Shown: positions 1-64,000, counted from the first letter of the stretch. The stretch: 64,000 nt of DNA from Amoebidium appalachense (GCA_963693365.1 CAVNZM010000010.1:8867794-8931793); one strand, 5' to 3'. Translations and numbers: made by a program. The notes: a model not told the origin generated them from the sequence alone.

Positions 1-714
1 GCACCCACACTACTTCTCATGTGTAACTTGCAGGACCCCCCCCCCCCCCCCCCCCCTGTCCGCACCATATCCGGCACCGGTGCCGTGTAAAGCACACCCA
101 TACAGACGCACAACTTGTGACCACAGACACATATGCCAGCAAAACACGCACGCACAAACCCCCATCTCCCATACACTGGAGACACACAGCCACACACACA
201 CACACGTACACACACACATGCACACCCGACACACACGCGTGACACACACACGTGTTACTGTACACACACACACACACACACATACACACAAACAACACAC
301 ACACACACACGCACACACACTGCATATACAATACACACATTCACACACACACACACGCTCAAGTTACTCAACTGGTTCCCTCCCTCCCCCCCTCCCTCCT
401 TTTTTTTTCACGCTTGCGGCTCCCCTAGGCCCATGGCCCCACACTAAATCTTATATATATAATAATCCAAGGCTCACCTTTAATAATGTACCAATTTAGC
501 CACAAAGCCACTGGTCTTGATAATAGTTATGCCATTTTTGCAATGTATTTTGAGTCACTGTGTTTATAATGTTAATTAACTCCCTTTTATCGATCATTTT
601 TCTCCTGCCTCTCTCCCCCTCAGCCTCTCCCGCCCCCTCCCCCCTTCCCCCCCTCGGCCCCTGCAACCCCCCGGCTCTCTCTCTCTCTCTCCCCCCCCCC
701 AACCCCCCGAGCCT

Positions 715-756
<42 letters not shown>

Positions 757-1358
757 CCCCCCGCCCAGCCACTCTTGCACCCGAAGGGCCCACTGCAAAT
801 GCAAGCATCCAGCCCCTGCCCCCCCCTTCCCCCCCCCCCCCCCCCCCCCCCCCCCCCGCTTCCCCTCTCCCTTCCCCCCCCCCCCCCCCCCCCACCACCA
901 CCACCACCACCACCACCACCCCCCCCCTCCCCCCCCCCCCCCCCCCCCCCCCCACCCTCCTCCTTCGAGATCCCCTTTCATACATGCCTCCCCCCTTCTC
1001 CCCAAAGAGAAAAAAAATGTGGAGGGGGAAAAAACACCCGGTCCACGTACACGTCCTCCACGGTCCTCTTCGCAATTCACTCCTCTTACCCAGGCAGTCA
1101 TCCCACCCCCCACACAATGCCCAGGACACTGGACCCGCCGATGAATTTCGCAACTTTCGCTGTGCGCTTCGGTACACAGAAGCGTACAGCTTGACACAGC
1201 TGACCCATTTGTGTATCATTATAATTGCCAGTGGCGGCTCTATGGGTGTACGGTGAGGTTTTTTTCCCACTCTTCTGGGAATTAACGGATCCGTTAAGGA
1301 GAAGGAGGAGGAGAAGGAGGGAGGGAGGGGGGGGGGGGGGGGGAGGGGAGGGGACGGA

Positions 1359-1396
<38 letters not shown>

Positions 1397-1960
1397 GGGG
1401 GGGAAGATTTCTGCTCATATACGAGGACCGGGGCCAAGAACCGGCAAGGCCTTCTTCTACTCGTGCACGTGTTTGTCCCAGACCTGAATCTAGGCCAGAT
1501 CAGGCCAGATCTATGGTAATCTGTTCTAGCCAATCACACACTAGGGTCGAATCTTGATGCAGATCGGCCCAGATCCGCCGCTCTCAGCACCAATCGATGA
1601 TAACTTTTTATAGTTTCCAAATCACCCCTGACAGTTAGTACTGCAGAAATCCTACGCCGCGCCAGGTCGAGTGGACTATAATCGTATAAATACGGGCGGT
1701 CATCTCCTAGCAGTGAAATTTCTGCATCGTGCGCAATATTGCTGTAGTGGACTTGACAGAACTTCTTGGGAACGCGGGAATCTCAGATGCTTTTCGGCTA
1801 CCAATCAGATAATGGCAGCCAGATCCAGCTCCACCAATCACAATCGCAGGCGCACTGCGCACCCAACTATATAAACAGGCCGAGCTGCACACATTTTTCA
1901 GTTGCATTTCAGTTCTGTGCATAATCCGCTCATACCCCCTGACACCAAACACACCCCACC

Positions 1961-3284
1961 ATGCACAGATCAATGTTTTTTGCCTCTGTTATTGTAGCCG
2001 GGGCCTCGCTGGCCGCCGGCCTACCCACCACTGCCATGGTGTGCCCGTACACGGACAGCGCCTGCACCAACAAGCCGCCCTTCGAGGCGGCATGCCGGCC
2101 TGGTGTCTTTGGGGCATGTGCGGCCAACCCCAGTTCGTTTGTAAGTTGGTACTCACGTATCGACTTTGACGGCAAAAAAATCACATTTAAGCGCTACAAA
2201 GACTCGGAGTGCAAGATCGAGGATGTGGCGTGGGCTCGCGAGACTAATGTTGGGGGCTGCCTGGGTCCGGTCGACAAAGTCTTCATGATCAAAGCATACC
2301 TGATGATCACCCCGGACCCGGAGCCCACCACCACCACCACCACCACCACTACCACCAAGCCCACTACCACCACCACCACCACCACCACCACCACCACTAC
2401 CACCAAGCCCACTACCACCACCACCACCACCACCACCACCACCACTACCACCAAGCCCACTACCACCACCATCACAACCACCACCAAACCAACCACTACC
2501 ACCACCACCACCACCACCACGCCCACTACAACCACCACCACCACCACCACCACCACCACCAAACCAACCACCACCACCACCACCACCACTACCACCAAGC
2601 CCACTACCACCACCACCACAACCACCACCAAACCAACCACCACCACCACCACCACCACCGAACCAACCACCACCATCGCTACCACCACGTCCACGAAACT
2701 ATCCACTGCCACCACCACCACAGCGGAGGCTTCAACTGCAATGAGCACCACCACCGCCACTACAACCAATCCCGACACGACCACCACCACAACAGCAGCG
2801 GCCACCACCACCAATGACGTGCCAACCACTGCCACGATTGCACCCACCGCCATCCCTACGGGGACCATTCTCATGTGCCCATATATGGACAGCACGTGCA
2901 GCACCCCCCCACCCATCATGGGGGAGTGTCAGGAGCTGCCCCTCGATACCTGCAACAAGTCACCCACTCCCCTTGTCAGCTGGTCGGCCATCTTCACACT
3001 AGTGGACGGCAAGGTTTCCTTCCGCCGCTTCAGTGATGCCGCATGTACCCTCGAGGAAACCGAGTGGGCCACCACAGCCCCTGCAGGTCCATGCCCCCCC
3101 CTCCCCCCCCCCCCCCTCCTCCCCTCCCCCCCCCCCCCCCCTCCCCCCTCCCCCCCCCCCCCCCCCCCGCCTCACACCCCTGGGGGATCCCCGCGCCGAA
3201 GCAGCAACTCATGTCCCCTCCCTCCTTAGCCCCCCCTCACCTCCCCCCCCCCCCCCCTCCTCCCCCCTCTCCCCCCTCCCCCCC

Positions 3285-3318
<34 letters not shown>

Positions 3319-3975
3319 CACACACCCCAACCCCCCGTATGTACCATTTACCACTGGTATCAAACTCATGCCCATCCGATGCTCCCTCTCCTCCTCCCGG
3401 CCCTGCGTGCCATCTGAAATTTGTGTACGTGGCGTCACACGGGTAGTCTATCACTAAGTGAAAGGGCTTTGAGATGATGAAGTGATGTGTGCCCCACTCA
3501 CAGCGGCCTTTTCATTATTATGCATGCAGGCTATCTGACTAACCCACTCTATGATATATATTGTGCAGGCGAATGCATGGGCCCCATCGAGAGGGTTGCT
3601 GATGTGATCGAAGTCTTCATCAAGGCCATCCCAAAGGGCAGCGCAAACACAACAACAACAGCCACCCCCACAACCATCCCAACCACCACCACTACTCCTA
3701 CCACCACCACGCCTATTCTCACCACCATCACGCCTATTCCTACTACCGCCACCACCACCCAGGCCACCACACCTCTTCCCCCCACCAGCACCACGCAGAC
3801 ATTCACCCCCGAGCTCACAGCCACCTACACCGATGATGTGCCTGCAGCCACCACCACTACCGAGGCCACCAGCCAGAATGAACCAAACAAGAGAGAGAAT
3901 GAGAATTTTGCTGCAGTGCATGGGCCAGCAACATGGCTTCTGGTTGCTGCTGCCGGGCTGGCCCTGGTGGTCTAG
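1961..3975 (+). CDS. Secreted, probably GPI-anchored mucin-like surface protein with two copies of a Cys-rich domain (2 exons: 1961-3086, 3569-3975)
   Basis: N-terminal signal peptide (MFFASVIVAGASLAAG). Two related domains (MVCPYTDSAC..VSW..F.R..D..C..E...WA and LMCPYMDSTC..VSW..FRR.SDAAC..E..WA) are separated by Thr-rich stalks. The GT-AG intron 3087-3568 joins TTAPA-G to ECMGPIERV, matching GGCLGPVDKV in domain 1. Hydrophobic C-terminus (ATWLLVAAAGLALVV). Confidence 0.85.
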
Positions 3976-4497
3976 ATTGGCATATTCGGGCAAAATATAT
4001 TCGAAGGAGTGTATGTGTGGGCGGTCTAGGTGATGATACTTATAATTATCAATTTGGGGCATGTCTCGGGCGAGTTCCTGTATGACTTATTTTAACTACG
4101 GTACTCAGTTCAACGGTTACAGTCGTATGCATAGAGATGGGACGGTCTGGATCTGGAGCAAAGTAACAAAGCCTTGCCGAGGGCTAAGCCTTGCAAGGGA
4201 CCGCAAGGTCGGCTCTTGAATAGGCTATCTTTAACGTAATATCTAATGCTTAAAGGAGCCATCGTGCAAATGAGCATGCAACATAATAAAATGAAAGCCA
4301 TATGCCAGGTTGAGGCAGATAGGCTTTTTCCCGCATGAGTGTTTATTATGATACATCACGCCGTCACATCCACATGGTCGGCCTGGCACAGTTAACATCA
4401 TCCGCCTTGCTATTTCCTTGCCCATTTTAAAATTTCATTTCGGCCCCACACACAACATTATGTGTCCCCGTAGTAGTAACCCCTAACCCTCTTCCAA

Positions 4498-4552
<55 letters not shown>

Positions 4553-4787
4553 AAAAAAAAAAAAGAAAAAGGAATAAATAAAAAAAAATGAAACAAAAAT
4601 AAATGGAAAATAGAAAACAAGGGGGCCGGGAAGGCGAAAGGGGTTGGGGTGGGGTCGGGTGAGTTGGGGGGCGGGGGTGCTTGTGCGTGCGCGCACATGT
4701 ATGGACAGTGTTGTTGGTTTAGCATGCCATTGGCATGTTTTCCTTTTGTGTGTGTGTGTGTGCGCGCGTCCGTGCATGAGCTGTGTG

Positions 4788-4882
<95 letters not shown>

Positions 4883-5069
4883 TGTGTTTGTGTTTGTGTT
4901 TGTGTCTGATCCTGCGTTGTGTGTGCGGGTGTATGCGTGTATGTGTGTGCGCGTCCGTGTGTGTGTGTGTGTGTATGTGTGTGTGTTTGTGTTTGTGTCT
5001 GATCCTGCGTTGTGTGTGCGGGTGTATGTGTGTATGTGTGTGCGCGTCCGCGCGTGTGTGTATGTATGG

Positions 5070-5137
<68 letters not shown>

Positions 5138-6761
5138 ATGTGTTTGTGTGAGTGCATGTGTTTGTGTGTGTGGTGTGTGCTGTGTGTGTGTGTGTGTGTT
5201 TCACGGCCGTGGTGTGTGTGTATTGTGGGAGGGGGGGGGGGGGGGGGGGGGGTTGCAACGGTGTGTATGTAACACGGTGTCAGTGTGCCACAGCGCGTTG
5301 TGTGCGTGCGATTTGCCCTGGCAACACAGGACGATCAGGGTATTCTAAACTGTGTCAGCGCTTGACCGTGCACGTGCGCACATGCACTTCTTGCCTGGGC
5401 GCCGCAAATCACATTGCTGTGCCACGTGGATGTGGGGTGCGTGCTGTGACCTTTCTTCGTTTGAAGCTGTGTGCTGTTTAATACATGTGTGTGTCTATAC
5501 AGCTGGCCTCAAGTTGTCCCTGAAGCGGGCAGCTTTTTCTTTTTCCACTTGGTGGTGGATTTATGCACACAGGGTGAGGTAGCAGAATAATGATGAATAT
5601 ATCCAACGTGGAAGGGGCGGAGGTAGGGCATGGCCCATGGTGGGTGGGGTTGGGTGGGGGCCGTTTGGGGGGGGGGGGGGGGGGGGGGGGGGGAGGGGGG
5701 CTGGACGCGTTTCTAGAGCTCTAAGGTGGCGTGTTGATCACTTTCAATGAATTAATCATGAAGCGTTTCGGTGGTTCAGCGAGAGGGTGTTTGTGGCCGC
5801 AGGTGCTGGTACTGTGGTTGTGAGCCTTCGGATCGTATCTGAGTGTGAAAGTGTGTGTGCAGCCAGCATGTGCTACCATATAGGCTATGCACAATAACTT
5901 GGCACTCGCACTCGCATATTCAGCCCCAACAACAGGAATTTTTGATGCGGTGCCCGTTGTGGATGGCCACATGGGTTGATCAAGCACAAAAAAAAACCGG
6001 GCCTGGCGTGCACATCTCAGTAGTACTACATCATCATGCTGCACACGAGGCGCAAGGCAACATGTTCCGTGTATGCCTTCCACTTCCGTGCCGGGCGGGC
6101 CCACGGGGTGGGCTATAATGCCGCTGTGGTGCCGCGCGCACGCAGCGGCCGCAGAACACTTTGAGCCGGTGCGTGCATGCGCCATGGTGCTTGCCCAATT
6201 GACAGTCACGTGCCAGATTGAGAGCCGTCCGATTGGCTGCAACATGACCGCGAGTGCGTATCTGTCCAATAGGAAGGTTTCCAGTGAACTTCGGTGCGGC
6301 TTCACGGCCCATACAGCACGTAGACGGCAAGTTGGAGTAGTGCGAGGTTCAGCTGAGTAGAGGAACATATATATATGTGCCTAACCCAGCACATAGGGCG
6401 CACATAGGTAGGAACACACACGCTGCATAAGAAGAACATATATATATGTGCCTAGCCCAGCACATAGGGCGCACATAGGTAGGAACACACACGCTGCATA
6501 AGGAAACCCTCAAGAAAAAGCGAAACGCTCTAGAGCCCAAGTGCACATGCGACATCCATTCGCCTGGATCCATGGTGTAGCCGGATCCGGGCCCAAGATC
6601 CCAAGCATACTACGCATACACAACATACAGCACATCTGCAGTCACACTAGCGGGCAGGCACAGTCAGAAGTGTTCAGAAACCCCTAGCAGAGCGTCGTCA
6701 TGCCCCCCCTCTAGCGTGTGTGCGTGGCGTTGCCACTATTGGCTCGCCATCAGCAGCCAAG

Positions 6762-9286
6762 ATGAGCCCAAGCCCGGTGGCCTACGTGCCTGCCTGTGTG
6801 TTCTTTGCGCTTGGCGCTCTGTGCGTGCTGTTTGTAGGCCTTGCTAACGTGGGCCTGTGCGTGCGGCGGTCTGCGCTGCGGCGGCACGGGCTGGGGGTGC
6901 TGCTCGTGCTGCAGTTGGGCATAGTGGGCCTGCTGCCGGCCTGCCTGTACGTGGCAGTGGCCATGCTGCCTAACGGGGGCAATAGCCAGGTCCAGTGGGT
7001 AAGTGCTGGGTTGGTTTTTTCTTTCTCTTTTCCTTTCTTTCTTTCTTTTCTTTCTTTCTTTTTTTGTTTTTTGAAAAATAGGGGGAAGGGGGGGGAGGGG
7101 AGGGAGGGGGAGCAGGGCGGGATTCGCAGGTGTGTGTGCATGCCTGATGTGCGTACGCTTGGCGGGAAGGGGGGAGGGGGGGGGGGGGGGTGTTACTCAT
7201 GGCATTCGATTTGGAGTTCCCTGGTGCATGCACGTGAAACTCGTGCAGCAGAACCTAGCAATCAGGCTAGTGCCCGCTTTAGCCCCTCTTAGTAAAATCG
7301 TTGCAGATCCACCTACACCTTACCATCACGATGATGTGTGAGAGGCATGTGAGCGATTGCCAACATTGTCACAAAGATAGCACAGGGTAATCAACTAACG
7401 AACCCGTCGGATGTACACGACACATTCAGGCCCTAACACACCCCTCCTCCCCCCCCCCCTCCCCGCGCCCTCCCCCCCTCCCCCCGCCGCCCCCCCCCCT
7501 CTCTGCCTACACACACAGACGCATGCACTGCAAACGGCCAGCGCTGCCGGGCTGCCCCTTGTGTTTGTGCCCGTGTGTGTGCTGTATGGGCGGCTGGCCA
7601 TGGCCTACCACGGCCACCCCCGGCTGTGCCCCCCCGGCTGGGTGTCTGCACTGAGTGTGGACCTGGCCGCCTACGGCCTCAGGTGGATGGTGGCCGTGCT
7701 GGGCGCCACCCTGCTACCCCTCTATGCCCTGCTGCTGGCCCGTGAGGCACTGGTCCACAGCTGGCCTGACCCGAGTGTGTCTGTGGCTCGAATCCGTGTG
7801 GCCTACTATGCACTGCAGCTGCTGCTGTTGCTGGGCTTTGCCGTGCTGGTGGGTGCCAAGTGTGCACTGAGTGCTATATATAGAATGGACCTCGCTAAGA
7901 TTGGCAGGGAAAAGGGAGCTACATTTAGGGGAAGTAGCGGGAGGGGAGTGGGGGGAGGAGAAGGGGGGGGGGGGGGGGGGGGGGGAAGGCTGGTGGTGTT
8001 GGTGATTGCGGAGGGGTGGGATAGCTGTTATACCCCCCCCTTGGACCCCGCCTCCAACCCCCGCCCACTCCTACTTTTTTCTTTTCCTTTTTCCTTTTCT
8101 TTTTTTTTTTAAACTTGAAACTTGCATGCATTATATGGCAATATACTATTGGCCAACGTTTTGGTAATAGTCAGCTCCCCCCCTAGGTAAAAAAAAAAAA
8201 AGTGAGAAGAAGAAAAGAAAAGGCCTCGCCCATGGATGACTTCCCCCCCCACCTCCCCCCCTCCTCCCCCCCCCAAAATACACACACGCACACACATGTG
8301 CACACACCGGAGGATGGGCTTTTTGTTTTGAAGAGTTTTTATGTCGCCATCTACATGCAAAATCAAACCTCGATATCCACCATTCGTCCCCGTCCCCTCC
8401 CCCCCCCCCCCCCCCCCCCCCCCCTTCCTCCCCCTTCCCCCCTCCGCCTCCTCTCTCCCCCTATACTATGTGTGCTTTTTTCCCTGCATATTATTTCCAG
8501 CACTTTGCTGATTATTGTCTGAACTTATACACCTAAACATGTGGGCCATTCTACCCCCAGGTTGTTCTACTCTGGCGTGTGCGTGGGGCCCTCAGACCGC
8601 ATGACCTCGACCAGACCAGACAGCTTCTGGCCTACCTTATCACCTTCAGCACCCACTTTGCAATGCACGTGGTCTGTGCAACCACCATGCAGAGCCAACC
8701 GCCAGCCCTATGCACCCCGCCCTATCTGGCCATGGGGGTAGGGGTGTGCCTGGGCTTGTTGCTATTTTTAGCCATGGCCCTCTGGATAGCTAACTTCCGC
8801 ATTGTGGCCCGGCGGGCAGCCACGGCATCGCGCACACACTCATTTGGAGCACGTGCAAGTATAGGAGACACTGGGCACGAGGGGCTGAGAGAGCTCTCCA
8901 ACAGCACCCTGCTTGCACAGAGTCTGGACTTTGCAATCAAGACAGGTCTTAGCAGCTACACCCCAAGGTCCAGCCTGTCTGGGCGCACCCCCCGACCCTC
9001 CATCTCCCACCCTAACAATGGCCCACACGCATCCCACGGCACCATGGGCCACACGAGACAGCTGTCAGCTGAAAGTGCACGTAGGGTGGTCACCCCCACG
9101 GGCTCAATGCCACACCTGCACATGGGGGGAGGCACAGACACACACACGGGGGGGCCATGTGGAGACCTTGCATGCACACAGGCAGCATGCACGGCAACAT
9201 ACAGCCACGGGCAGGACCACCTAACAATAGAGGATGGACGGCTAGGTGGTAGCAGCGAGACACTGCCTGGTCATGCCATGCTCTAG
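6762..9286 (+). CDS. Multi-pass membrane protein, 7TM/GPCR-like (exons ~6762-6998, 7519-7848, 8561-9286)
   Basis: Three ORF segments join in frame through canonical GT-AG introns (TGG|gtaagt, cacag|ACG, CTG|gtgggt, cccag|GTT). About seven hydrophobic helices are followed by a Ser/Thr-rich cytoplasmic tail. Confidence 0.7.
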
Positions 9287-10019
9287 GGTGAAATTTAGTA
9301 ACATGTTTTCATTGGTGCAATATCATGGGTTTGTTTCGAGCACGCAGCTTCCATGGAGCACGTTTAGAGGACGAATGAACAAAGCATGCACAGTGTCACT
9401 GAGGCCTGGCTGTTTGACGCGGTTATGCAACCACACACGTAGATCCGGACTGCACAAATACGATGCCGCCAGGACTGAGGCACAGGCAGACATTTACATA
9501 CACGTGATTTGGATCTTGGCGAGAAAACACGGTTCTTTATTAGAAGTGCATGCATCTGCGAAATGCTGAATAATGTCTGATGCAGCTAGTTGTTTATGAT
9601 AAATTTTACAACACGTACTAGATTAGTTGGTGTGCAAGGCAACCAGATTAACCAGATGGCCTAGGCCCCAGAGCGCACACCATAATTGCTGGTGGTAGGG
9701 ATGTGGCCAGTTAACGGTTTATGATTGTGTGAAAGGAGGGAATATGAAGATGCACGAAGGACCAGTTGATTGTGTTTTGTATCTGATGGGCCTGCATGTA
9801 CGTGGTATGCATCCCAGTGGCAAAAAGACGAAGTAAAAGGGTGTGCATGGCGCAACTGGCCGTTGTAGCTTTTGATTGGATCCGAATCACGTGCATTCCA
9901 CAGTGTGGGGGTTGGTGCTGAGTGCAAGCACACTGCAATTTAGGCCATGCATGCGGGTGGGGAACAATATGTGCAGCGAGACGAGGACGGCTCAGGTGGT
10001 GTTGGTCACTGTGGGATGT

Positions 10020-10050
<31 letters not shown>

Positions 10051-11379
10051 GGGGGGGACGTTGGAATCGGATTTTTTTTCATAGCGCCATATGTTTTGGG
10101 TGCAGGGGTGGGGAAAGGTTGGGGGAGGGCGGGGCGGGGGGGGGGGGGGGGGGGGGGGGGGGGAGCCTCGGGGGGAGTGGGTACCGGTCCGACTGTCCGA
10201 CTCCCCATGTGCCCACCGGCTCAGATCATTGGCATGCACACACACAGTCATGCACATATGTAGCCGGTGTACCGGCAAACCTTGGCAATGGCCGACATAT
10301 GCTTGCCACCGTACCGTGTCCCCATGCGCGTACGGGCTGCAAGAACATGCACACTATGTAGTACTGGTGCATGCACCACACACACCATAGGCTGTGTCTG
10401 CCTCTGTGCAGACTGACTGTATTGTACTGCTGCCATAATCAGAAATAGGCATGGCTGCACCAGGTAGGCTACACCACATAAAAAAAAATGTGAGAACGTC
10501 ATTCGTATGGTTCAAGGCAGAGCTACCGAATATGTACAAAAGCAACACCCTAAAGCTAGATAGTATATATACATGTTGACTTATTATACACCGTGCCACG
10601 GTCTGGTATGGCACAGAATGCAAAAGGGAACGTAGATGGTCAGATGCCCAGGGTGGGTTCCGCTGACTCTGAGGCCGTCACTGTGTCTGCCCGTGTGCAC
10701 GTGTCAGTATCCAGCACACGTTCATGGACGGCCAATCAACATTGTGATCACATCTAATAGCCAGTCTGTGCATATGCAGACACTAGCAGAAGCCGTTGTG
10801 TCTACTATGATTGGTAGCTTACATGGGCCATCTGTGTCATAATGGCTGGGTTGGGCATGGGTAAAGGTGGAAGTCCGTGGGAATGGAAAGGATGTTCATC
10901 AATGGGTAGTTGGTGTGATGCCTATGCCGTGGTGACCGACATTGATTTGGGGGGGAAGGGGGGAGGGGGTGGGGGGAGGGGGGCAGGCGGGAGGAGATGG
11001 AGAAAAGGGGGGGGTGGGGGGAGAGAGAGAGAGAGAGAGAGGAGAAGAGCCTCGGGGCAGGGGGGAGGGGGGGCGGCTGGAGGGAGGGGGGGGGGAGGGG
11101 GGAGGGGGAGGGGGCAGGGGGCCAGGGGGGGGGGGGAGATGGGAGGAAGGGGGGGGTTAGGCCGAGGACATTTTCTGATGCCCAGGGTGAGAGGGGGGGA
11201 GGGGGGGAGGGGGAGGGGGAAGGAGGGGAGCTCAGGGGGGAGGATGAGAGGGTGGTTGTGGGGAAGATTGGGGCAACAGTGAACAGGTGGATGGGGGTGT
11301 TGTGTATGTGTGGGTGGGTGGGTGGAGGGGGAGGAGGGCGGGAGGGGGGGTAAAGATCAGGGGAGTGTACTTGTAATGA

Positions 11380-12366
11380 TCAGGCTGCTGCGCGTTGGTG
11401 GTGCTGACAGTGCGAGAAAGGAAGAAAAGGGGATTTGGGGGGGGGGAAGGGGGGGGGGGAAGGGGGGTTAGGGTTCAAAGGGGGGGGGGGGGGGGGGGGG
11501 TATCTACGTGCAGTTGCAGGGTTCTTATAGCGGCCAGCAGCTTGTGCCTGACCCCAAAGCTGACCACCCCCATGGCCTGCAGCTGGGTGTGGTCCAGGCC
11601 GGCCAGATGGGAACCAGACACACCGTGCGCACGCAACGTAGGTGCTGCACTGTGCACTATGCTGTCCTCCAGCCCTACAACCCACCTGCACCACACTCTC
11701 AGCATCCCCCCCCCCCCCCCCGTCCCATTCCCCCACTCCCCCCCTTCTCCTTCACGGCTACCAGCAACTCAACAGCATGCCCTCGAAGGGCGCATAAAAC
11801 CATGATAAGAAAGAGGGAGGGGCATAGGGCGACAAACAGGGGCTAGTGGGCAGGCCAACACAATAGGTCAGTGACTCTGAGGGGGGTGTACAACATAGGC
11901 CGCGGAGGATGTGGGGGGCAGGGGAGAGGGAGGGAACGCACCACTCCACGTCATCCACAGACCACGTGTGTGGGTGTGCCGAGGGCATATGCCTGCTGGC
12001 AGGCAGGGGGGTTGGGCTTGCAGCTGTGCCAGGGGCATGGGCAGGCCCAGCGTAGTGTGCGCACAAGCGCACATGTGGGCACGGGGCCAAGGGCTGTGCG
12101 GGCTGATGTGGGCACGGGGCCAAGGGCTGTGTGGGCTGATATGGGCACGGGGCGAAGGGCTGTGTGGGCTGGGGGGCTGGGCTAAGGGTTTTGGTGCACA
12201 GCTCCAAGAAGGCCTCCTGCAGTATGCAGTGAAGGTGAGTGCTCATGCCTCCTAGCTCCAGTTGCCCCCCCCCCCTCCAGTTGCCCCCCCCCCCCCCCCC
12301 CCCCCCCCCGACAAACACACACACACACCTGCCCCTCCCATCCCCCCCTGCCCCCCCCCAACCCCC

Positions 12367-12397
<31 letters not shown>

Positions 12398-14066
12398 AAA
12401 AAAAAAAAAAAAAAGGGTCCAGGCTTTTAATGAACAAAAAATGGTGGACATAGGGCTTTTCGTGCATGACTGTTCGCTTTCATGGGTGGCTTGCGCATGT
12501 GCACAGCACTTATCATTGGAGACCGTGTGCATTGTTGTGTGCTACAAGTGTAAAAGCTGTCTGGTGGTGGTTGTATCAAAATATATGTGCCACGGGCGTC
12601 TGATTATACTTGTATAGTTGTGTAGATATGTAGGTGTGTTTTTGTTTGGGTTGCAACGACCCCCCCCCCACCCCCCCCCCCCCCCCTTCCCCCCCCCCCC
12701 CCCCCCCCCCCCCCCCCGAGTCACTGAGGTGCAATGGTGGTGGTGATTGATGTGTGTGTGTGTGAGTGTGTGTGTGTGTGATGCTGGTTGTGATGAATGG
12801 GTTAGCCAGCCCCCCTCTCCCCCCCTCCCTCTCTTGCGACTCCCCGTCTCCCATCCTTTTAAAGGGTTGATCCAACCCCCCACCCCCCCCCCCACACCCA
12901 TCATTTCAACGGTTCCCCTCCCCCCCCTTTTTTCTTTACTGGAGAGAGGAGGGGGGGGGGGGAGGGGGGGGGGAGAGAGAGAGAGAGAGGGAGGGGGGGG
13001 GAGGGGGGAGAGGTCAGAATGTGTTACAAAGTAAATTTATGATGGACAACATAATACCAACTTCACGAAAAATACACAAAAATAATTGGCCCAAGGGTGG
13101 GGGGGGGGGGGAGGCCCGGGAGATGGTGGTGTGGTGGTGGGGAAGGGGCGTGGAAGGGATGCATGCGACGGGCTCAGTAGGTAGGCGCCAGAACAGGTCT
13201 ATTTCGGGTACCCTGTTGCCTCCCTCAGGCTGCTGCCCTGTGGCCTGCAGCAGGTCCTCACAGTCTCTGATTGCTGCCACGTGGTCCTCCTCCACAGTGC
13301 ACGTGCTGGCCCCCAGGCTGCACTGGTCACTGCCCACACTCATTGCTGCAGACCCCCTGCGCACACGTGCGCTTGATGTGTGTGTGTCTGTTGTTGCATC
13401 AAGTAGCTCCTGGCGCAGCCGATCCCAGTAGCGAGATACCTTCTCGGCCTCAGCATCCGAGTGCATGAAGGTGCACATGCGATCCATGTTGCACACGGCA
13501 CTGCGGCCCACATAGGCACACAGCATGGTCTTGTAGCGCTGGGGGGTCAGCGCCACGGCTATGGCACTGCTGCTTGCTGCTAGGCCCTTCCACTGCCCGC
13601 TACTGTTCAGCTGTGCGCCATCACGCACATCACTCTCGTCGTGGTACAGCTCACACCTGCACCATACATATGTTAGCGCACCATATCTAATGAACCTCGT
13701 TCCACAGACCCTGTAAACAGCAGATTGAAAAATATACAGCACCACTTGCGCCAGAACCACATAAAAACACCAGGTTGGGATGGGATTAGCCTTACGCAAG
13801 CCCCCCTCTCACCCTCCCCCTTCGCCATGCCAAAAGCCCCTTTGCCCTGCCAAAGGGCAAGGGAGGGGAGGGAGGGGGGGGGGGGGGGGGGGGCCGAAAG
13901 GCAAGGGGGGGAGGGGGGGGAAGGGGGGGGAAGGGGGGAGGAGGAGGAGGGGGGTGGGGGGGGTGGCTTAAGAAGTGCAGGTTTGTGCATTGCCTGGCCC
14001 CACACACGAAGTTCTTCATTGCATGCACCCTCCAACCATTGGTTTATCGAACAGCAAACATTTTTT

Positions 14067-14097
<31 letters not shown>

Positions 14098-14535
14098 GGG
14101 GCAATGAATGCTTTTTATTTACAATAAAGGCGGCACAGCACTGTCAAACAAAAGAGGCGAGTGTTGAAGGAATCATACACGACGACAACCAAAACATAAA
14201 GTGAACTCATAAACCAATATCAGCAAGATTACAAGGCCACAGAAAAGAGGATAGAATATGGTGCGCACACAGACCCACCTGTCCCGCTTGTGCTTGGGGT
14301 CTGTGCAGGTGCACTTTCCATTTTCCCTCACCTTGAAGTCCACCATCAGGTGCTTGAACATCAGGTCTGCCGTGAGCACACAGTGAGTATATATATTCTT
14401 GCACAAATCAAGCAACTGCAGTGCAAGTGAGAGTATATGCGCCTTTCTTTAAGAAGATGGGTGGCCAGATGTATGTGCATGCATGTGGACGATATGTCCA
14501 AGTGCGCTTTTCGGGGGGTGGGCCTGAGAATGTGC

Positions 14536-14568
<33 letters not shown>

Positions 14569-15671
14569 ACCCTCCACATATCATCTTAGGACGGTGCTCG
14601 TTCACACCAGAAGTTGAACTAAAGCATCACACGTGCTCAATTTTTCTGCACAAAAACACTACTCCCCACGGGAGGGGGGGGGGGAGCAAAAAGCACACGG
14701 TGGGTCCAGACAGGTGGGATGGAACCTACATGTAATGGAGTGTGGAGGCACATACTCCCCGTTAGCACGCTTGCTCCCTCGGCACCGCCAGAAGGGCTCA
14801 AACAGCTCCCCGGGGTGGAGGAACGGGCAGTCCTTATGTTTCTTGTGGCACTTTGCACCCCCGTGGCACTGTGTCGTTTTATAAATGTCCGGGTGGTAGA
14901 AGAACTCGAGCCCGTTGTCCAGAGCAACAGACTCGGCTGTGTATGCCCAGGGGGGTTGCTCTGAGAGCTCCTTTGTGGCGCGCTTGACACGAGGATCTCT
15001 GCGGCCACTACCGATGTGTCGAGAAAATAGGATTTTGAGCGACTGCTGGGTCTGTTCGTGTGCAATGTCGACTGATGTCTTCTTTCCCTCTGCATCCAAA
15101 AGCCGTTAGAAAACAGCTTACAACACATGTGGTGTGGTACACACCAATCTGGGTTGAAACTCATTGTTATGTCTGTGCATCACAAGTCCGTTCACGTCCT
15201 ATTTCATGATCTCAGCAACAACGAAACGAGCACTTAACGCAAAAGCAAAGGGGAAAGAAAAACCTACAAGAACAGCAAACAACGTATGGATAATAAACCT
15301 CATATAAACTTGAACACCATGTGCGAATGATTTCGATAACAAGGCCTTGTCCAGATCTAAGGAGACAAGCATAAAGGGAAACCTCGCTGACCTTCCTTTG
15401 GTGGTGATGCAGATGAGTTTTTGATCAAGCTGCTACAAGAAATTTTGCATAAGAAAAAGAATATTTATTAGGAAAAAACACTTTGACACCCGCTATCCAG
15501 ACCCGGTTTGTGGGCCACAAACCTGAGGGGGGAGGAAAAGGGGTAGGCTACGGGGTGCCTGGGGGCCAAGTGTGCGCACTTACTCTTCTTCGACTCGACC
15601 ACTTGGAACCCGTCAACGCTCAAACAAGAGGAAGCCTCTGGCGACCTCGCTGAAACGCCGGTAGCCACCAT
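11380..15671 (-). CDS. Multi-exon Unkempt-like tandem CCCH zinc-finger protein with C-terminal SAM domain; exon boundaries only partly resolved
   Basis: Exon-like ORFs: FYHPDIYKTTQC..KC..KHKDCPFLHPGE (~14750-15090), DFKVRENGKCTC..HKRD (~14280-14410), CELYHDESDVR and YKTMLC...C....CTFMHS (~13185-13660), HTWSVDDV (~11940), and SAM-like ..LRAHGVSGSHLAGLDHTQLQAMGVVSFGVRHKLLAAI (11500-11700). Confidence 0.7.
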
Positions 15672-17636
15672 TCTCTCCCTGTGCGTGTGTATAAGACATG
15701 TAAACTAGTGCCCTTTGTCAACCTCAAAACTTTTGAACTTCTGGCAGGGCCTGACAGCTGTATTCATACTGTACCTGGACGATCCTGGGATCGCTTGCGA
15801 TATCAACTATTCTACGCGCCAAATTTACCGGTCTCTGAACTACATGATTTATAGCCACTCAAATAGCTGCTGCTCCTAGGAAAAAGGTTATCATAAGAAT
15901 TGTTTGCCCACAAATACAGGTAATTTTCAACTTATAGGGTCGTAGTTTAGACATGGGGATAAAATCAATGAATCTTTTTTTTTTTTTTGGAAAATGGAGT
16001 GAATTATGTCTCTTGAGCCCTTTCAACGTTTAGGAAGCTACATGTCGCCTCTGTCATAGATTGTGAGAGGAGGGCAGAGACTCGCGTGTCGATGACAGTT
16101 CACAGGCCAATACTATACATGTACTTAGTTACAGGAACACAACAGAAGGTGTATATATTGTACTAATATAGGGTTATATGGCTTACATAGGGTTTTCAGC
16201 TATAAATTAAGTTTAATGCCTACATGCGCAATCGGCCAAACCACATAACTATGCTGTTGTAATAGAAACCACATTTTGCCACGCTCAAGTGAGCCACTGG
16301 GAATTTGCTTTCTCTTTGAAGGCTTTTTGCCGGCTGAGGTTAGCGCAACGAGGCAGTGAGCCCTAGGACGGTAGGCTGTCGGTCCTGAACAGACGAGGTA
16401 CGGAAGGACGAATGCCCACTGTCACGTACGCGTAGGGCAGCTCCCGCTAGCCACTGTGCATGCCCTTTCCAAGCTCTGCTTATGGCAACATGTGTTCACA
16501 TGAGCAGCTTGGGGCTTTCGCAGCTGGCAGCACAGATTTGTCTTTCCCAAATGGATGATGATCTGCATGTGCCGCAGCGCAGCCAGAAAACACACTGTGG
16601 CCATAACCAGGGCAGTTTTTCGGCTGTGTTATTGCAGTTGGCTACGTTCATAACGGTTGGGTTTCATTTTTTTTCGTTTTATCAGTCCAAGCTCGAGGCA
16701 CCGGCTTTTGGAGTGGATCCGATGGGCACCGGCCCCGTGCCCACGAGCTGGGTACCTTTCTTGCGAAGATGACTTGTGCTGTGCTGCTGTATCTTCAGTG
16801 GCCCCATTTGGAACCAAATGTGCAAAACTCGTGTGCATGTTACGCTATCCCTCGTGTACTCTACGATGCTGACGTGTTCATCGTAGTGGTTGCCACCCTA
16901 CCTACAGTACAGTGAGGCACCAGCTGGCACAAAGCTCCACATCTGTTTTTCGGCCTTCTCACAAGGTGGTGATGTGGGCTACACTCCCAGTGGCATCGTC
17001 GCCGGTGTCAGTCACGGTGACTGCTCATTGACGAGTATACACATATACCTGGTGATCTGTGAATCTGTTTATGTGGGCAACGCATCATGCTGCTGTACGT
17101 AGGAATTTGTTTTTGCCATAGTGCCCAAAACCACTCTCTGTGCAAGAACTGCGGGAGCAATACCTCTAACATTAGCTAACACCGCCAACCATATGACCAC
17201 CAATCCCCTCCCCCCCTCCCCCCGCCCCCTCTCCCCTCTTCCCCGCCTTCTCCTTTTCCCTCACCTCTCACTCCACAACCAAGATGGGTTGTGTCCTCAC
17301 CTGAATCCTCGCCAGGGCTGCGCACCCTTCAAAACGGAAGCTTTTCTTATAGAAAGAACCGAAAATGAAACCGGGTGACTCCTCTAGCTTCACCCTCACA
17401 AGGATTAGCTGTTATCGTCGATACATGTGAACAGAAGTCAACTCAGCAGCTACCCAGGTCGTTCGTGAGCTGCACATAGAAACTTCATAGCTAGCTGTGA
17501 TGCTCTCTTCTCTACAGGAACCGGACATCATTGAAGCAGGCTCCTACAGCAGGCTGCACCTTCTTAAGCTGAAAAGCATAGGAAATGGACATATAGTTTC
17601 ACTTCACCATAACAAGACTTTTAGAGAAGGTTGACC

Positions 17637-17667
<31 letters not shown>

Positions 17668-18282
17668 TTCCCCACCTTTCCCCTTTTCCCTGGGAGCACA
17701 CGACCTCCCGTCCTTCCCCTGTGTGGACCTGCCCTAAACACTTTACCAGTGGTAGTTCTGAAACCATTCCAGGGACAAGCCTGTGGTGCAGGTATATGCC
17801 CTGTGCTATAAGCGTTCTCCGAACACACACCAGTTCGTTCACTTATCCCGTTTCACAGCTTGCCCACGAGAACCTGCAGTTCCTACCTGCGTTTGCGCGC
17901 ATGTGAGAGTTGACCCCCCCCCCCCCCCCCCCCCGGCACCCAAAAGCGAAAAGCTCGTATCCAGTGTTAGCGAGAACACTGCCTTCCATGTCCCCTTGCA
18001 GCCCTTCACGGCTGCTTTGTTATAGCAGTGAAACATAACCCAAAGCTATGAGTTTATTTTGCAGTAGCTTGGATAGTAAGCCACGCCCAGATTCAAACAT
18101 CCACACAAAGACAAACTTTGAACCCTACTTGTCATATTCCTTTTTTATGTTATCTACATTCACAAGGTGGTTTTTCAGCTATGAAAACGGAAAAAACTTC
18201 AACTTGCACTTTCATTCCTGCTGATCCCTTCAAGAACTTATCATCTCAACCATTCGGTCTGCCTTCTTACATCTACTCACCC

Positions 18283-18939
18283 CTACTGGCCCAACATACG
18301 CACGACTATATAGGCAAAGATGACCGTTAGCAGAGCAAGTGCCAGGTTTGCCATGCTGCTGTTGAGCTGGCTGGTGCTGCGCCCACCTGCTTGGCACGAC
18401 GTCAGCTGGGGGGCAAAAGACGTCATGTCTGCCCTGCGCCTCCTCTCGGCCTCCTTCTCGAGCTTCTCCGTTAACTCTGGAAACAGAAGGCGGAACTTGG
18501 GGTTGTTGATGTTGTAGTCAGCACTGAGCCAAGCTAGCTCCCTCTTGCGTTGGTCTGTTGTCTCAATGCTACCCGTAGTCGGTGTAGTCTCTAACATGAA
18601 CGAAAGAAGGCCCACAAGCGCAGTTGACACACCCCAATTCGGGTTCCAGTTTTCTGGGTGAAAGTCGCTAAGAGACAGGCAGAGTCTTGCGTTGCACTTG
18701 AACCGACCTGAAGGGGTTATCATCATAATTGCTGGCGGTTTGTATGGGTATTCCTTTGGAAAAATCAGCCTGCCATGATAGTAGCCGCCTTGATACACAG
18801 TGTTCTCGGGCCCTGCAACACAAAAGTGCCATTCGAGAATGTTTGAAGGAAGGGGGACAGCTGTGATGTAGGGTGGAGGGTCGCGTGAAATCTTTAAAAA
18901 CTCGCGCTGCAAACGCTTGTGCGAGGCCTCTGTAGCCAT
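18283..18939 (-). CDS. UBE2J2: ER tail-anchored ubiquitin-conjugating enzyme E2 J2 / Ubc6, intronless
   Basis: MATEASHKRLQREF..P.PSNILEWHF...GPENTVYQGGYYHGRLIFPKEYPYKPPAIMMITPSGRF...RLCLSLSDFHPENWNP.W.VST.L.GLLSFM...TTGSI, with a C-terminal TM anchor. Confidence 0.96.
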   Translation of the reverse strand: MATEASHKRLQREFLKISRDPPPYITAVPLPSNILEWHFCVAGPENTVYQGGYYHGRLIFPKEYPYKPPAIMMITPSGRFKCNARLCLSLSDFHPENWNPNWGVSTALVGLLSFMLETTPTTGSIETTDQRKRELAWLSADYNINNPKFRLLFPELTEKLEKEAERRRRADMTSFAPQLTSCQAGGRSTSQLNSSMANLALALLTVIFAYIVVRMLGQ

Positions 18940-19875
18940 TATTAGGGATAAAAGCTGCCTTTCAGCAAGCAAAAACGCTTGCCCCGAAACTTAACAAAAA
19001 AAGGAGAAGATCAACGGTAAAAAGTACGCAAAATCGTTGCCAAGCTAGGCCACAAAAGCTCGCCCAAAAAAAAAAAAAAAAGCGCCGTATGATTTCCTGC
19101 CCCGAGAGTTGTGGCCCTCACGTCCCCGTCACATGAAGGGCTGCGGTTCTGTCGCGAGGTGTTCAAACATTAGATACAAACATTTGTTGTAGTGTGGGGT
19201 TTGACTCTACTTTGTAAGTAGAAAAGGGGGATTTAACAAGGAAAATGTAAGCATACTGCTAAAAACGATAGGTAGCTTGTGATTTTCAAGAGCAGATTGC
19301 GGATCTGCGAGATTCCACTACAACCATATGTGGTCACCTGTCAATATATTCGATTGGTTAACTTTTCGAAACGAAACTTGAGTGGTGTTTTGTCACACAC
19401 AAGATCAGAATGTGCCACACTGTATATTGGAAGGGCAGCTTCTGAATGGCTACATGTCACAGTTAGGCAATAGGGGCCTAACATCTATGCACCAATCAAA
19501 TACCATCGTACATTACCTAATCGGTTCAAAGCTCCCCCGCAGATTTTTGAATGAATGGAAACTTTCGAAACGAAACTTCGGGGGATGGAGACAGAGAGAA
19601 AGTGAGCGAGGGAGGGAAAGCCTGATGGCTCGCAGGGGCGGACGTCAAATTCCGAACATGTTCGAGCGGCACAATCAATAGATATAGGCCTGATTTTGCT
19701 GGTCAGTGCAAGGCTTTTCGTTTTAAGCCGATGAGCACTGTTGAGCTTACAGAGTGTAGCCAACCAATTAACCAAAGCGATATTCAAAAGGTTATCGTTT
19801 CTTCTTTGGGCTACTGTAAGGCGGAGGGACCTTGCGTTAAAGAAATAGTAGTGGCAATAAGGCATTGTAACCGCC

Positions 19876-22800
19876 ATGGCAGTTCTGTGGGTCCTCGTGC
19901 TGTGCCTAGTGGCTGCCGTGTGGTGGCTGAGGAGAAAAGGTACTTACCTTCTTAGCAACCTTGCTGCTTGGGTTGCTTCTTCTGTTACAGGGCAAAAGCT
20001 CTACTCCCTCCTCCATTCACTTCTGCACTGCAAATTGAACCCCTGTCTCCCCTTTCTCTCTGACTCTCTTTTAGTCCAGTTTGTTTGGGCTTCCAAGCAG
20101 CCTCAATAAAGTGCACACAACCAAACACTTCTCGTGCGGTTCTCGCGGGTCCACTCTGTTGTTTCTGGCATATGACCCCTCCCCCCTCCCCCCCCTCCCT
20201 CCCTCTCTCGACCCGATTTCCCCTCCGCCCCACGGCCTCAACAGCCAAACACCATGCTCTTTCACACACCAAAAAGCACAAATCTGGATGATTGCACTTA
20301 AGGTTGTGCCCGTCTCCACTTACAGGGCAACAGGTTGCCCTCTTCACTTCTTTGCTTGCCTACCTGCCCTCCCCCCCCCCCCCTCCCCCCTCCCCCCACC
20401 CGTCCGACCCCTTTTATCCCCCCCCCCCCTCCCCCCGCCCCTTCCATCTCCCCCCCCCCCCCTCCCCCCCCCCCCCCCTCCCCCCTCGCCCCCAACCTTG
20501 CGCCCCTCCCCCGGAGATGACCACGCTTAGAGGTGGGCCCGTCTCCACTTACAGGATGCTCCCTTACTTCTGTGCTTGCCTATCTGCCCCCTCCCCTCCC
20601 CCCCCTCCCCCCTCTATCCTCTCCCCCTCTACCCTCTCCCCCCTCCTTTCCACCACTCCCTCTCCACCTCCCCCTCCCCCCCTTTTCCCCGCCCCCGCCC
20701 CCTTCTATCCTCACCCTCCCTCCCTTCAACCCCTCACCCCCCTTTCCCCCTTCCTTCCCCCCTCCCCCTTCCCCCTTCCTTGGCGACACTCACTCCCGGC
20801 CTTCTTAACTTTTGCCACCCTCTATAACTTATAAAATTTTCCACTCTACCCCTCCCCCCCCCCCCCCCCCCCCCCCAGCGCCTGCCCCATTAACTTTTGC
20901 ACCACGGAAGCATGAGGCCTCTAGTGGTTACGGAACTTTCCTCCTTTTTCTCTTGTCCTTTGGCAAGTCACCCCCCTCCCCCCAGCGCCTGCCCCAATAA
21001 CTTTTGCACCACGGAAGCATGAGGCTTCTAGTGGTTACGGGACTTTCCTCCTTTTTCCTCTTGTCCTTTGGCAAGTCACCCCCCTCCCCCCAGCGCCTGC
21101 CCCAATAGCTTTTGCACCACGGAAGCATGAGGCTTCTAGTGGTTACGGGACTTTCCTCCTTTTTCCTCTGGTCCTTTGGCAAGTCACGTATTGTACCAGT
21201 TTGTTCCTCTGTAAACCCCCCCCCCCCCCCCCCCCCCTGATTTGTACCGCATGCGTGTCAAAGGCCACCCCTGCTCGCTTTAGCCCGCACCAAAAAACCA
21301 TTTAAGTTTGCCACACATCGCCTTCTTTGTTCCCAACCCCCTTCCCGTCCTCACCCATACCCCCCTTCCTCCCAGGCCGTGAGCGGCATGCCTATGTTGT
21401 GGTGCTGGGGGACTTTGGCCGTAGTCCCCGCATGCAGTTCCATGCGGCATCATTGGCCCGCCATGGCTTCCACGTGCACGTCATTGCATATGCAGGTGGG
21501 TGCTTAGCATGTTCTATTTGGGTATGTGGGTGGGGGTTTGTGGGCATGGTGGTGGTTGTGTTCGTGGTAAGAATGGTGTCTGGAGGGGAAGGAGGGGATT
21601 GGGTGGTTGGGTGTGGTGTGAAAGTGTGAGTGTGTGTGGTGGTGGTGATGGGGGGAAGGGGAGGGGTTTTTTGGGGGGGGGATACGGGGGTTTGCAGAGT
21701 GTTTGGGGTTCACATGGCTGGAACCCACTTCATCACACATGTTGTGGGTTGGAAAAGAAGAACTGTGCCCGATAGCAGTGCATGGTCAGGACATGCACCC
21801 TATGCTGAGGGTGTTGGGCTGCAGGCAGCAAACCCCACGATCACGTGGCCAGCAACCAACACATCACAATGCATGCCCTGAGAGAGCCAAAGCGCCTGCC
21901 CCCAGGTCTGTAGCCGCCCCCTCCCCCCCTTCCCGTGCCTCTGCATTGTGTCGCCTGTGATCAATGCGTGCTTCGTACTTAAATTAACGCATTATAAACC
22001 CCCCTTTCGCCTTTCCCCTATTCCCTTCCTCGCCTTTTCCACCGCCCCTTTCAACCTCCCTTTGCATGGCACATCCATGGCATACATACACCCACAAGAA
22101 CATACACGTGCACACACTTGATGGCATAGAAACCGATCACGCGCTTTTCCCGCCCTGTGCCATCACAAACACACGTCTCCTCTTTCCCTATTTTTGTGGT
22201 GTGCTGATCTGCTTGTCTAGGCACTGCCCGTGCGCTGTTCCTTCTGTATGCGCCCATCAAGGTGGTCTACCAGCTGGTGCAGCTCATGGCCTACCTGCTG
22301 CTGCTGCCCACGCCATCACACATCCTGGTCCAGGTACATACCAACCCTCCCCCTCTCCCCCCCCCCCCCCCCTTCTCCTCCCTTCCTTACTTACCTCGTT
22401 CTCCCCCCCTCCCCCCGCCGCCTTCACAGGATGTGCTCTGCTTGTTATGCATACTCTTTATGTGCGGTTTGTACTCTGCATTACGTTGCCCGCTTCGAAT
22501 GTGTACTTCGTATTCTATAACACATTCTTCCACCCCTTCCCTCCCCCCCCCTCCGCCCACCCCCCCACACACATACTCTCGCATACACCTAATCCCCCAT
22601 CTTCGGGGCCAACACACACACCACTGTGCCAGCCTGTTCCTTGCCCCTTGCAACCATGGCCCTGCCTTCCCTCCCTGCCCACACTATTTGGCCCCCACTG
22701 TCACTCCCTGATAGGCGCTGCAAGCATGTACGTGCACCTGCCCTGCATACCAACCACGCACATGCACACACGTGCTCACACAGCCCGCTAACCAGCCACC

Positions 22801-23183
22801 ACCGCCATACAGAACCCACCATCTATCCCCACATTGGCGTGTGTGTGGGTGGCCAGCACGGTTCGTGGTGCCAGGGGGGTAGTGGACTGGCACAACTTTG
22901 GCTACACCATTCTGGCCATGAACCTCGGGAGTAAAAGTCCGGTGGTGCGCATCCACGAGGTGTTTGAGAGTTTCTTTGGGGCCATGTGCCATGCCCATCT
23001 GTGTGTGACAAACGCCATGAAGGAGTGGCTGGCCACTAACTGGGCTATAAGGTGTGCAGGTGCATGCATGTGCATGCAGGGCGCGCGCGCGCGCACACAC
23101 ACACACACACACTCACACTCACACTCACACTCACACTCACACTCACACACACTCACACTCACACTCACACTCACACTCACACT

Positions 23184-23258
<75 letters not shown>

Positions 23259-23291
23259 TCACTCACACTCACACTCACACTCACATCCACA

Positions 23292-23376
<85 letters not shown>

Positions 23377-23540
23377 TTACACACACACACACACACACTC
23401 TCACACACACACTCACTCACACACACACTCACACATACACACACACACACACACACTCACACTCACACTCACACTCACACTCACATCCACACTCACACAC
23501 TCACACTCACACACACACACACACACACACTCACACACAC

Positions 23541-23610
<70 letters not shown>

Positions 23611-23654
23611 TTACACACACACACACACACACACGCATTTACACACACACACAC

Positions 23655-23706
<52 letters not shown>

Positions 23707-24099
23707 TTACACACATTTACACACAGGCGCGCACACACCAACTTGGTACACTTTTTCACCCAACCACACAGAGGGAGAGATGAGGAAAGAGTCAGTTCAT
23801 GCTTGTGCCTATTTCCCCCACACAGTCATGATACTCGTACGTAGAGAGATACCGGGAGTAGACCTGACGTCGAAACTTTATTGGCTAAATGGTTTGCTAG
23901 AGACAGCAAGTAGGGAATGTGTGTGTGTGTGTGTGTGTGTGTGGTGGGGGGGGGGGGGGGGGGGGGGGGTTCAAAACTTGTGAACAGTTGAGCCTGGTTT
24001 CCATCGTAGTTGAGAAATGGATGGAGCATGCAAACCTTTGGGGGAGGTGTATAGGAAGGAGGCGATGGCTCCCGCGGGAGGAGAAGGGGCCTTGCGGGG

Positions 24100-24148
<49 letters not shown>

Positions 24149-26469
24149 GTGAGGACTCATGGTGGTGCACTCTAGGGCTGTGACGCTTTATGACCGGGCA
24201 CCGAGTTTCTTCGGGCGGCTGGATGTCTCTGACAGTCACAAGGTGTGTTGCGTTGCCATACACTGGCCTGCCAGCGTCGTGCCGGCCCTCTGTGTGTGTT
24301 TGCATGTGTTCTACCATTGCCTATTCATCTTCCCACCCTATCCTGGTCAAAGCATGTCTGGGCGCTTTCTGGTTCTGGTTGTCCATGTTTGCATTTTTTA
24401 TTTTTTTTTCCCCCACCCAAAAGTTACAGTAAGCGCCCCCTCCCCTCCCCCGCCCCCCTCCCCCCCCCCTCCCCTCCCCCCGTCCCCCCTCCCCCACCCC
24501 CCCCCCCCCTTCCCCCCCGGGGCATATCCCTGTGTTTTGCACGCATGCACTCCCCTGCGGACATTGAGGCACTCACATCTACGCGTGCAGGCACCCACAC
24601 CAACACACACAAACACACAGACATGCACGCACATGCACGCACCCCCCCCCCCCCCCCCCCCCCCCCCCCCGCCCTTTGGGGTTTGTCCGCGTGGATGTGT
24701 ACTTCGTACGCTATGGGTTATTCTAACCCCACCCTTTCCTGCCCCACTTCCCCCTTCCCCCCCCCTTCCCCCCCCCCCCCCCCCCCCCCACACACACACA
24801 CATACAGCTATACGTCAAGCTCAGTGCGGAGAATGGGGGTGTGTTTGGGCCACCAGATGCCAATATCTTCACAATGGTGGATGCATCGGGCACTCCGAAA
24901 GAGAGGTCTGTGACACCCCATGCTAGCTGCATGGTGCAAGCACAGGAGGCTTGTCGCGGTTGTACCCTCCTCGTTCTACATAGTTTGTACCGTGACTGCA
25001 CGAGAGGGTCATGTGCATGGCCGTGTGCCTTCCTTTTTGGCTGCATGCACTGCATGCCCCCCCTTTCTGTTTTCTGACCGTATCCGCATGCACTGTATGC
25101 CCTCCCCCCCCCCTCTTTCTGTTTTCTGACCGTATCTGCATGCACTGCATGCCCCCCCCTTTCTGTTTTCTGACCGTATCTGCATGCACTGCATGCCCCC
25201 CCCTTTCTGTTTTCTGACCGTATCTATACTGTATGCCCCCCTCTTTCTGTTTTCTGACCGTATCTGCATGCACTGCATGCCCCCCCTTTCTGTTTTCTGA
25301 CCGTATCTGCATGCACTGCATGCCCCCCCCCTTTCTGTTTTCTGACCGTATCTATACTGTATGCCCCCCTTTCTGTTTTCTGACCGTATCTGCATGCACT
25401 GTATGCCCCCCCCTTTCTGTTTTCTGACCGCACCTGCATGCACTGTATGCCCCCCCTTTCTGTTTTCTGACCGTATCTGCATGCACTGTATGCCCCCCCT
25501 TTCTGTTTTCTGACCGCACCTGCATGCACTGTATGCCCCCCCCTTTCTGTTTTCTGACCGTATCTGCATGCACTGTATGCCCCCAATTTCTGTTTTCTGA
25601 CCGTATCTACAGGGCTGACCGGCCAGCACTGGTGGTCAGCAGCACCTCGTGGACAGACGATGAGGATTTTGGCGTATTGTTGGCGGGTGGGTGCATGGGT
25701 GTACAGTGTGTGGGGGAGTAGTGCATGGGTGTGTGTGTGGAATAGGTGTATGGGTTTGTGTGGGGGAAGACGTGCCTGCATGTGTGGAAGTAAGTGCATG
25801 GGTGGGTGGGTGGGTGCATGGGGCAATAGTGCAGTGGGTGTCTGCCTGTTACCACTGCTTGTGCATGCACTACTTACTGGTGTATCGGCTGATTGGGTCG
25901 ACTTTCAGCGCTGGAGGGCTATGAGGAGAGAAAGAAGGCTGGCGCCACTCTGCCCGATATCGTTTGTGTTATCACAGGTCAGCCATCCCCGCCCCCCCCC
26001 CCCCCCCCCCCCCCCCCTTCCCCCTCCCCCCATCCACTCACCCACCCACCCATCCCTCTGCCCCTCTCCCAACGGCCCCCTCTCTCCACACACACACACA
26101 GACAGGGAGCTTTCTCTTTCTTCCCCTATTTCTTGGAACGAATCCATCACACACAGAAGCAACACGGTCTGCTCTCAAACCACTAAGTGCTGTCAGGTGT
26201 GGGGGCTGACTGGTGGGTGTGCAGGCAAGGGGCCTAATCGGGCAAAGTACGAGGCACGGATCAAGGCGAGGGCTATGAAGGTGAGTGCACGTGCATGCAC
26301 GCTCACACAGCACACACGTAGACACACATGCAGTATGCATGCATGCATGCAGACACCTATGCACGGAGAGAGAGAGGGTGTGTGTGTGTGTGTGGCACAC
26401 ATCTACAGGTGCACAGCCAGACACCTATGCACGGAGAGAGGGAGTGAGAGAGGGTGTGTGTGTGTTTGT

Positions 26470-26502
<33 letters not shown>

Positions 26503-27070
26503 GGGGACATACAGATAAATTAAAGCTTCTTGACACGATAGTGACCTGCAACGAGCATTTATTACGTTTTTAGTGTGCACACACGAGCAATATCCATTGG
26601 TTGCTACAAAAAAAAAAAAAACATGCACCTTCGTCATAATTTCGTGTACCAAGCATGTGAGCAATCTTGTGAGCCATTGTTTTTTAAACAACTTCCTTTC
26701 ATCTGCGCCCCATTCCTTGCATCACAGGGCCTTTCCATACACATACACACGGGCGCGGACACACGTACGTGTGCACACAAACCCACACACATTCCTATCT
26801 TCACACACACACTTTTCCCCACAGCACGTGACGATCCACACCATGTGGGTGAGTGCTGAGGACTACCCCAGATTGCTGGGTATACCCCCCCCCCCCCCCC
26901 CCCCTCCCCCCCCTCCTCGAATCCCAGCACATGCCAACAGCAGGGTTCCTAGCTCCCCCTAATGTGTATTGTGAACTGGCCAGCATCAGCCAGCGTGCAT
27001 TACTGATGTGGTTTTCTGGTTGGTCTTGTTTGCTTTGGTTGGTAAAGGAAATGGGGAGGGGGAGGGGGAG

Positions 27071-27162
<92 letters not shown>

Positions 27163-28514
27163 TGGCGGTGGTGGTGGGGTTGGATATTGAGATGGGGTTG
27201 GATGGGGGGAGGGGATGGGGGGGGGGGGGGGGGGGGGTGATGGGGGGGATGGAATTGGTATGGTCATGCAGGGTTGCAAAGTGTTACGGGGAGTGGTGTC
27301 TAAGGGCGGTGTGCAGGGGCTGCCGACCTTGGGGTGTCACTGCACTGGTCGTCAAGTGGGCTGGATCTGCCCATGAAGGTCGTGGATATGTTTGGCTGCG
27401 GCCTGCCTGTGTGTGCTGTGAACTTCAACTGGTATGTGCCTGCACAGATGCACAGGAACACGGGTGCACAGGCGCACACGGGCACCGGCACACAGCTGCA
27501 CAGTCAAACATATACACGGGCATACACATGCACAGGCAGACACGGATACAGGCACACACATGAATTTCAATGGCACAGATGTTCACCATTACGGGCACAC
27601 ACATAAATTTCAATGGCACAGATGTACACCATCACGGGCACACACACGCACAGGCACACGTGCATGCACACACACGTGCATAGACACACGTGGGCGGGCA
27701 CACGCCACAAATGCATTTTTACGGACACATATAGAGGGCACGTGCTTTGCAATGAACATATGGCCATGGCTCCAACACACACAGCACGTGTCAACATGGG
27801 TTCAGTTAGTGAGTGCCAAGGATATCCATGTATCCCCATCCCCCCCACCCTCTCTCCCCCCTCCTGAAACATTGGCATTCACTAACTGATTCATGTACAC
27901 TACACCATCATAACAGTAAGGTGGACACCACCCTTCAGCGTTTGCACCCAGACACCCACACAGCTGCACACATCCACACCAACACACGCGCACAAACACA
28001 CACAAATCCCTGCACACACACACACGCACACACACACACACACAGTCTACACGAGCTCGTGCAAGACGGCAAGAATGGGCTCGTGTTTAGAGACACACCA
28101 GACCTCCTGCAATGCCTCCTGGTAACCCCCCCCCCCCCCCCCCCAACCCCCCCCCCCCCACACACACACCCAAAAAAAAAAATACAAAATAAAAAAAGAG
28201 AAAGAAGAAAGAAAGAAGGGGAAAAAGAAAAAGACCCCCCCCCCCCCCCCACCCACCCACCCACCCACCCAAACACAGTTTAAGAATGCCCGTGGGACCC
28301 TCAGAAGCACATGACCATCGGCAATACCCTGACCGGCACTTTTATACATGGCCCGTGTCTTTGTGCAGATATTAGGTATGGTGTGCGCAGGCTTGTGCGG
28401 GGGTGCATGCCGCACCCATGTATTCACCTCAATTGCGTTCGTGTGTGTTGTATGCACGCTTCAGGCGTTCAGTTTTCTAATGTGGTAATGTGTCCTGGTA
28501 TGTAGGCCGTGTAT

Positions 28515-28563
<49 letters not shown>

Positions 28564-28792
28564 ACCCCCACCCCACCCTCCCCCCACTCTCCCATGCAGC
28601 TCTCCCCTCCCACCGACTTCTGATGCTGTGGCGCCATGTAGTGCTAACCTCTGTCCATCCCCTCAGACCCTACTTGAGGACTTCCACCAAGGAGCCGCCA
28701 AGCTGCAGAAGCTTCGAGAAGGTGTGGCTGAGTTCCAGAAGGTTCGGTGGGACGAGTCGTGGGACAAGAATGCACTGCCCCTGTTCTCATAG
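19876..28792 (+). CDS. ALG1: Chitobiosyldiphosphodolichol beta-mannosyltransferase (14 exons: 19876-19939, 21376-21495, 21825-21905, 22221-22333, 22813-23051, 24176-24242, 24808-24905, 25613-25686, 25909-25977, 26225-26280, 26825-26879, 27317-27431, 28046-28121, 28667-28792)
   Basis: ALG1 motifs in order across GT-AG-bounded exons: [122 protein letters not shown]. Confidence 0.96.
20872..21187. repeat. Three tandem copies of a ~107-bp unit in ALG1 intron 1
   Basis: cccagcgcctgcccc..cttttgcaccacggaagcatgaggc.tctagtggttacgg...tcctttggcaagtcac occurs three times. Confidence 0.9.
25042..25612 (+). repeat. Minisatellite, ~13 copies of a ~43-bp unit, forming the 3' end of an ALG1 intron
   Basis: Unit gcatgcactgyatgcccccctttctgttttctgaccgtatct. 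Only the last copy ends in tacag, the acceptor of the exon at 25613. Confidence 0.9.
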
Positions 28793-29283
28793 TAACACGT
28801 GGGTGGTGCCACGTGCCGGTGGTCACCTGCGCAGCAGGTAGTCATTTTGAATGTGGGGGATAGACGTTGGACGAGGTAGCCCATGTGGAGGCTCTAGAGG
28901 CGATTCTGCAATTTGTCAGGCATATATATGCACATGATTTGTGGATATTCGAATATCGTTGTGTATTGGCAGGATAATACTCAGTCGGAGCCGCACGAGC
29001 TCCAACTTCATTTTTGTTGGTAGCCATAACACATGCATGTGAGGCGATCTTTCGTAGGGGTAATGCATGTAGAGCATGATTGTATTTATGTGATTTCTTC
29101 GGCAGTAACACAACGGTTACCCTGATTCTGATGCTTGCACGTATATTTTGCACTAGGATTGTTGTGTACATGTGCCTCGAGTAGTACATACTTCAATTTG
29201 GTGAATAAACGGATGGTTTGATCCCGGCATGGGGCAAACTTTTACCGCTGACTGATAATCACAAATAAACGACCTCGGATAGA

Positions 29284-29331
<48 letters not shown>

Positions 29332-29672
29332 ACACACTTGGCCAACCACCCACCCACCCACACCCCCACCCCCACCCCCCGGAATAAAAATAAGAGAAAA
29401 GAAAAAAATAACACAAAAATCCCTAACAAGCGGGCTACGGTGCTAAAACATAATTATTAGCACTGTGGCCGGCTAGACTACGTGCCAAACACCTTGCTTC
29501 TATATGCACCAAAACTTGCATATTCAACACACCACATGTCAATGCATGTTGCGTATGTATATGTACATGAGAGACATGCCTGCTGCTACGTATGTATCCA
29601 CAACAAACGTCTCCGGGGTCTCCTCGACGAGTCCTCGTCCATGCCCTTTAAAATTTACTGGCGGTTGGCTCG

Positions 29673-30831
29673 TCATTTTAAGAACTTTAGCCCTAAGGTG
29701 GCCAGCCAGTTGTGCATGTAGCAGCTATAGCTACAGCATGGCTTCTTGCTCTGCCCGCCAGACTGAGTCTCGCTCCGCTCTGGGTCGTCCATGACCTTGT
29801 CGTGCATGCGCTTGACACTGTGCACCACCACAAGCCCCTCTCCGCTGTCTTCCTGTGCTTCCCGTTCACTCTCCTCGTCCTTACATGTCTGGTCGGCTGC
29901 CACGGACACTGATTTGTCCGACGGCGTGTTTGCCTCCTGCGTGTAGATGCCCTCAGTCTGTACATGTTCAGCCGCAGATACGGGTGATAGTATAATCACC
30001 ATTGTGATCGCGCAGCAGAGCGCTGCAGAAGTTAGCATGAGCGGGAGCAAAGAAACAGGAAGCTTTAAAAGGTGTGAGGCTCAGTGTGTGGGTGGGGTGG
30101 GGTGGGGTGAGAGTGAATGGGGTCCGGTAGGTTGTTCACTTGCACGCGTTTTCATAGGTCTAGAGGACAGTTGCAGGAATTTATGAGTAGTAAGCTACGG
30201 AAGGAAATGAAAAGGAACAGGTATGTGTGGTTGATATATAAGCACGGTGGGTGGGTGGCGGTTGGGATGGAGGGGAGGGAGGGGAGCAGCCTGAGGGTGT
30301 TATCGCATTACGTCCAAGACGTATTTGTCTTGAAACATGCAATTGCAAGACGAGTACTAATTTAAAAATTCGGTACCGTAGCATTATCATGATGATCAGA
30401 GCTACTGTATGTGTGTCATGATAACTTAAGGCTCTCGAGACCTCGCGCACGATTTGACACACCGTAGGTTAGGCGTAGCCGAGGCAGACATTTGCGTGCT
30501 AAGTGTGTGTGTAGCACTCACATGCTAGGGGCTGTAGGTCACAGGCCACTCATGCTAGGGGCTGTAGGTCACAGGCCACTCATGCTAGGGGCTGTAGGTC
30601 ACAGGCCACTCATGCTAGGGGCTGTAGGTCACAGGCCACTCATGCTAGGGGCTGTAGGTCACAGGCCACTCATGCTAGGGGCTGTAGGTCACAGGCCACT
30701 CATGCTAGGGGCTGTAGGTCACAGGCCAAGACTTTGCCTGCAACGCCACACCAGTACCCGATCCGGCAATCGGCAAAGAGTGCCCCAAGCTATTGCCAGA
30801 TTCAGTCTTCGATCTAATAAACATGCATGCA

Positions 30832-30867
<36 letters not shown>

Positions 30868-30880
30868 CAGCTCCTTTTTT

Positions 30881-30934
<54 letters not shown>

Positions 30935-31322
30935 GAAGGGGGGGAGAGGGGCGAGTGAGGGGGGGAGGGGGGGGGAGGGTGGGGGGGGAGAGGACTATAG
31001 ACTCTCCAGACTATAGCCACGTGCGTTTGTTGTTCGCCAGCGAGTGACTCAGTGCATATATATATACAGAACGGGGTGCAGTCTTGTGCCGTCTACTCAG
31101 TCTACTCACCGGTGCCCCAGGGGTCTCAACATCCGAATCGTCTTTAATATCCTCGTGCTTACTCTCGCTCGTCTCGGGAAGCTGCCCACCATGAAATTTG
31201 CCTGCGCTGTTCGGTTCTGTGTCGCTAGCGTTGGAGTCGGAGAACAAGGAAGACCCTCTTGTACATGCGCGCAGTCTCCTTGTTGGTAGATCTAGATCTA
31301 GAGGTGGAATGTGTGAGTTCAA
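29673..31322 (-). CDS. Possible spliced gene or pseudogene with acidic low-complexity exons; function unknown
   Basis: Exon-like ORFs at 31110-31320 (SDSNASDTEP..DDSDVETPGAP|gtgag) and 29673-29960 (tacag|TEGIYTQE..DEESEREAQEDSGEG). TATA-like sequence at ~31350. No clean start codon found. Confidence 0.3.
30521..30728. repeat. Perfect 30-bp tandem repeat, 7 copies
   Basis: catgctaggggctgtaggtcacaggccact repeats at an exact 30-bp period. Confidence 0.95.
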
Positions 31323-31363
31323 GTTATGGATGCATGAAATTTCAGCTCTATTTATAAAGGAGG

Positions 31364-31640
31364 GTGTCTAAGACTTTTTTATCACAGCACCAACATACGG
31401 CAGCCACGGTGGTAGACCAATGTGCATGGATAAACTGGATAGGAGGCAACGGTGACCCACCAGACCCCAAAGACATCAAGTGGGTCGAACGGGGATTCTG
31501 CCCACGATCGGTGGGCCCATTACTTGCAGCCACCGGCACCACCAACACCACCACACGGGCCATCTTAGGAAAAATCACAGTAGAGTTGCAGTCCTTTTTC
31601 TTTTCAAAAATTTGGCACCAACGGAACACAACACTCCCTC
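31364..31640 (+). mobile_element. Probable 3' fragment of a non-LTR (L1/Tx1-like) retrotransposon ORF2
   Basis: The open frame reads ..RGFCP.....ILGKITVELQSFFFSKIWHQRN. IWxxRN is typical of the ORF2 C-terminus. Single motif only. Confidence 0.4.
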
Positions 31641-32055
31641 CCACCCACCCCAAAATGCAAAAACACCACCATATACCCACCACCCGTAGAAAGAAAAGTA
31701 TGGCTCCCCAAAAACCCAAGACACACACAAATACACCCCCCACACACACCCGGCAAGCCTGTTCTGACTGCCGGAACACACACAGACCCAGTGTGCCCTG
31801 TAAAACCCACCTTTTAGTTCATAAAAACATCGCCACAACATACGTACAACAACACATAATGTTAGGCAGCAACCCCCCACCACCACCACCACCACACCCC
31901 ATCATCCACCCATACCCACCGTAAATACTATAGACAACACTTAGGACTTCCCAATACTGTAGATTGACCAATAATAGCCCTCGGTTAACGTTTATTGCTA
32001 GGTATTGAATGGAGGGGAGGACTGGAGCCTCCTGCCGGCATGGCTGGGGTAGTAG

Positions 32056-32566
32056 TGTTGGACATTGTGTTCATAGAAGCTAGTTCTAGTGCACATTGTT
32101 CCTTCTGTAAGTCAGAAATGATTGCATCTTGTGAGGCCAACCTCTGCTCCAGTAGTTGGACTAGTTGCTGCAACTGTAAGTTGTCAGACATAGTGTCGTG
32201 TATGATGGGTAACTAGTCTATGTGTTTTGTGCACTGAAAACGACAGTAGAAAAGTGTAAATCAAACGTTCTGCTTCCCATGTTTGTGACATGGGAGGCAC
32301 TGCTTTATATATTCGTTGGCCACCTCATGGTGGCCTCGTGTGCACCCTGGTGGTGGGCCATGTACAGCATGACCGAAAAAGAGAGCACAATGAAAACAAG
32401 TCGTTAAAGATATAAAAGTTAACTGTGCACGTTGAATGGCTAGTTAACTTGCACTAAAGCACACAAATAAACGTGTTTAACACACCAATTGCAGTTAAAC
32501 GTAAATCTTACTTCACACAACCAAAAATATTCTGAGAATATCCGGGAATAAAGCACACTACCACTC
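32056..32566 (-). mobile_element. Truncated LTR of the same copia family as 41729-47612
   Basis: Begins tgttggac and matches the first ~510 bp (plus orientation) of the 41729 LTR with a handful of substitutions, then breaks off into (TA)n. Confidence 0.95.
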
Positions 32567-32608
32567 ATGATATATATATGATATATAGTACGTCACATAG
32601 TATACTCA

Positions 32609-32649
<41 letters not shown>

Positions 32650-32776
32650 TAGGTAGGTATTAGAAGCAACAATTTGAACGTGGACATGATCTGACTCAAT
32701 AAATGCTGTGAAACTTGTGGAACTCGATGGAAAAACAGGTCCTCTCCCCCCCGAAACACATATGTCAACATTTAAT

Positions 32777-32852
<76 letters not shown>

Positions 32853-32961
32853 TAGGTATTATCTAACAATTTGAACGTGGACATGATATGACAATAAATG
32901 CTTTGAAACTTGTGAAACTCGATGGAAAAACAGGTCCTCCCCCCCCCCCCCCCCCCCCAAA

Positions 32962-33096
<135 letters not shown>

Positions 33097-33339
33097 CACA
33101 CCACCCAACCACCACCACCTCTCTCTCTCTCTCCCCCCCCCCCCCCCCCCCCCTCCTCTTCTCTCCCTTCCTCTCTCTCTCTCTCTCTCTCCTCCCCTCT
33201 CTACCCCTCGTTCTCTCTCTCTCATTAGATCTCGCGAACCCCCCCCCCCCCCCCCCCCCATCTCCCCCTCGTTCTCTTTCTCTAGCTTCTTGCGAACTTT
33301 CGCACGTGTGTGCGTGCATGTGCGCATGTAGGGAGGGAG

Positions 33340-33417
<78 letters not shown>

Positions 33418-34267
33418 GTGTGTGTGTGTGTGTGTATGTGTGGGTGGGGGAGGGGGTGTGTGTGGGGGGGGGGGGTCCCGGAATGTTCGCATGTGTGTGA
33501 CACCAGGGACTGATATGGACATTAAATCCACATAACGGATGTAACACACTGTGACACCGATCCGTTAGTTTTCTAGTTTTGCTGTAGATGTTGTTGTGCT
33601 ACAGGATGCTTTTACGACACACACATGGTAGAGCAGCACTGCTCGTGGGTTTTACTGTGTGGAATTTTGAAAATTTGTTTTTAATACCTCGTTGAGAAAT
33701 ACGAATCCGCATATGCCACTCAAAAACAAAAAGGAACGAAAGAACAGAAACTAACCAAAATAATTACGACACCTACAAAGTAACACTGCCATAAAACGAG
33801 CTTTCTGTCAGACAGCTACTCAACGCCTGACGCAACTATTCTAAAACCACACGCACGTGTTACGAACAACCCAAGCACACCCTATTTATTATTGGTCAAG
33901 ATCGAATCCGGTTCGATCGGATTAGCCATATAAGGTAACTGCAAGAAACAGGCGAGCTGCTACTACATATCTACTAAGAGTCGCGCCGATTGATTGCACC
34001 TGACGCCCCATGTTGCGATTCCCCCCCAAAAAAAAACAATTGCGATCAAACAACCGGTATGATCACTAATCGGATTGGATCGGATCTCCGATTCAGTTAA
34101 CGACAACACGTGATTCGCCTCCTATGCAGTCAAAAGAATTTCAAGTTCAACAAATTTCACAGTCATATCCATAAACGAACAACACACCTCTACTAGAGAT
34201 AAATCGAGAGCGGTGATACATCAGATGAGCGCAAGTTGTGAAATTCAGGAGATATACATTGGATAGT

Positions 34268-34671
34268 TCAGAGCTGGGGCTCAGGCGTGTAGCGGTGAAG
34301 GCCGCCGCCCTCCTCCAGATAGGCCTTGAGTTTGCCAATGGCTGCAGGGGGTTAAAAGTGAGAAAGAGAAATACTTGCATATACAAACACATGCACATGC
34401 ACACACACACAAATACAGACACACACACACACACACACAAATACAGACACACACACGCGCGCGCGCGCGCGCGTGCATGTGCATGCAAGCATAGAACAGT
34501 GCACTGCAACACACTCGTACACAGTCTTAACACACAAAACATGCACTTACGACACCGCCTACCCACACATAATGTTTTGCTTAGAATACCGAGTACAGAG
34601 ATTCACGAGTGTACACATTCGTTAACACAAGGGGAGATGCAATCTCCCCACTTTTTTTTTATTCCTAGCTG

Positions 34672-34716
<45 letters not shown>

Positions 34717-35356
34717 GCTCGCATGCGTGGTGTGTGCATATGTATATGTTTGGGGGGGGGGGGGGGGGGGGGGGGGGGAAGGGGGAGGAGGGGGGGAGGA
34801 AGGAAGGAATGAGCAAGTACAAGGAAGGATGAAGCCCATGAATACGGGGCTGGGCCTTAGGGGTCGACTCAGCAGCTCGGGGTGGTACTGTACGCCCACA
34901 TAGAAGGGGTGGCCTGCATGCACACATGTCAGCCATTTACCAAATCCCCCCCCCCCCCCCCCCCCAAAAAAAAAAAAAAAAAAAAAAAAAAACATAAACA
35001 CACATATTGCCCCCCCCCCCCCCCCCCCCCCCTCCTCCCTTGCTGAAACAACCACCACCACCACCAGCACCACCATCCCCCTCCCCAAAAAGCCTACCAC
35101 GTACATTATCCCTTCATCCAACCCCCCGCCCACACATTCAACGTCTTTCTACATCCTAGTTTCACTGTGCCTACACATTCACTACAAAATCCCATCACCC
35201 ATTACCCCTTCCCCCCTCTCCCCCCCCCCTCTCCCCCCCGCCCCCCCCCCTACACACACACACACACACAGACCCACCCTCACATACACACTCACTCCTC
35301 CCCCCTCCCCCCCCTCCCCCCCCCTCCCCCCCCCGCCGAGGAGCCCCCAAACACAA

Positions 35357-35441
<85 letters not shown>

Positions 35442-35442
35442 C

Positions 35443-35496
<54 letters not shown>

Positions 35497-35646
35497 TTCA
35501 GCTCCATAATCTCCATCCTGTTTCCAGTCTTGTCTCTGCCCACAAACTACATGCCGTGATCCTCCAAAGTGGGAACAAGCTCTGGGTTGACTTCGTAGCG
35601 GTGACGGTGGCGTTCCAAAACGTATTCTTGTTGCCGTACAGTTGGT
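34268..35646 (-). pseudogene. CTPS: CTP synthase 3' fragment (last three exons), disrupted
   Basis: QLYG..[1-nt frameshift ~35625]..[41 protein letters not shown] (TAG at 35547-35549), then [29 protein letters not shown] (34820-34915), then IGKLKAYLEEG..PQL*. No upstream CTPS exons seen. Confidence 0.88.
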
Positions 35647-35658
35647 CTGTGTGTGTGT

Positions 35659-35689
<31 letters not shown>

Positions 35690-35974
35690 GGGGGGGAATG
35701 GTGGGGTTATTATTAGGACTCTTTGCGCTGCTAAGAATGCCTCGAAGTATTGAGGGAGAACTATGTACTTAATGCGAGGGAAGCCGTCGTGGGATGGCTC
35801 ACTAAGTAAGTTACTCACATATGAGTTTCTAACATGTAACATTTTTTGGATGCTTTATGATCATATTCTAACGATGATGGGGATAATTAAAGTATTCGCC
35901 GGAGGAGGGGGGAGGGGGGAGGGGGGGGGGCATTTACTTTTATATGCACAACTGGGAAGCCCGTGCAGATACTG

Positions 35975-36017
<43 letters not shown>

Positions 36018-36573
36018 AAAAGATCTTGGAAAAAGCGAGCCGAACAGTGTGCTTGGTTTCCCGTACAAAAGGAAACCATACCATATTGTGTGCCTATTTT
36101 CCTCAAGTTATTCTGAAAAAGAGAGAGTGTGTGGGTTGTGGTATAAGCACGAGACTTGTCACATTGTGAGCGCAGATCTAGACGATGCACCTTTTTGTGC
36201 GTGCGGGCGGGTGTGCATATCTGTGGTTGTTGTTGTTGTGGTCTTTTTTTTGTTTTTTTTGGGTGTGGGGGGGGGGGGGGGGGGGAGGGGGGGGAGGTGA
36301 GGGCCCGGGGTGGTGGTGGTGGGGGGGGGGGGGGGGGGGGGGAGAAGGGGGACAGGGGAGAGGAGGGGGAGGGGGGTGTAAATAAACGAACCCCACAGTG
36401 AAGGAACCCTAGCACTATCTAGACTATACACAGTACACCCCGATTTGCCTGGTATCTTGTTAGCAAACCACCTCTGTACATGGAATCATAATCCCTGGTT
36501 CCGGGCACATACTATATGTTTAATGGTAGGGACGGTGCTGCTGGTGGTGCTGGTGGTGCTGGTGTTGGGGAGG

Positions 36574-36605
<32 letters not shown>

Positions 36606-37156
36606 AGTACGCAACCTCGGAGAGAAACAACGAGAGGTGTAAACTATTCGGCTGCAAAGGAAAAAAGAGTGATGGTGGACAGAGAGAGGGGGAGGAGGGG
36701 GGTGGGGGTCCGAATGGTAGGGGGAAGGAAGGGAGACGGGTTGGTTGAAGTTTTGGGGATCGAGAAAGGGTCGCTATAGCTGTCGGGTAATTATAGTGAT
36801 GCTGGTGATGGTAAATGTGGTGGCCCAGTGGTGGGGTCGGATGATGCAGGGGGAGGAGGGAGAGGTAACTCAACCCATTCTACCTTTATTTATGAAATAA
36901 TTAGGCCATCTAAACTATTTATGCTTGTAACCACGCATCTGTGCCAAGGCTTCTCTTCTATTCTTTTTGAAATAGAATATTGGAAGAAAAGAAGGTGCGA
37001 GATTACAGTGAGGTAATTGCATTTGAATATCAAAGAATGCATTAAATTTTCTTGGGCAACAATCTTGGGCAACAATTGTTGTTGTACAGTTTAATTAGTT
37101 AACTGACCGGCTACCTCACCGGGGAGGGGCTAAGGGAGGGGAAAAGTGTGGGGAAG

Positions 37157-37192
<36 letters not shown>

Positions 37193-37264
37193 AGGGCGGG
37201 GGAGGGCATCCGGTAGGGAGCCTCGGGGAGGGGAGGGGGACCTGGAATTTCATCCGGAGTCGAT

Positions 37265-37301
<37 letters not shown>

Positions 37302-37936
37302 GACTCCGAGTGGTCAAACTATGAAACGAACAACACAGATTCACCCAAAATCCAGGAGCCATAATCGTCGAACATTCGAACATACCTCATAAAGCAATTG
37401 AAACACGCACTTCTCCTGCCCGTTCCAAAGCTTCCTTCTGCCCCGTGCACATATGCGGACATATGCGCGTGAAATCTTGATAGGAGACTCCCTTTTACGC
37501 AATTGACAGCAACCAAGAGGCTCGGGGATGGGATTGGCGGGCTGTTGTTCCGTTCAAATCAGATTACATGGAATGTTAGCACCATATTTAGGTACAATAT
37601 TCATGCTTTAATTGGTTTAGCTGATCTCGCCGTTTTTGGAAAATTTGGAAAGTTCTTTGATTCGCTAATACAGGGATGACAGATGCCTTCGTAGATCCGC
37701 TCATCTGGTCATCTGCCGTGTATACGGGGATGTGCAGAGCGCGCAGCAAGGAGTATTAAAGAGGCATCAGGTCCCACCAGTAAGCAGAAAACAGCAACAA
37801 GTCAACATACAAACGGGTTTAAAGGCAGCTAAACCGCTGCAAACAGGTCTCAATAATCTTGCACAAGAGGCAATATTATATATCTAGTTCTACCTTACTG
37901 CACAAACACAAAACCAACACCACGCCAAAAGCCACC

Positions 37937-38560
37937 ATGGCGCCCCTCAACTTCCTCCTCTCCACCGCCCTTGCTGCCTGCGCTGCCGCTGCCAGTCTGC
38001 CCTTCCCCGAGCCAGGCAGTTTGGTTTGGGAGCTGTGTGCGACCCCTCTTTCTGGCCCGTGCGACCCAGCAACCCTCCTTAGTCGTCAACAGGAGGCCCC
38101 AAATCTGCGTCCCTTCGAGCGCCAACAACTGGAGGCCCAGCTCTCCATGTGCAGAACAATTCTGTCTCAGTGCAGCGATCCAAGCCGTTTGCTCGAGAGA
38201 CGCAGCGTCAATGACTTTAACCCAGCCTATGATGTCCTCTCTTGGTCTCCCTCTGACTCTACCTTGCTCGGGGCCTTGCAAGTGCCGCAGGATGAAAACC
38301 AGCAGAGCTCTGCAGGGGAGAAAAGAGTCGACTCCCTGCACACACGCAGTGCACGTGCATGGCCCAGCCACGTGCAGGCACGGCGCAACATCTTCAACGA
38401 CATTGGGGGGGCCTTCACCTCGGCCGCCGACAAAGTATCCGACGTTGCCACCGACGCAGTGCAGGAGATAGGCAAGGTGGTGCCTGGGGGGGATAGTTCG
38501 TCCGGTGGAGGTGGGGGCAGTGAGTCGGATGAGGATTTGGCTATCCTTGCACTCGCCTAG
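37937..38560 (+). CDS. Intronless secreted protein, possible propeptide precursor
   Basis: Perfect Kozak context GCCACCATGG. Signal peptide MAPLNFLLSTALAACAAAA. Four Cys in the mature N-terminal part, then dibasic RR/KR sites. Confidence 0.7.
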   Translation: MAPLNFLLSTALAACAAAASLPFPEPGSLVWELCATPLSGPCDPATLLSRQQEAPNLRPFERQQLEAQLSMCRTILSQCSDPSRLLERRSVNDFNPAYDVLSWSPSDSTLLGALQVPQDENQQSSAGEKRVDSLHTRSARAWPSHVQARRNIFNDIGGAFTSAADKVSDVATDAVQEIGKVVPGGDSSSGGGGGSESDEDLAILALA

Positions 38561-38645
38561 AATATTATGCCGTGTGCACATGTGTATTTAAATAGTTTAC
38601 AAACTGCTGGAGGTATTCGGCCGGAGGATATTCAATTTAGACGAT

Positions 38646-38752
<107 letters not shown>

Positions 38753-39189
38753 TGGTGGTGGTGGTGGTGGTGGTGGTGGGGGGGGGGGGGGGGAAGGGGG
38801 GAGGGAGGGAGGGGTAGGCTCATGATTCACAATAGGTTCATCATAAATTTTGTGGTTGTGTGCATACGGATCATGAGGTATTCTTTTGACTGACTCGGAC
38901 CTGAGACGTACAGTTTTCAGTTTCTTTTGTTTTCTACAATTTGCCATGTGCTTAGAGTCTCGAAGCTTAGAGTCTCAGGGTCAATAAAAGCATCAAAGCC
39001 TAATAGCGGGCAAAATGTCACTGACCACTAAGTCTTGTCAAAACAAATCGAGTAGCAGATACTGCATCCCCCCCCCCCCCCCCCCCCCCCCCACCTCACC
39101 CCCCCCCACCCCCATCCCCCTCCCCCCCCACCTCCTTCCCCACCCTTTCAACCCTTCTTACCTCAAAGCCACTTATAGGTCCTGTGCCC

Positions 39190-39221
<32 letters not shown>

Positions 39222-39630
39222 ACATCATTGGTTCATATTTATTCCTGTATTTTCAAAATTACTCAGGATTATATTTCTGGTAATTTATTTTTCTTAGTGG
39301 CAGCTGCAAGGGGGCCCGAGGAGGGTGCGTGTGTGTGGTGGTGGTGGTGGTGGTTTGGGGGGGGGGGTAACCTAGAGAAAATTTGAGAGAAGAATTGAGG
39401 GGGCTATCTAGCAAGACGAGGAGTCTGAATTCGAACATACACAAAATTTGAATGGAAAAAGGGGGAGGGGGAGGGGAGAGGGGCGGAGAGGGCGATAGAG
39501 TGGTTTTCGGAGGCTTAGGGTGTGTTGGTGGGTGTCGTGCGGGTGGAGATTTAGTGTGTGTGTGCAAGGGGGGGGGGGGGGGGGGAGGGGGGAGCCGTGC
39601 ATGCATGCGTATGAGCGTGCGTGCGTGTGC

Positions 39631-39680
<50 letters not shown>

Positions 39681-39692
39681 ACGCGCGCGCCC

Positions 39693-39844
<152 letters not shown>

Positions 39845-39991
39845 TTGTGTGTGTGCCTGTGTGTGTGTGTGTTTAACCAGGTCCTTTTATTTATTATTTT
39901 TCTCTCCCAAATAGTATACATTCTGTATATTGGAGGCTTGATTTTGAAAATGCAGTGAGGGGGGGAGGGGGTAGCAATCTTGGGGGCAAGG

Positions 39992-40441
39992 GAGGGGTCA
40001 ACCACACGAGCTGAATTATTCTGCTGGTAGCGGCGTAATTCTGCTGGTAGCAGCGTGATTCTGCTTTGGCTGCATGATTCTGCTTCGAGGGCATTAAATT
40101 CTGCTTCGAACAGTAATTCAACTTGATGGTCGGTTTTGTCGCCATCATCAAAAATGCTCACGTGCCTAGGAAAAGCCTCTTCCGCATTCCATTTGTTATG
40201 ATTGGCAGTAAGCGCATCAGCATTAGATCAAAAACGTACTGATTGGCTTAGAACGCTTCACGTGATGCCAAACGTTGCGCACGGTGCACTACATTCATAT
40301 GTATGGGAACGGAATTCCCTCGAACGCGTGGCTCTTGCGTCTAAATTTCTGCCCCAAGCACCAGCTGAGTAATTCTGCTGGTAGTAGCGTAATTCTGCTA
40401 CCACTACAGCAGAATAATTCAGCTCATGTGGTTGACCCCTC
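39992..40441. mobile_element. Non-autonomous DNA transposon (MITE), ~450 bp
   Basis: ~35-bp TIRs gaggggtcaaccacacgagctgaattattctgctg / cagcagaataattcagctcatgtggttgacccctc (one mismatch). Subterminal aattctgctggtag repeats. Flanking duplication AAGG (or CAAGGG if each end is 1 nt shorter). Confidence 0.85.
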
Positions 40442-40669
40442 AAGGGGGACCCACCACCCCCTTTGAATGGGGGATCTCTCCCTCCCACACAGGGAGCAGG
40501 GGGAGGGGGGGGGGGGGGGGGACTACCCCTCCGGCTGGCAGGGGGAGGACAGGGGGAGGGGAGGGGAGGGGAGGGAGGGAAGGGGGGGGGGGGGGGGGGG
40601 AGGGGCGAAGGGACCCACCACGCACCTGAGTTGGTGCCCCCTTCCCCTGCCCCCACCCCACCCCACCTT

Positions 40670-40700
<31 letters not shown>

Positions 40701-41294
40701 GAGGGGGGGGGGGGGGGGGGGGGGGGGTCCACTATTTTGGATATCATGATCCTTCTAGTACCATTATTTAGCAGCGGTTTACATGCATTCCCAAAAGAAA
40801 AAAATATTTAAGCTTAGGATTCCTTTACCTGATTCATCTGAAATTCAGGCAACACACTACGGGTACCCCCCCCCCCCCCCCCCACCTCTTTCCTTTGAAG
40901 GGGATGGGGTGGAAGGGGGGAGGGGGGGGGGGGGGGGGCAGTGTCTCCAGCTCCCCACAGCATGCATATACACACACACATATACACTTCACACGCATTT
41001 CACCCTTACCTACACTGTGACACATGTACCACACAAGCACACAAGGTGCACAAACCTGCGATGCGAACTTCCACATCATGACATGCAGTGTGAGATACAC
41101 TAGCCATAAAACTAACGGCAAAAAGCACACTGTGTATCTCACGTGTGAGCACGTAAGATATTTTGTGTATCTTGCGTCACACGAACAAACAGACTTTCTG
41201 GCTGGTAAGGGAAAGAAAGACACACACACTCTCACACACATCCACGCAGCACAAGTGCTATGGTGAACACACTTGTAGACACACGGTCAGACAG

Positions 41295-41389
<95 letters not shown>

Positions 41390-41728
41390 CATGGTCTGAC
41401 GTGCTCACTGAGTACATTCGTTCAAGGCGCACACAAATGCATCCACAACATGCAAACCCATCCGCCCTCCTTCTCTCTCCCTTTCCTTTTCTCTCTCACT
41501 CCCCATCTCCCCCCCCCATGCCCCCCCTCGAAAGTGAGTCTCTCTCCTTCTCACCCTCACCCCTTCCCCCCCCCCCCCCCCCCTTAACTCTTCTCTCTAG
41601 CCCATACAAGTGCATGCACGCGTCGCCAAAAACACACATACACGCAAGTGCACGCACATCCACATGTTTAAAAACATCCACCCACGCCGGCACAACATAC
41701 AGAGGTACATTCCCACACATACACACCC

Positions 41729-42494
41729 TGTTGGACATCGTGTTCATAGAAGCTAGTTCTAGTGCACGTTGTTCCTTCTGTAAGTCAGAAATGATTGCAT
41801 CTTGTGAGGCCAACCTCTGCTCCAGTAGTTGGACTAGTTGCTGCAACTGTAAGTTGTCAGACATAGTGTCGTGTATGATGGGTAACTTGTCTATGTGTTT
41901 TGTGCACTGAAAACGACAGTAGAAAAGTGTAAATCAAACGTTCTGCTTCCCATGTTTGTGACATGGGAGGCACTGCTTTATATAGTCGTTGGCCACCTCA
42001 TGGTGGCCTCGTGTGCACCCTGGTGGTGGGCCATGTACAGCATGGCCGAAAAGAGAGCACAATGAAAAACAAGTCGTTAAAGATATAAAAGTTAACTGTG
42101 CACGTTGAGTGGCTAGTTAACTTGCACTAAAGCACACAAATAAACGTGTTTAACACACCAATTGCAGTTAAACGTAAATCTTACTTCACACAACTAAAAA
42201 TATTCTGAGAATATCCGGGAATAAAGCACACTACCACTCTAAGAATAGAATCCTGTGGCAAATACAGACATGACATCATCTGAACCGGGAATATTAATTA
42301 ATGAGCACAATTAGCACGTTGCTAGTGAAGCTCGTCATTGGTACAGTTTTGGCTCAAACATATAACTACCATATATGAATATGACCGTAAACAAAAGCTC
42401 TATGCACTCGAGTGAGTGTTGAAACAATTATTCAATTGCTCAGAAACTTTCTCTAACAGACATTGCTAGCCGGGAGTACCAGTGTACTCCAACA
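41729..42494 (-). repeat. 3' LTR
   Basis: Direct repeat of 46847-47612. Preceded on the minus strand by the purine tract agtagggg (42495-42502). Confidence 0.97.
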
Positions 42495-42679
42495 CCCCTA
42501 CTCAATTGGATAATTGTGGTATGAATTAATGCAACTGAGCTCGAGTGCTTCAGGTGCACAAAATACAGACAATAAAGATTCCCCTACTCAATTTTAGTAT
42601 GGTACACGTAGTTGCACAGTCGGATGCAACTCTCTCCCCCCCCTGAAGTATGAGGGCGCAGTTGGTTGATGACGGGTGC

Positions 42680-44380
42680 TCAGCACATGTTGAGCATCCC
42701 CACGGCCTTGGTGAAGAAAGAGGCAGACAGGGCCTTGGTGAACATGTCGGCCTTGTTGTCAGCAGAAGCCACCGGGACCACAGTGATGTTGCCCAGCAGG
42801 TGATGTTCCTTGACGGAGCAGTAGCGGACGTCGATGTGCTTGGTCTTGGGCTTAACCCCCAGGGTGTCCAGCAGGGCCCGGGCAGACTCATTGTCCCCAT
42901 GGATGGGCACCGGGGTGGGCTCATCGATAGGATTAAGGCCCAGGTCGTCCATCACATAGTTGAGCCATATGGCCTCGTTCGTAGCAGCAGACATGGCCAC
43001 AAATTCAGCCTCAGTGGAGCTGTGGGTGGTGATGGACTGGAGCCGAGACACCCAGGACACAGGGGAGGAGTTGATGAAGAAGACATAGCCCGTGGTGGAG
43101 CGCCGGGTGTCGCGGTCCTCGGCGTAGTCGGAGTCGGAGTAGCCAACAAGGGTGGGGGGGCCGGGACGGTAGACAATACCCAGGTCGATGGTGGCCAGCA
43201 GGTAGCTTACAACTCTGGTAGCCATAGTCCAGTGGGTGACGGTGGGCGCATGAATGTGTCGAGTAAGGACTCCCAGAGCCTGGGAAATGTCGGGGCGGGT
43301 GGTACGCGCAATCCACAGCAGGGCACCGACCAGGCTGGCATAGTCCTCCTTCTTGCTGTGGGCTGGGGTCTTGTTGCTTTCACTGGCCTGGCCCGGGACG
43401 ATGGGGGTCTTGGTGCCGGACATGTGGGTGAGACGAAAACGGGCAGCCAAGTCGATGATGTGTTGACGATGGCCCAGACGCAGAGACCCGTCCTCCAGCC
43501 AGGTAAGAGTGTGCCCGATGAGCAGGGTAGGACGACCCAGGTCCTTGGCAGAGAAACGAGCATCCAGCTTGGTGAAAAAATCGTCGATGAGCGCATCAGT
43601 GGCGGCCGTCACGGTGAAGTCATCCACGTAGGCAGCAAGGGCAATAAACGTTGGGGTCCCGGCATTCTTGATGAACAGGCACGGGTCAGCAGCACTCACA
43701 ATGAAGCCTTGGTCGAGGAGATGGTCACGGAGGGCCTCATACCACTGGCGCGGTGCCTGTTTTAGGCCGTAGAGCGCCTTGTGGAGCAAGCCGACAGCAT
43801 GGGGGGCCGAGGGGTTGACGAAGCCAGGGGGCTGCTCAATGTAGATGGTCTCGTTGACGGTGCCGTTGAGGAATGCTGTGTTGACGTCGATGTGGCGCAG
43901 AGGCAGACCTTGGGCCACGGAGGTAGCCAAAACCAGCCGGATGGTAGCCAGCGCAGCCACAGGTGACTCGGTGACGAAATAGTCCTGGCCAGGCTGCTGG
44001 TAGTTGCCCCGGGCCACAAGCCGGGCCTTGAAAGCAGTGACGTTGCCGACGTTGTCCTGCTTGACCGTAAAGACCCAGCCGACCGGAATGACAGTGGAGC
44101 CATCCTCTGGACGGGGCACAAGGGTGAAGGTGCCGTTGTCTTCCAGGGCCTTGAGCTCACGGTGTGCAGCCTCCTCCCATTTCAGACGCTGGGGACTCTT
44201 GAGTGCAGCCCGGACAGTCTTGGGGACAACAATGGTGGAAGCCTTGATGGGTGTTGATGCAGGAGCCGTAGCCTGGGAGGCAAGGGGGGCCGTAGCAGCA
44301 GCCACGTTGGCAGTCGGGCCTCGACGTTGGTCGTTGTACACAGCGCCACTACGGGTCGTTACACCGGGGGAGCCGATGTG
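42680..44380 (-). CDS. Copia reverse transcriptase + RNase H (frame +1 relative to gag-PR-INT)
   Basis: WVFTVK..FKARLVARG, HIDVNTAFLNG, LYGLKQAPRQW, YVDD, TRPDI, GYSDSDYA, STEAEFVA, DNESA, KHID, ADMFTKAL. Confidence 0.95.
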   Translation of the reverse strand, partial: HIGSPGVTTRSGAVYNDQRRGPTANVAAATAPLASQATAPASTPIKASTIVVPKTVRAALKSPQRLKWEEAAHRELKALEDNGTFTLVPRPEDGSTVIPVGWVFTVKQDNVGNVTAFKARLVARGNYQQPGQDYFVTESPVAALATIRLVLATSVAQGLPLRHIDVNTAFLNGTVNETIYIEQPPGFVNPSAPHAVGLLHKALYGLKQAPRQWYEALRDHLLDQGFIVSAADPCLFIKNAGTPTFIALAAYVDDFTVTAATDALIDDFFTKLDARFSAKDLGRPTLLIGHTLTWLEDGSLRLGHRQHIIDLAARFRLTHMSGTKTPIVPGQASESNKTPAHSKKEDYASLVGALLWIARTTRPDISQALGVLTRHIHAPTVTHWTMATRVVSYLLATIDLGIVYRPGPPTLVGYSDSDYAEDRDTRRSTTGYVFFINSSPVSWVSRLQSITTHSSTEAEFVAMSAATNEAIWLNYVMDDLGLNPIDEPTPVPIHGDNESARALLDTLGVKPKTKHIDVRYCSVKEHHLLGNITVVPVASADNKADMFTKALSASFFTKAVGMLNMC

Positions 44381-46982
44381 CAGGCTCGGGCAGGATCGGA
44401 ATGTCCAATTGATCACTCGGCGCTGTCCCATTGGCTGACAGACGAGACGAATCAGATTGCTGATCATTCCGGACGATGTGATTGGCTGGCTGATTTGACG
44501 AATCAGATGACTCCAAAAAATGATGAATTGCCGGTGCGGTCGACCAATCAGATGGGACATCACGGAGGGGGTGCAGAATAGCAGCCTCGTCGAACTGCAC
44601 GTCACGGCTGACGGTCATCTTGTGTGCTGCTGGAATCCAGACCTTGTAGCCCTTGATGTTAGGAGGGTAGCCCACGAAGATGCCCTTGACGGCACGAGGC
44701 GCCAGTTTCGGTGTATCCTGTTGATGGACGTAGCAGGGAGAGCCCCAGACACGGAGCCGGCTGTAGTCGGGAGGAATGCCGGTCCACAGCAGGGCGGGAG
44801 ACGATTGGCTGCCGGTGGCTCGCGACGGGAGCATGTTGCGTATAAAAGCCGCGGTCACAGCTGCCTCGGCCCAGAATCCCACCGGAAGGCCGGACTGCTG
44901 CAGGAGTGCCCGAACCATGTCGAGGAGGGTCCGGTTCAGTCGTTCGGCAGTCCCATTCTGTTGAGGAGAGCCGGTGGTAGTGATCTGATGGCGAATGCCG
45001 TGCTCACGGTTGTAGTCCCCGAAGGCCGTGCCCATGTACTCGCCCCCCCCGTCGGACTGAAACACCTGCATGGGAACACCGTGTTGGGTAACCGCCGCCT
45101 TGTGGTACGTCACATATGCAGCCAGTGTGTCCGACTTCTTGACGAGGGGCACGGCCGTGGTGTGGCCGGTGAAGTCGTCGTGGAACGTCGCCAAGTACTG
45201 AGCACCACCGATCGCGGGAGGGAAGGGGCCGCTGATGTCGCTGTGAACCTTGGCTAGGACCCGGGGAGCTTGGCTGGTTGATTCGGAGAAGGCAACACGG
45301 TGGGCTTTGCCGAGGGCACAGGGCTCACACACACCCGGAGACTTGGCACCGCCACCCACCAATAGGCCTGCAGACTTGATGACCGAGCGTACAGCGTCAA
45401 TGCCAGCATGGCCCAGACGGTAGTGCCACGTGTTGAGGTCGGCAGTAACCTTGAGGATACGCGGAGCAGTGGTGGTTTGGGCGTCCGGGGTTGTGTCCGC
45501 GCGCAGAAGAGACACCGCCATGTGGTACAGCTTGGTGCCGACAGCCGAGCCGGTGGCCAGAATTTGATCGCCGTAGCACAACTTAACGCCGCCGCGGGTG
45601 TCAAAGCGGGGTAAAACGCCGTTGGTAGATGCCGTGAACACACTGATGAGAGTGTCGGGGATGGAGGGCACGTAGAGTACATCCGTCAGCTGATGCACCG
45701 CAGTAACGCCGTCGATGGTGCTGGAAAAGAACACGTCGCCCACCCCAAGCACTGCACATGCACCCTTGTCGGCTACTTGGACCGTGGAGTAAGGCGCCGC
45801 ACGCATGTTGACGAACACATCGGGCCGGGGGCACACATGGTCAGTGGCTCCAGAGTCGAGGAGCACCTTGTTGGTGCCACAGTCGTTGCTAGACATGAGG
45901 AAAGCCCGGGGAGCGGCAGCCCCCCCCTTGCACTGTGCCGTAGTGTGGGTAGTAGAGGCAGGGTGGTTGATGCAGGACCCAGGCGGGAGGGGACCACCCT
46001 TAGGTTTGCGGCCGTTGGCACGGTTGCCCCCCTTGCACATGGCGGTAGTGTGACTGGTAAACAGTGGGTGGTTGACGCAGGAACCCTTGGGGTAGGTGCT
46101 GGCACGGTTGTTGCCAGAGTTGCTGTGTTGGCCGTTGCCGTTGGGGCACTGAGACTTGATGTGGCCTGGTTTGCCGCAGCCGTGGCAGATGACAGGTTGA
46201 GGAGCCCGTGTGGTGAAGGCGGCCGGCCCGGAGCTGGTAGTCACACGTGCACGTGGGTGGCTGGTCTCATATGCCCGTAGCTGTTGGAGGAGGCCCATTA
46301 CGGTAGGCTTGGGTGTCATCTTGTAGGCAATGACAGGCATTTCGTAGTAAGGCACCTTGCCGAGGTCGTTGGTGAGCTTGGTCAGCACTTGAGCATCACC
46401 AATTTGTGTGCCGTAATCGGCCAGGCGCCGCACGTAGCCGCGGAGCTTCATGGCGTATTTCGTCGCGGTGTCCGTAGGTTCAGGCGTAGAATTCATGTAC
46501 AGCCCGATAAGGTCGTGCTGATTGGCCTCAGATTGCTCCAGGTAGTGGGCAGATAGGGCCGACCATATCTCCGCAGGTGTGGTGGTGCGTGTTAACCCTA
46601 GGATACAACGCACGTCAACCGAGAGTGCTTGCCACAGGTAGGAACGGGCAGTGTCGACCTGTTCACGGGTAGCCGGGTGCTCCGTACTGGGCGCGATGGT
46701 GTGGAGAAGACCAGCACCAGAAAGCTGGACATACATGGTTTCGGCCCATGTGTGGTAGTCCGTGCCTGAATCATTATCAATGCCAGTGAAGAGAGGGATG
46801 TCGACCTTGAACTTGATGGAATCATTACGTGAGGGGCCCATAACCCTGTTGGACATCGTGTTCATAGAAGCTAGTTCTAGTGCACGTTGTTCCTTCTGTA
46901 AGTCAGAAATGATTGCATCTTGTGAGGCCAACCTCTGCTCCAGTAGTTGGACTAGTTGCTGCAACTGTAAGTTGTCAGACAT
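44349..46982 (-). CDS. Copia gag-protease-integrase ORF, starting inside the 5' LTR
   Basis: CHGCGKPGHIKSQC knuckle, LLDSGATDHVC protease, WHYRLGH..CEPC, VHSDISGP, SDGGGEY, QQNGTAER, IKGYKVW, VSRDVQFDE. Confidence 0.95.
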   Translation of the reverse strand: MSDNLQLQQLVQLLEQRLASQDAIISDLQKEQRALELASMNTMSNRVMGPSRNDSIKFKVDIPLFTGIDNDSGTDYHTWAETMYVQLSGAGLLHTIAPSTEHPATREQVDTARSYLWQALSVDVRCILGLTRTTTPAEIWSALSAHYLEQSEANQHDLIGLYMNSTPEPTDTATKYAMKLRGYVRRLADYGTQIGDAQVLTKLTNDLGKVPYYEMPVIAYKMTPKPTVMGLLQQLRAYETSHPRARVTTSSGPAAFTTRAPQPVICHGCGKPGHIKSQCPNGNGQHSNSGNNRASTYPKGSCVNHPLFTSHTTAMCKGGNRANGRKPKGGPLPPGSCINHPASTTHTTAQCKGGAAAPRAFLMSSNDCGTNKVLLDSGATDHVCPRPDVFVNMRAAPYSTVQVADKGACAVLGVGDVFFSSTIDGVTAVHQLTDVLYVPSIPDTLISVFTASTNGVLPRFDTRGGVKLCYGDQILATGSAVGTKLYHMAVSLLRADTTPDAQTTTAPRILKVTADLNTWHYRLGHAGIDAVRSVIKSAGLLVGGGAKSPGVCEPCALGKAHRVAFSESTSQAPRVLAKVHSDISGPFPPAIGGAQYLATFHDDFTGHTTAVPLVKKSDTLAAYVTYHKAAVTQHGVPMQVFQSDGGGEYMGTAFGDYNREHGIRHQITTTGSPQQNGTAERLNRTLLDMVRALLQQSGLPVGFWAEAAVTAAFIRNMLPSRATGSQSSPALLWTGIPPDYSRLRVWGSPCYVHQQDTPKLAPRAVKGIFVGYPPNIKGYKVWIPAAHKMTVSRDVQFDEAAILHPLRDVPSDWSTAPAIHHFLESSDSSNQPANHIVRNDQQSDSSRLSANGTAPSDQLDIPILPEPAHRLPRCNDP
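46833..46846 (-). promoter_or_regulatory. Primer binding site GGTTATGGGCCC (half-tRNA-iMet type)
   Basis: The minus strand directly after the 5' LTR reads gggttatgggcccc, the same core as the Drosophila copia PBS that pairs with the iMet anticodon stem-loop. Confidence 0.85.
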
Positions 46983-47612
46983 AGTGTCGTGTATGATGGG
47001 TAACTTGTCTATGTGTTTTGTGCACTGAAAACGACAGTAGAAAAGTGTAAATCAAACGTTCTGCTTCCCATGTTTGTGACATGGGAGGCACTGCTTTATA
47101 TAGTCGTTGGCCACCTCATGGTGGCCTCGTGTGCACCCTGGTGGTGGGCCATGTACAGCATGGCCGAAAAGAGAGCACAATGAAAAACAAGTCGTTAAAG
47201 ATATAAAAGTTAACTGTGCACGTTGAGTGGCTAGTTAACTTGCACTAAAGCACACAAATAAACGTGTTTAACACACCAATTGCAGTTAAACGTAAATCTT
47301 ACTTCACACAACTAAAAATATTCTGAGAATATCCGGGAATAAAGCACACTACCACTCTAAGAATAGAATCCTGTGGCAAATATAGACATGACATCATCTG
47401 AACCGGGAATATTAATTAATGAGCACAATTAGCACGTTGCTAGTGAAGCTCGTCATTGGTACAGTTTTGGCTCAAACATATAACTACCATATATGAATAT
47501 GACCGTAAACAAAAGCTCTATGCACTCGAGTGAGTGTTGAAACAATTATTCAATTGCTCAGAAACTTTCTCTAACAGACATTGCTAGCCGGGAGTACCAG
47601 TGTACTCCAACA
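46847..47612 (-). repeat. 5' LTR
   Basis: Near-identical to 41729-42494. Only one mismatch noticed by eye (aaatacagac vs aaatatagac). Confidence 0.97.
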
Positions 47613-48340
47613 CACCCTCCCACGAACACTGTGGACACGATCATCATAATGTCGCCCCAATACTTTATCATCTTTCGCGCTGATCGTCACGCATCATTGT
47701 TGGGTGGGGTCAAGGGAGAGAGAGATGTTTGGCCATTTGGGGGGGGGGGGGGGGGGGGGATGTGTGGGGGGGGGGGGGGGGGGGGGACAGGGAGGGACCT
47801 TCTACCTCTGGGGTTAGCGCGGGGAGGGTGGCACGGGGAGGGAACCACCCACCCTCCGAGCTGATGGGTCGCTCCCCCCCCCCCCACCCCCCAACCTCTC
47901 CCCCCACCCCCCCACCCCCCCACCCCTCTCCCCCCTCCCTCCCTCCCACCCTCCCTTCCCACCCCCCCCCCCCCCCCCCCCCCCCCACCCACCCACCCAC
48001 CCCACCTCCCCATTCCTTCATCTCAAATGAATATAAGAGAAAGGGAGAGAATACGTCGTGATACAATAAACTTCGGTGCATGCATATAATTATGGGGTTT
48101 ACGCTGTTTACTCGAGGCAAAGAGAGACCAGTCTCAGGTATGGGGGGGTTTTGCTCGGAATATCCCCTCAGCGGTATATCATGATCACGTACATAGCTGT
48201 CGGGTGATGATTATATATCAGGGTTTACTTTCTCTACGAGACACCATAAAGACTAAGAAAAATTAATTAGTCGAGGTTCCCCCCTTTTTTTTTTTTTTTT
48301 TTTTTTTTTGGGCTCCCCTGGGACACTCGGTATCAGCTGG

Positions 48341-48412
<72 letters not shown>

Positions 48413-49064
48413 GGATTTTGTAATGATGTGTTTCTCAAGCCAATCAATACATCTAATAAACAGGTCGTATACGTAGTTTCGCGTGTTTAGTATAAAATCA
48501 AGGATGTTGTAATTTTTAGGTAGGCTATCTTTCTGGGTGTCTGTTGTGAATGTGACGTGTGTGTGTTGCGGTATTATGTGGTCTATTAAACTACATTTGG
48601 CGATACATGACCGTTTAAACTGGTGTGTATGTGTGTTGTTTGGGCATGCAAAGGATGCCACCTTATACTTATTAGATCTCCACTGTATAGCACGTGTACA
48701 GTAAAAGCGTGGTCACAGTGTGATCAATAATACCATCAGCTAGAGAAAGACCAATTCTACAGGAAGGTAATATGTATTTAGGTGTTACACATTTGCGAAT
48801 GCCATATTTGGCAATATGGTTAAGGCGGCCATTATATATAAAACGAGACATAATTACGGCTTAGTTTTTCAAGGTGTATGCTTTCATCGGGTCTGGTGTC
48901 GTGTGGTATCTTTTTCCATTTGTTAGATTGCGTAATTATCTTGTGATTGTGTACATGTCTGATAAGTAAGTGGCAGTCCAAAGTCACACACTTTTGCGGG
49001 GTTTTTTTGTATTTGTGCCCGGGGGAATAGGAGAGAGAGAGGGAAGGAAAGAGGGGAGAGGTGA

Positions 49065-49403
49065 GGAGGGGACAGGTCGGATAGAGAAGAGAGGGTGGGA
49101 GGGCAAGTACTTCTTATGTGCTTATTGAATTTCAGCGCGAGATGGGAAATAGAGAAGACTACCCTGAAAAACGTGGATGCCAGAGTCAGACGCTTTACAG
49201 CTAATCCAACCTCCAACAACAGGATATACGTTTAGAGTTTCAGGTACTCTGGTTTGCACCAGGTACCGGGGTTAGACTTTGAAACAGTACTGGCAGCAGA
49301 TGATCATGAGTTAAGTAATAAACCGGAAAAAATGAAAGTAACTATATATTTCCTTGGTGATTTCAATATAATAATGGATATCCAACAAATCCGGACTCGC
49401 TAG
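49065..49403 (+). mobile_element. Degenerate apurinic-endonuclease fragment of a non-LTR retrotransposon
   Basis: DRSDREERVGG-like segment, then KVTIYFLGDFNI (GDFN motif) at ~49335-49370. Interrupted by stops and poly-G. Confidence 0.45.
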
Positions 49404-49419
49404 ATTTTTTTTTTTTTTT

Positions 49420-49450
<31 letters not shown>

Positions 49451-50288
49451 GGGGGGGAGGGGGGGGGAGGGGGGGGGAGGGGGAGGGGGGAGGGGGGGGG
49501 GGGAGGGGGGGGAGGCTAGCGAAGAGCTAAGATCCACAAATTTACCTACACCAAAGTTGGAAGAAAGACAGAAGAGTACTTGAGAGGAATTTCTAGGAAT
49601 CTTTCCAGACACCCCTTTTTCTCTTCGCAATTGTATGTTCACGGTTCCATGGTGTGTGACTGTAGCCGGTGTGAGCACGTGCCACGTGGCACTATTGAAG
49701 CCCGTGGTTAGAAAGGCTGCCAAATATGGAATGATTAGGAGATCTAGATCTTGACGATGACGACGGCGTGTAGGGATTGGCGGGCTGTTGTTCCAAGATC
49801 ACCACAGCTTTTAGAGCCATATGTAGGTAATCAATACAGGGTAGGGATTACGAACAAAAATCGTCGTAATTACGATTAACGAGAGACCCCGATACGAATA
49901 AGGTTGGGGTGCTGTCGTAACAGCTTTCGTATGGTAATTAGCGTAAAATATGCTCGACTATCTAATCTTGCCTATTCTTTCGGTGTATTTCTGTTCAAGA
50001 ACCTATCTGCAGCTCTCTTGCTGTGCAATATCGAGCCCCGACCATTGCTCAGGGCCTGTAATCCTGTTATACTCAATTTGTGAAAATGCGCATTTTGGTA
50101 TTTTGACTGGAGGGGCGTTTTCGACGGGGCTGAACGCTCCACAAGAACCCTCATACTTGCATATCTTTCCGTCGAACAAATCCAGTCAAAAGAAAAAAAG
50201 AACCCCCCCATTACGATTAAGAAATAGTCCGTTACGATTGGCCCAAGGGCCATATGGTTGGGCTGGTCAACCCCAGCCAAGCTGCCCA

Positions 50289-50757
50289 ATTGGATTGGGC
50301 GATGGACTTGGTAAAGTTCGAATCGCGAAGGGCCGCCAGGCCCGGAGCCCGGAGCACGGCGCCCGGCCCGGCCCGCGCGGGGGTCTGGGGGGACGGCGTC
50401 TGGGGAGACGGGCGTGGGGCAGAGTGGCCCGGGTCTGGGGGGACGGGGTCTGGGGGGACGGGGGGTGAGCAGACCCGGGCCACTCTGCCCCACGCCCGTC
50501 TCCCCAGACGCCGTCCCCCCAGACCCCCGCGCGGGCCGGGCCGGGCGCCGTGCTCCGGGCTCCGGGCCCAGAGTTGCTCACCCCCCGTCCCCCCAGACCC
50601 CGTCCCCCCAGACCCGGGCCACTCTGCCCCACGCCCGTCTCCCCAGACGCCGTCCCCCCAGACCCCCGCGCGGGCCGGGCCGGGCGCCGTGCTCCGGGCT
50701 CCGGGCCTGGCGGCCCTTCGCGATTCGAACTTTACCAAGTCCATCGCCCAATCCAAT
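50289..50757. repeat. GC-rich palindrome: inverted arms 50289-50471 and 50575-50757 (183 bp each) with a 103-bp spacer that duplicates part of the right arm
   Basis: attggattgggcgatggacttgg...ggggtgagca is the reverse complement of tgctcacccc...ccatcgcccaatccaat. Spacer 50472-50568 equals 50611-50707. Confidence 0.95.
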
Positions 50758-51152
50758 ATTGGACTAGTCACGTGGCCTGGTAACTTTGAGATCACACCAC
50801 ACCAACCACCTCCGATCCGATCGCGATCAATCTATTTCCCACTTCCCACTTTTCCTACTTAAAATCGAAAAAAAGAAAAAAAAAAGGAGACAAAACAAAC
50901 GATACAGCATTACCCACTTTTAAGTGGGTAAGTGGCCAATGACAACAAACACTTATCGATTTAAACCTAAAACACAACCATATAGTACTAGGGAACGGGG
51001 AACGGGGACATGCCAGGCACACGCGGCACACGAGGCACAGGAGGCACACGCGGCATGCGAGGCGCGCGTGCCTGCCAGGGGCCTCCCCGCCCCGCCCAGC
51101 CACGCCCAGCCCCGCCGGTGATGTGAAAAATATTATGTGTGCATAGACATGA

Positions 51153-51995
51153 ATGGCGATCATGGATGATGAAATACACAACGCGCCACAATGGTGCAAA
51201 TTTCTGGTTGCTCTGGGCATATACAAGCCTTTACAACTAATAACATGGTACAACAGCAACATTCAGAAGGGCAGTGGGTTCAGCCTGTTCTGGTATGACG
51301 CAAACGATGAGCCGGTGATGAACACGTGGAGTGAAGCCAATGAGATGCACGCGGTGGGTACGGATACGATAAGAATGGGCGGAATCGATTGGTGTTTTTC
51401 CGAGGAGGACATGACCTGGGCAACACGTGTGGGCTGGGTACGCGATACCAAAGGCTACCTACGACTCTACCTACCGGGCTGGAATCAACACGTGGCTGAG
51501 TCACCGGCTGCACACCAGTTGGTGTGCTATATCCAGGGCATTATCACCGAGAGTACGGACTTCGAGATCGATCACCGAAACCAATCAGTAAAGGACAACC
51601 GACGGACCAATCTCTGCCCGCGACCAAAGGCCTATAACAAGTTCAAGAGACGAATCACAGGGCAGCCATGCCGGTTTGTGAACACCCGCGAAGGTTTCTT
51701 CGAGGTGCGGTTTCCAATGGTGCACAAGAAAGGGCAATACCACAAGATCGGCACATACACCGACTACACGGAGGCCGTGCACGTGGCGAGAGCCCATTGG
51801 CGTGTTTACTGCACACAGGCACGTGGCTGGACCGACCCAAGCATGGTGCAAGACTTCGAGGTGTTGATGGAGCCACACATTCCAGAGCCGGAAGTGAAGC
51901 CAATCATCGCGCCCGGATTCGTGGCTGACGTCACTGCCCGACCCACCGGCAAGCTGTGTGTCCCGACCAACAGCATCACGCGCCTGTTTGCCTAA
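51153..51995 (+). CDS. HNH endonuclease with C-terminal AP2-like DNA-binding domain
   Basis: KGYLRLYL..AHQLV..FEIDHRNQSVKDNRRTNL (HNH_3-like), then FEVRF...KGQYHKIGTYTDYTEAVHVA (AP2-like). AATAAA overlaps the stop. Confidence 0.85.
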   Translation: MAIMDDEIHNAPQWCKFLVALGIYKPLQLITWYNSNIQKGSGFSLFWYDANDEPVMNTWSEANEMHAVGTDTIRMGGIDWCFSEEDMTWATRVGWVRDTKGYLRLYLPGWNQHVAESPAAHQLVCYIQGIITESTDFEIDHRNQSVKDNRRTNLCPRPKAYNKFKRRITGQPCRFVNTREGFFEVRFPMVHKKGQYHKIGTYTDYTEAVHVARAHWRVYCTQARGWTDPSMVQDFEVLMEPHIPEPEVKPIIAPGFVADVTARPTGKLCVPTNSITRLFA

Positions 51996-52029
51996 TAAAG
52001 TAAAGACAAGAAACCAATCAGAAACAGGC

Positions 52030-52278
52030 CGGGGAACGGGGAACGGGGAATGCACAGGAGGCACAGGAGGCACAGGAGGCACAGGAGGCACAGGAGGCAC
52101 GGGAGGCACGCGGGGTGGGGTGAGAGAGAGAGAGAAATAAGCTAAGTCTACACGAGAGAGAGAGAGAGAAAAAAGCTAAGTCTACACGAGAGAGAGAGAG
52201 AGAAAAAAGCTAAGTCTACACGAGAGAGAGAGAGAGAGAGAGAAAAGAGAGAGAGAGAGAAAAAAGCTAAGTCTACAC

Positions 52279-52318
<40 letters not shown>

Positions 52319-52660
52319 AAAAAGCTAAGTCTACACGAGAGAGAGAGAGAGAGAGAGAAAAGAGAGAGAGAGAGAAAAAAGCTAAGTCTACACGAGCTAA
52401 GTCTTGACCCGGGCAGGGGGGGGGGCAGGTGAGGCAGGGGGGGGCAGGTGAGGCAGGGGGGGGGGACGTGAGGCAGGGGGGGGCAGATGAGGCAGGGGGG
52501 GGGGGCAGGGGGGGGCACGTGAGGCAGGTGAGGCAGGGGGGGGCACGTGAGGCAGGGGGGGCACGTGAGGCAGGGGGGGCACGTGAGGCAGGTGAGGCAC
52601 GTGAGGCACGCGAGGCACGCGAGGCAGGGGGGCCGGGGGCCGGGGGGGGGGGGGGGTTTA
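52030..52660. repeat. Composite subterminal tandem repeats
   Basis: (gcacaggag)n at 52050-52110, [aaaaagctaagtctacac(ga)n] x~7 at 52135-52400, and (gtgaggcagggggggcac)-like units at 52410-52630. Confidence 0.9.
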
Positions 52661-52817
52661 TTTAAAAACAGGGATCTGTATATACTTCACGGGGGTTTAT
52701 TTTAGCATACAATACGGGTATAACAATTCCCAACCCACATATTCTGATCGACATCAATGATCTAAATTCGAGCATATAAATTCCAAAAGGTGAGTGTCGA
52801 TTTTTTCTATATACAGG

Positions 52818-53825
52818 TCATTCATCCTCGGTATGATCGGATTGTACATTCATATTTGGACGGAAAAGGAGAGAGGGACGAGATGTGTTATGGTACACAA
52901 CCAGAGATACACCATTGTCGTCATCACCACTATTTTCACTTTCACTTTCGCTTTCACTTTCACTCTCGTCGCCTGACTCGCAATAGGCAAATGTACGCAC
53001 ACGTTCCAAACGCACATGTTCCTCCAAAGACTCCATCTCCACATACAAAGCAAGAGCATCACCACCACCACCACCCAAATCGTCACAACTACTCTTACGT
53101 CGTTTGACGGAGTCGCCAGAACCGCGTCGGCGAGGCAGACCACAACCAAAATGACACTCTTTCGGCTCGACGTTGTGATATCGCTTCAGACGCTGTTCGT
53201 TGTTGTACACGTCGCTTGTGAGTTTGGATTTCTGTGCCTGTAGCACTTTAATCTGACGAGAAAGGGCCCCAATCTCCTCCTTCTTCTGGCCATTCACGGC
53301 GGAGGTAAGGGCATACAAATACGAATACTCGGCCAACACACAACTGAAAACCTTCTTGTCTTCATCGGTCACAGGCCACGGGTCTTGGTCGTATAGAGCA
53401 CTGTCACGATATGTCATGAACGCGATGCATTTGCCAACAACGTCATCCCAATCAGCTTTGTAGGAGCGATGTACTTCGACGTCGGGCGAAAAAATAGAAT
53501 CGGCATCGATTTTTTTCAAACAAAACCGGAAGTCACGAACACCAATTGTTGCTATACCAGAGGTGTCGAGGGTGAGATGTGCACAAACGTCGAGCAACTT
53601 ATCCAACAAAAAATCATATTCGTCAATCGAATCGACGACAGTTTCGTTAGTCACCGCGAGGACCTGTGCGTGACGCCACAATCTGGCAAGGGAAGGCAGG
53701 GAAACCCGCATGTGGCTTTGCATGCTCGGGTCACGCTTGTGGGAGGGTCTTGTTTCCAGTGCATCAAAGAAATCAATAATAACCCGAAAAGTCCCGGAGA
53801 CACGAGCATAGCGAATAGAAGCCAT
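52818..53825 (-). CDS. Hypothetical protein with coiled coil and acidic tail
   Basis: ~335-aa intronless ORF from MASIRY. Basic RRRGS..KRRKS patch (NLS-like) and ESESESES tail. AATAAA downstream (52657, 52696). Confidence 0.75.
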   Translation of the reverse strand: MASIRYARVSGTFRVIIDFFDALETRPSHKRDPSMQSHMRVSLPSLARLWRHAQVLAVTNETVVDSIDEYDFLLDKLLDVCAHLTLDTSGIATIGVRDFRFCLKKIDADSIFSPDVEVHRSYKADWDDVVGKCIAFMTYRDSALYDQDPWPVTDEDKKVFSCVLAEYSYLYALTSAVNGQKKEEIGALSRQIKVLQAQKSKLTSDVYNNEQRLKRYHNVEPKECHFGCGLPRRRGSGDSVKRRKSSCDDLGGGGGDALALYVEMESLEEHVRLERVRTFAYCESGDESESESESESENSGDDDNGVSLVVYHNTSRPSLLFRPNMNVQSDHTEDE

Positions 53826-53916
53826 TGTGAACCCGTTAACACGAACGATTCCAAACGGGCTTAAAAACACAATCAAAAACCGAAATTTTGTGTCGCTACA
53901 TGTCACGGTTCGTAGA

Positions 53917-54237
53917 CGATGGAAAACAGAAAAAAAAATCTCTTCTAAAAAAAGGACGCTTAAAACACGGCTCGTTCACGATGGAAAACAGAAAAATAAG
54001 TCTCTTCTAAAAAAGGACGCTTACAACACGGCTCGTTCACGATGGAAAACAGAAAAAAATAAGTCTCTTCTAAAAAAGGACGCTTACAACACGGCTCGTT
54101 CACGATGGAAAACAGAAAAAAAAGTCTCTTCTAAAAAAGGACGCTTACAACACGGCTCGTTCACGATGGAAAACAGAAAAAAAGTCTCTTCTAAAAAAGG
54201 ACGCTTACAACACGGCTCGTTCATGATGGAAAACAGA
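53917..54237. repeat. ~61-bp tandem repeat, ~5.3 copies
   Basis: Unit cgatggaaaacagaaaaaaaagtctcttctaaaaaaggacgcttacaacacggctcgttca. Confidence 0.92.
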
Positions 54238-54553
54238 AGGCTTCTGCGACGCGAAGAGTCCTTATAAACATCTGCATTAGCGCAACCACCAAAACGAACC
54301 AATGCGCATCACGTAGGGTTCAACTCAGCAGAAACATAGCCAATTAAAACAATGCTTTAATTTCGCTTGGCCAATTAAAGGGCTCGCCTTTCACGTTTTT
54401 TGGAGTGATTATTTCGTCTGGCCAATCAAGTGGCCTCGTGTTTCGCTTTGCAAAAAAAAAAATAAAGTTCACCGAGTGAACAACCAACCAAACCACGCAA
54501 AAAGCACGCCACCACACATGCTTCCCATTATGGTGACTACCGCGGCGTTCGGG

Positions 54554-54746
54554 ACCAATCAGATCAGCGGTCAAACCACGCGAACCAATCAGATCAACGG
54601 TCAAACCGGATGGACCAATCAGATCAACGGTCAAAACACACAAACCAATTAGATCAGCGGTCAAACCGGGCGGACTAATCAGATCAGAGGCCAAACCGGG
54701 CGGACCAATTAGATCAGCGGTCAAACCGGGCGGACCAACCAGATCC
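54554..54746. promoter_or_regulatory. 30-bp tandem array of CCAAT-box units, 7 copies
   Basis: accaatcagatcagcggtcaaacc+6 nt at 54554, 54584, 54614, 54644, 54674, 54704, 54734. Lies between divergent ORFs. Confidence 0.7.
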
Positions 54747-54847
54747 GATTTAGATACGGATCGAAAAAAAAAGGCCCAGGCGGTGCTGTGAAGGGTCGTA
54801 TCGCGCGACAGACACAGGCTTCCTCTTTTTATTGGTACAAGTGCACA

Positions 54848-55117
54848 ATGTGGCCTTGGGTAGTCGCGTCCGCCATCTCATTCGTCCTGTTCTGGTTGAC
54901 GCTGATATCATGTGACGTTCATAGAATAAACAGATCACTGAAGCAAAAAACCGGGTCCCACCCAATACTGGACCCATTATGCGACAACTTCATGATTCGC
55001 TGGCTGTGGATACTGTTGCCACTAATGCTTGCATATACATACACCACATCCACACAATGCACCGAGACGGAAACCGCACAGAAAATACTTTCAGGTGCTA
55101 CACCCGTATCAACTTGA
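54848..55117 (+). CDS. Small two-TM hypothetical protein
   Basis: MWPWVVASAISFVLFWLTLISC... and IRWLWILLPLMLAY hydrophobic segments. Confidence 0.45.
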   Translation: MWPWVVASAISFVLFWLTLISCDVHRINRSLKQKTGSHPILDPLCDNFMIRWLWILLPLMLAYTYTTSTQCTETETAQKILSGATPVST

Positions 55118-55445
55118 AACGACCCACCCCTTTGAAAGGTGGATCCCACCAGGGCTCTCGCTTGGCAATCACCACGACTTCCGGTACACGAGACTGTGTT
55201 TTTGTCAAAACACCGACGAGTTCACCGACATTCCAACATATATCTGGAATCGACAGGCTGCTCGCCAACGCGTTCACAACAAAGCGGCTTTTTTGATCCA
55301 CTCCACATACTTGTGTAATCAAATCACTCGTCGCGGAAAGAACCACAGTCCCAGAGTGAGCACGCGCGCTGCGCAGCATGTTGTCTAACCGCCCGCGATC
55401 TCCCACGTACCAATAACACCCTGGGTTGTACACTTCCACGTCCAT
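55098..55445 (-). CDS. Hypothetical protein (~115 aa)
   Basis: ORF from MDVEVYNPGCYWY with globular composition, in a gene-dense context. Confidence 0.5.
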   Translation of the reverse strand: MDVEVYNPGCYWYVGDRGRLDNMLRSARAHSGTVVLSATSDLITQVCGVDQKSRFVVNALASSLSIPDICWNVGELVGVLTKTQSRVPEVVVIAKREPWWDPPFKGVGRFKLIRV

Positions 55446-55643
55446 TTCACAAGGAAAAAGATTAAATTGACACGACTGACCAACGATCACTGGGTTTTAT
55501 TGTTTATCAATATACAAATGACATTCCTCCAAAAATAGCGGATACAGTGCCACCGGTGACCAGTCACCTGCATTTATTAGGACGAAACCCACAAGACCCC
55601 AAGCGGGCCTGTCCGCGGAGGACAAATCCACGGCAAGCCGTCT

Positions 55644-56516
55644 TCAAAGTGCGTGTCCTACATGGCCTGAGTTGTTCCACGGTGTCGGTCTTCTACGCAG
55701 GCTGCGAGGCAGGCCGAAGAACTCGGTTGTGCGGTTGCGGGCGTGGACGGTGTCCAACACGGCGTCCCTTAGCGGCAGACCCGCGTTCTCGACCTGGACG
55801 TTGACCCGCTCAAAGAACGGGTCGAGCCACTCGGAGGCCCAGTCGTCAAGCGCGGTGGTGAAGTCTTGAGCGGCCACAGCGCCGGGGGCCATCGAAACGG
55901 GGGCACCGTGCTCGATCCCGACGCGGTAGGCACCCTCTTGCAGGGTGGACGGAGGCGCGGCAGGGGATGGGGTAGTGCATACGACGTTCTCAAACAGGAG
56001 GCTGGGCATGACCCAGTAGGGTTTCCTGGAGATGGCAGGCGCCACACCATCGACTTCATCCAAGTTGGGATCCCCAAAAACGTTCCAGAAAACCCATCCG
56101 TCTCTGGTCGGCTTGGTGGCGTATACGGGGGGCCGTCGTTCACATCTGTAACCATACCCCATGCCGGCCTCGCTGTCGCTGAGCGTGGTGTCGAATTCAT
56201 AGTAGTATTCGCTGAGGGTCGGGTCGGTAACGGGGTGTCCGGGCTTGTACAGTTTGATGTAGCCGCGCATGGAACGTTCGTCGCGCTCATAACGAGTCAT
56301 GCCATTTACACCAACACTCTGGACACTGATCTGTCCGTTTGACAGAATGGGAATAGCCACCCTGTGTGCGTGGTCCCATCTCGACTCAATTAGGCACGAC
56401 CAATCCCGGCCATCGCCCGTGGATTCTGTAACGCATTCAAATTTGCGGTCTAGGTACCTCGTGAGCTCATCCTCCGTGGCGATGCGGGTCAGTTCCATGC
56501 GCACCGGCATTTTCAT
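55644..56516 (-). CDS. Hypothetical protein (290 aa)
   Basis: Intronless ATG-initiated ORF. TATAAAAG at 56578-56585 (minus), CCAAT cluster at 56609-56712, AATAAA at ~55575. Confidence 0.8.
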   Translation of the reverse strand: MKMPVRMELTRIATEDELTRYLDRKFECVTESTGDGRDWSCLIESRWDHAHRVAIPILSNGQISVQSVGVNGMTRYERDERSMRGYIKLYKPGHPVTDPTLSEYYYEFDTTLSDSEAGMGYGYRCERRPPVYATKPTRDGWVFWNVFGDPNLDEVDGVAPAISRKPYWVMPSLLFENVVCTTPSPAAPPSTLQEGAYRVGIEHGAPVSMAPGAVAAQDFTTALDDWASEWLDPFFERVNVQVENAGLPLRDAVLDTVHARNRTTEFFGLPRSLRRRPTPWNNSGHVGHAL

Positions 56517-56747
56517 AACACAGAATGTTCATGTGAAATTGGAAATGCGAACTGGTGGCCTGTTCTTGTGTGGTAAGCTTTTATACCGGATGTCGCGCAA
56601 GCATCAAGCCAATCAGATCACACCCGTCAACCAATCAAGAACCAATTAAAGAGCAAACACAAGATCCACCAATCGGAAATCAGAAGTCACATCCAAAGAC
56701 CTTGCACCAATCAAAGCCACAACATCCCCCCTGATCTGTCGCGCTGC

Positions 56748-57038
56748 CTAGTTCTCTTTATTTTCCATGGGCGGCTCCGGCTCGTCATCGGGTTCTAACA
56801 TCCTTTGCATGACAATCGCGGTCATGGCCAGGTTCTTGGGCACCCAGTGCTTGAACCCGCACTTCCGCGCGAGCTCGTCGGGCAGGTCGATGTAGCCCTT
56901 GTCCGCGAGCTCCCTGGCGTAGCGCTGCTTCTCGCGCTCGGTGTGGCGTTGCGTTTCCTCTGTGGGGACAACCGTGGCCTGGATGACGGGGGCCTTGCCT
57001 GGCTCCTCCTTGAGCTTGTATTCCCAGCGATACGCCAT
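56748..57038 (-). CDS. Hypothetical protein (96 aa)
   Basis: ATG-initiated, GC3-rich codons, protein-like composition. Confidence 0.65.
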   Translation of the reverse strand: MAYRWEYKLKEEPGKAPVIQATVVPTEETQRHTEREKQRYARELADKGYIDLPDELARKCGFKHWVPKNLAMTAIVMQRMLEPDDEPEPPMENKEN

Positions 57039-57153
57039 ACGTGTGGCACCAATAAAAATACAAACAGACGTTTATTGAGTTTGTGTGTTGTGAAGGCGGG
57101 GGCCAGCCCCGCGTGTGTGTAGTTAAATGTACATGGTGTGTGTGCGTGTGTGG

Positions 57154-58104
57154 TCAAGCCTGCGGCGCGCGTGCAAACAGGCCGTGTGCGACCTCGTAGA
57201 ACTGGGCCGTTTCACCGACCCTCCACTTCTCGCCGGCGAGCTCGACGACGACGGGATCGGACGTGATGGGGGTGATGAGGCGCGGACGAGGCGCGCACTC
57301 CGTGTCCAAGGAGACGCTTGCAAAGCCCTCCATGACTAGGAAGGAGGGGTGTTCGGGAAGGCACATGCCGCGGACGCGCGGGTGGTAAGGACTTGCAACG
57401 ATCCAGACGATGCACAGGTGGCGCAGCCTGCACAGGGTGCGGATAGCGCGCATGAACGACGCGGTCCATACTGCGCGGACAGCGACCAGGGTCTCCATGT
57501 CGTAGGCGCGCCACGGGGTGAAGTGGTTCGTCATGGTCAGGCGCTGGACTGCGCGGATGAAGAGCACGGGGGGCGCGGGGTCGGTGTAGGTGTCCTCGTC
57601 GTCGCTGGGCAGGTCGGTGTCGACGTGTGTGATGCGCACGGTCTTGCAGTTTGAGATGCGACCGCGGACGAAGCACGCGGACAACTGGACGGCAGAGGCG
57701 TTCGCGATGACGCCCTCGATGAACAGGTCACCGTAGAAGGTGACATCGACGGTCTCGAGCGCCGTGCAGGCGTCGAAGCCCACGAGGTGCAGTGCGGCTT
57801 CGGCCTCAAAGAGCTCTGACCTGTTGAGTTGGATCAGACGGTCGCCCTTCTCCGACTGGTCGTCCCATGCGCTCGTTATGCACAGGTGGCGGAGGCCGGG
57901 GGGCAGCTTGACGGTGATGGACTGGTTCAGATCGCGTGAGAAGAGGGCTACGATGTCCAGGGTGATCACCTCCATGGCGCTCCTGGTCGAGAAGTCGATC
58001 TTGACGGTGGGGTGGAACAGGTGCGCCCTGATGTTGGCTTCGAGGTCTGGGTTGTCGACCTCCTCCTTGAGCAGAAAGTACGGTGCCTCGGTGATAAGCG
58101 CCAT
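57154..58104 (-). CDS. Hypothetical protein with degenerate leucine-rich-repeat-like segments
   Basis: From MALITEAPY. LPPGLRHLCI, CTALETVDV, VQRLTM and LCRLRHLCI resemble LxxLxL repeats. CCAAT boxes upstream (58190-58260) and AATAAA at ~57072. Confidence 0.7.
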   Translation of the reverse strand: MALITEAPYFLLKEEVDNPDLEANIRAHLFHPTVKIDFSTRSAMEVITLDIVALFSRDLNQSITVKLPPGLRHLCITSAWDDQSEKGDRLIQLNRSELFEAEAALHLVGFDACTALETVDVTFYGDLFIEGVIANASAVQLSACFVRGRISNCKTVRITHVDTDLPSDDEDTYTDPAPPVLFIRAVQRLTMTNHFTPWRAYDMETLVAVRAVWTASFMRAIRTLCRLRHLCIVWIVASPYHPRVRGMCLPEHPSFLVMEGFASVSLDTECAPRPRLITPITSDPVVVELAGEKWRVGETAQFYEVAHGLFARAPQA

Positions 58105-58277
58105 TCTTGTGTCGGTTCCCGTGTTTGCCCGGTGCGATTCTTGGAGCCATTTTAATGGCCGTTGCCGCTTGGGATACGATGACGTCATCGCCCAATGGCG
58201 ATTTCCGCCCAAGAGCGCCCATCCAATCAAGGACGTCCACGAGCACCCACCCAATCGGGAGAGGTGTCGTTACGTCA

Positions 58278-59330
58278 TCATACCCGAGCCCGAAGATCGT
58301 GCGGACTTCCAGAGCACGGTGCACGTACGTACGTTCTCCAGAGCGTCCAATACAACCCAAACCAACGCGTGAGGAACCATGTGCTGTTGCCCGGATACGA
58401 AGCTAAGTTTGAGTCCGCTGCGCCGACCGTCTTGAACCATCCAACATTATCCTTGGTCGAGTAGTAGAAAGACTTGCATTTCGGTTCTGCGACGCACGCG
58501 GTCTTCACTTCGTCCACCGACCCATTCATCGACCGAATATCGCTTCCGGCGTGCCCGACATCCAATCGCTGCACCTAATTGGGTCCGGACACCGGCAGAC
58601 CCGACTGCCAGAGCACGGTTCCGTCGGCGTCGCGCACGTAGGCGACACCGTCGTTCTCGATTGTCAGGATCGCCGTGCCCAGCTTCCCCTTGCGGTAGGT
58701 GTTCGACGCCCATATGACCGCACCCTTTGCGTCGTACACCACCAGATTGTTGTCCTCCTGCATGACGAGAGAGTAGGGCGCGGTACCGTTGTTGGTCTTG
58801 TTGTGTGCCCAGAGGACCTTGTTGCTGCCGCGTTCGGCGACTATGGTGTTCCCATCTCTCTCCTGCACCAGTTTGTACCGACCGTCGGGCGACACGATCG
58901 CCTCATTGGATGTGCTGGACCCCACGATCTTTTTGCCGCTTCCCAGCATGCTCCTGGCTGGTGGCTCCTCCTTCTTCACGACAGCGGTGGGGGCGTTGGG
59001 GCAGGTGGGACAGTCGGGGCACTTCTCCTTGGGGGGGCAGGTCGGGCAGGTCGGGCACGTGGGGCACTTTGTGGGGGCCAGGGTGGGGCACGTCGGACAG
59101 GTGGGGCAATCCGGGCACTTCTTTTCGGGGGGGCAGACCGGACAGCTGTTGCATATGCCGCAGGGGCGCCTGCACTTGAGGGTGGTGATGTAGCGGTAAA
59201 AGCGGGGCCGGTTGACGTCGTACACGACGAGGAGGACGAACAGGGCACACAGGCACCACACCCACGTAGACACGCTGGGGCGGCGGGGGAAAACCTGTGA
59301 CGGGGGCAAGTCCATTTGGTAGACCCACAT
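58278..59330 (-). pseudogene. Membrane-anchored B-type (bulb, mannose-binding) lectin with CPxC stalk and a PAN/apple-like domain separated by an in-frame TAG
   Basis: TM WVWCLCALFVLLVVY, CPDCPTCPTC repeats, SPDGRYKLVQERDGN..LVMQEDNNLVVYD...IWASNT (QxDxNxVxY motif). TAG at 58575-58577, then in frame GSDIRSMNGSVDEVKTAC..EPKCKSFYY....GWFK. Confidence 0.8.
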
Positions 59331-59361
59331 GAAAATCGCACACAGTCCTGTTTGGCAAGCT

Positions 59362-59769
59362 TTATTTGAGCGGCTCGCGGCGCAGCGCGGATGCCACGCG
59401 GGCAGTCCAGGCGCACCTGCCACGCAAGTTCGCGGCGAAGGCCTGATATGGAAGCGTCTGTGAGAACCACTCGCCCTTGTTGACGTCCCAGTAGCGGAGC
59501 CCGTTGTTCTTCGATATGTGGACCCGGGGACAGCTGCGGCAGTCCGGAACGGTCTCGCTGTCAGCGTCGAAGCCCTCGGCGAGGTACTTGTCGTACAGCG
59601 CCTGTCCGCACGCGATTGCGTCGCAGCCCGCGTAGGGTCCAGGGTCGGGCAGTGGACGACCTTCCATGGCCGCACGCACCGACCGCCACACCGACGCCGC
59701 CTGGTGCCGAGCCGCGATTGCAGCAAACGTCAGCGCGCATAGGACACACACAACCAGTACCAGATACAT
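59362..59769 (-). CDS. Small N-terminally anchored Cys-containing protein
   Basis: MYLVLVVCVLCALTFAAI hydrophobic N-terminus, CxxxxC and CxxC, AATAAA overlapping the stop. Confidence 0.7.
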   Translation of the reverse strand: MYLVLVVCVLCALTFAAIAARHQAASVWRSVRAAMEGRPLPDPGPYAGCDAIACGQALYDKYLAEGFDADSETVPDCRSCPRVHISKNNGLRYWDVNKGEWFSQTLPYQAFAANLRGRCAWTARVASALRREPLK

Positions 59770-59815
59770 CACTGTGAGACGCCAGCATTACGTCCAACCC
59801 CAAGACCGCGAGCGG

Positions 59816-61174
59816 CTATTTGATCCCAACTAGGACGGTGAAGCGACCGCCGACCCTGTACCCCATCTCATCCACGACGGCCACGCGCAGCCCCTCGACG
59901 TGCTCGAGCGACGTGGCTAGCTGCGGCGACGCCTGTAGGTCTTCGCTGATGCCGCAGGCGGCGCCGTGGACACCCGCGGACACGATGCGGCCCTGCAGGC
60001 TTGTCTCGCCGTGCATGACCGTGACCAGCAGCGCGCCCCGAGGCGCCAGGGGAGGCGTGGACCCGACGATGCACTGGATGTTGTCTGCGGCGCAGGGAAG
60101 CTGTTGGTCGCCTTCGGCCACGGGGGCGTGGTCGCGGCCGTCGAAGTACCTTGCAAGCGGGGGCAACCCGCTGGTGAGGCTGTGACTGACGTGGCCGCCG
60201 ACCTCGAAACCCAGGACGCGCGCAAGGCCGCGTGGGACATCGAGGGTGAACGTAGGGACAGTTGCATATGGGGCCCAGTGCTTGACGACGTCGGGTGTGA
60301 GTGTCTTGTGGTGGTGGATGCTGATGACCAGGCGATCGGGAATCGCCAGCTGCGACGGGGACATAAACGAGTAGAGCGTGTGGTGGAACGGCCACTTGAA
60401 GCGGTTGTGGGGGTCACGCTCGTTTGCCAGCTCTCGCCATGCCCAAGGGTTCTCCCGATAGTGTATCTGCGCCAGCTGCAGCACCTCGTGGGCCAGGTGA
60501 TCGGCGGGGCCCGAAGTGCGCGGCGCCCACCTGTCCTTTGCGAGGAAGTCTTCTTGGCGGGTCCATGCCTCGCCATTGCGCTCGGCGGCGGCCTTGATGA
60601 CGGTCGTGTGTGTGACCTTTGCGTAGTACGGGACTGCATCCGGGAACACGTCGAGGAGGTCTGCGATGTCATCGATGTTATACGAGGGCTTGTAGCAATC
60701 GGCGATGGCCTGATCTAGACGGGCCTCCAATTCAGCGCACAGGGCGCCGATTGTATAGTGCCCGACCGGCAGGTAGATGTCTGCAGTCGAACGTGTCCAC
60801 GAGCCCGGGTGGCGGCCATCTGGCGAGTCGAGGAACGACAGCCCCAGCACCAATCTGTTGGAGCCCTCTGACACGTCGAACACGGAATGCACCCGTGCGC
60901 CCTCGACGCGAACACCGTGGACCGAGCGGGGAGCGGAGAACTCTATCTTCAGCGGGCCACCATGTGTGTCGCCGCTGACAAAGTGGTATCGCCAGGGAGC
61001 CTGGGACGCTTGGGTCGGGGCGGGTGAGCTCCGGGCGGAGGCATCGCCTACCACTGATGTGCGGGACGGGGTTGGAAGTGCGGGTCCGTGGGGAAAGGCC
61101 CGTCGTGCCATGGCAGCGGAGAAGTCGATGTGTGAAGCCATGTCGTCGAGAATACGGGAGCGCGCCTTCGACAT
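59816..61174 (-). CDS. Putative penton / minor capsid protein (single jelly roll with insertion), NCLDV/polinton-type
   Basis: IEFSAPRSVHGVRVEGARVHSVFDVSEGSNRL..IYLPVGHYTIGALCAELEARL..LARVLGF..VEGLRVAVVDEMGYRV..FTVLVGI follows the motif order I recall for Bamfordvirae pentons (YNI..NN, P.G.Y...L, LGF, terminal I.L.D..G strands). Not confirmed by profile search. Confidence 0.6.
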   Translation of the reverse strand: MSKARSRILDDMASHIDFSAAMARRAFPHGPALPTPSRTSVVGDASARSSPAPTQASQAPWRYHFVSGDTHGGPLKIEFSAPRSVHGVRVEGARVHSVFDVSEGSNRLVLGLSFLDSPDGRHPGSWTRSTADIYLPVGHYTIGALCAELEARLDQAIADCYKPSYNIDDIADLLDVFPDAVPYYAKVTHTTVIKAAAERNGEAWTRQEDFLAKDRWAPRTSGPADHLAHEVLQLAQIHYRENPWAWRELANERDPHNRFKWPFHHTLYSFMSPSQLAIPDRLVISIHHHKTLTPDVVKHWAPYATVPTFTLDVPRGLARVLGFEVGGHVSHSLTSGLPPLARYFDGRDHAPVAEGDQQLPCAADNIQCIVGSTPPLAPRGALLVTVMHGETSLQGRIVSAGVHGAACGISEDLQASPQLATSLEHVEGLRVAVVDEMGYRVGGRFTVLVGIK

Positions 61175-61199
61175 CCTACAGGTGGGTGAGCATAAAAGC

Positions 61200-61557
61200 T
61201 CAGTCCATGACTGTGCAGTTGCACTGCCAACGGGCCTTGGGTCCCGGGGCAGAAGGTGCGGGCGTCATGCTGGGTGGCCACACCAAAGTCTCGGGGGTAG
61301 TGGTGGGGGTGGCTGGGGACGGGGTGACGTCATCATCGGAGGAAATCTGTGACCCGGAGCCACTGGCGGGGAAGTCGAGTGGGACCTCATCGTCTGTCGG
61401 CGCGGGGATGCCGGGGGGGCCAGACCGCAGGTGCGGTTTCAGCGACGGCCTCGGTGGCTGCGAGACTGGACGCGGGGCCGGTGCTTTGGTATATGCACTG
61501 TGGGGCAGCGAACGACCCGACGGCAAGGGCGAAGACGGCGTAGAGGTTGTTGAGCAT
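61200..61557 (-). pseudogene. Small secreted Pro/Thr/Ser-rich protein with a 1-nt frameshift
   Basis: MLNNLYAVFALAVGSFAAP...AVWPP shifts frame in a C7 run (plus G7 61413-61419) into GIPAPTDDEV...LVWPPSMTPAP..WQCNC*. Confidence 0.55.
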
Positions 61558-61577
61558 TACTTGTAGCATATAAAATT

Positions 61578-62174
61578 CTAGGCGCCGCGGAGGTCCAAGA
61601 CGGCAAGAAACAACGTTATGGCAGGGAACGGGAACATGTCAAGACAGAGCCTGAAGCGCCAGAACCGCGCGATGCATATCGCAACATTGACACCCCGAAA
61701 TCCATATTGGACGCCGAGGTCGTCCGTGTAGACAAACCACGAGGGCATCGGCATGATTGGTAAACCGCCCAAGCCAAGCGAAGCGGCCACTCCCAGTTCG
61801 ATACGGGCAGTGGGTAGCGAAGCGGGTGACCAATTTGTGTGGTTAGGTGTACGCGTGTTGATTCTTACGTTAGCGAGGCTTGGCCTCGGTAGTGTGTGTT
61901 TCGCGGCGGTCGTGGCTCCGGTCTGTGAATGTATGAAGACAAATTCTGAGGCATCGGCCCTGTCGTCGGTGAACGTGACGACGTTGTGATCCGGCAAAGC
62001 CTTCCAATACATACGCAGATCCCCAACGCGGGTGCACACGTATGGGTCATCCCTCTGCCATGGCAGTGCCATGCCAGTCTGTTGGGTGTCTGCCAGATCG
62101 GGCGGCCAATCAGTTGGTTCGCTCAGCAGAGCCAGTTGCTTGCTAACGTATCGACCTGAATGAAGGATGTGCAT
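61578..62174 (-). CDS. Hypothetical protein (198 aa)
   Basis: ATG-initiated ORF packed co-directionally with its neighbours. Confidence 0.5.
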   Translation of the reverse strand: MHILHSGRYVSKQLALLSEPTDWPPDLADTQQTGMALPWQRDDPYVCTRVGDLRMYWKALPDHNVVTFTDDRADASEFVFIHSQTGATTAAKHTLPRPSLANVRINTRTPNHTNWSPASLPTARIELGVAASLGLGGLPIMPMPSWFVYTDDLGVQYGFRGVNVAICIARFWRFRLCLDMFPFPAITLFLAVLDLRGA

Positions 62175-62284
62175 ATCGTGTGGGGGCTAACAAGACCTGG
62201 GCATTTTATTGTGCCACAAGCAGGGGGTGTGCGTACACGCATGTGGATCGCTCTGGGTATACTCTGTTCACGGACATGCAGCCA

Positions 62285-62793
62285 TGTTGTGGCCGCCGCA
62301 GATGCCTTGCCCAGCAAGCTTTATTGAATTGTTGCCACGCGAGATGCGGGCGATGGCAAAGAACCCCCAATCATACGGTCAAGACATACCCATGTACCTA
62401 CTCCAATCGTCCAACCTTGAATATGCCAAGTCCGAGCCATGTCGGACGCGCAAAACAACCGGCGAAACCTACACAGTCAAACCCGGAAAGAGATCTAACA
62501 TCAAAACCCAAAACAATGTTCCCCAAGGGGAAGACTACTACTTCCGCTTTCTCAGAATGGTTAATAGACGCATGCATACGAGTGACATCCAACTAGGCAC
62601 TCCAAGTGCAATAAGGGGTGCTGGTGATACGGCCAATTCGGAGCGATGGGGTGCAATCCACGTCCCCCGCAATGTGAGCGTCTGTAAAGGGCGGCGGGAA
62701 TGCTATATGCAGATGAAGTGGGTGACCTCCAAACTCGTCGATTGCGTTCACCAGACGTATGTGGGCTGTGCCTTGATCTCTGTCAAGCGGTGA
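62285..62793 (+). CDS. Possible hypothetical protein
   Basis: Longest open frame filling the gap, convergent with the next gene. No motif recognised and start uncertain. Confidence 0.3.
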
Positions 62794-63331
62794 TGGTAGT
62801 GGGATGTGGGGTGGTCGGAGTGTTAGCGGTGTGTTTTTTTGTCTCGTGTGTGGGTTCGTCGTGAGGGAGTCTCGCCAATTCCGCGATTGTGCGCACCTTC
62901 GGGGTATTCAAAGTACAACACTTGTCGGCGATTTGGAAGATGGCGTGATTGGCGTCTTGCATGTATGGAACCGTGATAAGACCCACCACGGAGACAACCG
63001 AGACAAGTCGGGCGAGTTGTGACACAAGCGAGGCGTCCTCCTTCCGCAATAAAAATCTCATCAGGACGTGTCGCATTGGACGCAGTAGACTGAAATCTAC
63101 CTCTGATATCAGGGCTTGGACACACTCCTTGCAGAAAGCGGCATGGCTATTCAGCATATCGACATCCGCCCCGTCGATGGCCGACGACACGACAACCAAG
63201 TCCGGGTTGTCGTCGAACGACCCATAATAAGACTTTACTTCGTCTGTGATACACTTGATGTAGCTTGTTCTGTGCTCCGCAGGAAGCGTGGCGGGCAGAC
63301 CATAGAAACTCCGGAAACCGGAGTTCGACAT
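62783..63331 (-). CDS. Hypothetical protein (~182 aa)
   Basis: From MSNSGFRSFY. TATAAAG at 63408-63414 (minus) and several CCAAT/ATTGG boxes upstream. Confidence 0.7.
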   Translation of the reverse strand: MSNSGFRSFYGLPATLPAEHRTSYIKCITDEVKSYYGSFDDNPDLVVVSSAIDGADVDMLNSHAAFCKECVQALISEVDFSLLRPMRHVLMRFLLRKEDASLVSQLARLVSVVSVVGLITVPYMQDANHAIFQIADKCCTLNTPKVRTIAELARLPHDEPTHETKKHTANTPTTPHPTTITA

Positions 63332-63619
63332 CGTGATTCGCAAAACTAGAAACGTATTCTGGTAGTCGAATGGATGAATAATGAAGCATTGGGTATGCGT
63401 CGTTCCTCTTTATACCATTTGATTCAGATGCGTATAAGCAAATGCAAATGATTGGTGTATGATGGCGTTATGTGTGCTGATGTAACCAATCGCTGCTCTC
63501 CATCCGCATGAATTCCTAGTGTGTGGTATGAGCTCACTTTATCAGGAACCAATGAAAAAAAACGACGAATTGGATTGTAGTGTTTACATCTTCAATTCGC
63601 ATCAAATTTGATAATGATT

Positions 63620-63900
63620 TGCGCCCAATCAACAACGGCGACTCAAAATTCGGGATGATTCAAAACGGCGACTCAAAATTAGGCGTGTCTCATCTTACGC
63701 CCAATCAACGGCGACTCACCTTACGCCCAATCATTCAAAACGGCGACTCACCTTACGCCCAATCATTCAAAACGGCGACTCACCTTACGCCCAATCATTC
63801 AAAACGGCGACTCAATTTTAGGCGTGTCTCATCTTACGCCCAATCAACGGCGACTCACCTTACGCCCAATCATTCAAAACGGCGACTCAAAATTCGGGAT
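63620..63900. repeat. Tandem/patchwork repeat with a 32-bp CCAAT-containing core
   Basis: cggcgactcaccttacgcccaatcattcaaaa repeated, with shorter variants interleaved. Confidence 0.9.
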
Positions 63901-64000
63901 CTTCTACGTCGTGGATGTTTGCACAAGGAACACCTACCTCACCGGGCCCCACATTGAAACCACACCTTTTCTGGGGTTCGTTTGGTTTTAAGATCGGTTG

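Follow-up and report, generated by a model that had tools for sequence, protein, structure and literature searches.

Left end of a putative integrated capsid-encoding virus with a 469-bp terminal palindrome in a likely ichthyosporean genome

Organisation of the locus

The window, a stretch of 64,000 nucleotides (64 kb), consists of host-type DNA followed, at 50289-64000, by a putative viral element. The initial annotation had placed a switch to intronless, tightly packed ORFs after about 49515. The intronless ORFs and the compositional change were confirmed, with CpG observed/expected ratios of 0.50 in 1-49515 and 1.03-1.07 in 50289-64000 (no CpG depletion in the element) and 105 runs of G10/C10 in the former against 4 in the latter; the packing is, however, not tight (coding density 67-71%) and 49516-50288 is host repeat. 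The host repetitive DNA at the insertion site (49846-50288) holds a very high-copy 48-bp insert at 50152-50199, and the summed contig depth at 50129-50215 is 127,338 in sample X1. A 1313-bp contig of sample X17 (record 11) tracks 49846-50142 and 50198-50278 and then diverges into other sequence; host-type sequence in X17 thus departs after 50278 and the palindrome begins at 50289, so that the latter stands at the outermost point of the element and adjoins host DNA. The host gene UBE2J2 (18283-18936) finds its best named non-self match in Amoebidium parasiticum (60% identity) and, in a tree of this one gene, groups with Amoebidium and Creolimax, with support of 85/37 for the Amoebidium pair and a long branch. 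Judged from sequence, the host is likely an ichthyosporean, probably of the genus Amoebidium.

The first ORF after the palindrome (51153-51995, plus strand; 280 aa) encodes a putative HNH-type endonuclease, earlier described as an HNH-AP2 nuclease. The HNH assignment is tentatively retained (Pfam HNH_3 E 0.0097-0.022, below the cut-off; PHROG HNH E 1.7e-5), while the AP2-like tail is unconfirmed: it has no Pfam AP2 match, and the PHROG HNH profiles span residues 92-217, reaching over the AP2-like half. A single-sequence model (pLDDT 37.9) gave no structural match at E<=0.001. Direct repeats of about 80 bp (50991-51068 and 52032-52112; 83% identical) bracket the ORF, whose contig depth in X4 is 34.8 compared with 100-132 for the element body, and it is probably an optional cassette. 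Tandem arrays occur at 52025-52660 (9-bp GGAGGCACA-type, GA-rich and G-rich units), at 53900-54745 (61-63-bp and 30-bp (CCAATCAGATC) arrays with CCAAT-rich intergenic DNA) and at 63620-63910 (32-bp, CCAAT-containing), where contigs extend over the window's end and the element continues past it; the repeat arrays of the initial annotation were recovered near 52.0-52.66, 53.9-54.24, 54.55-54.75 and 63.6-63.9 kb.

Orphan ORFs on the minus strand encode proteins of 335 aa (52818-53825; acidic tail, no significant family), 290 aa (55644-56516; six upstream CCAAT, TATAAA at -69, a downstream AATAAA and no relative in IMG/VR), 96 aa (56748-57038; GC3 0.85) and 316 aa (57154-58104), the last with a weak LRR-like lead only (top match 0.91, unnamed; LRR_15 cluster 0.87). 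Three others, of 198 aa (minus), 169 aa (plus) and 182 aa (minus), occupy 61578-63331. On the minus strand at 58278-59330, a membrane-anchored ORF with Cys/Pro repeats and a B-lectin region (58575-59330) is followed, in frame past a stop, by a PAN-like segment (PAN_4 E 0.014, weak), representing either a gene interrupted in this copy or two genes. The lectin proposed earlier is thereby weakly indicated, B_lectin scoring 31.1 bits, just under the Pfam cut-off of 32.4, with an NCBIfam lectin-like match at E 3e-14. The adjacent 135-aa ORF (59362-59769, minus), with an N-terminal hydrophobic segment, Cys motifs, no family and an AATAAA overlapping its stop, likely encodes a membrane or secreted product. 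It is accompanied by a 452-aa ORF (59816-61174, minus) for a predicted penton or minor capsid protein, a single jelly roll with a large insertion, and by a small Pro/Ser/Thr-rich ORF (61192-61539, minus), frameshifted in this copy or through an assembly error, the X1, X4 and X7 contigs showing a 1-bp indel at 61413.

A Pfam search (E<=0.01) of the 93 stop-to-stop frames of at least 80 aa in 50289-64000 returned B_lectin as the only match. None of the frames, covering the 13.7 kb in the window, matched the NCLDV core genes (MCP PF04451, A32 ATPase, D5 primase, VLTF3, PolB) or any polymerase, integrase, Dam, JmjC or other GEVE-enriched domain. The hallmarks that the initial annotation had suggested looking for further right (MCP, A32, PolB, D5, integrase) were thus not detected in this part of the element, and all core genes would have to lie in the remainder beyond the window.

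The Pol II-style expression signals noted earlier do exceed expectation. In 2268 bp of intergenic DNA, arrays removed, CCAAT was counted 22 times (6.8 expected; 0 of 300 shuffles), AATAAA 8 times (2.3 expected; 0 of 300) and TATAAA 5 times (1.3 expected; 5 of 300). In 5 of the 14 ORFs analysed a sense AATAAA lies at -20..+120 of the stop, where random placement gives 1.0 (P=0.002); the antisense count is 1 of 14, and TATAAA occurs within 250 bp upstream of only 2 of the 14. The host flank, with 78 CCAAT where 96 are expected, shows no enrichment of this motif.

Terminal palindrome and the left end

The palindrome (50289-50757) measures 469 bp with 76.5% GC (about 77%). Its outer arm (50289-50471, plus strand; 183 bp), starting with ATTGGA, is the exact complement of the inner arm (50575-50757, plus strand), giving a stem of 183 bp with 0 mismatches around a loop of 103 nt (50472-50574, plus strand). 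Its folding energy is -326.8 kcal/mol, whereas shuffled sequences average -138.7 (z -35.6) and none of 100 reached the same value; this bears out the large palindrome initially seen at this point. After filtering of simple repeats, this locus is the sole perfect inverted repeat of at least 25 bp in the 64-kb window, in which no source copy of the inner arm's outer 183 bp was found elsewhere; no target-site duplication was found flanking the palindrome. The loop largely repeats stem sequence, 50470-50568 being an exact 99-bp duplicate of 50609-50707 that is able to pair with 50339-50437 in an alternative inner hairpin.

At the inner foot of the stem lies a 12-bp palindrome, TCCAAT|ATTGGA (50752-50763), one of six perfect 12-mer palindromes within 50289-64000 and a candidate nick or cut site. 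The ATTGGA at 50289 is the right half of this dyad, and the left end therefore matches the dyad's exact centre, a detail added by the present analysis. A contig of sample X7 (record 26) aligns only from 50759, with a preceding 641 bp unlike the window; here other DNA is joined at the dyad centre and the hairpin is absent, this hairpin-free end at about 50758 being based on one contig. At least two different left flanks are therefore seen, the window's own and that of record 26. The adjoining region 50758-51000 is represented by several variant contigs in X1, X4 and X7 and is absent from X17, the summed depth peaking at 50738-50911. Such a deeper, variant-rich sub-terminal region is compatible with a terminal inverted repeat, of which the window shows the left end only, and is probably one common to divergent copies.

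Copies and variants in other samples

All 30 bins of each of the two stretches compared are covered in samples X1, X4 and X7, whose contigs carry variants of the element about 99% identical to it; the three samples bearing the sequence date from 2011, 2020 and 2024. In X4, the body contigs have depths of 100-132 and many variant sites, compared with 22.9 for a flank contig (about 4-6 times, depth not being equivalent to copy number). Near-identical variants deeper than the flank suggest a multi-copy family. The GC-rich arm also varies at body-like depth (an indel at 50379, 98.6 of 119.3 in X4), and X7 record 25 carries a diverged arm version with 7 substitutions and 4 gaps in 131 bp, which together suggest that the arm is a feature of the family. 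Some differences are private to the window copy, which also has an in-frame stop and a frameshift. Among the contigs listed, none runs across the junction of host and virus or across either of the two unique junctions within the palindrome loop.

The penton candidate

For the 452-aa ORF, the ESM Atlas gave 29/30 feature matches in three sets (leading clusters 0.96), whose commonest taxa are Parabasalia or Preplasmiviricota and which include PF01686 and PF21507 V18-19. The structural model is poor (pLDDT 44.8). Ranks 1-6 of PDB Foldseek are mavirus and Sputnik pentons (E 3e-3 to 1e-2), the top five of VIA are capsid chains of EhV-201, PR772, PBCV-1 (two) and mavirus (Z 6.6-7.7), and BFVD lists giant viruses (Chrysochromulina, Bodo, Cafeteria) at ranks 1-3 and PLV TvV-S1 at rank 4, all with TM about 0.2. 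Fold matches thus include mavirus, Sputnik, adenovirus and adintovirus pentons and, with a low-confidence model, are not class-specific. Three real homologues share 41-42% identity, and the sole named one, KAI9549665.1, comes from a Daphnia sinensis assembly, in which its contig is 183 kb long. The BFVD ranking and this contig would suit a giant virus, and count, as does the poor model (TM about 0.2, VIA Z <8), against a mid-sized class. The penton-like gene of the initial annotation is upheld by these matches as a predicted penton. Since the fold does not separate a giant virus from a Polinton-like virus, and the window holds no giant-virus core gene, the description of the virus as 'large' is not supported.

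Interpretation and alternative explanations

An integrated dsDNA virus with a single-jelly-roll penton and an end at 50289, as first proposed, is supported. With about an even chance of being correct, 50289-64000 is the left end of one copy, integrated recently, of a mid-sized, multi-copy dsDNA virus (Polinton-like or 'adintovirus') that encodes a capsid, the palindrome being its opened hairpin tip. As regards class, a Polinton-like virus is slightly favoured and a giant virus is possible though less probable. The palindrome is likely the virus hairpin tip in opened form, likely unfolded via a nick at a short palindromic site, and the left end at 50289 fits a hairpin telomere opened at TCCAAT|ATTGGA. 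In the proposed mechanism, the virus in its free state would have a linear genome whose two ends each fold back into a 183-bp stem able to prime its own copying. A nick in one strand, midway through the dyad at the base of the stem, would let the hairpin open and be copied (terminal resolution), and the new ATTGGA... end would then be joined to host repeat DNA. Terminal resolution is typical of rolling-hairpin replicons. A double-strand cut at the same dyad centre would drop the hairpin and leave the end at 50758, as in X7 record 26, and the 99-bp duplicate in the loop may stem from a template switch during copying of the tip. Transcription would be nuclear, by host Pol II, with CCAAT-rich promoters and AATAAA ends.

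The locus might instead be the genuine end of a giant virus related to medusavirus and clandestinovirus (an Amoebidium GEVE), with a hairpin telomere, variable terminal genes and a penton, the core genes lying far to the right. Such insertions are published for Amoebidium, medusavirus uses host RNA polymerase, and 13.7 kb with about 70% coding and no core gene would suit a variable terminal region; giant viruses hold BFVD ranks 1-3 and VIA ranks 1, 3 and 4 (EhV-201 and PBCV-1 chains), and KAI9549665.1 comes from the 183-kb contig. This explanation is nevertheless doubtful, as near-identical variants at about 4-6 times the flank depth and a conserved end common to divergent copies point to repeated whole-element integration, the published GEVEs are divergent and incomplete (PMC11244446), the Atlas and PDB Foldseek lean to Preplasmiviricota pentons and the frames searched have no JmjC or GEVE-enriched Pfam domain.

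It is quite improbable that the virus ends at 50758 and that the palindrome is a by-product of fold-back repair, a small inverted-repeat element at the joint or a long-read assembly artefact. X7 record 26 does end near 50758 without the hairpin, a loop almost wholly duplicated from the stem is typical of template switching, the contigs listed do not cross its unique joints and accidental annealing has been put forward as another possible origin of the Halocafeteria palindromes (bioRxiv 10.64898/2026.07.28.741278). The inner arm's outer 183 bp were, however, not copied from elsewhere in the window, the arms have no mismatch and no flanking target-site duplication, and the arm variants at body-like depth, with the diverged X7 record 25, speak for a family feature. 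A chimeric assembly, in which a free or episomal virus genome was joined to host DNA through a repeat, would account for a joint in a host repeat with no bridging contig among those listed, and free genomes could raise the depth; it is highly improbable in view of the three samples from 2011, 2020 and 2024, the private differences, in-frame stop and frameshift of the window copy and the two or more left flanks.

Extending the preferred reading to a capsid virus of animal relatives with a linear genome sealed by long GC-rich hairpins, in which the 12-bp dyad, as the place where the hairpins are opened or removed, serves both resolution and integration and no protein priming is needed, is speculative and rather unlikely. 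If true, the window would hold the first intact telomere either of the Amoebidium 'adintoviruses', whose replication would then be non-Polinton, or of medusavirus-related giant viruses, which would then be end-integrating and their insertion non-accidental. For end replication and chromosome entry of protist Polinton-like and giant viruses, the locus offers a base-exact candidate processing site with two apparent outcomes (hairpin kept or lost).

Comparison with known systems

Viruses of this kind are already known from this host type. The likely host genus can be cultured; long-read genomes exist for it, its insertions run to dozens and viral transcription in it can be induced by drugs (PMC11244446). 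The reference genome of Amoebidium appalachense contains 44 endogenous 'adintoviruses' (Sarre et al. 2024), which are about 30 kb long and in some cases keep long terminal repeats (PMC11244446). They resemble the locus in the likely host genus, a compact intron-poor block, a minor capsid gene (predicted at the locus), many copies, terminal repeats (probable at the locus) and polymorphism among isolates, whereas no counterpart of their PolB, MCP, VLTF3 and Dam was detected in the 13.7 kb of the locus within the window. Membership of Polintoviricetes would also call for a double-jelly-roll MCP, a packaging ATPase, a protein-primed PolB and an integrase, none of which turned up in that stretch. 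The main text of that report has no occurrence of 'hairpin', 'palindrom' or 'terminal inverted'. Medusavirus-related insertions have also been described in Amoebidium, none of them complete (PMC11244446). These GEVEs (Mamonoviridae-related: medusavirus, clandestinovirus) share with the locus the host type, intronless genes, reliance on host RNA polymerase and an expected penton; unlike them, the locus has no NCLDV core gene in the window, and the published ones are divergent and incomplete, with no terminus described in the text (PMC11244446). Membership of this group would call for a hypermethylated (non-CGC/GCG), silenced block; CpG is not depleted at the locus (o/e 1.07). Medusavirus is without RNA polymerase and its replication starts in the nucleus (PMC8557863), so that host-type promoters need no new lineage and the 'undescribed nucleus-dependent lineage' suggested initially is not supported.

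The initial analogy with poxviruses and asfarviruses is not the closest available. Poxvirus and asfarvirus ends and parvovirus rolling-hairpin ends have a fold-back end followed by tandem repeats, as at the locus, and the opened duplex palindrome resembles, by analogy, a parvovirus end after terminal resolution. The hairpin telomeres of poxviruses and asfarviruses are AT-rich with an incompletely paired terminal loop, whereas the palindrome here has 76.5% GC and a perfect 183-bp stem. Unlike the poxvirus and parvovirus systems, the locus showed no HUH/Rep or resolvase. Vaccinia hairpins are of the flip-flop type (PMC11296320).

Nearer to the locus are viruses integrated in Halocafeteria seosinensis, namely virophages and PLV subtype 4, for which terminal palindromes and a hairpin-priming model have been put forward in a 2026 preprint (bioRxiv 10.64898/2026.07.28.741278). 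A palindrome of that type would be expected at both ends, beside a TSD, in all complete copies; the window shows the left end, and one contig has an end without it. The preprint links the palindromes mainly to non-pPolB elements, and the PolB of the Amoebidium adintoviruses is closest to that of adintoviruses (PMC11244446), which counts against the preferred reading. Shorter terminal palindromes are already reported in other protist viruses: the Halocafeteria palindrome is 52 nt (subtype 5) compared with 469 nt here, where the stem measures 183 bp, a 99-bp duplication is nested inside and a separate 12-bp dyad marks the base of the stem. In common, the two systems have a palindrome at the extreme end of an integrated capsid-encoding virus, a hairpin-priming model and HNH genes in only some of the copies.

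Host flank and left boundary of the element

The segment running from 50289 to the end of the window at 64000 is very probably an endogenous dsDNA virus encoding a penton. In the host part, as far as about 49.5 kb, the DNA is eukaryotic and rich in repeats, with a CpG observed/expected ratio of 0.50 and 105 G/C runs of at least 10; from 50289 onwards the ratio is 1.03 and the number of such runs 4. The change of base composition falls at the same place as a 469-bp palindrome, and intronless ORFs come after it, as proposed in the initial annotation. Depletion of CGC/GCG, examined as a methylation signature of Amoebidium, gave 0.44 vs 0.45.

As judged from sequence, the host is likely to be an ichthyosporean, the genus being probably Amoebidium. 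The host gene UBE2J2 (18283-18936, minus strand), present in the protein collection as P0002 from its own start, falls on a long branch beside Amoebidium and Creolimax in a tree of 26 rows taken from the 120 proteins listed, and its best named non-self match is a protein of Amoebidium parasiticum (60% identity). The gene is intronless, in a genome rich in introns, and may be a retrocopy or a paralogue.

Other features of the flank include a young Copia-type LTR retrotransposon at 41725-47616, whose 774-bp LTRs share 99.7% identity and whose long gag-pol frames (900 and 644 aa) lie on the minus strand, and a partial LTR copy at 32056-32566 (512 bp, 98%). A Thr-rich, mucin-like ORF with a signal peptide and repeated Cys domains lies at 1943-3975 (plus strand), and minisatellites occupy 25108-25608 (44-bp unit, 11.7 copies) and 30521-30728 (30-bp unit, 6.9 copies, 100% matches). 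A 48-bp, A-tailed host insert at 50152-50199, without a match in Rfam, is extremely high-copy (summed depth 127,338 in the sequencing run X1) and polymorphic, since it is absent from one contig of run X17 (record 11) and from some X1 and X4 contigs.

Terminal palindrome and geometry of the end

The element opens with a large palindrome, as had been claimed. It consists of an exact 183-bp stem (50289-50471 and 50575-50757) and a 103-nt loop, has a GC content of 76.5% and folds with an energy 35.6 SD below that of shuffled sequences. The loop is nearly all a second copy of the stem (50470-50568 equals 50609-50707), and the layout is therefore a-b-c-b'-x-c'-b'-a'. A miRNA identity for the hairpin was rejected, Rfam having given only five matches, all sub-threshold, and no relative of a 23-nt terminal motif was found in IMG/VR.

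The perfect 12-bp palindrome TCCAAT-ATTGGA (50752-50763), one of six perfect 12-mer palindromes in the element, is centred on the inner foot of the stem, and the left end at 50289 opens with its right half. In run X7, the alignment of one contig (record 26) starts only at 50759, and the 641 bp that come before are unlike the window, so that this end and the end at 50289 both begin at one dyad axis. If a free genome with closed hairpin ends is assumed, a nick in one strand at the axis followed by unfolding would produce the end at 50289, and a cut through both strands would produce the X7 end, a model that we infer from these two ends. The host side reads CCAA, so that the exact position of the joint is blurred by up to four bases of microhomology. 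The GC-rich arm occurs in variant forms in X1, X4 and X7; the arm itself is a family feature, and its palindromic form is seen in the window copy. The end at 50289 is likely to be genuine, and the reading of the palindrome as a functional hairpin telomere is slightly favoured.

Copies in the sequencing runs

Parts of 49001-59000 are contained in 20 of the 24 listed runs. Five runs were compared, X1, X4 and X7 over both stretches, X17 over the first and X18 over the second. X1 and X4 cover 30/30 bins of both stretches and X7 covers 21/30 and 30/30; the lack of cover in X17 from 50303 and the patchy cover in X18 (21/30 bins) were given no weight as evidence, the kind of these two runs being a guess. 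An X17 contig of 1313 bp matches the host DNA as far as 50278 and from there continues into other sequence, which places the joint at 50279-50289, within a host repeat; no contig bridging host and element was present among the pieces listed. The convergent ORFs of 169 and 182 aa are spanned by a 1013-bp X18 contig (62349-63361) whose depth, 767, greatly exceeds that of the remaining element in this run.

Contigs of the element body carry many variant sites and agree with the window at about 99% identity. Depth in X4 is 100-132 for body contigs, 34.8 over the HNH gene and 22.9 in one flank contig. These values suggest some five copies, a minority of them with the HNH gene, with the caveat that depth does not equal copy number. 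The HNH gene is flanked by direct repeats (83% identical). Its candidacy as the terminal nickase was rated low because it is apparently carried by a minority of copies.

Gene content and expression signals

Fourteen plausible intronless ORFs account for 67-71% of the element outside the palindrome, with tandem arrays between them. Among 93 stop-to-stop frames of at least 80 aa in 49516-64000, one (B_lectin) matched Pfam at E<=0.01, and a motif scan listed none of the Walker A, PolB, methyltransferase and tyrosine-recombinase kinds. The HNH-AP2 nuclease initially proposed retains its HNH part, as a weak match of the 280-aa ORF (51153-51995, plus strand), but the AP2 label was left unconfirmed in domain and structure searches; this ORF has no homologue among 74 candidates, in GenBank phages or in PDB sequences. 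The orphan ORFs of 316, 290 and 169 aa have no relatives in IMG/VR, and an exact-sequence look-up of 10 window translations in the protein collection found none (0/10). The window copy carries an in-frame stop separating the lectin from a PAN-like segment and, relative to three runs, a 1-bp indel at 61413; these reflect either decay or assembly error.

The 452-aa ORF (59816-61174, minus strand) is a predicted penton, well supported by the agreement of structure libraries, with a fold compatible with several virus classes. Its AlphaFold model (four-sequence alignment, pLDDT 44.8) has pentons ranking first in every library, in keeping with the penton-like gene of the initial annotation: in PDB, the pentons of mavirus and Sputnik; in BFVD, seven matches at E<=0.001, to proteins of giant-virus, PLV, adomavirus, virophage and adintovirus origin; and in VIA, chains of EhV-201, PR772, PBCV-1 and mavirus (Z 6.6-7.7). 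ESM Atlas places the ORF at 0.96 beside penton clusters, with a recognition score of 1861, under the tool's 2300 mark. The penton profile matched no PDB sequence, and no relatives were found in IMG/VR or JGI metagenomes.

Three real homologues share 41-42% identity with the ORF, two from Logan and KAI9549665.1 (a 225-aa piece). Two of the three matches in a search of 1.84 billion proteins (P0125 and P0126) were discarded as short and repeat-driven. KAI9549665.1 (P0124), recorded as a hypothetical protein of Daphnia sinensis and truncated in comparison with its 476-aa cluster mate P0127, is located on a 183-kb contig (183,011 bp) of a Daphnia sinensis assembly, likely to be viral or symbiont DNA; literature searches on this contig gave nothing relevant. 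Amoebidium lives on freshwater arthropods, according to Sarre et al. (PMC11244446), a habit that would explain a penton homologue in a Daphnia assembly.

Intergenic motifs, with arrays removed, exceed shuffled expectation for CCAAT (22 vs 6.8), AATAAA (8 vs 2.3) and TATAAA (5 vs 1.3), and CCAAT shows no enrichment in the host flank. Of the CCAAT/TATA/AATAAA signals claimed earlier, the intergenic excess and the sense AATAAA at ORF ends (5/14 ORFs vs 1.0 expected) hold, but TATA boxes lie upstream of only 2/14 ORFs. The motifs point to possible transcription of the element genes by host Pol II.

Affiliation and comparison with known systems

Family placement must wait for the core genes, which would lie outside 50289-64000. 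A Polinton-like virus or adintovirus is the rather more probable class, and a giant virus is a tentative alternative. Medusavirus is described as being without RNA polymerase and replicating in the nucleus (PMC8557863).

The main text of Sarre et al. leaves hairpins and palindromes unmentioned, and the parts consulted of PMC11161782, PMC11296320, PMC12455990, 10.64898/2026.06.19.733378 and 10.64898/2026.05.21.726589 hold no description of the element's terminus. In the literature searched (text rather than figures, with few subscription papers), viruses of Amoebidium are nowhere described as having a hairpin end; bioRxiv 10.1101/2022.05.25.493380 was rejected as a source, its 'hairpin' denoting protein beta-hairpins. 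What this locus adds is a long stem of high GC content and, at the dyad, a candidate processing site. According to a 2026 preprint on Halocafeteria (bioRxiv 10.64898/2026.07.28.741278), virophages and one PLV subtype end in palindromes, that of the drawn subtype measuring 52 nt, and hairpin priming is proposed for these elements; the element described here would work in a similar way.
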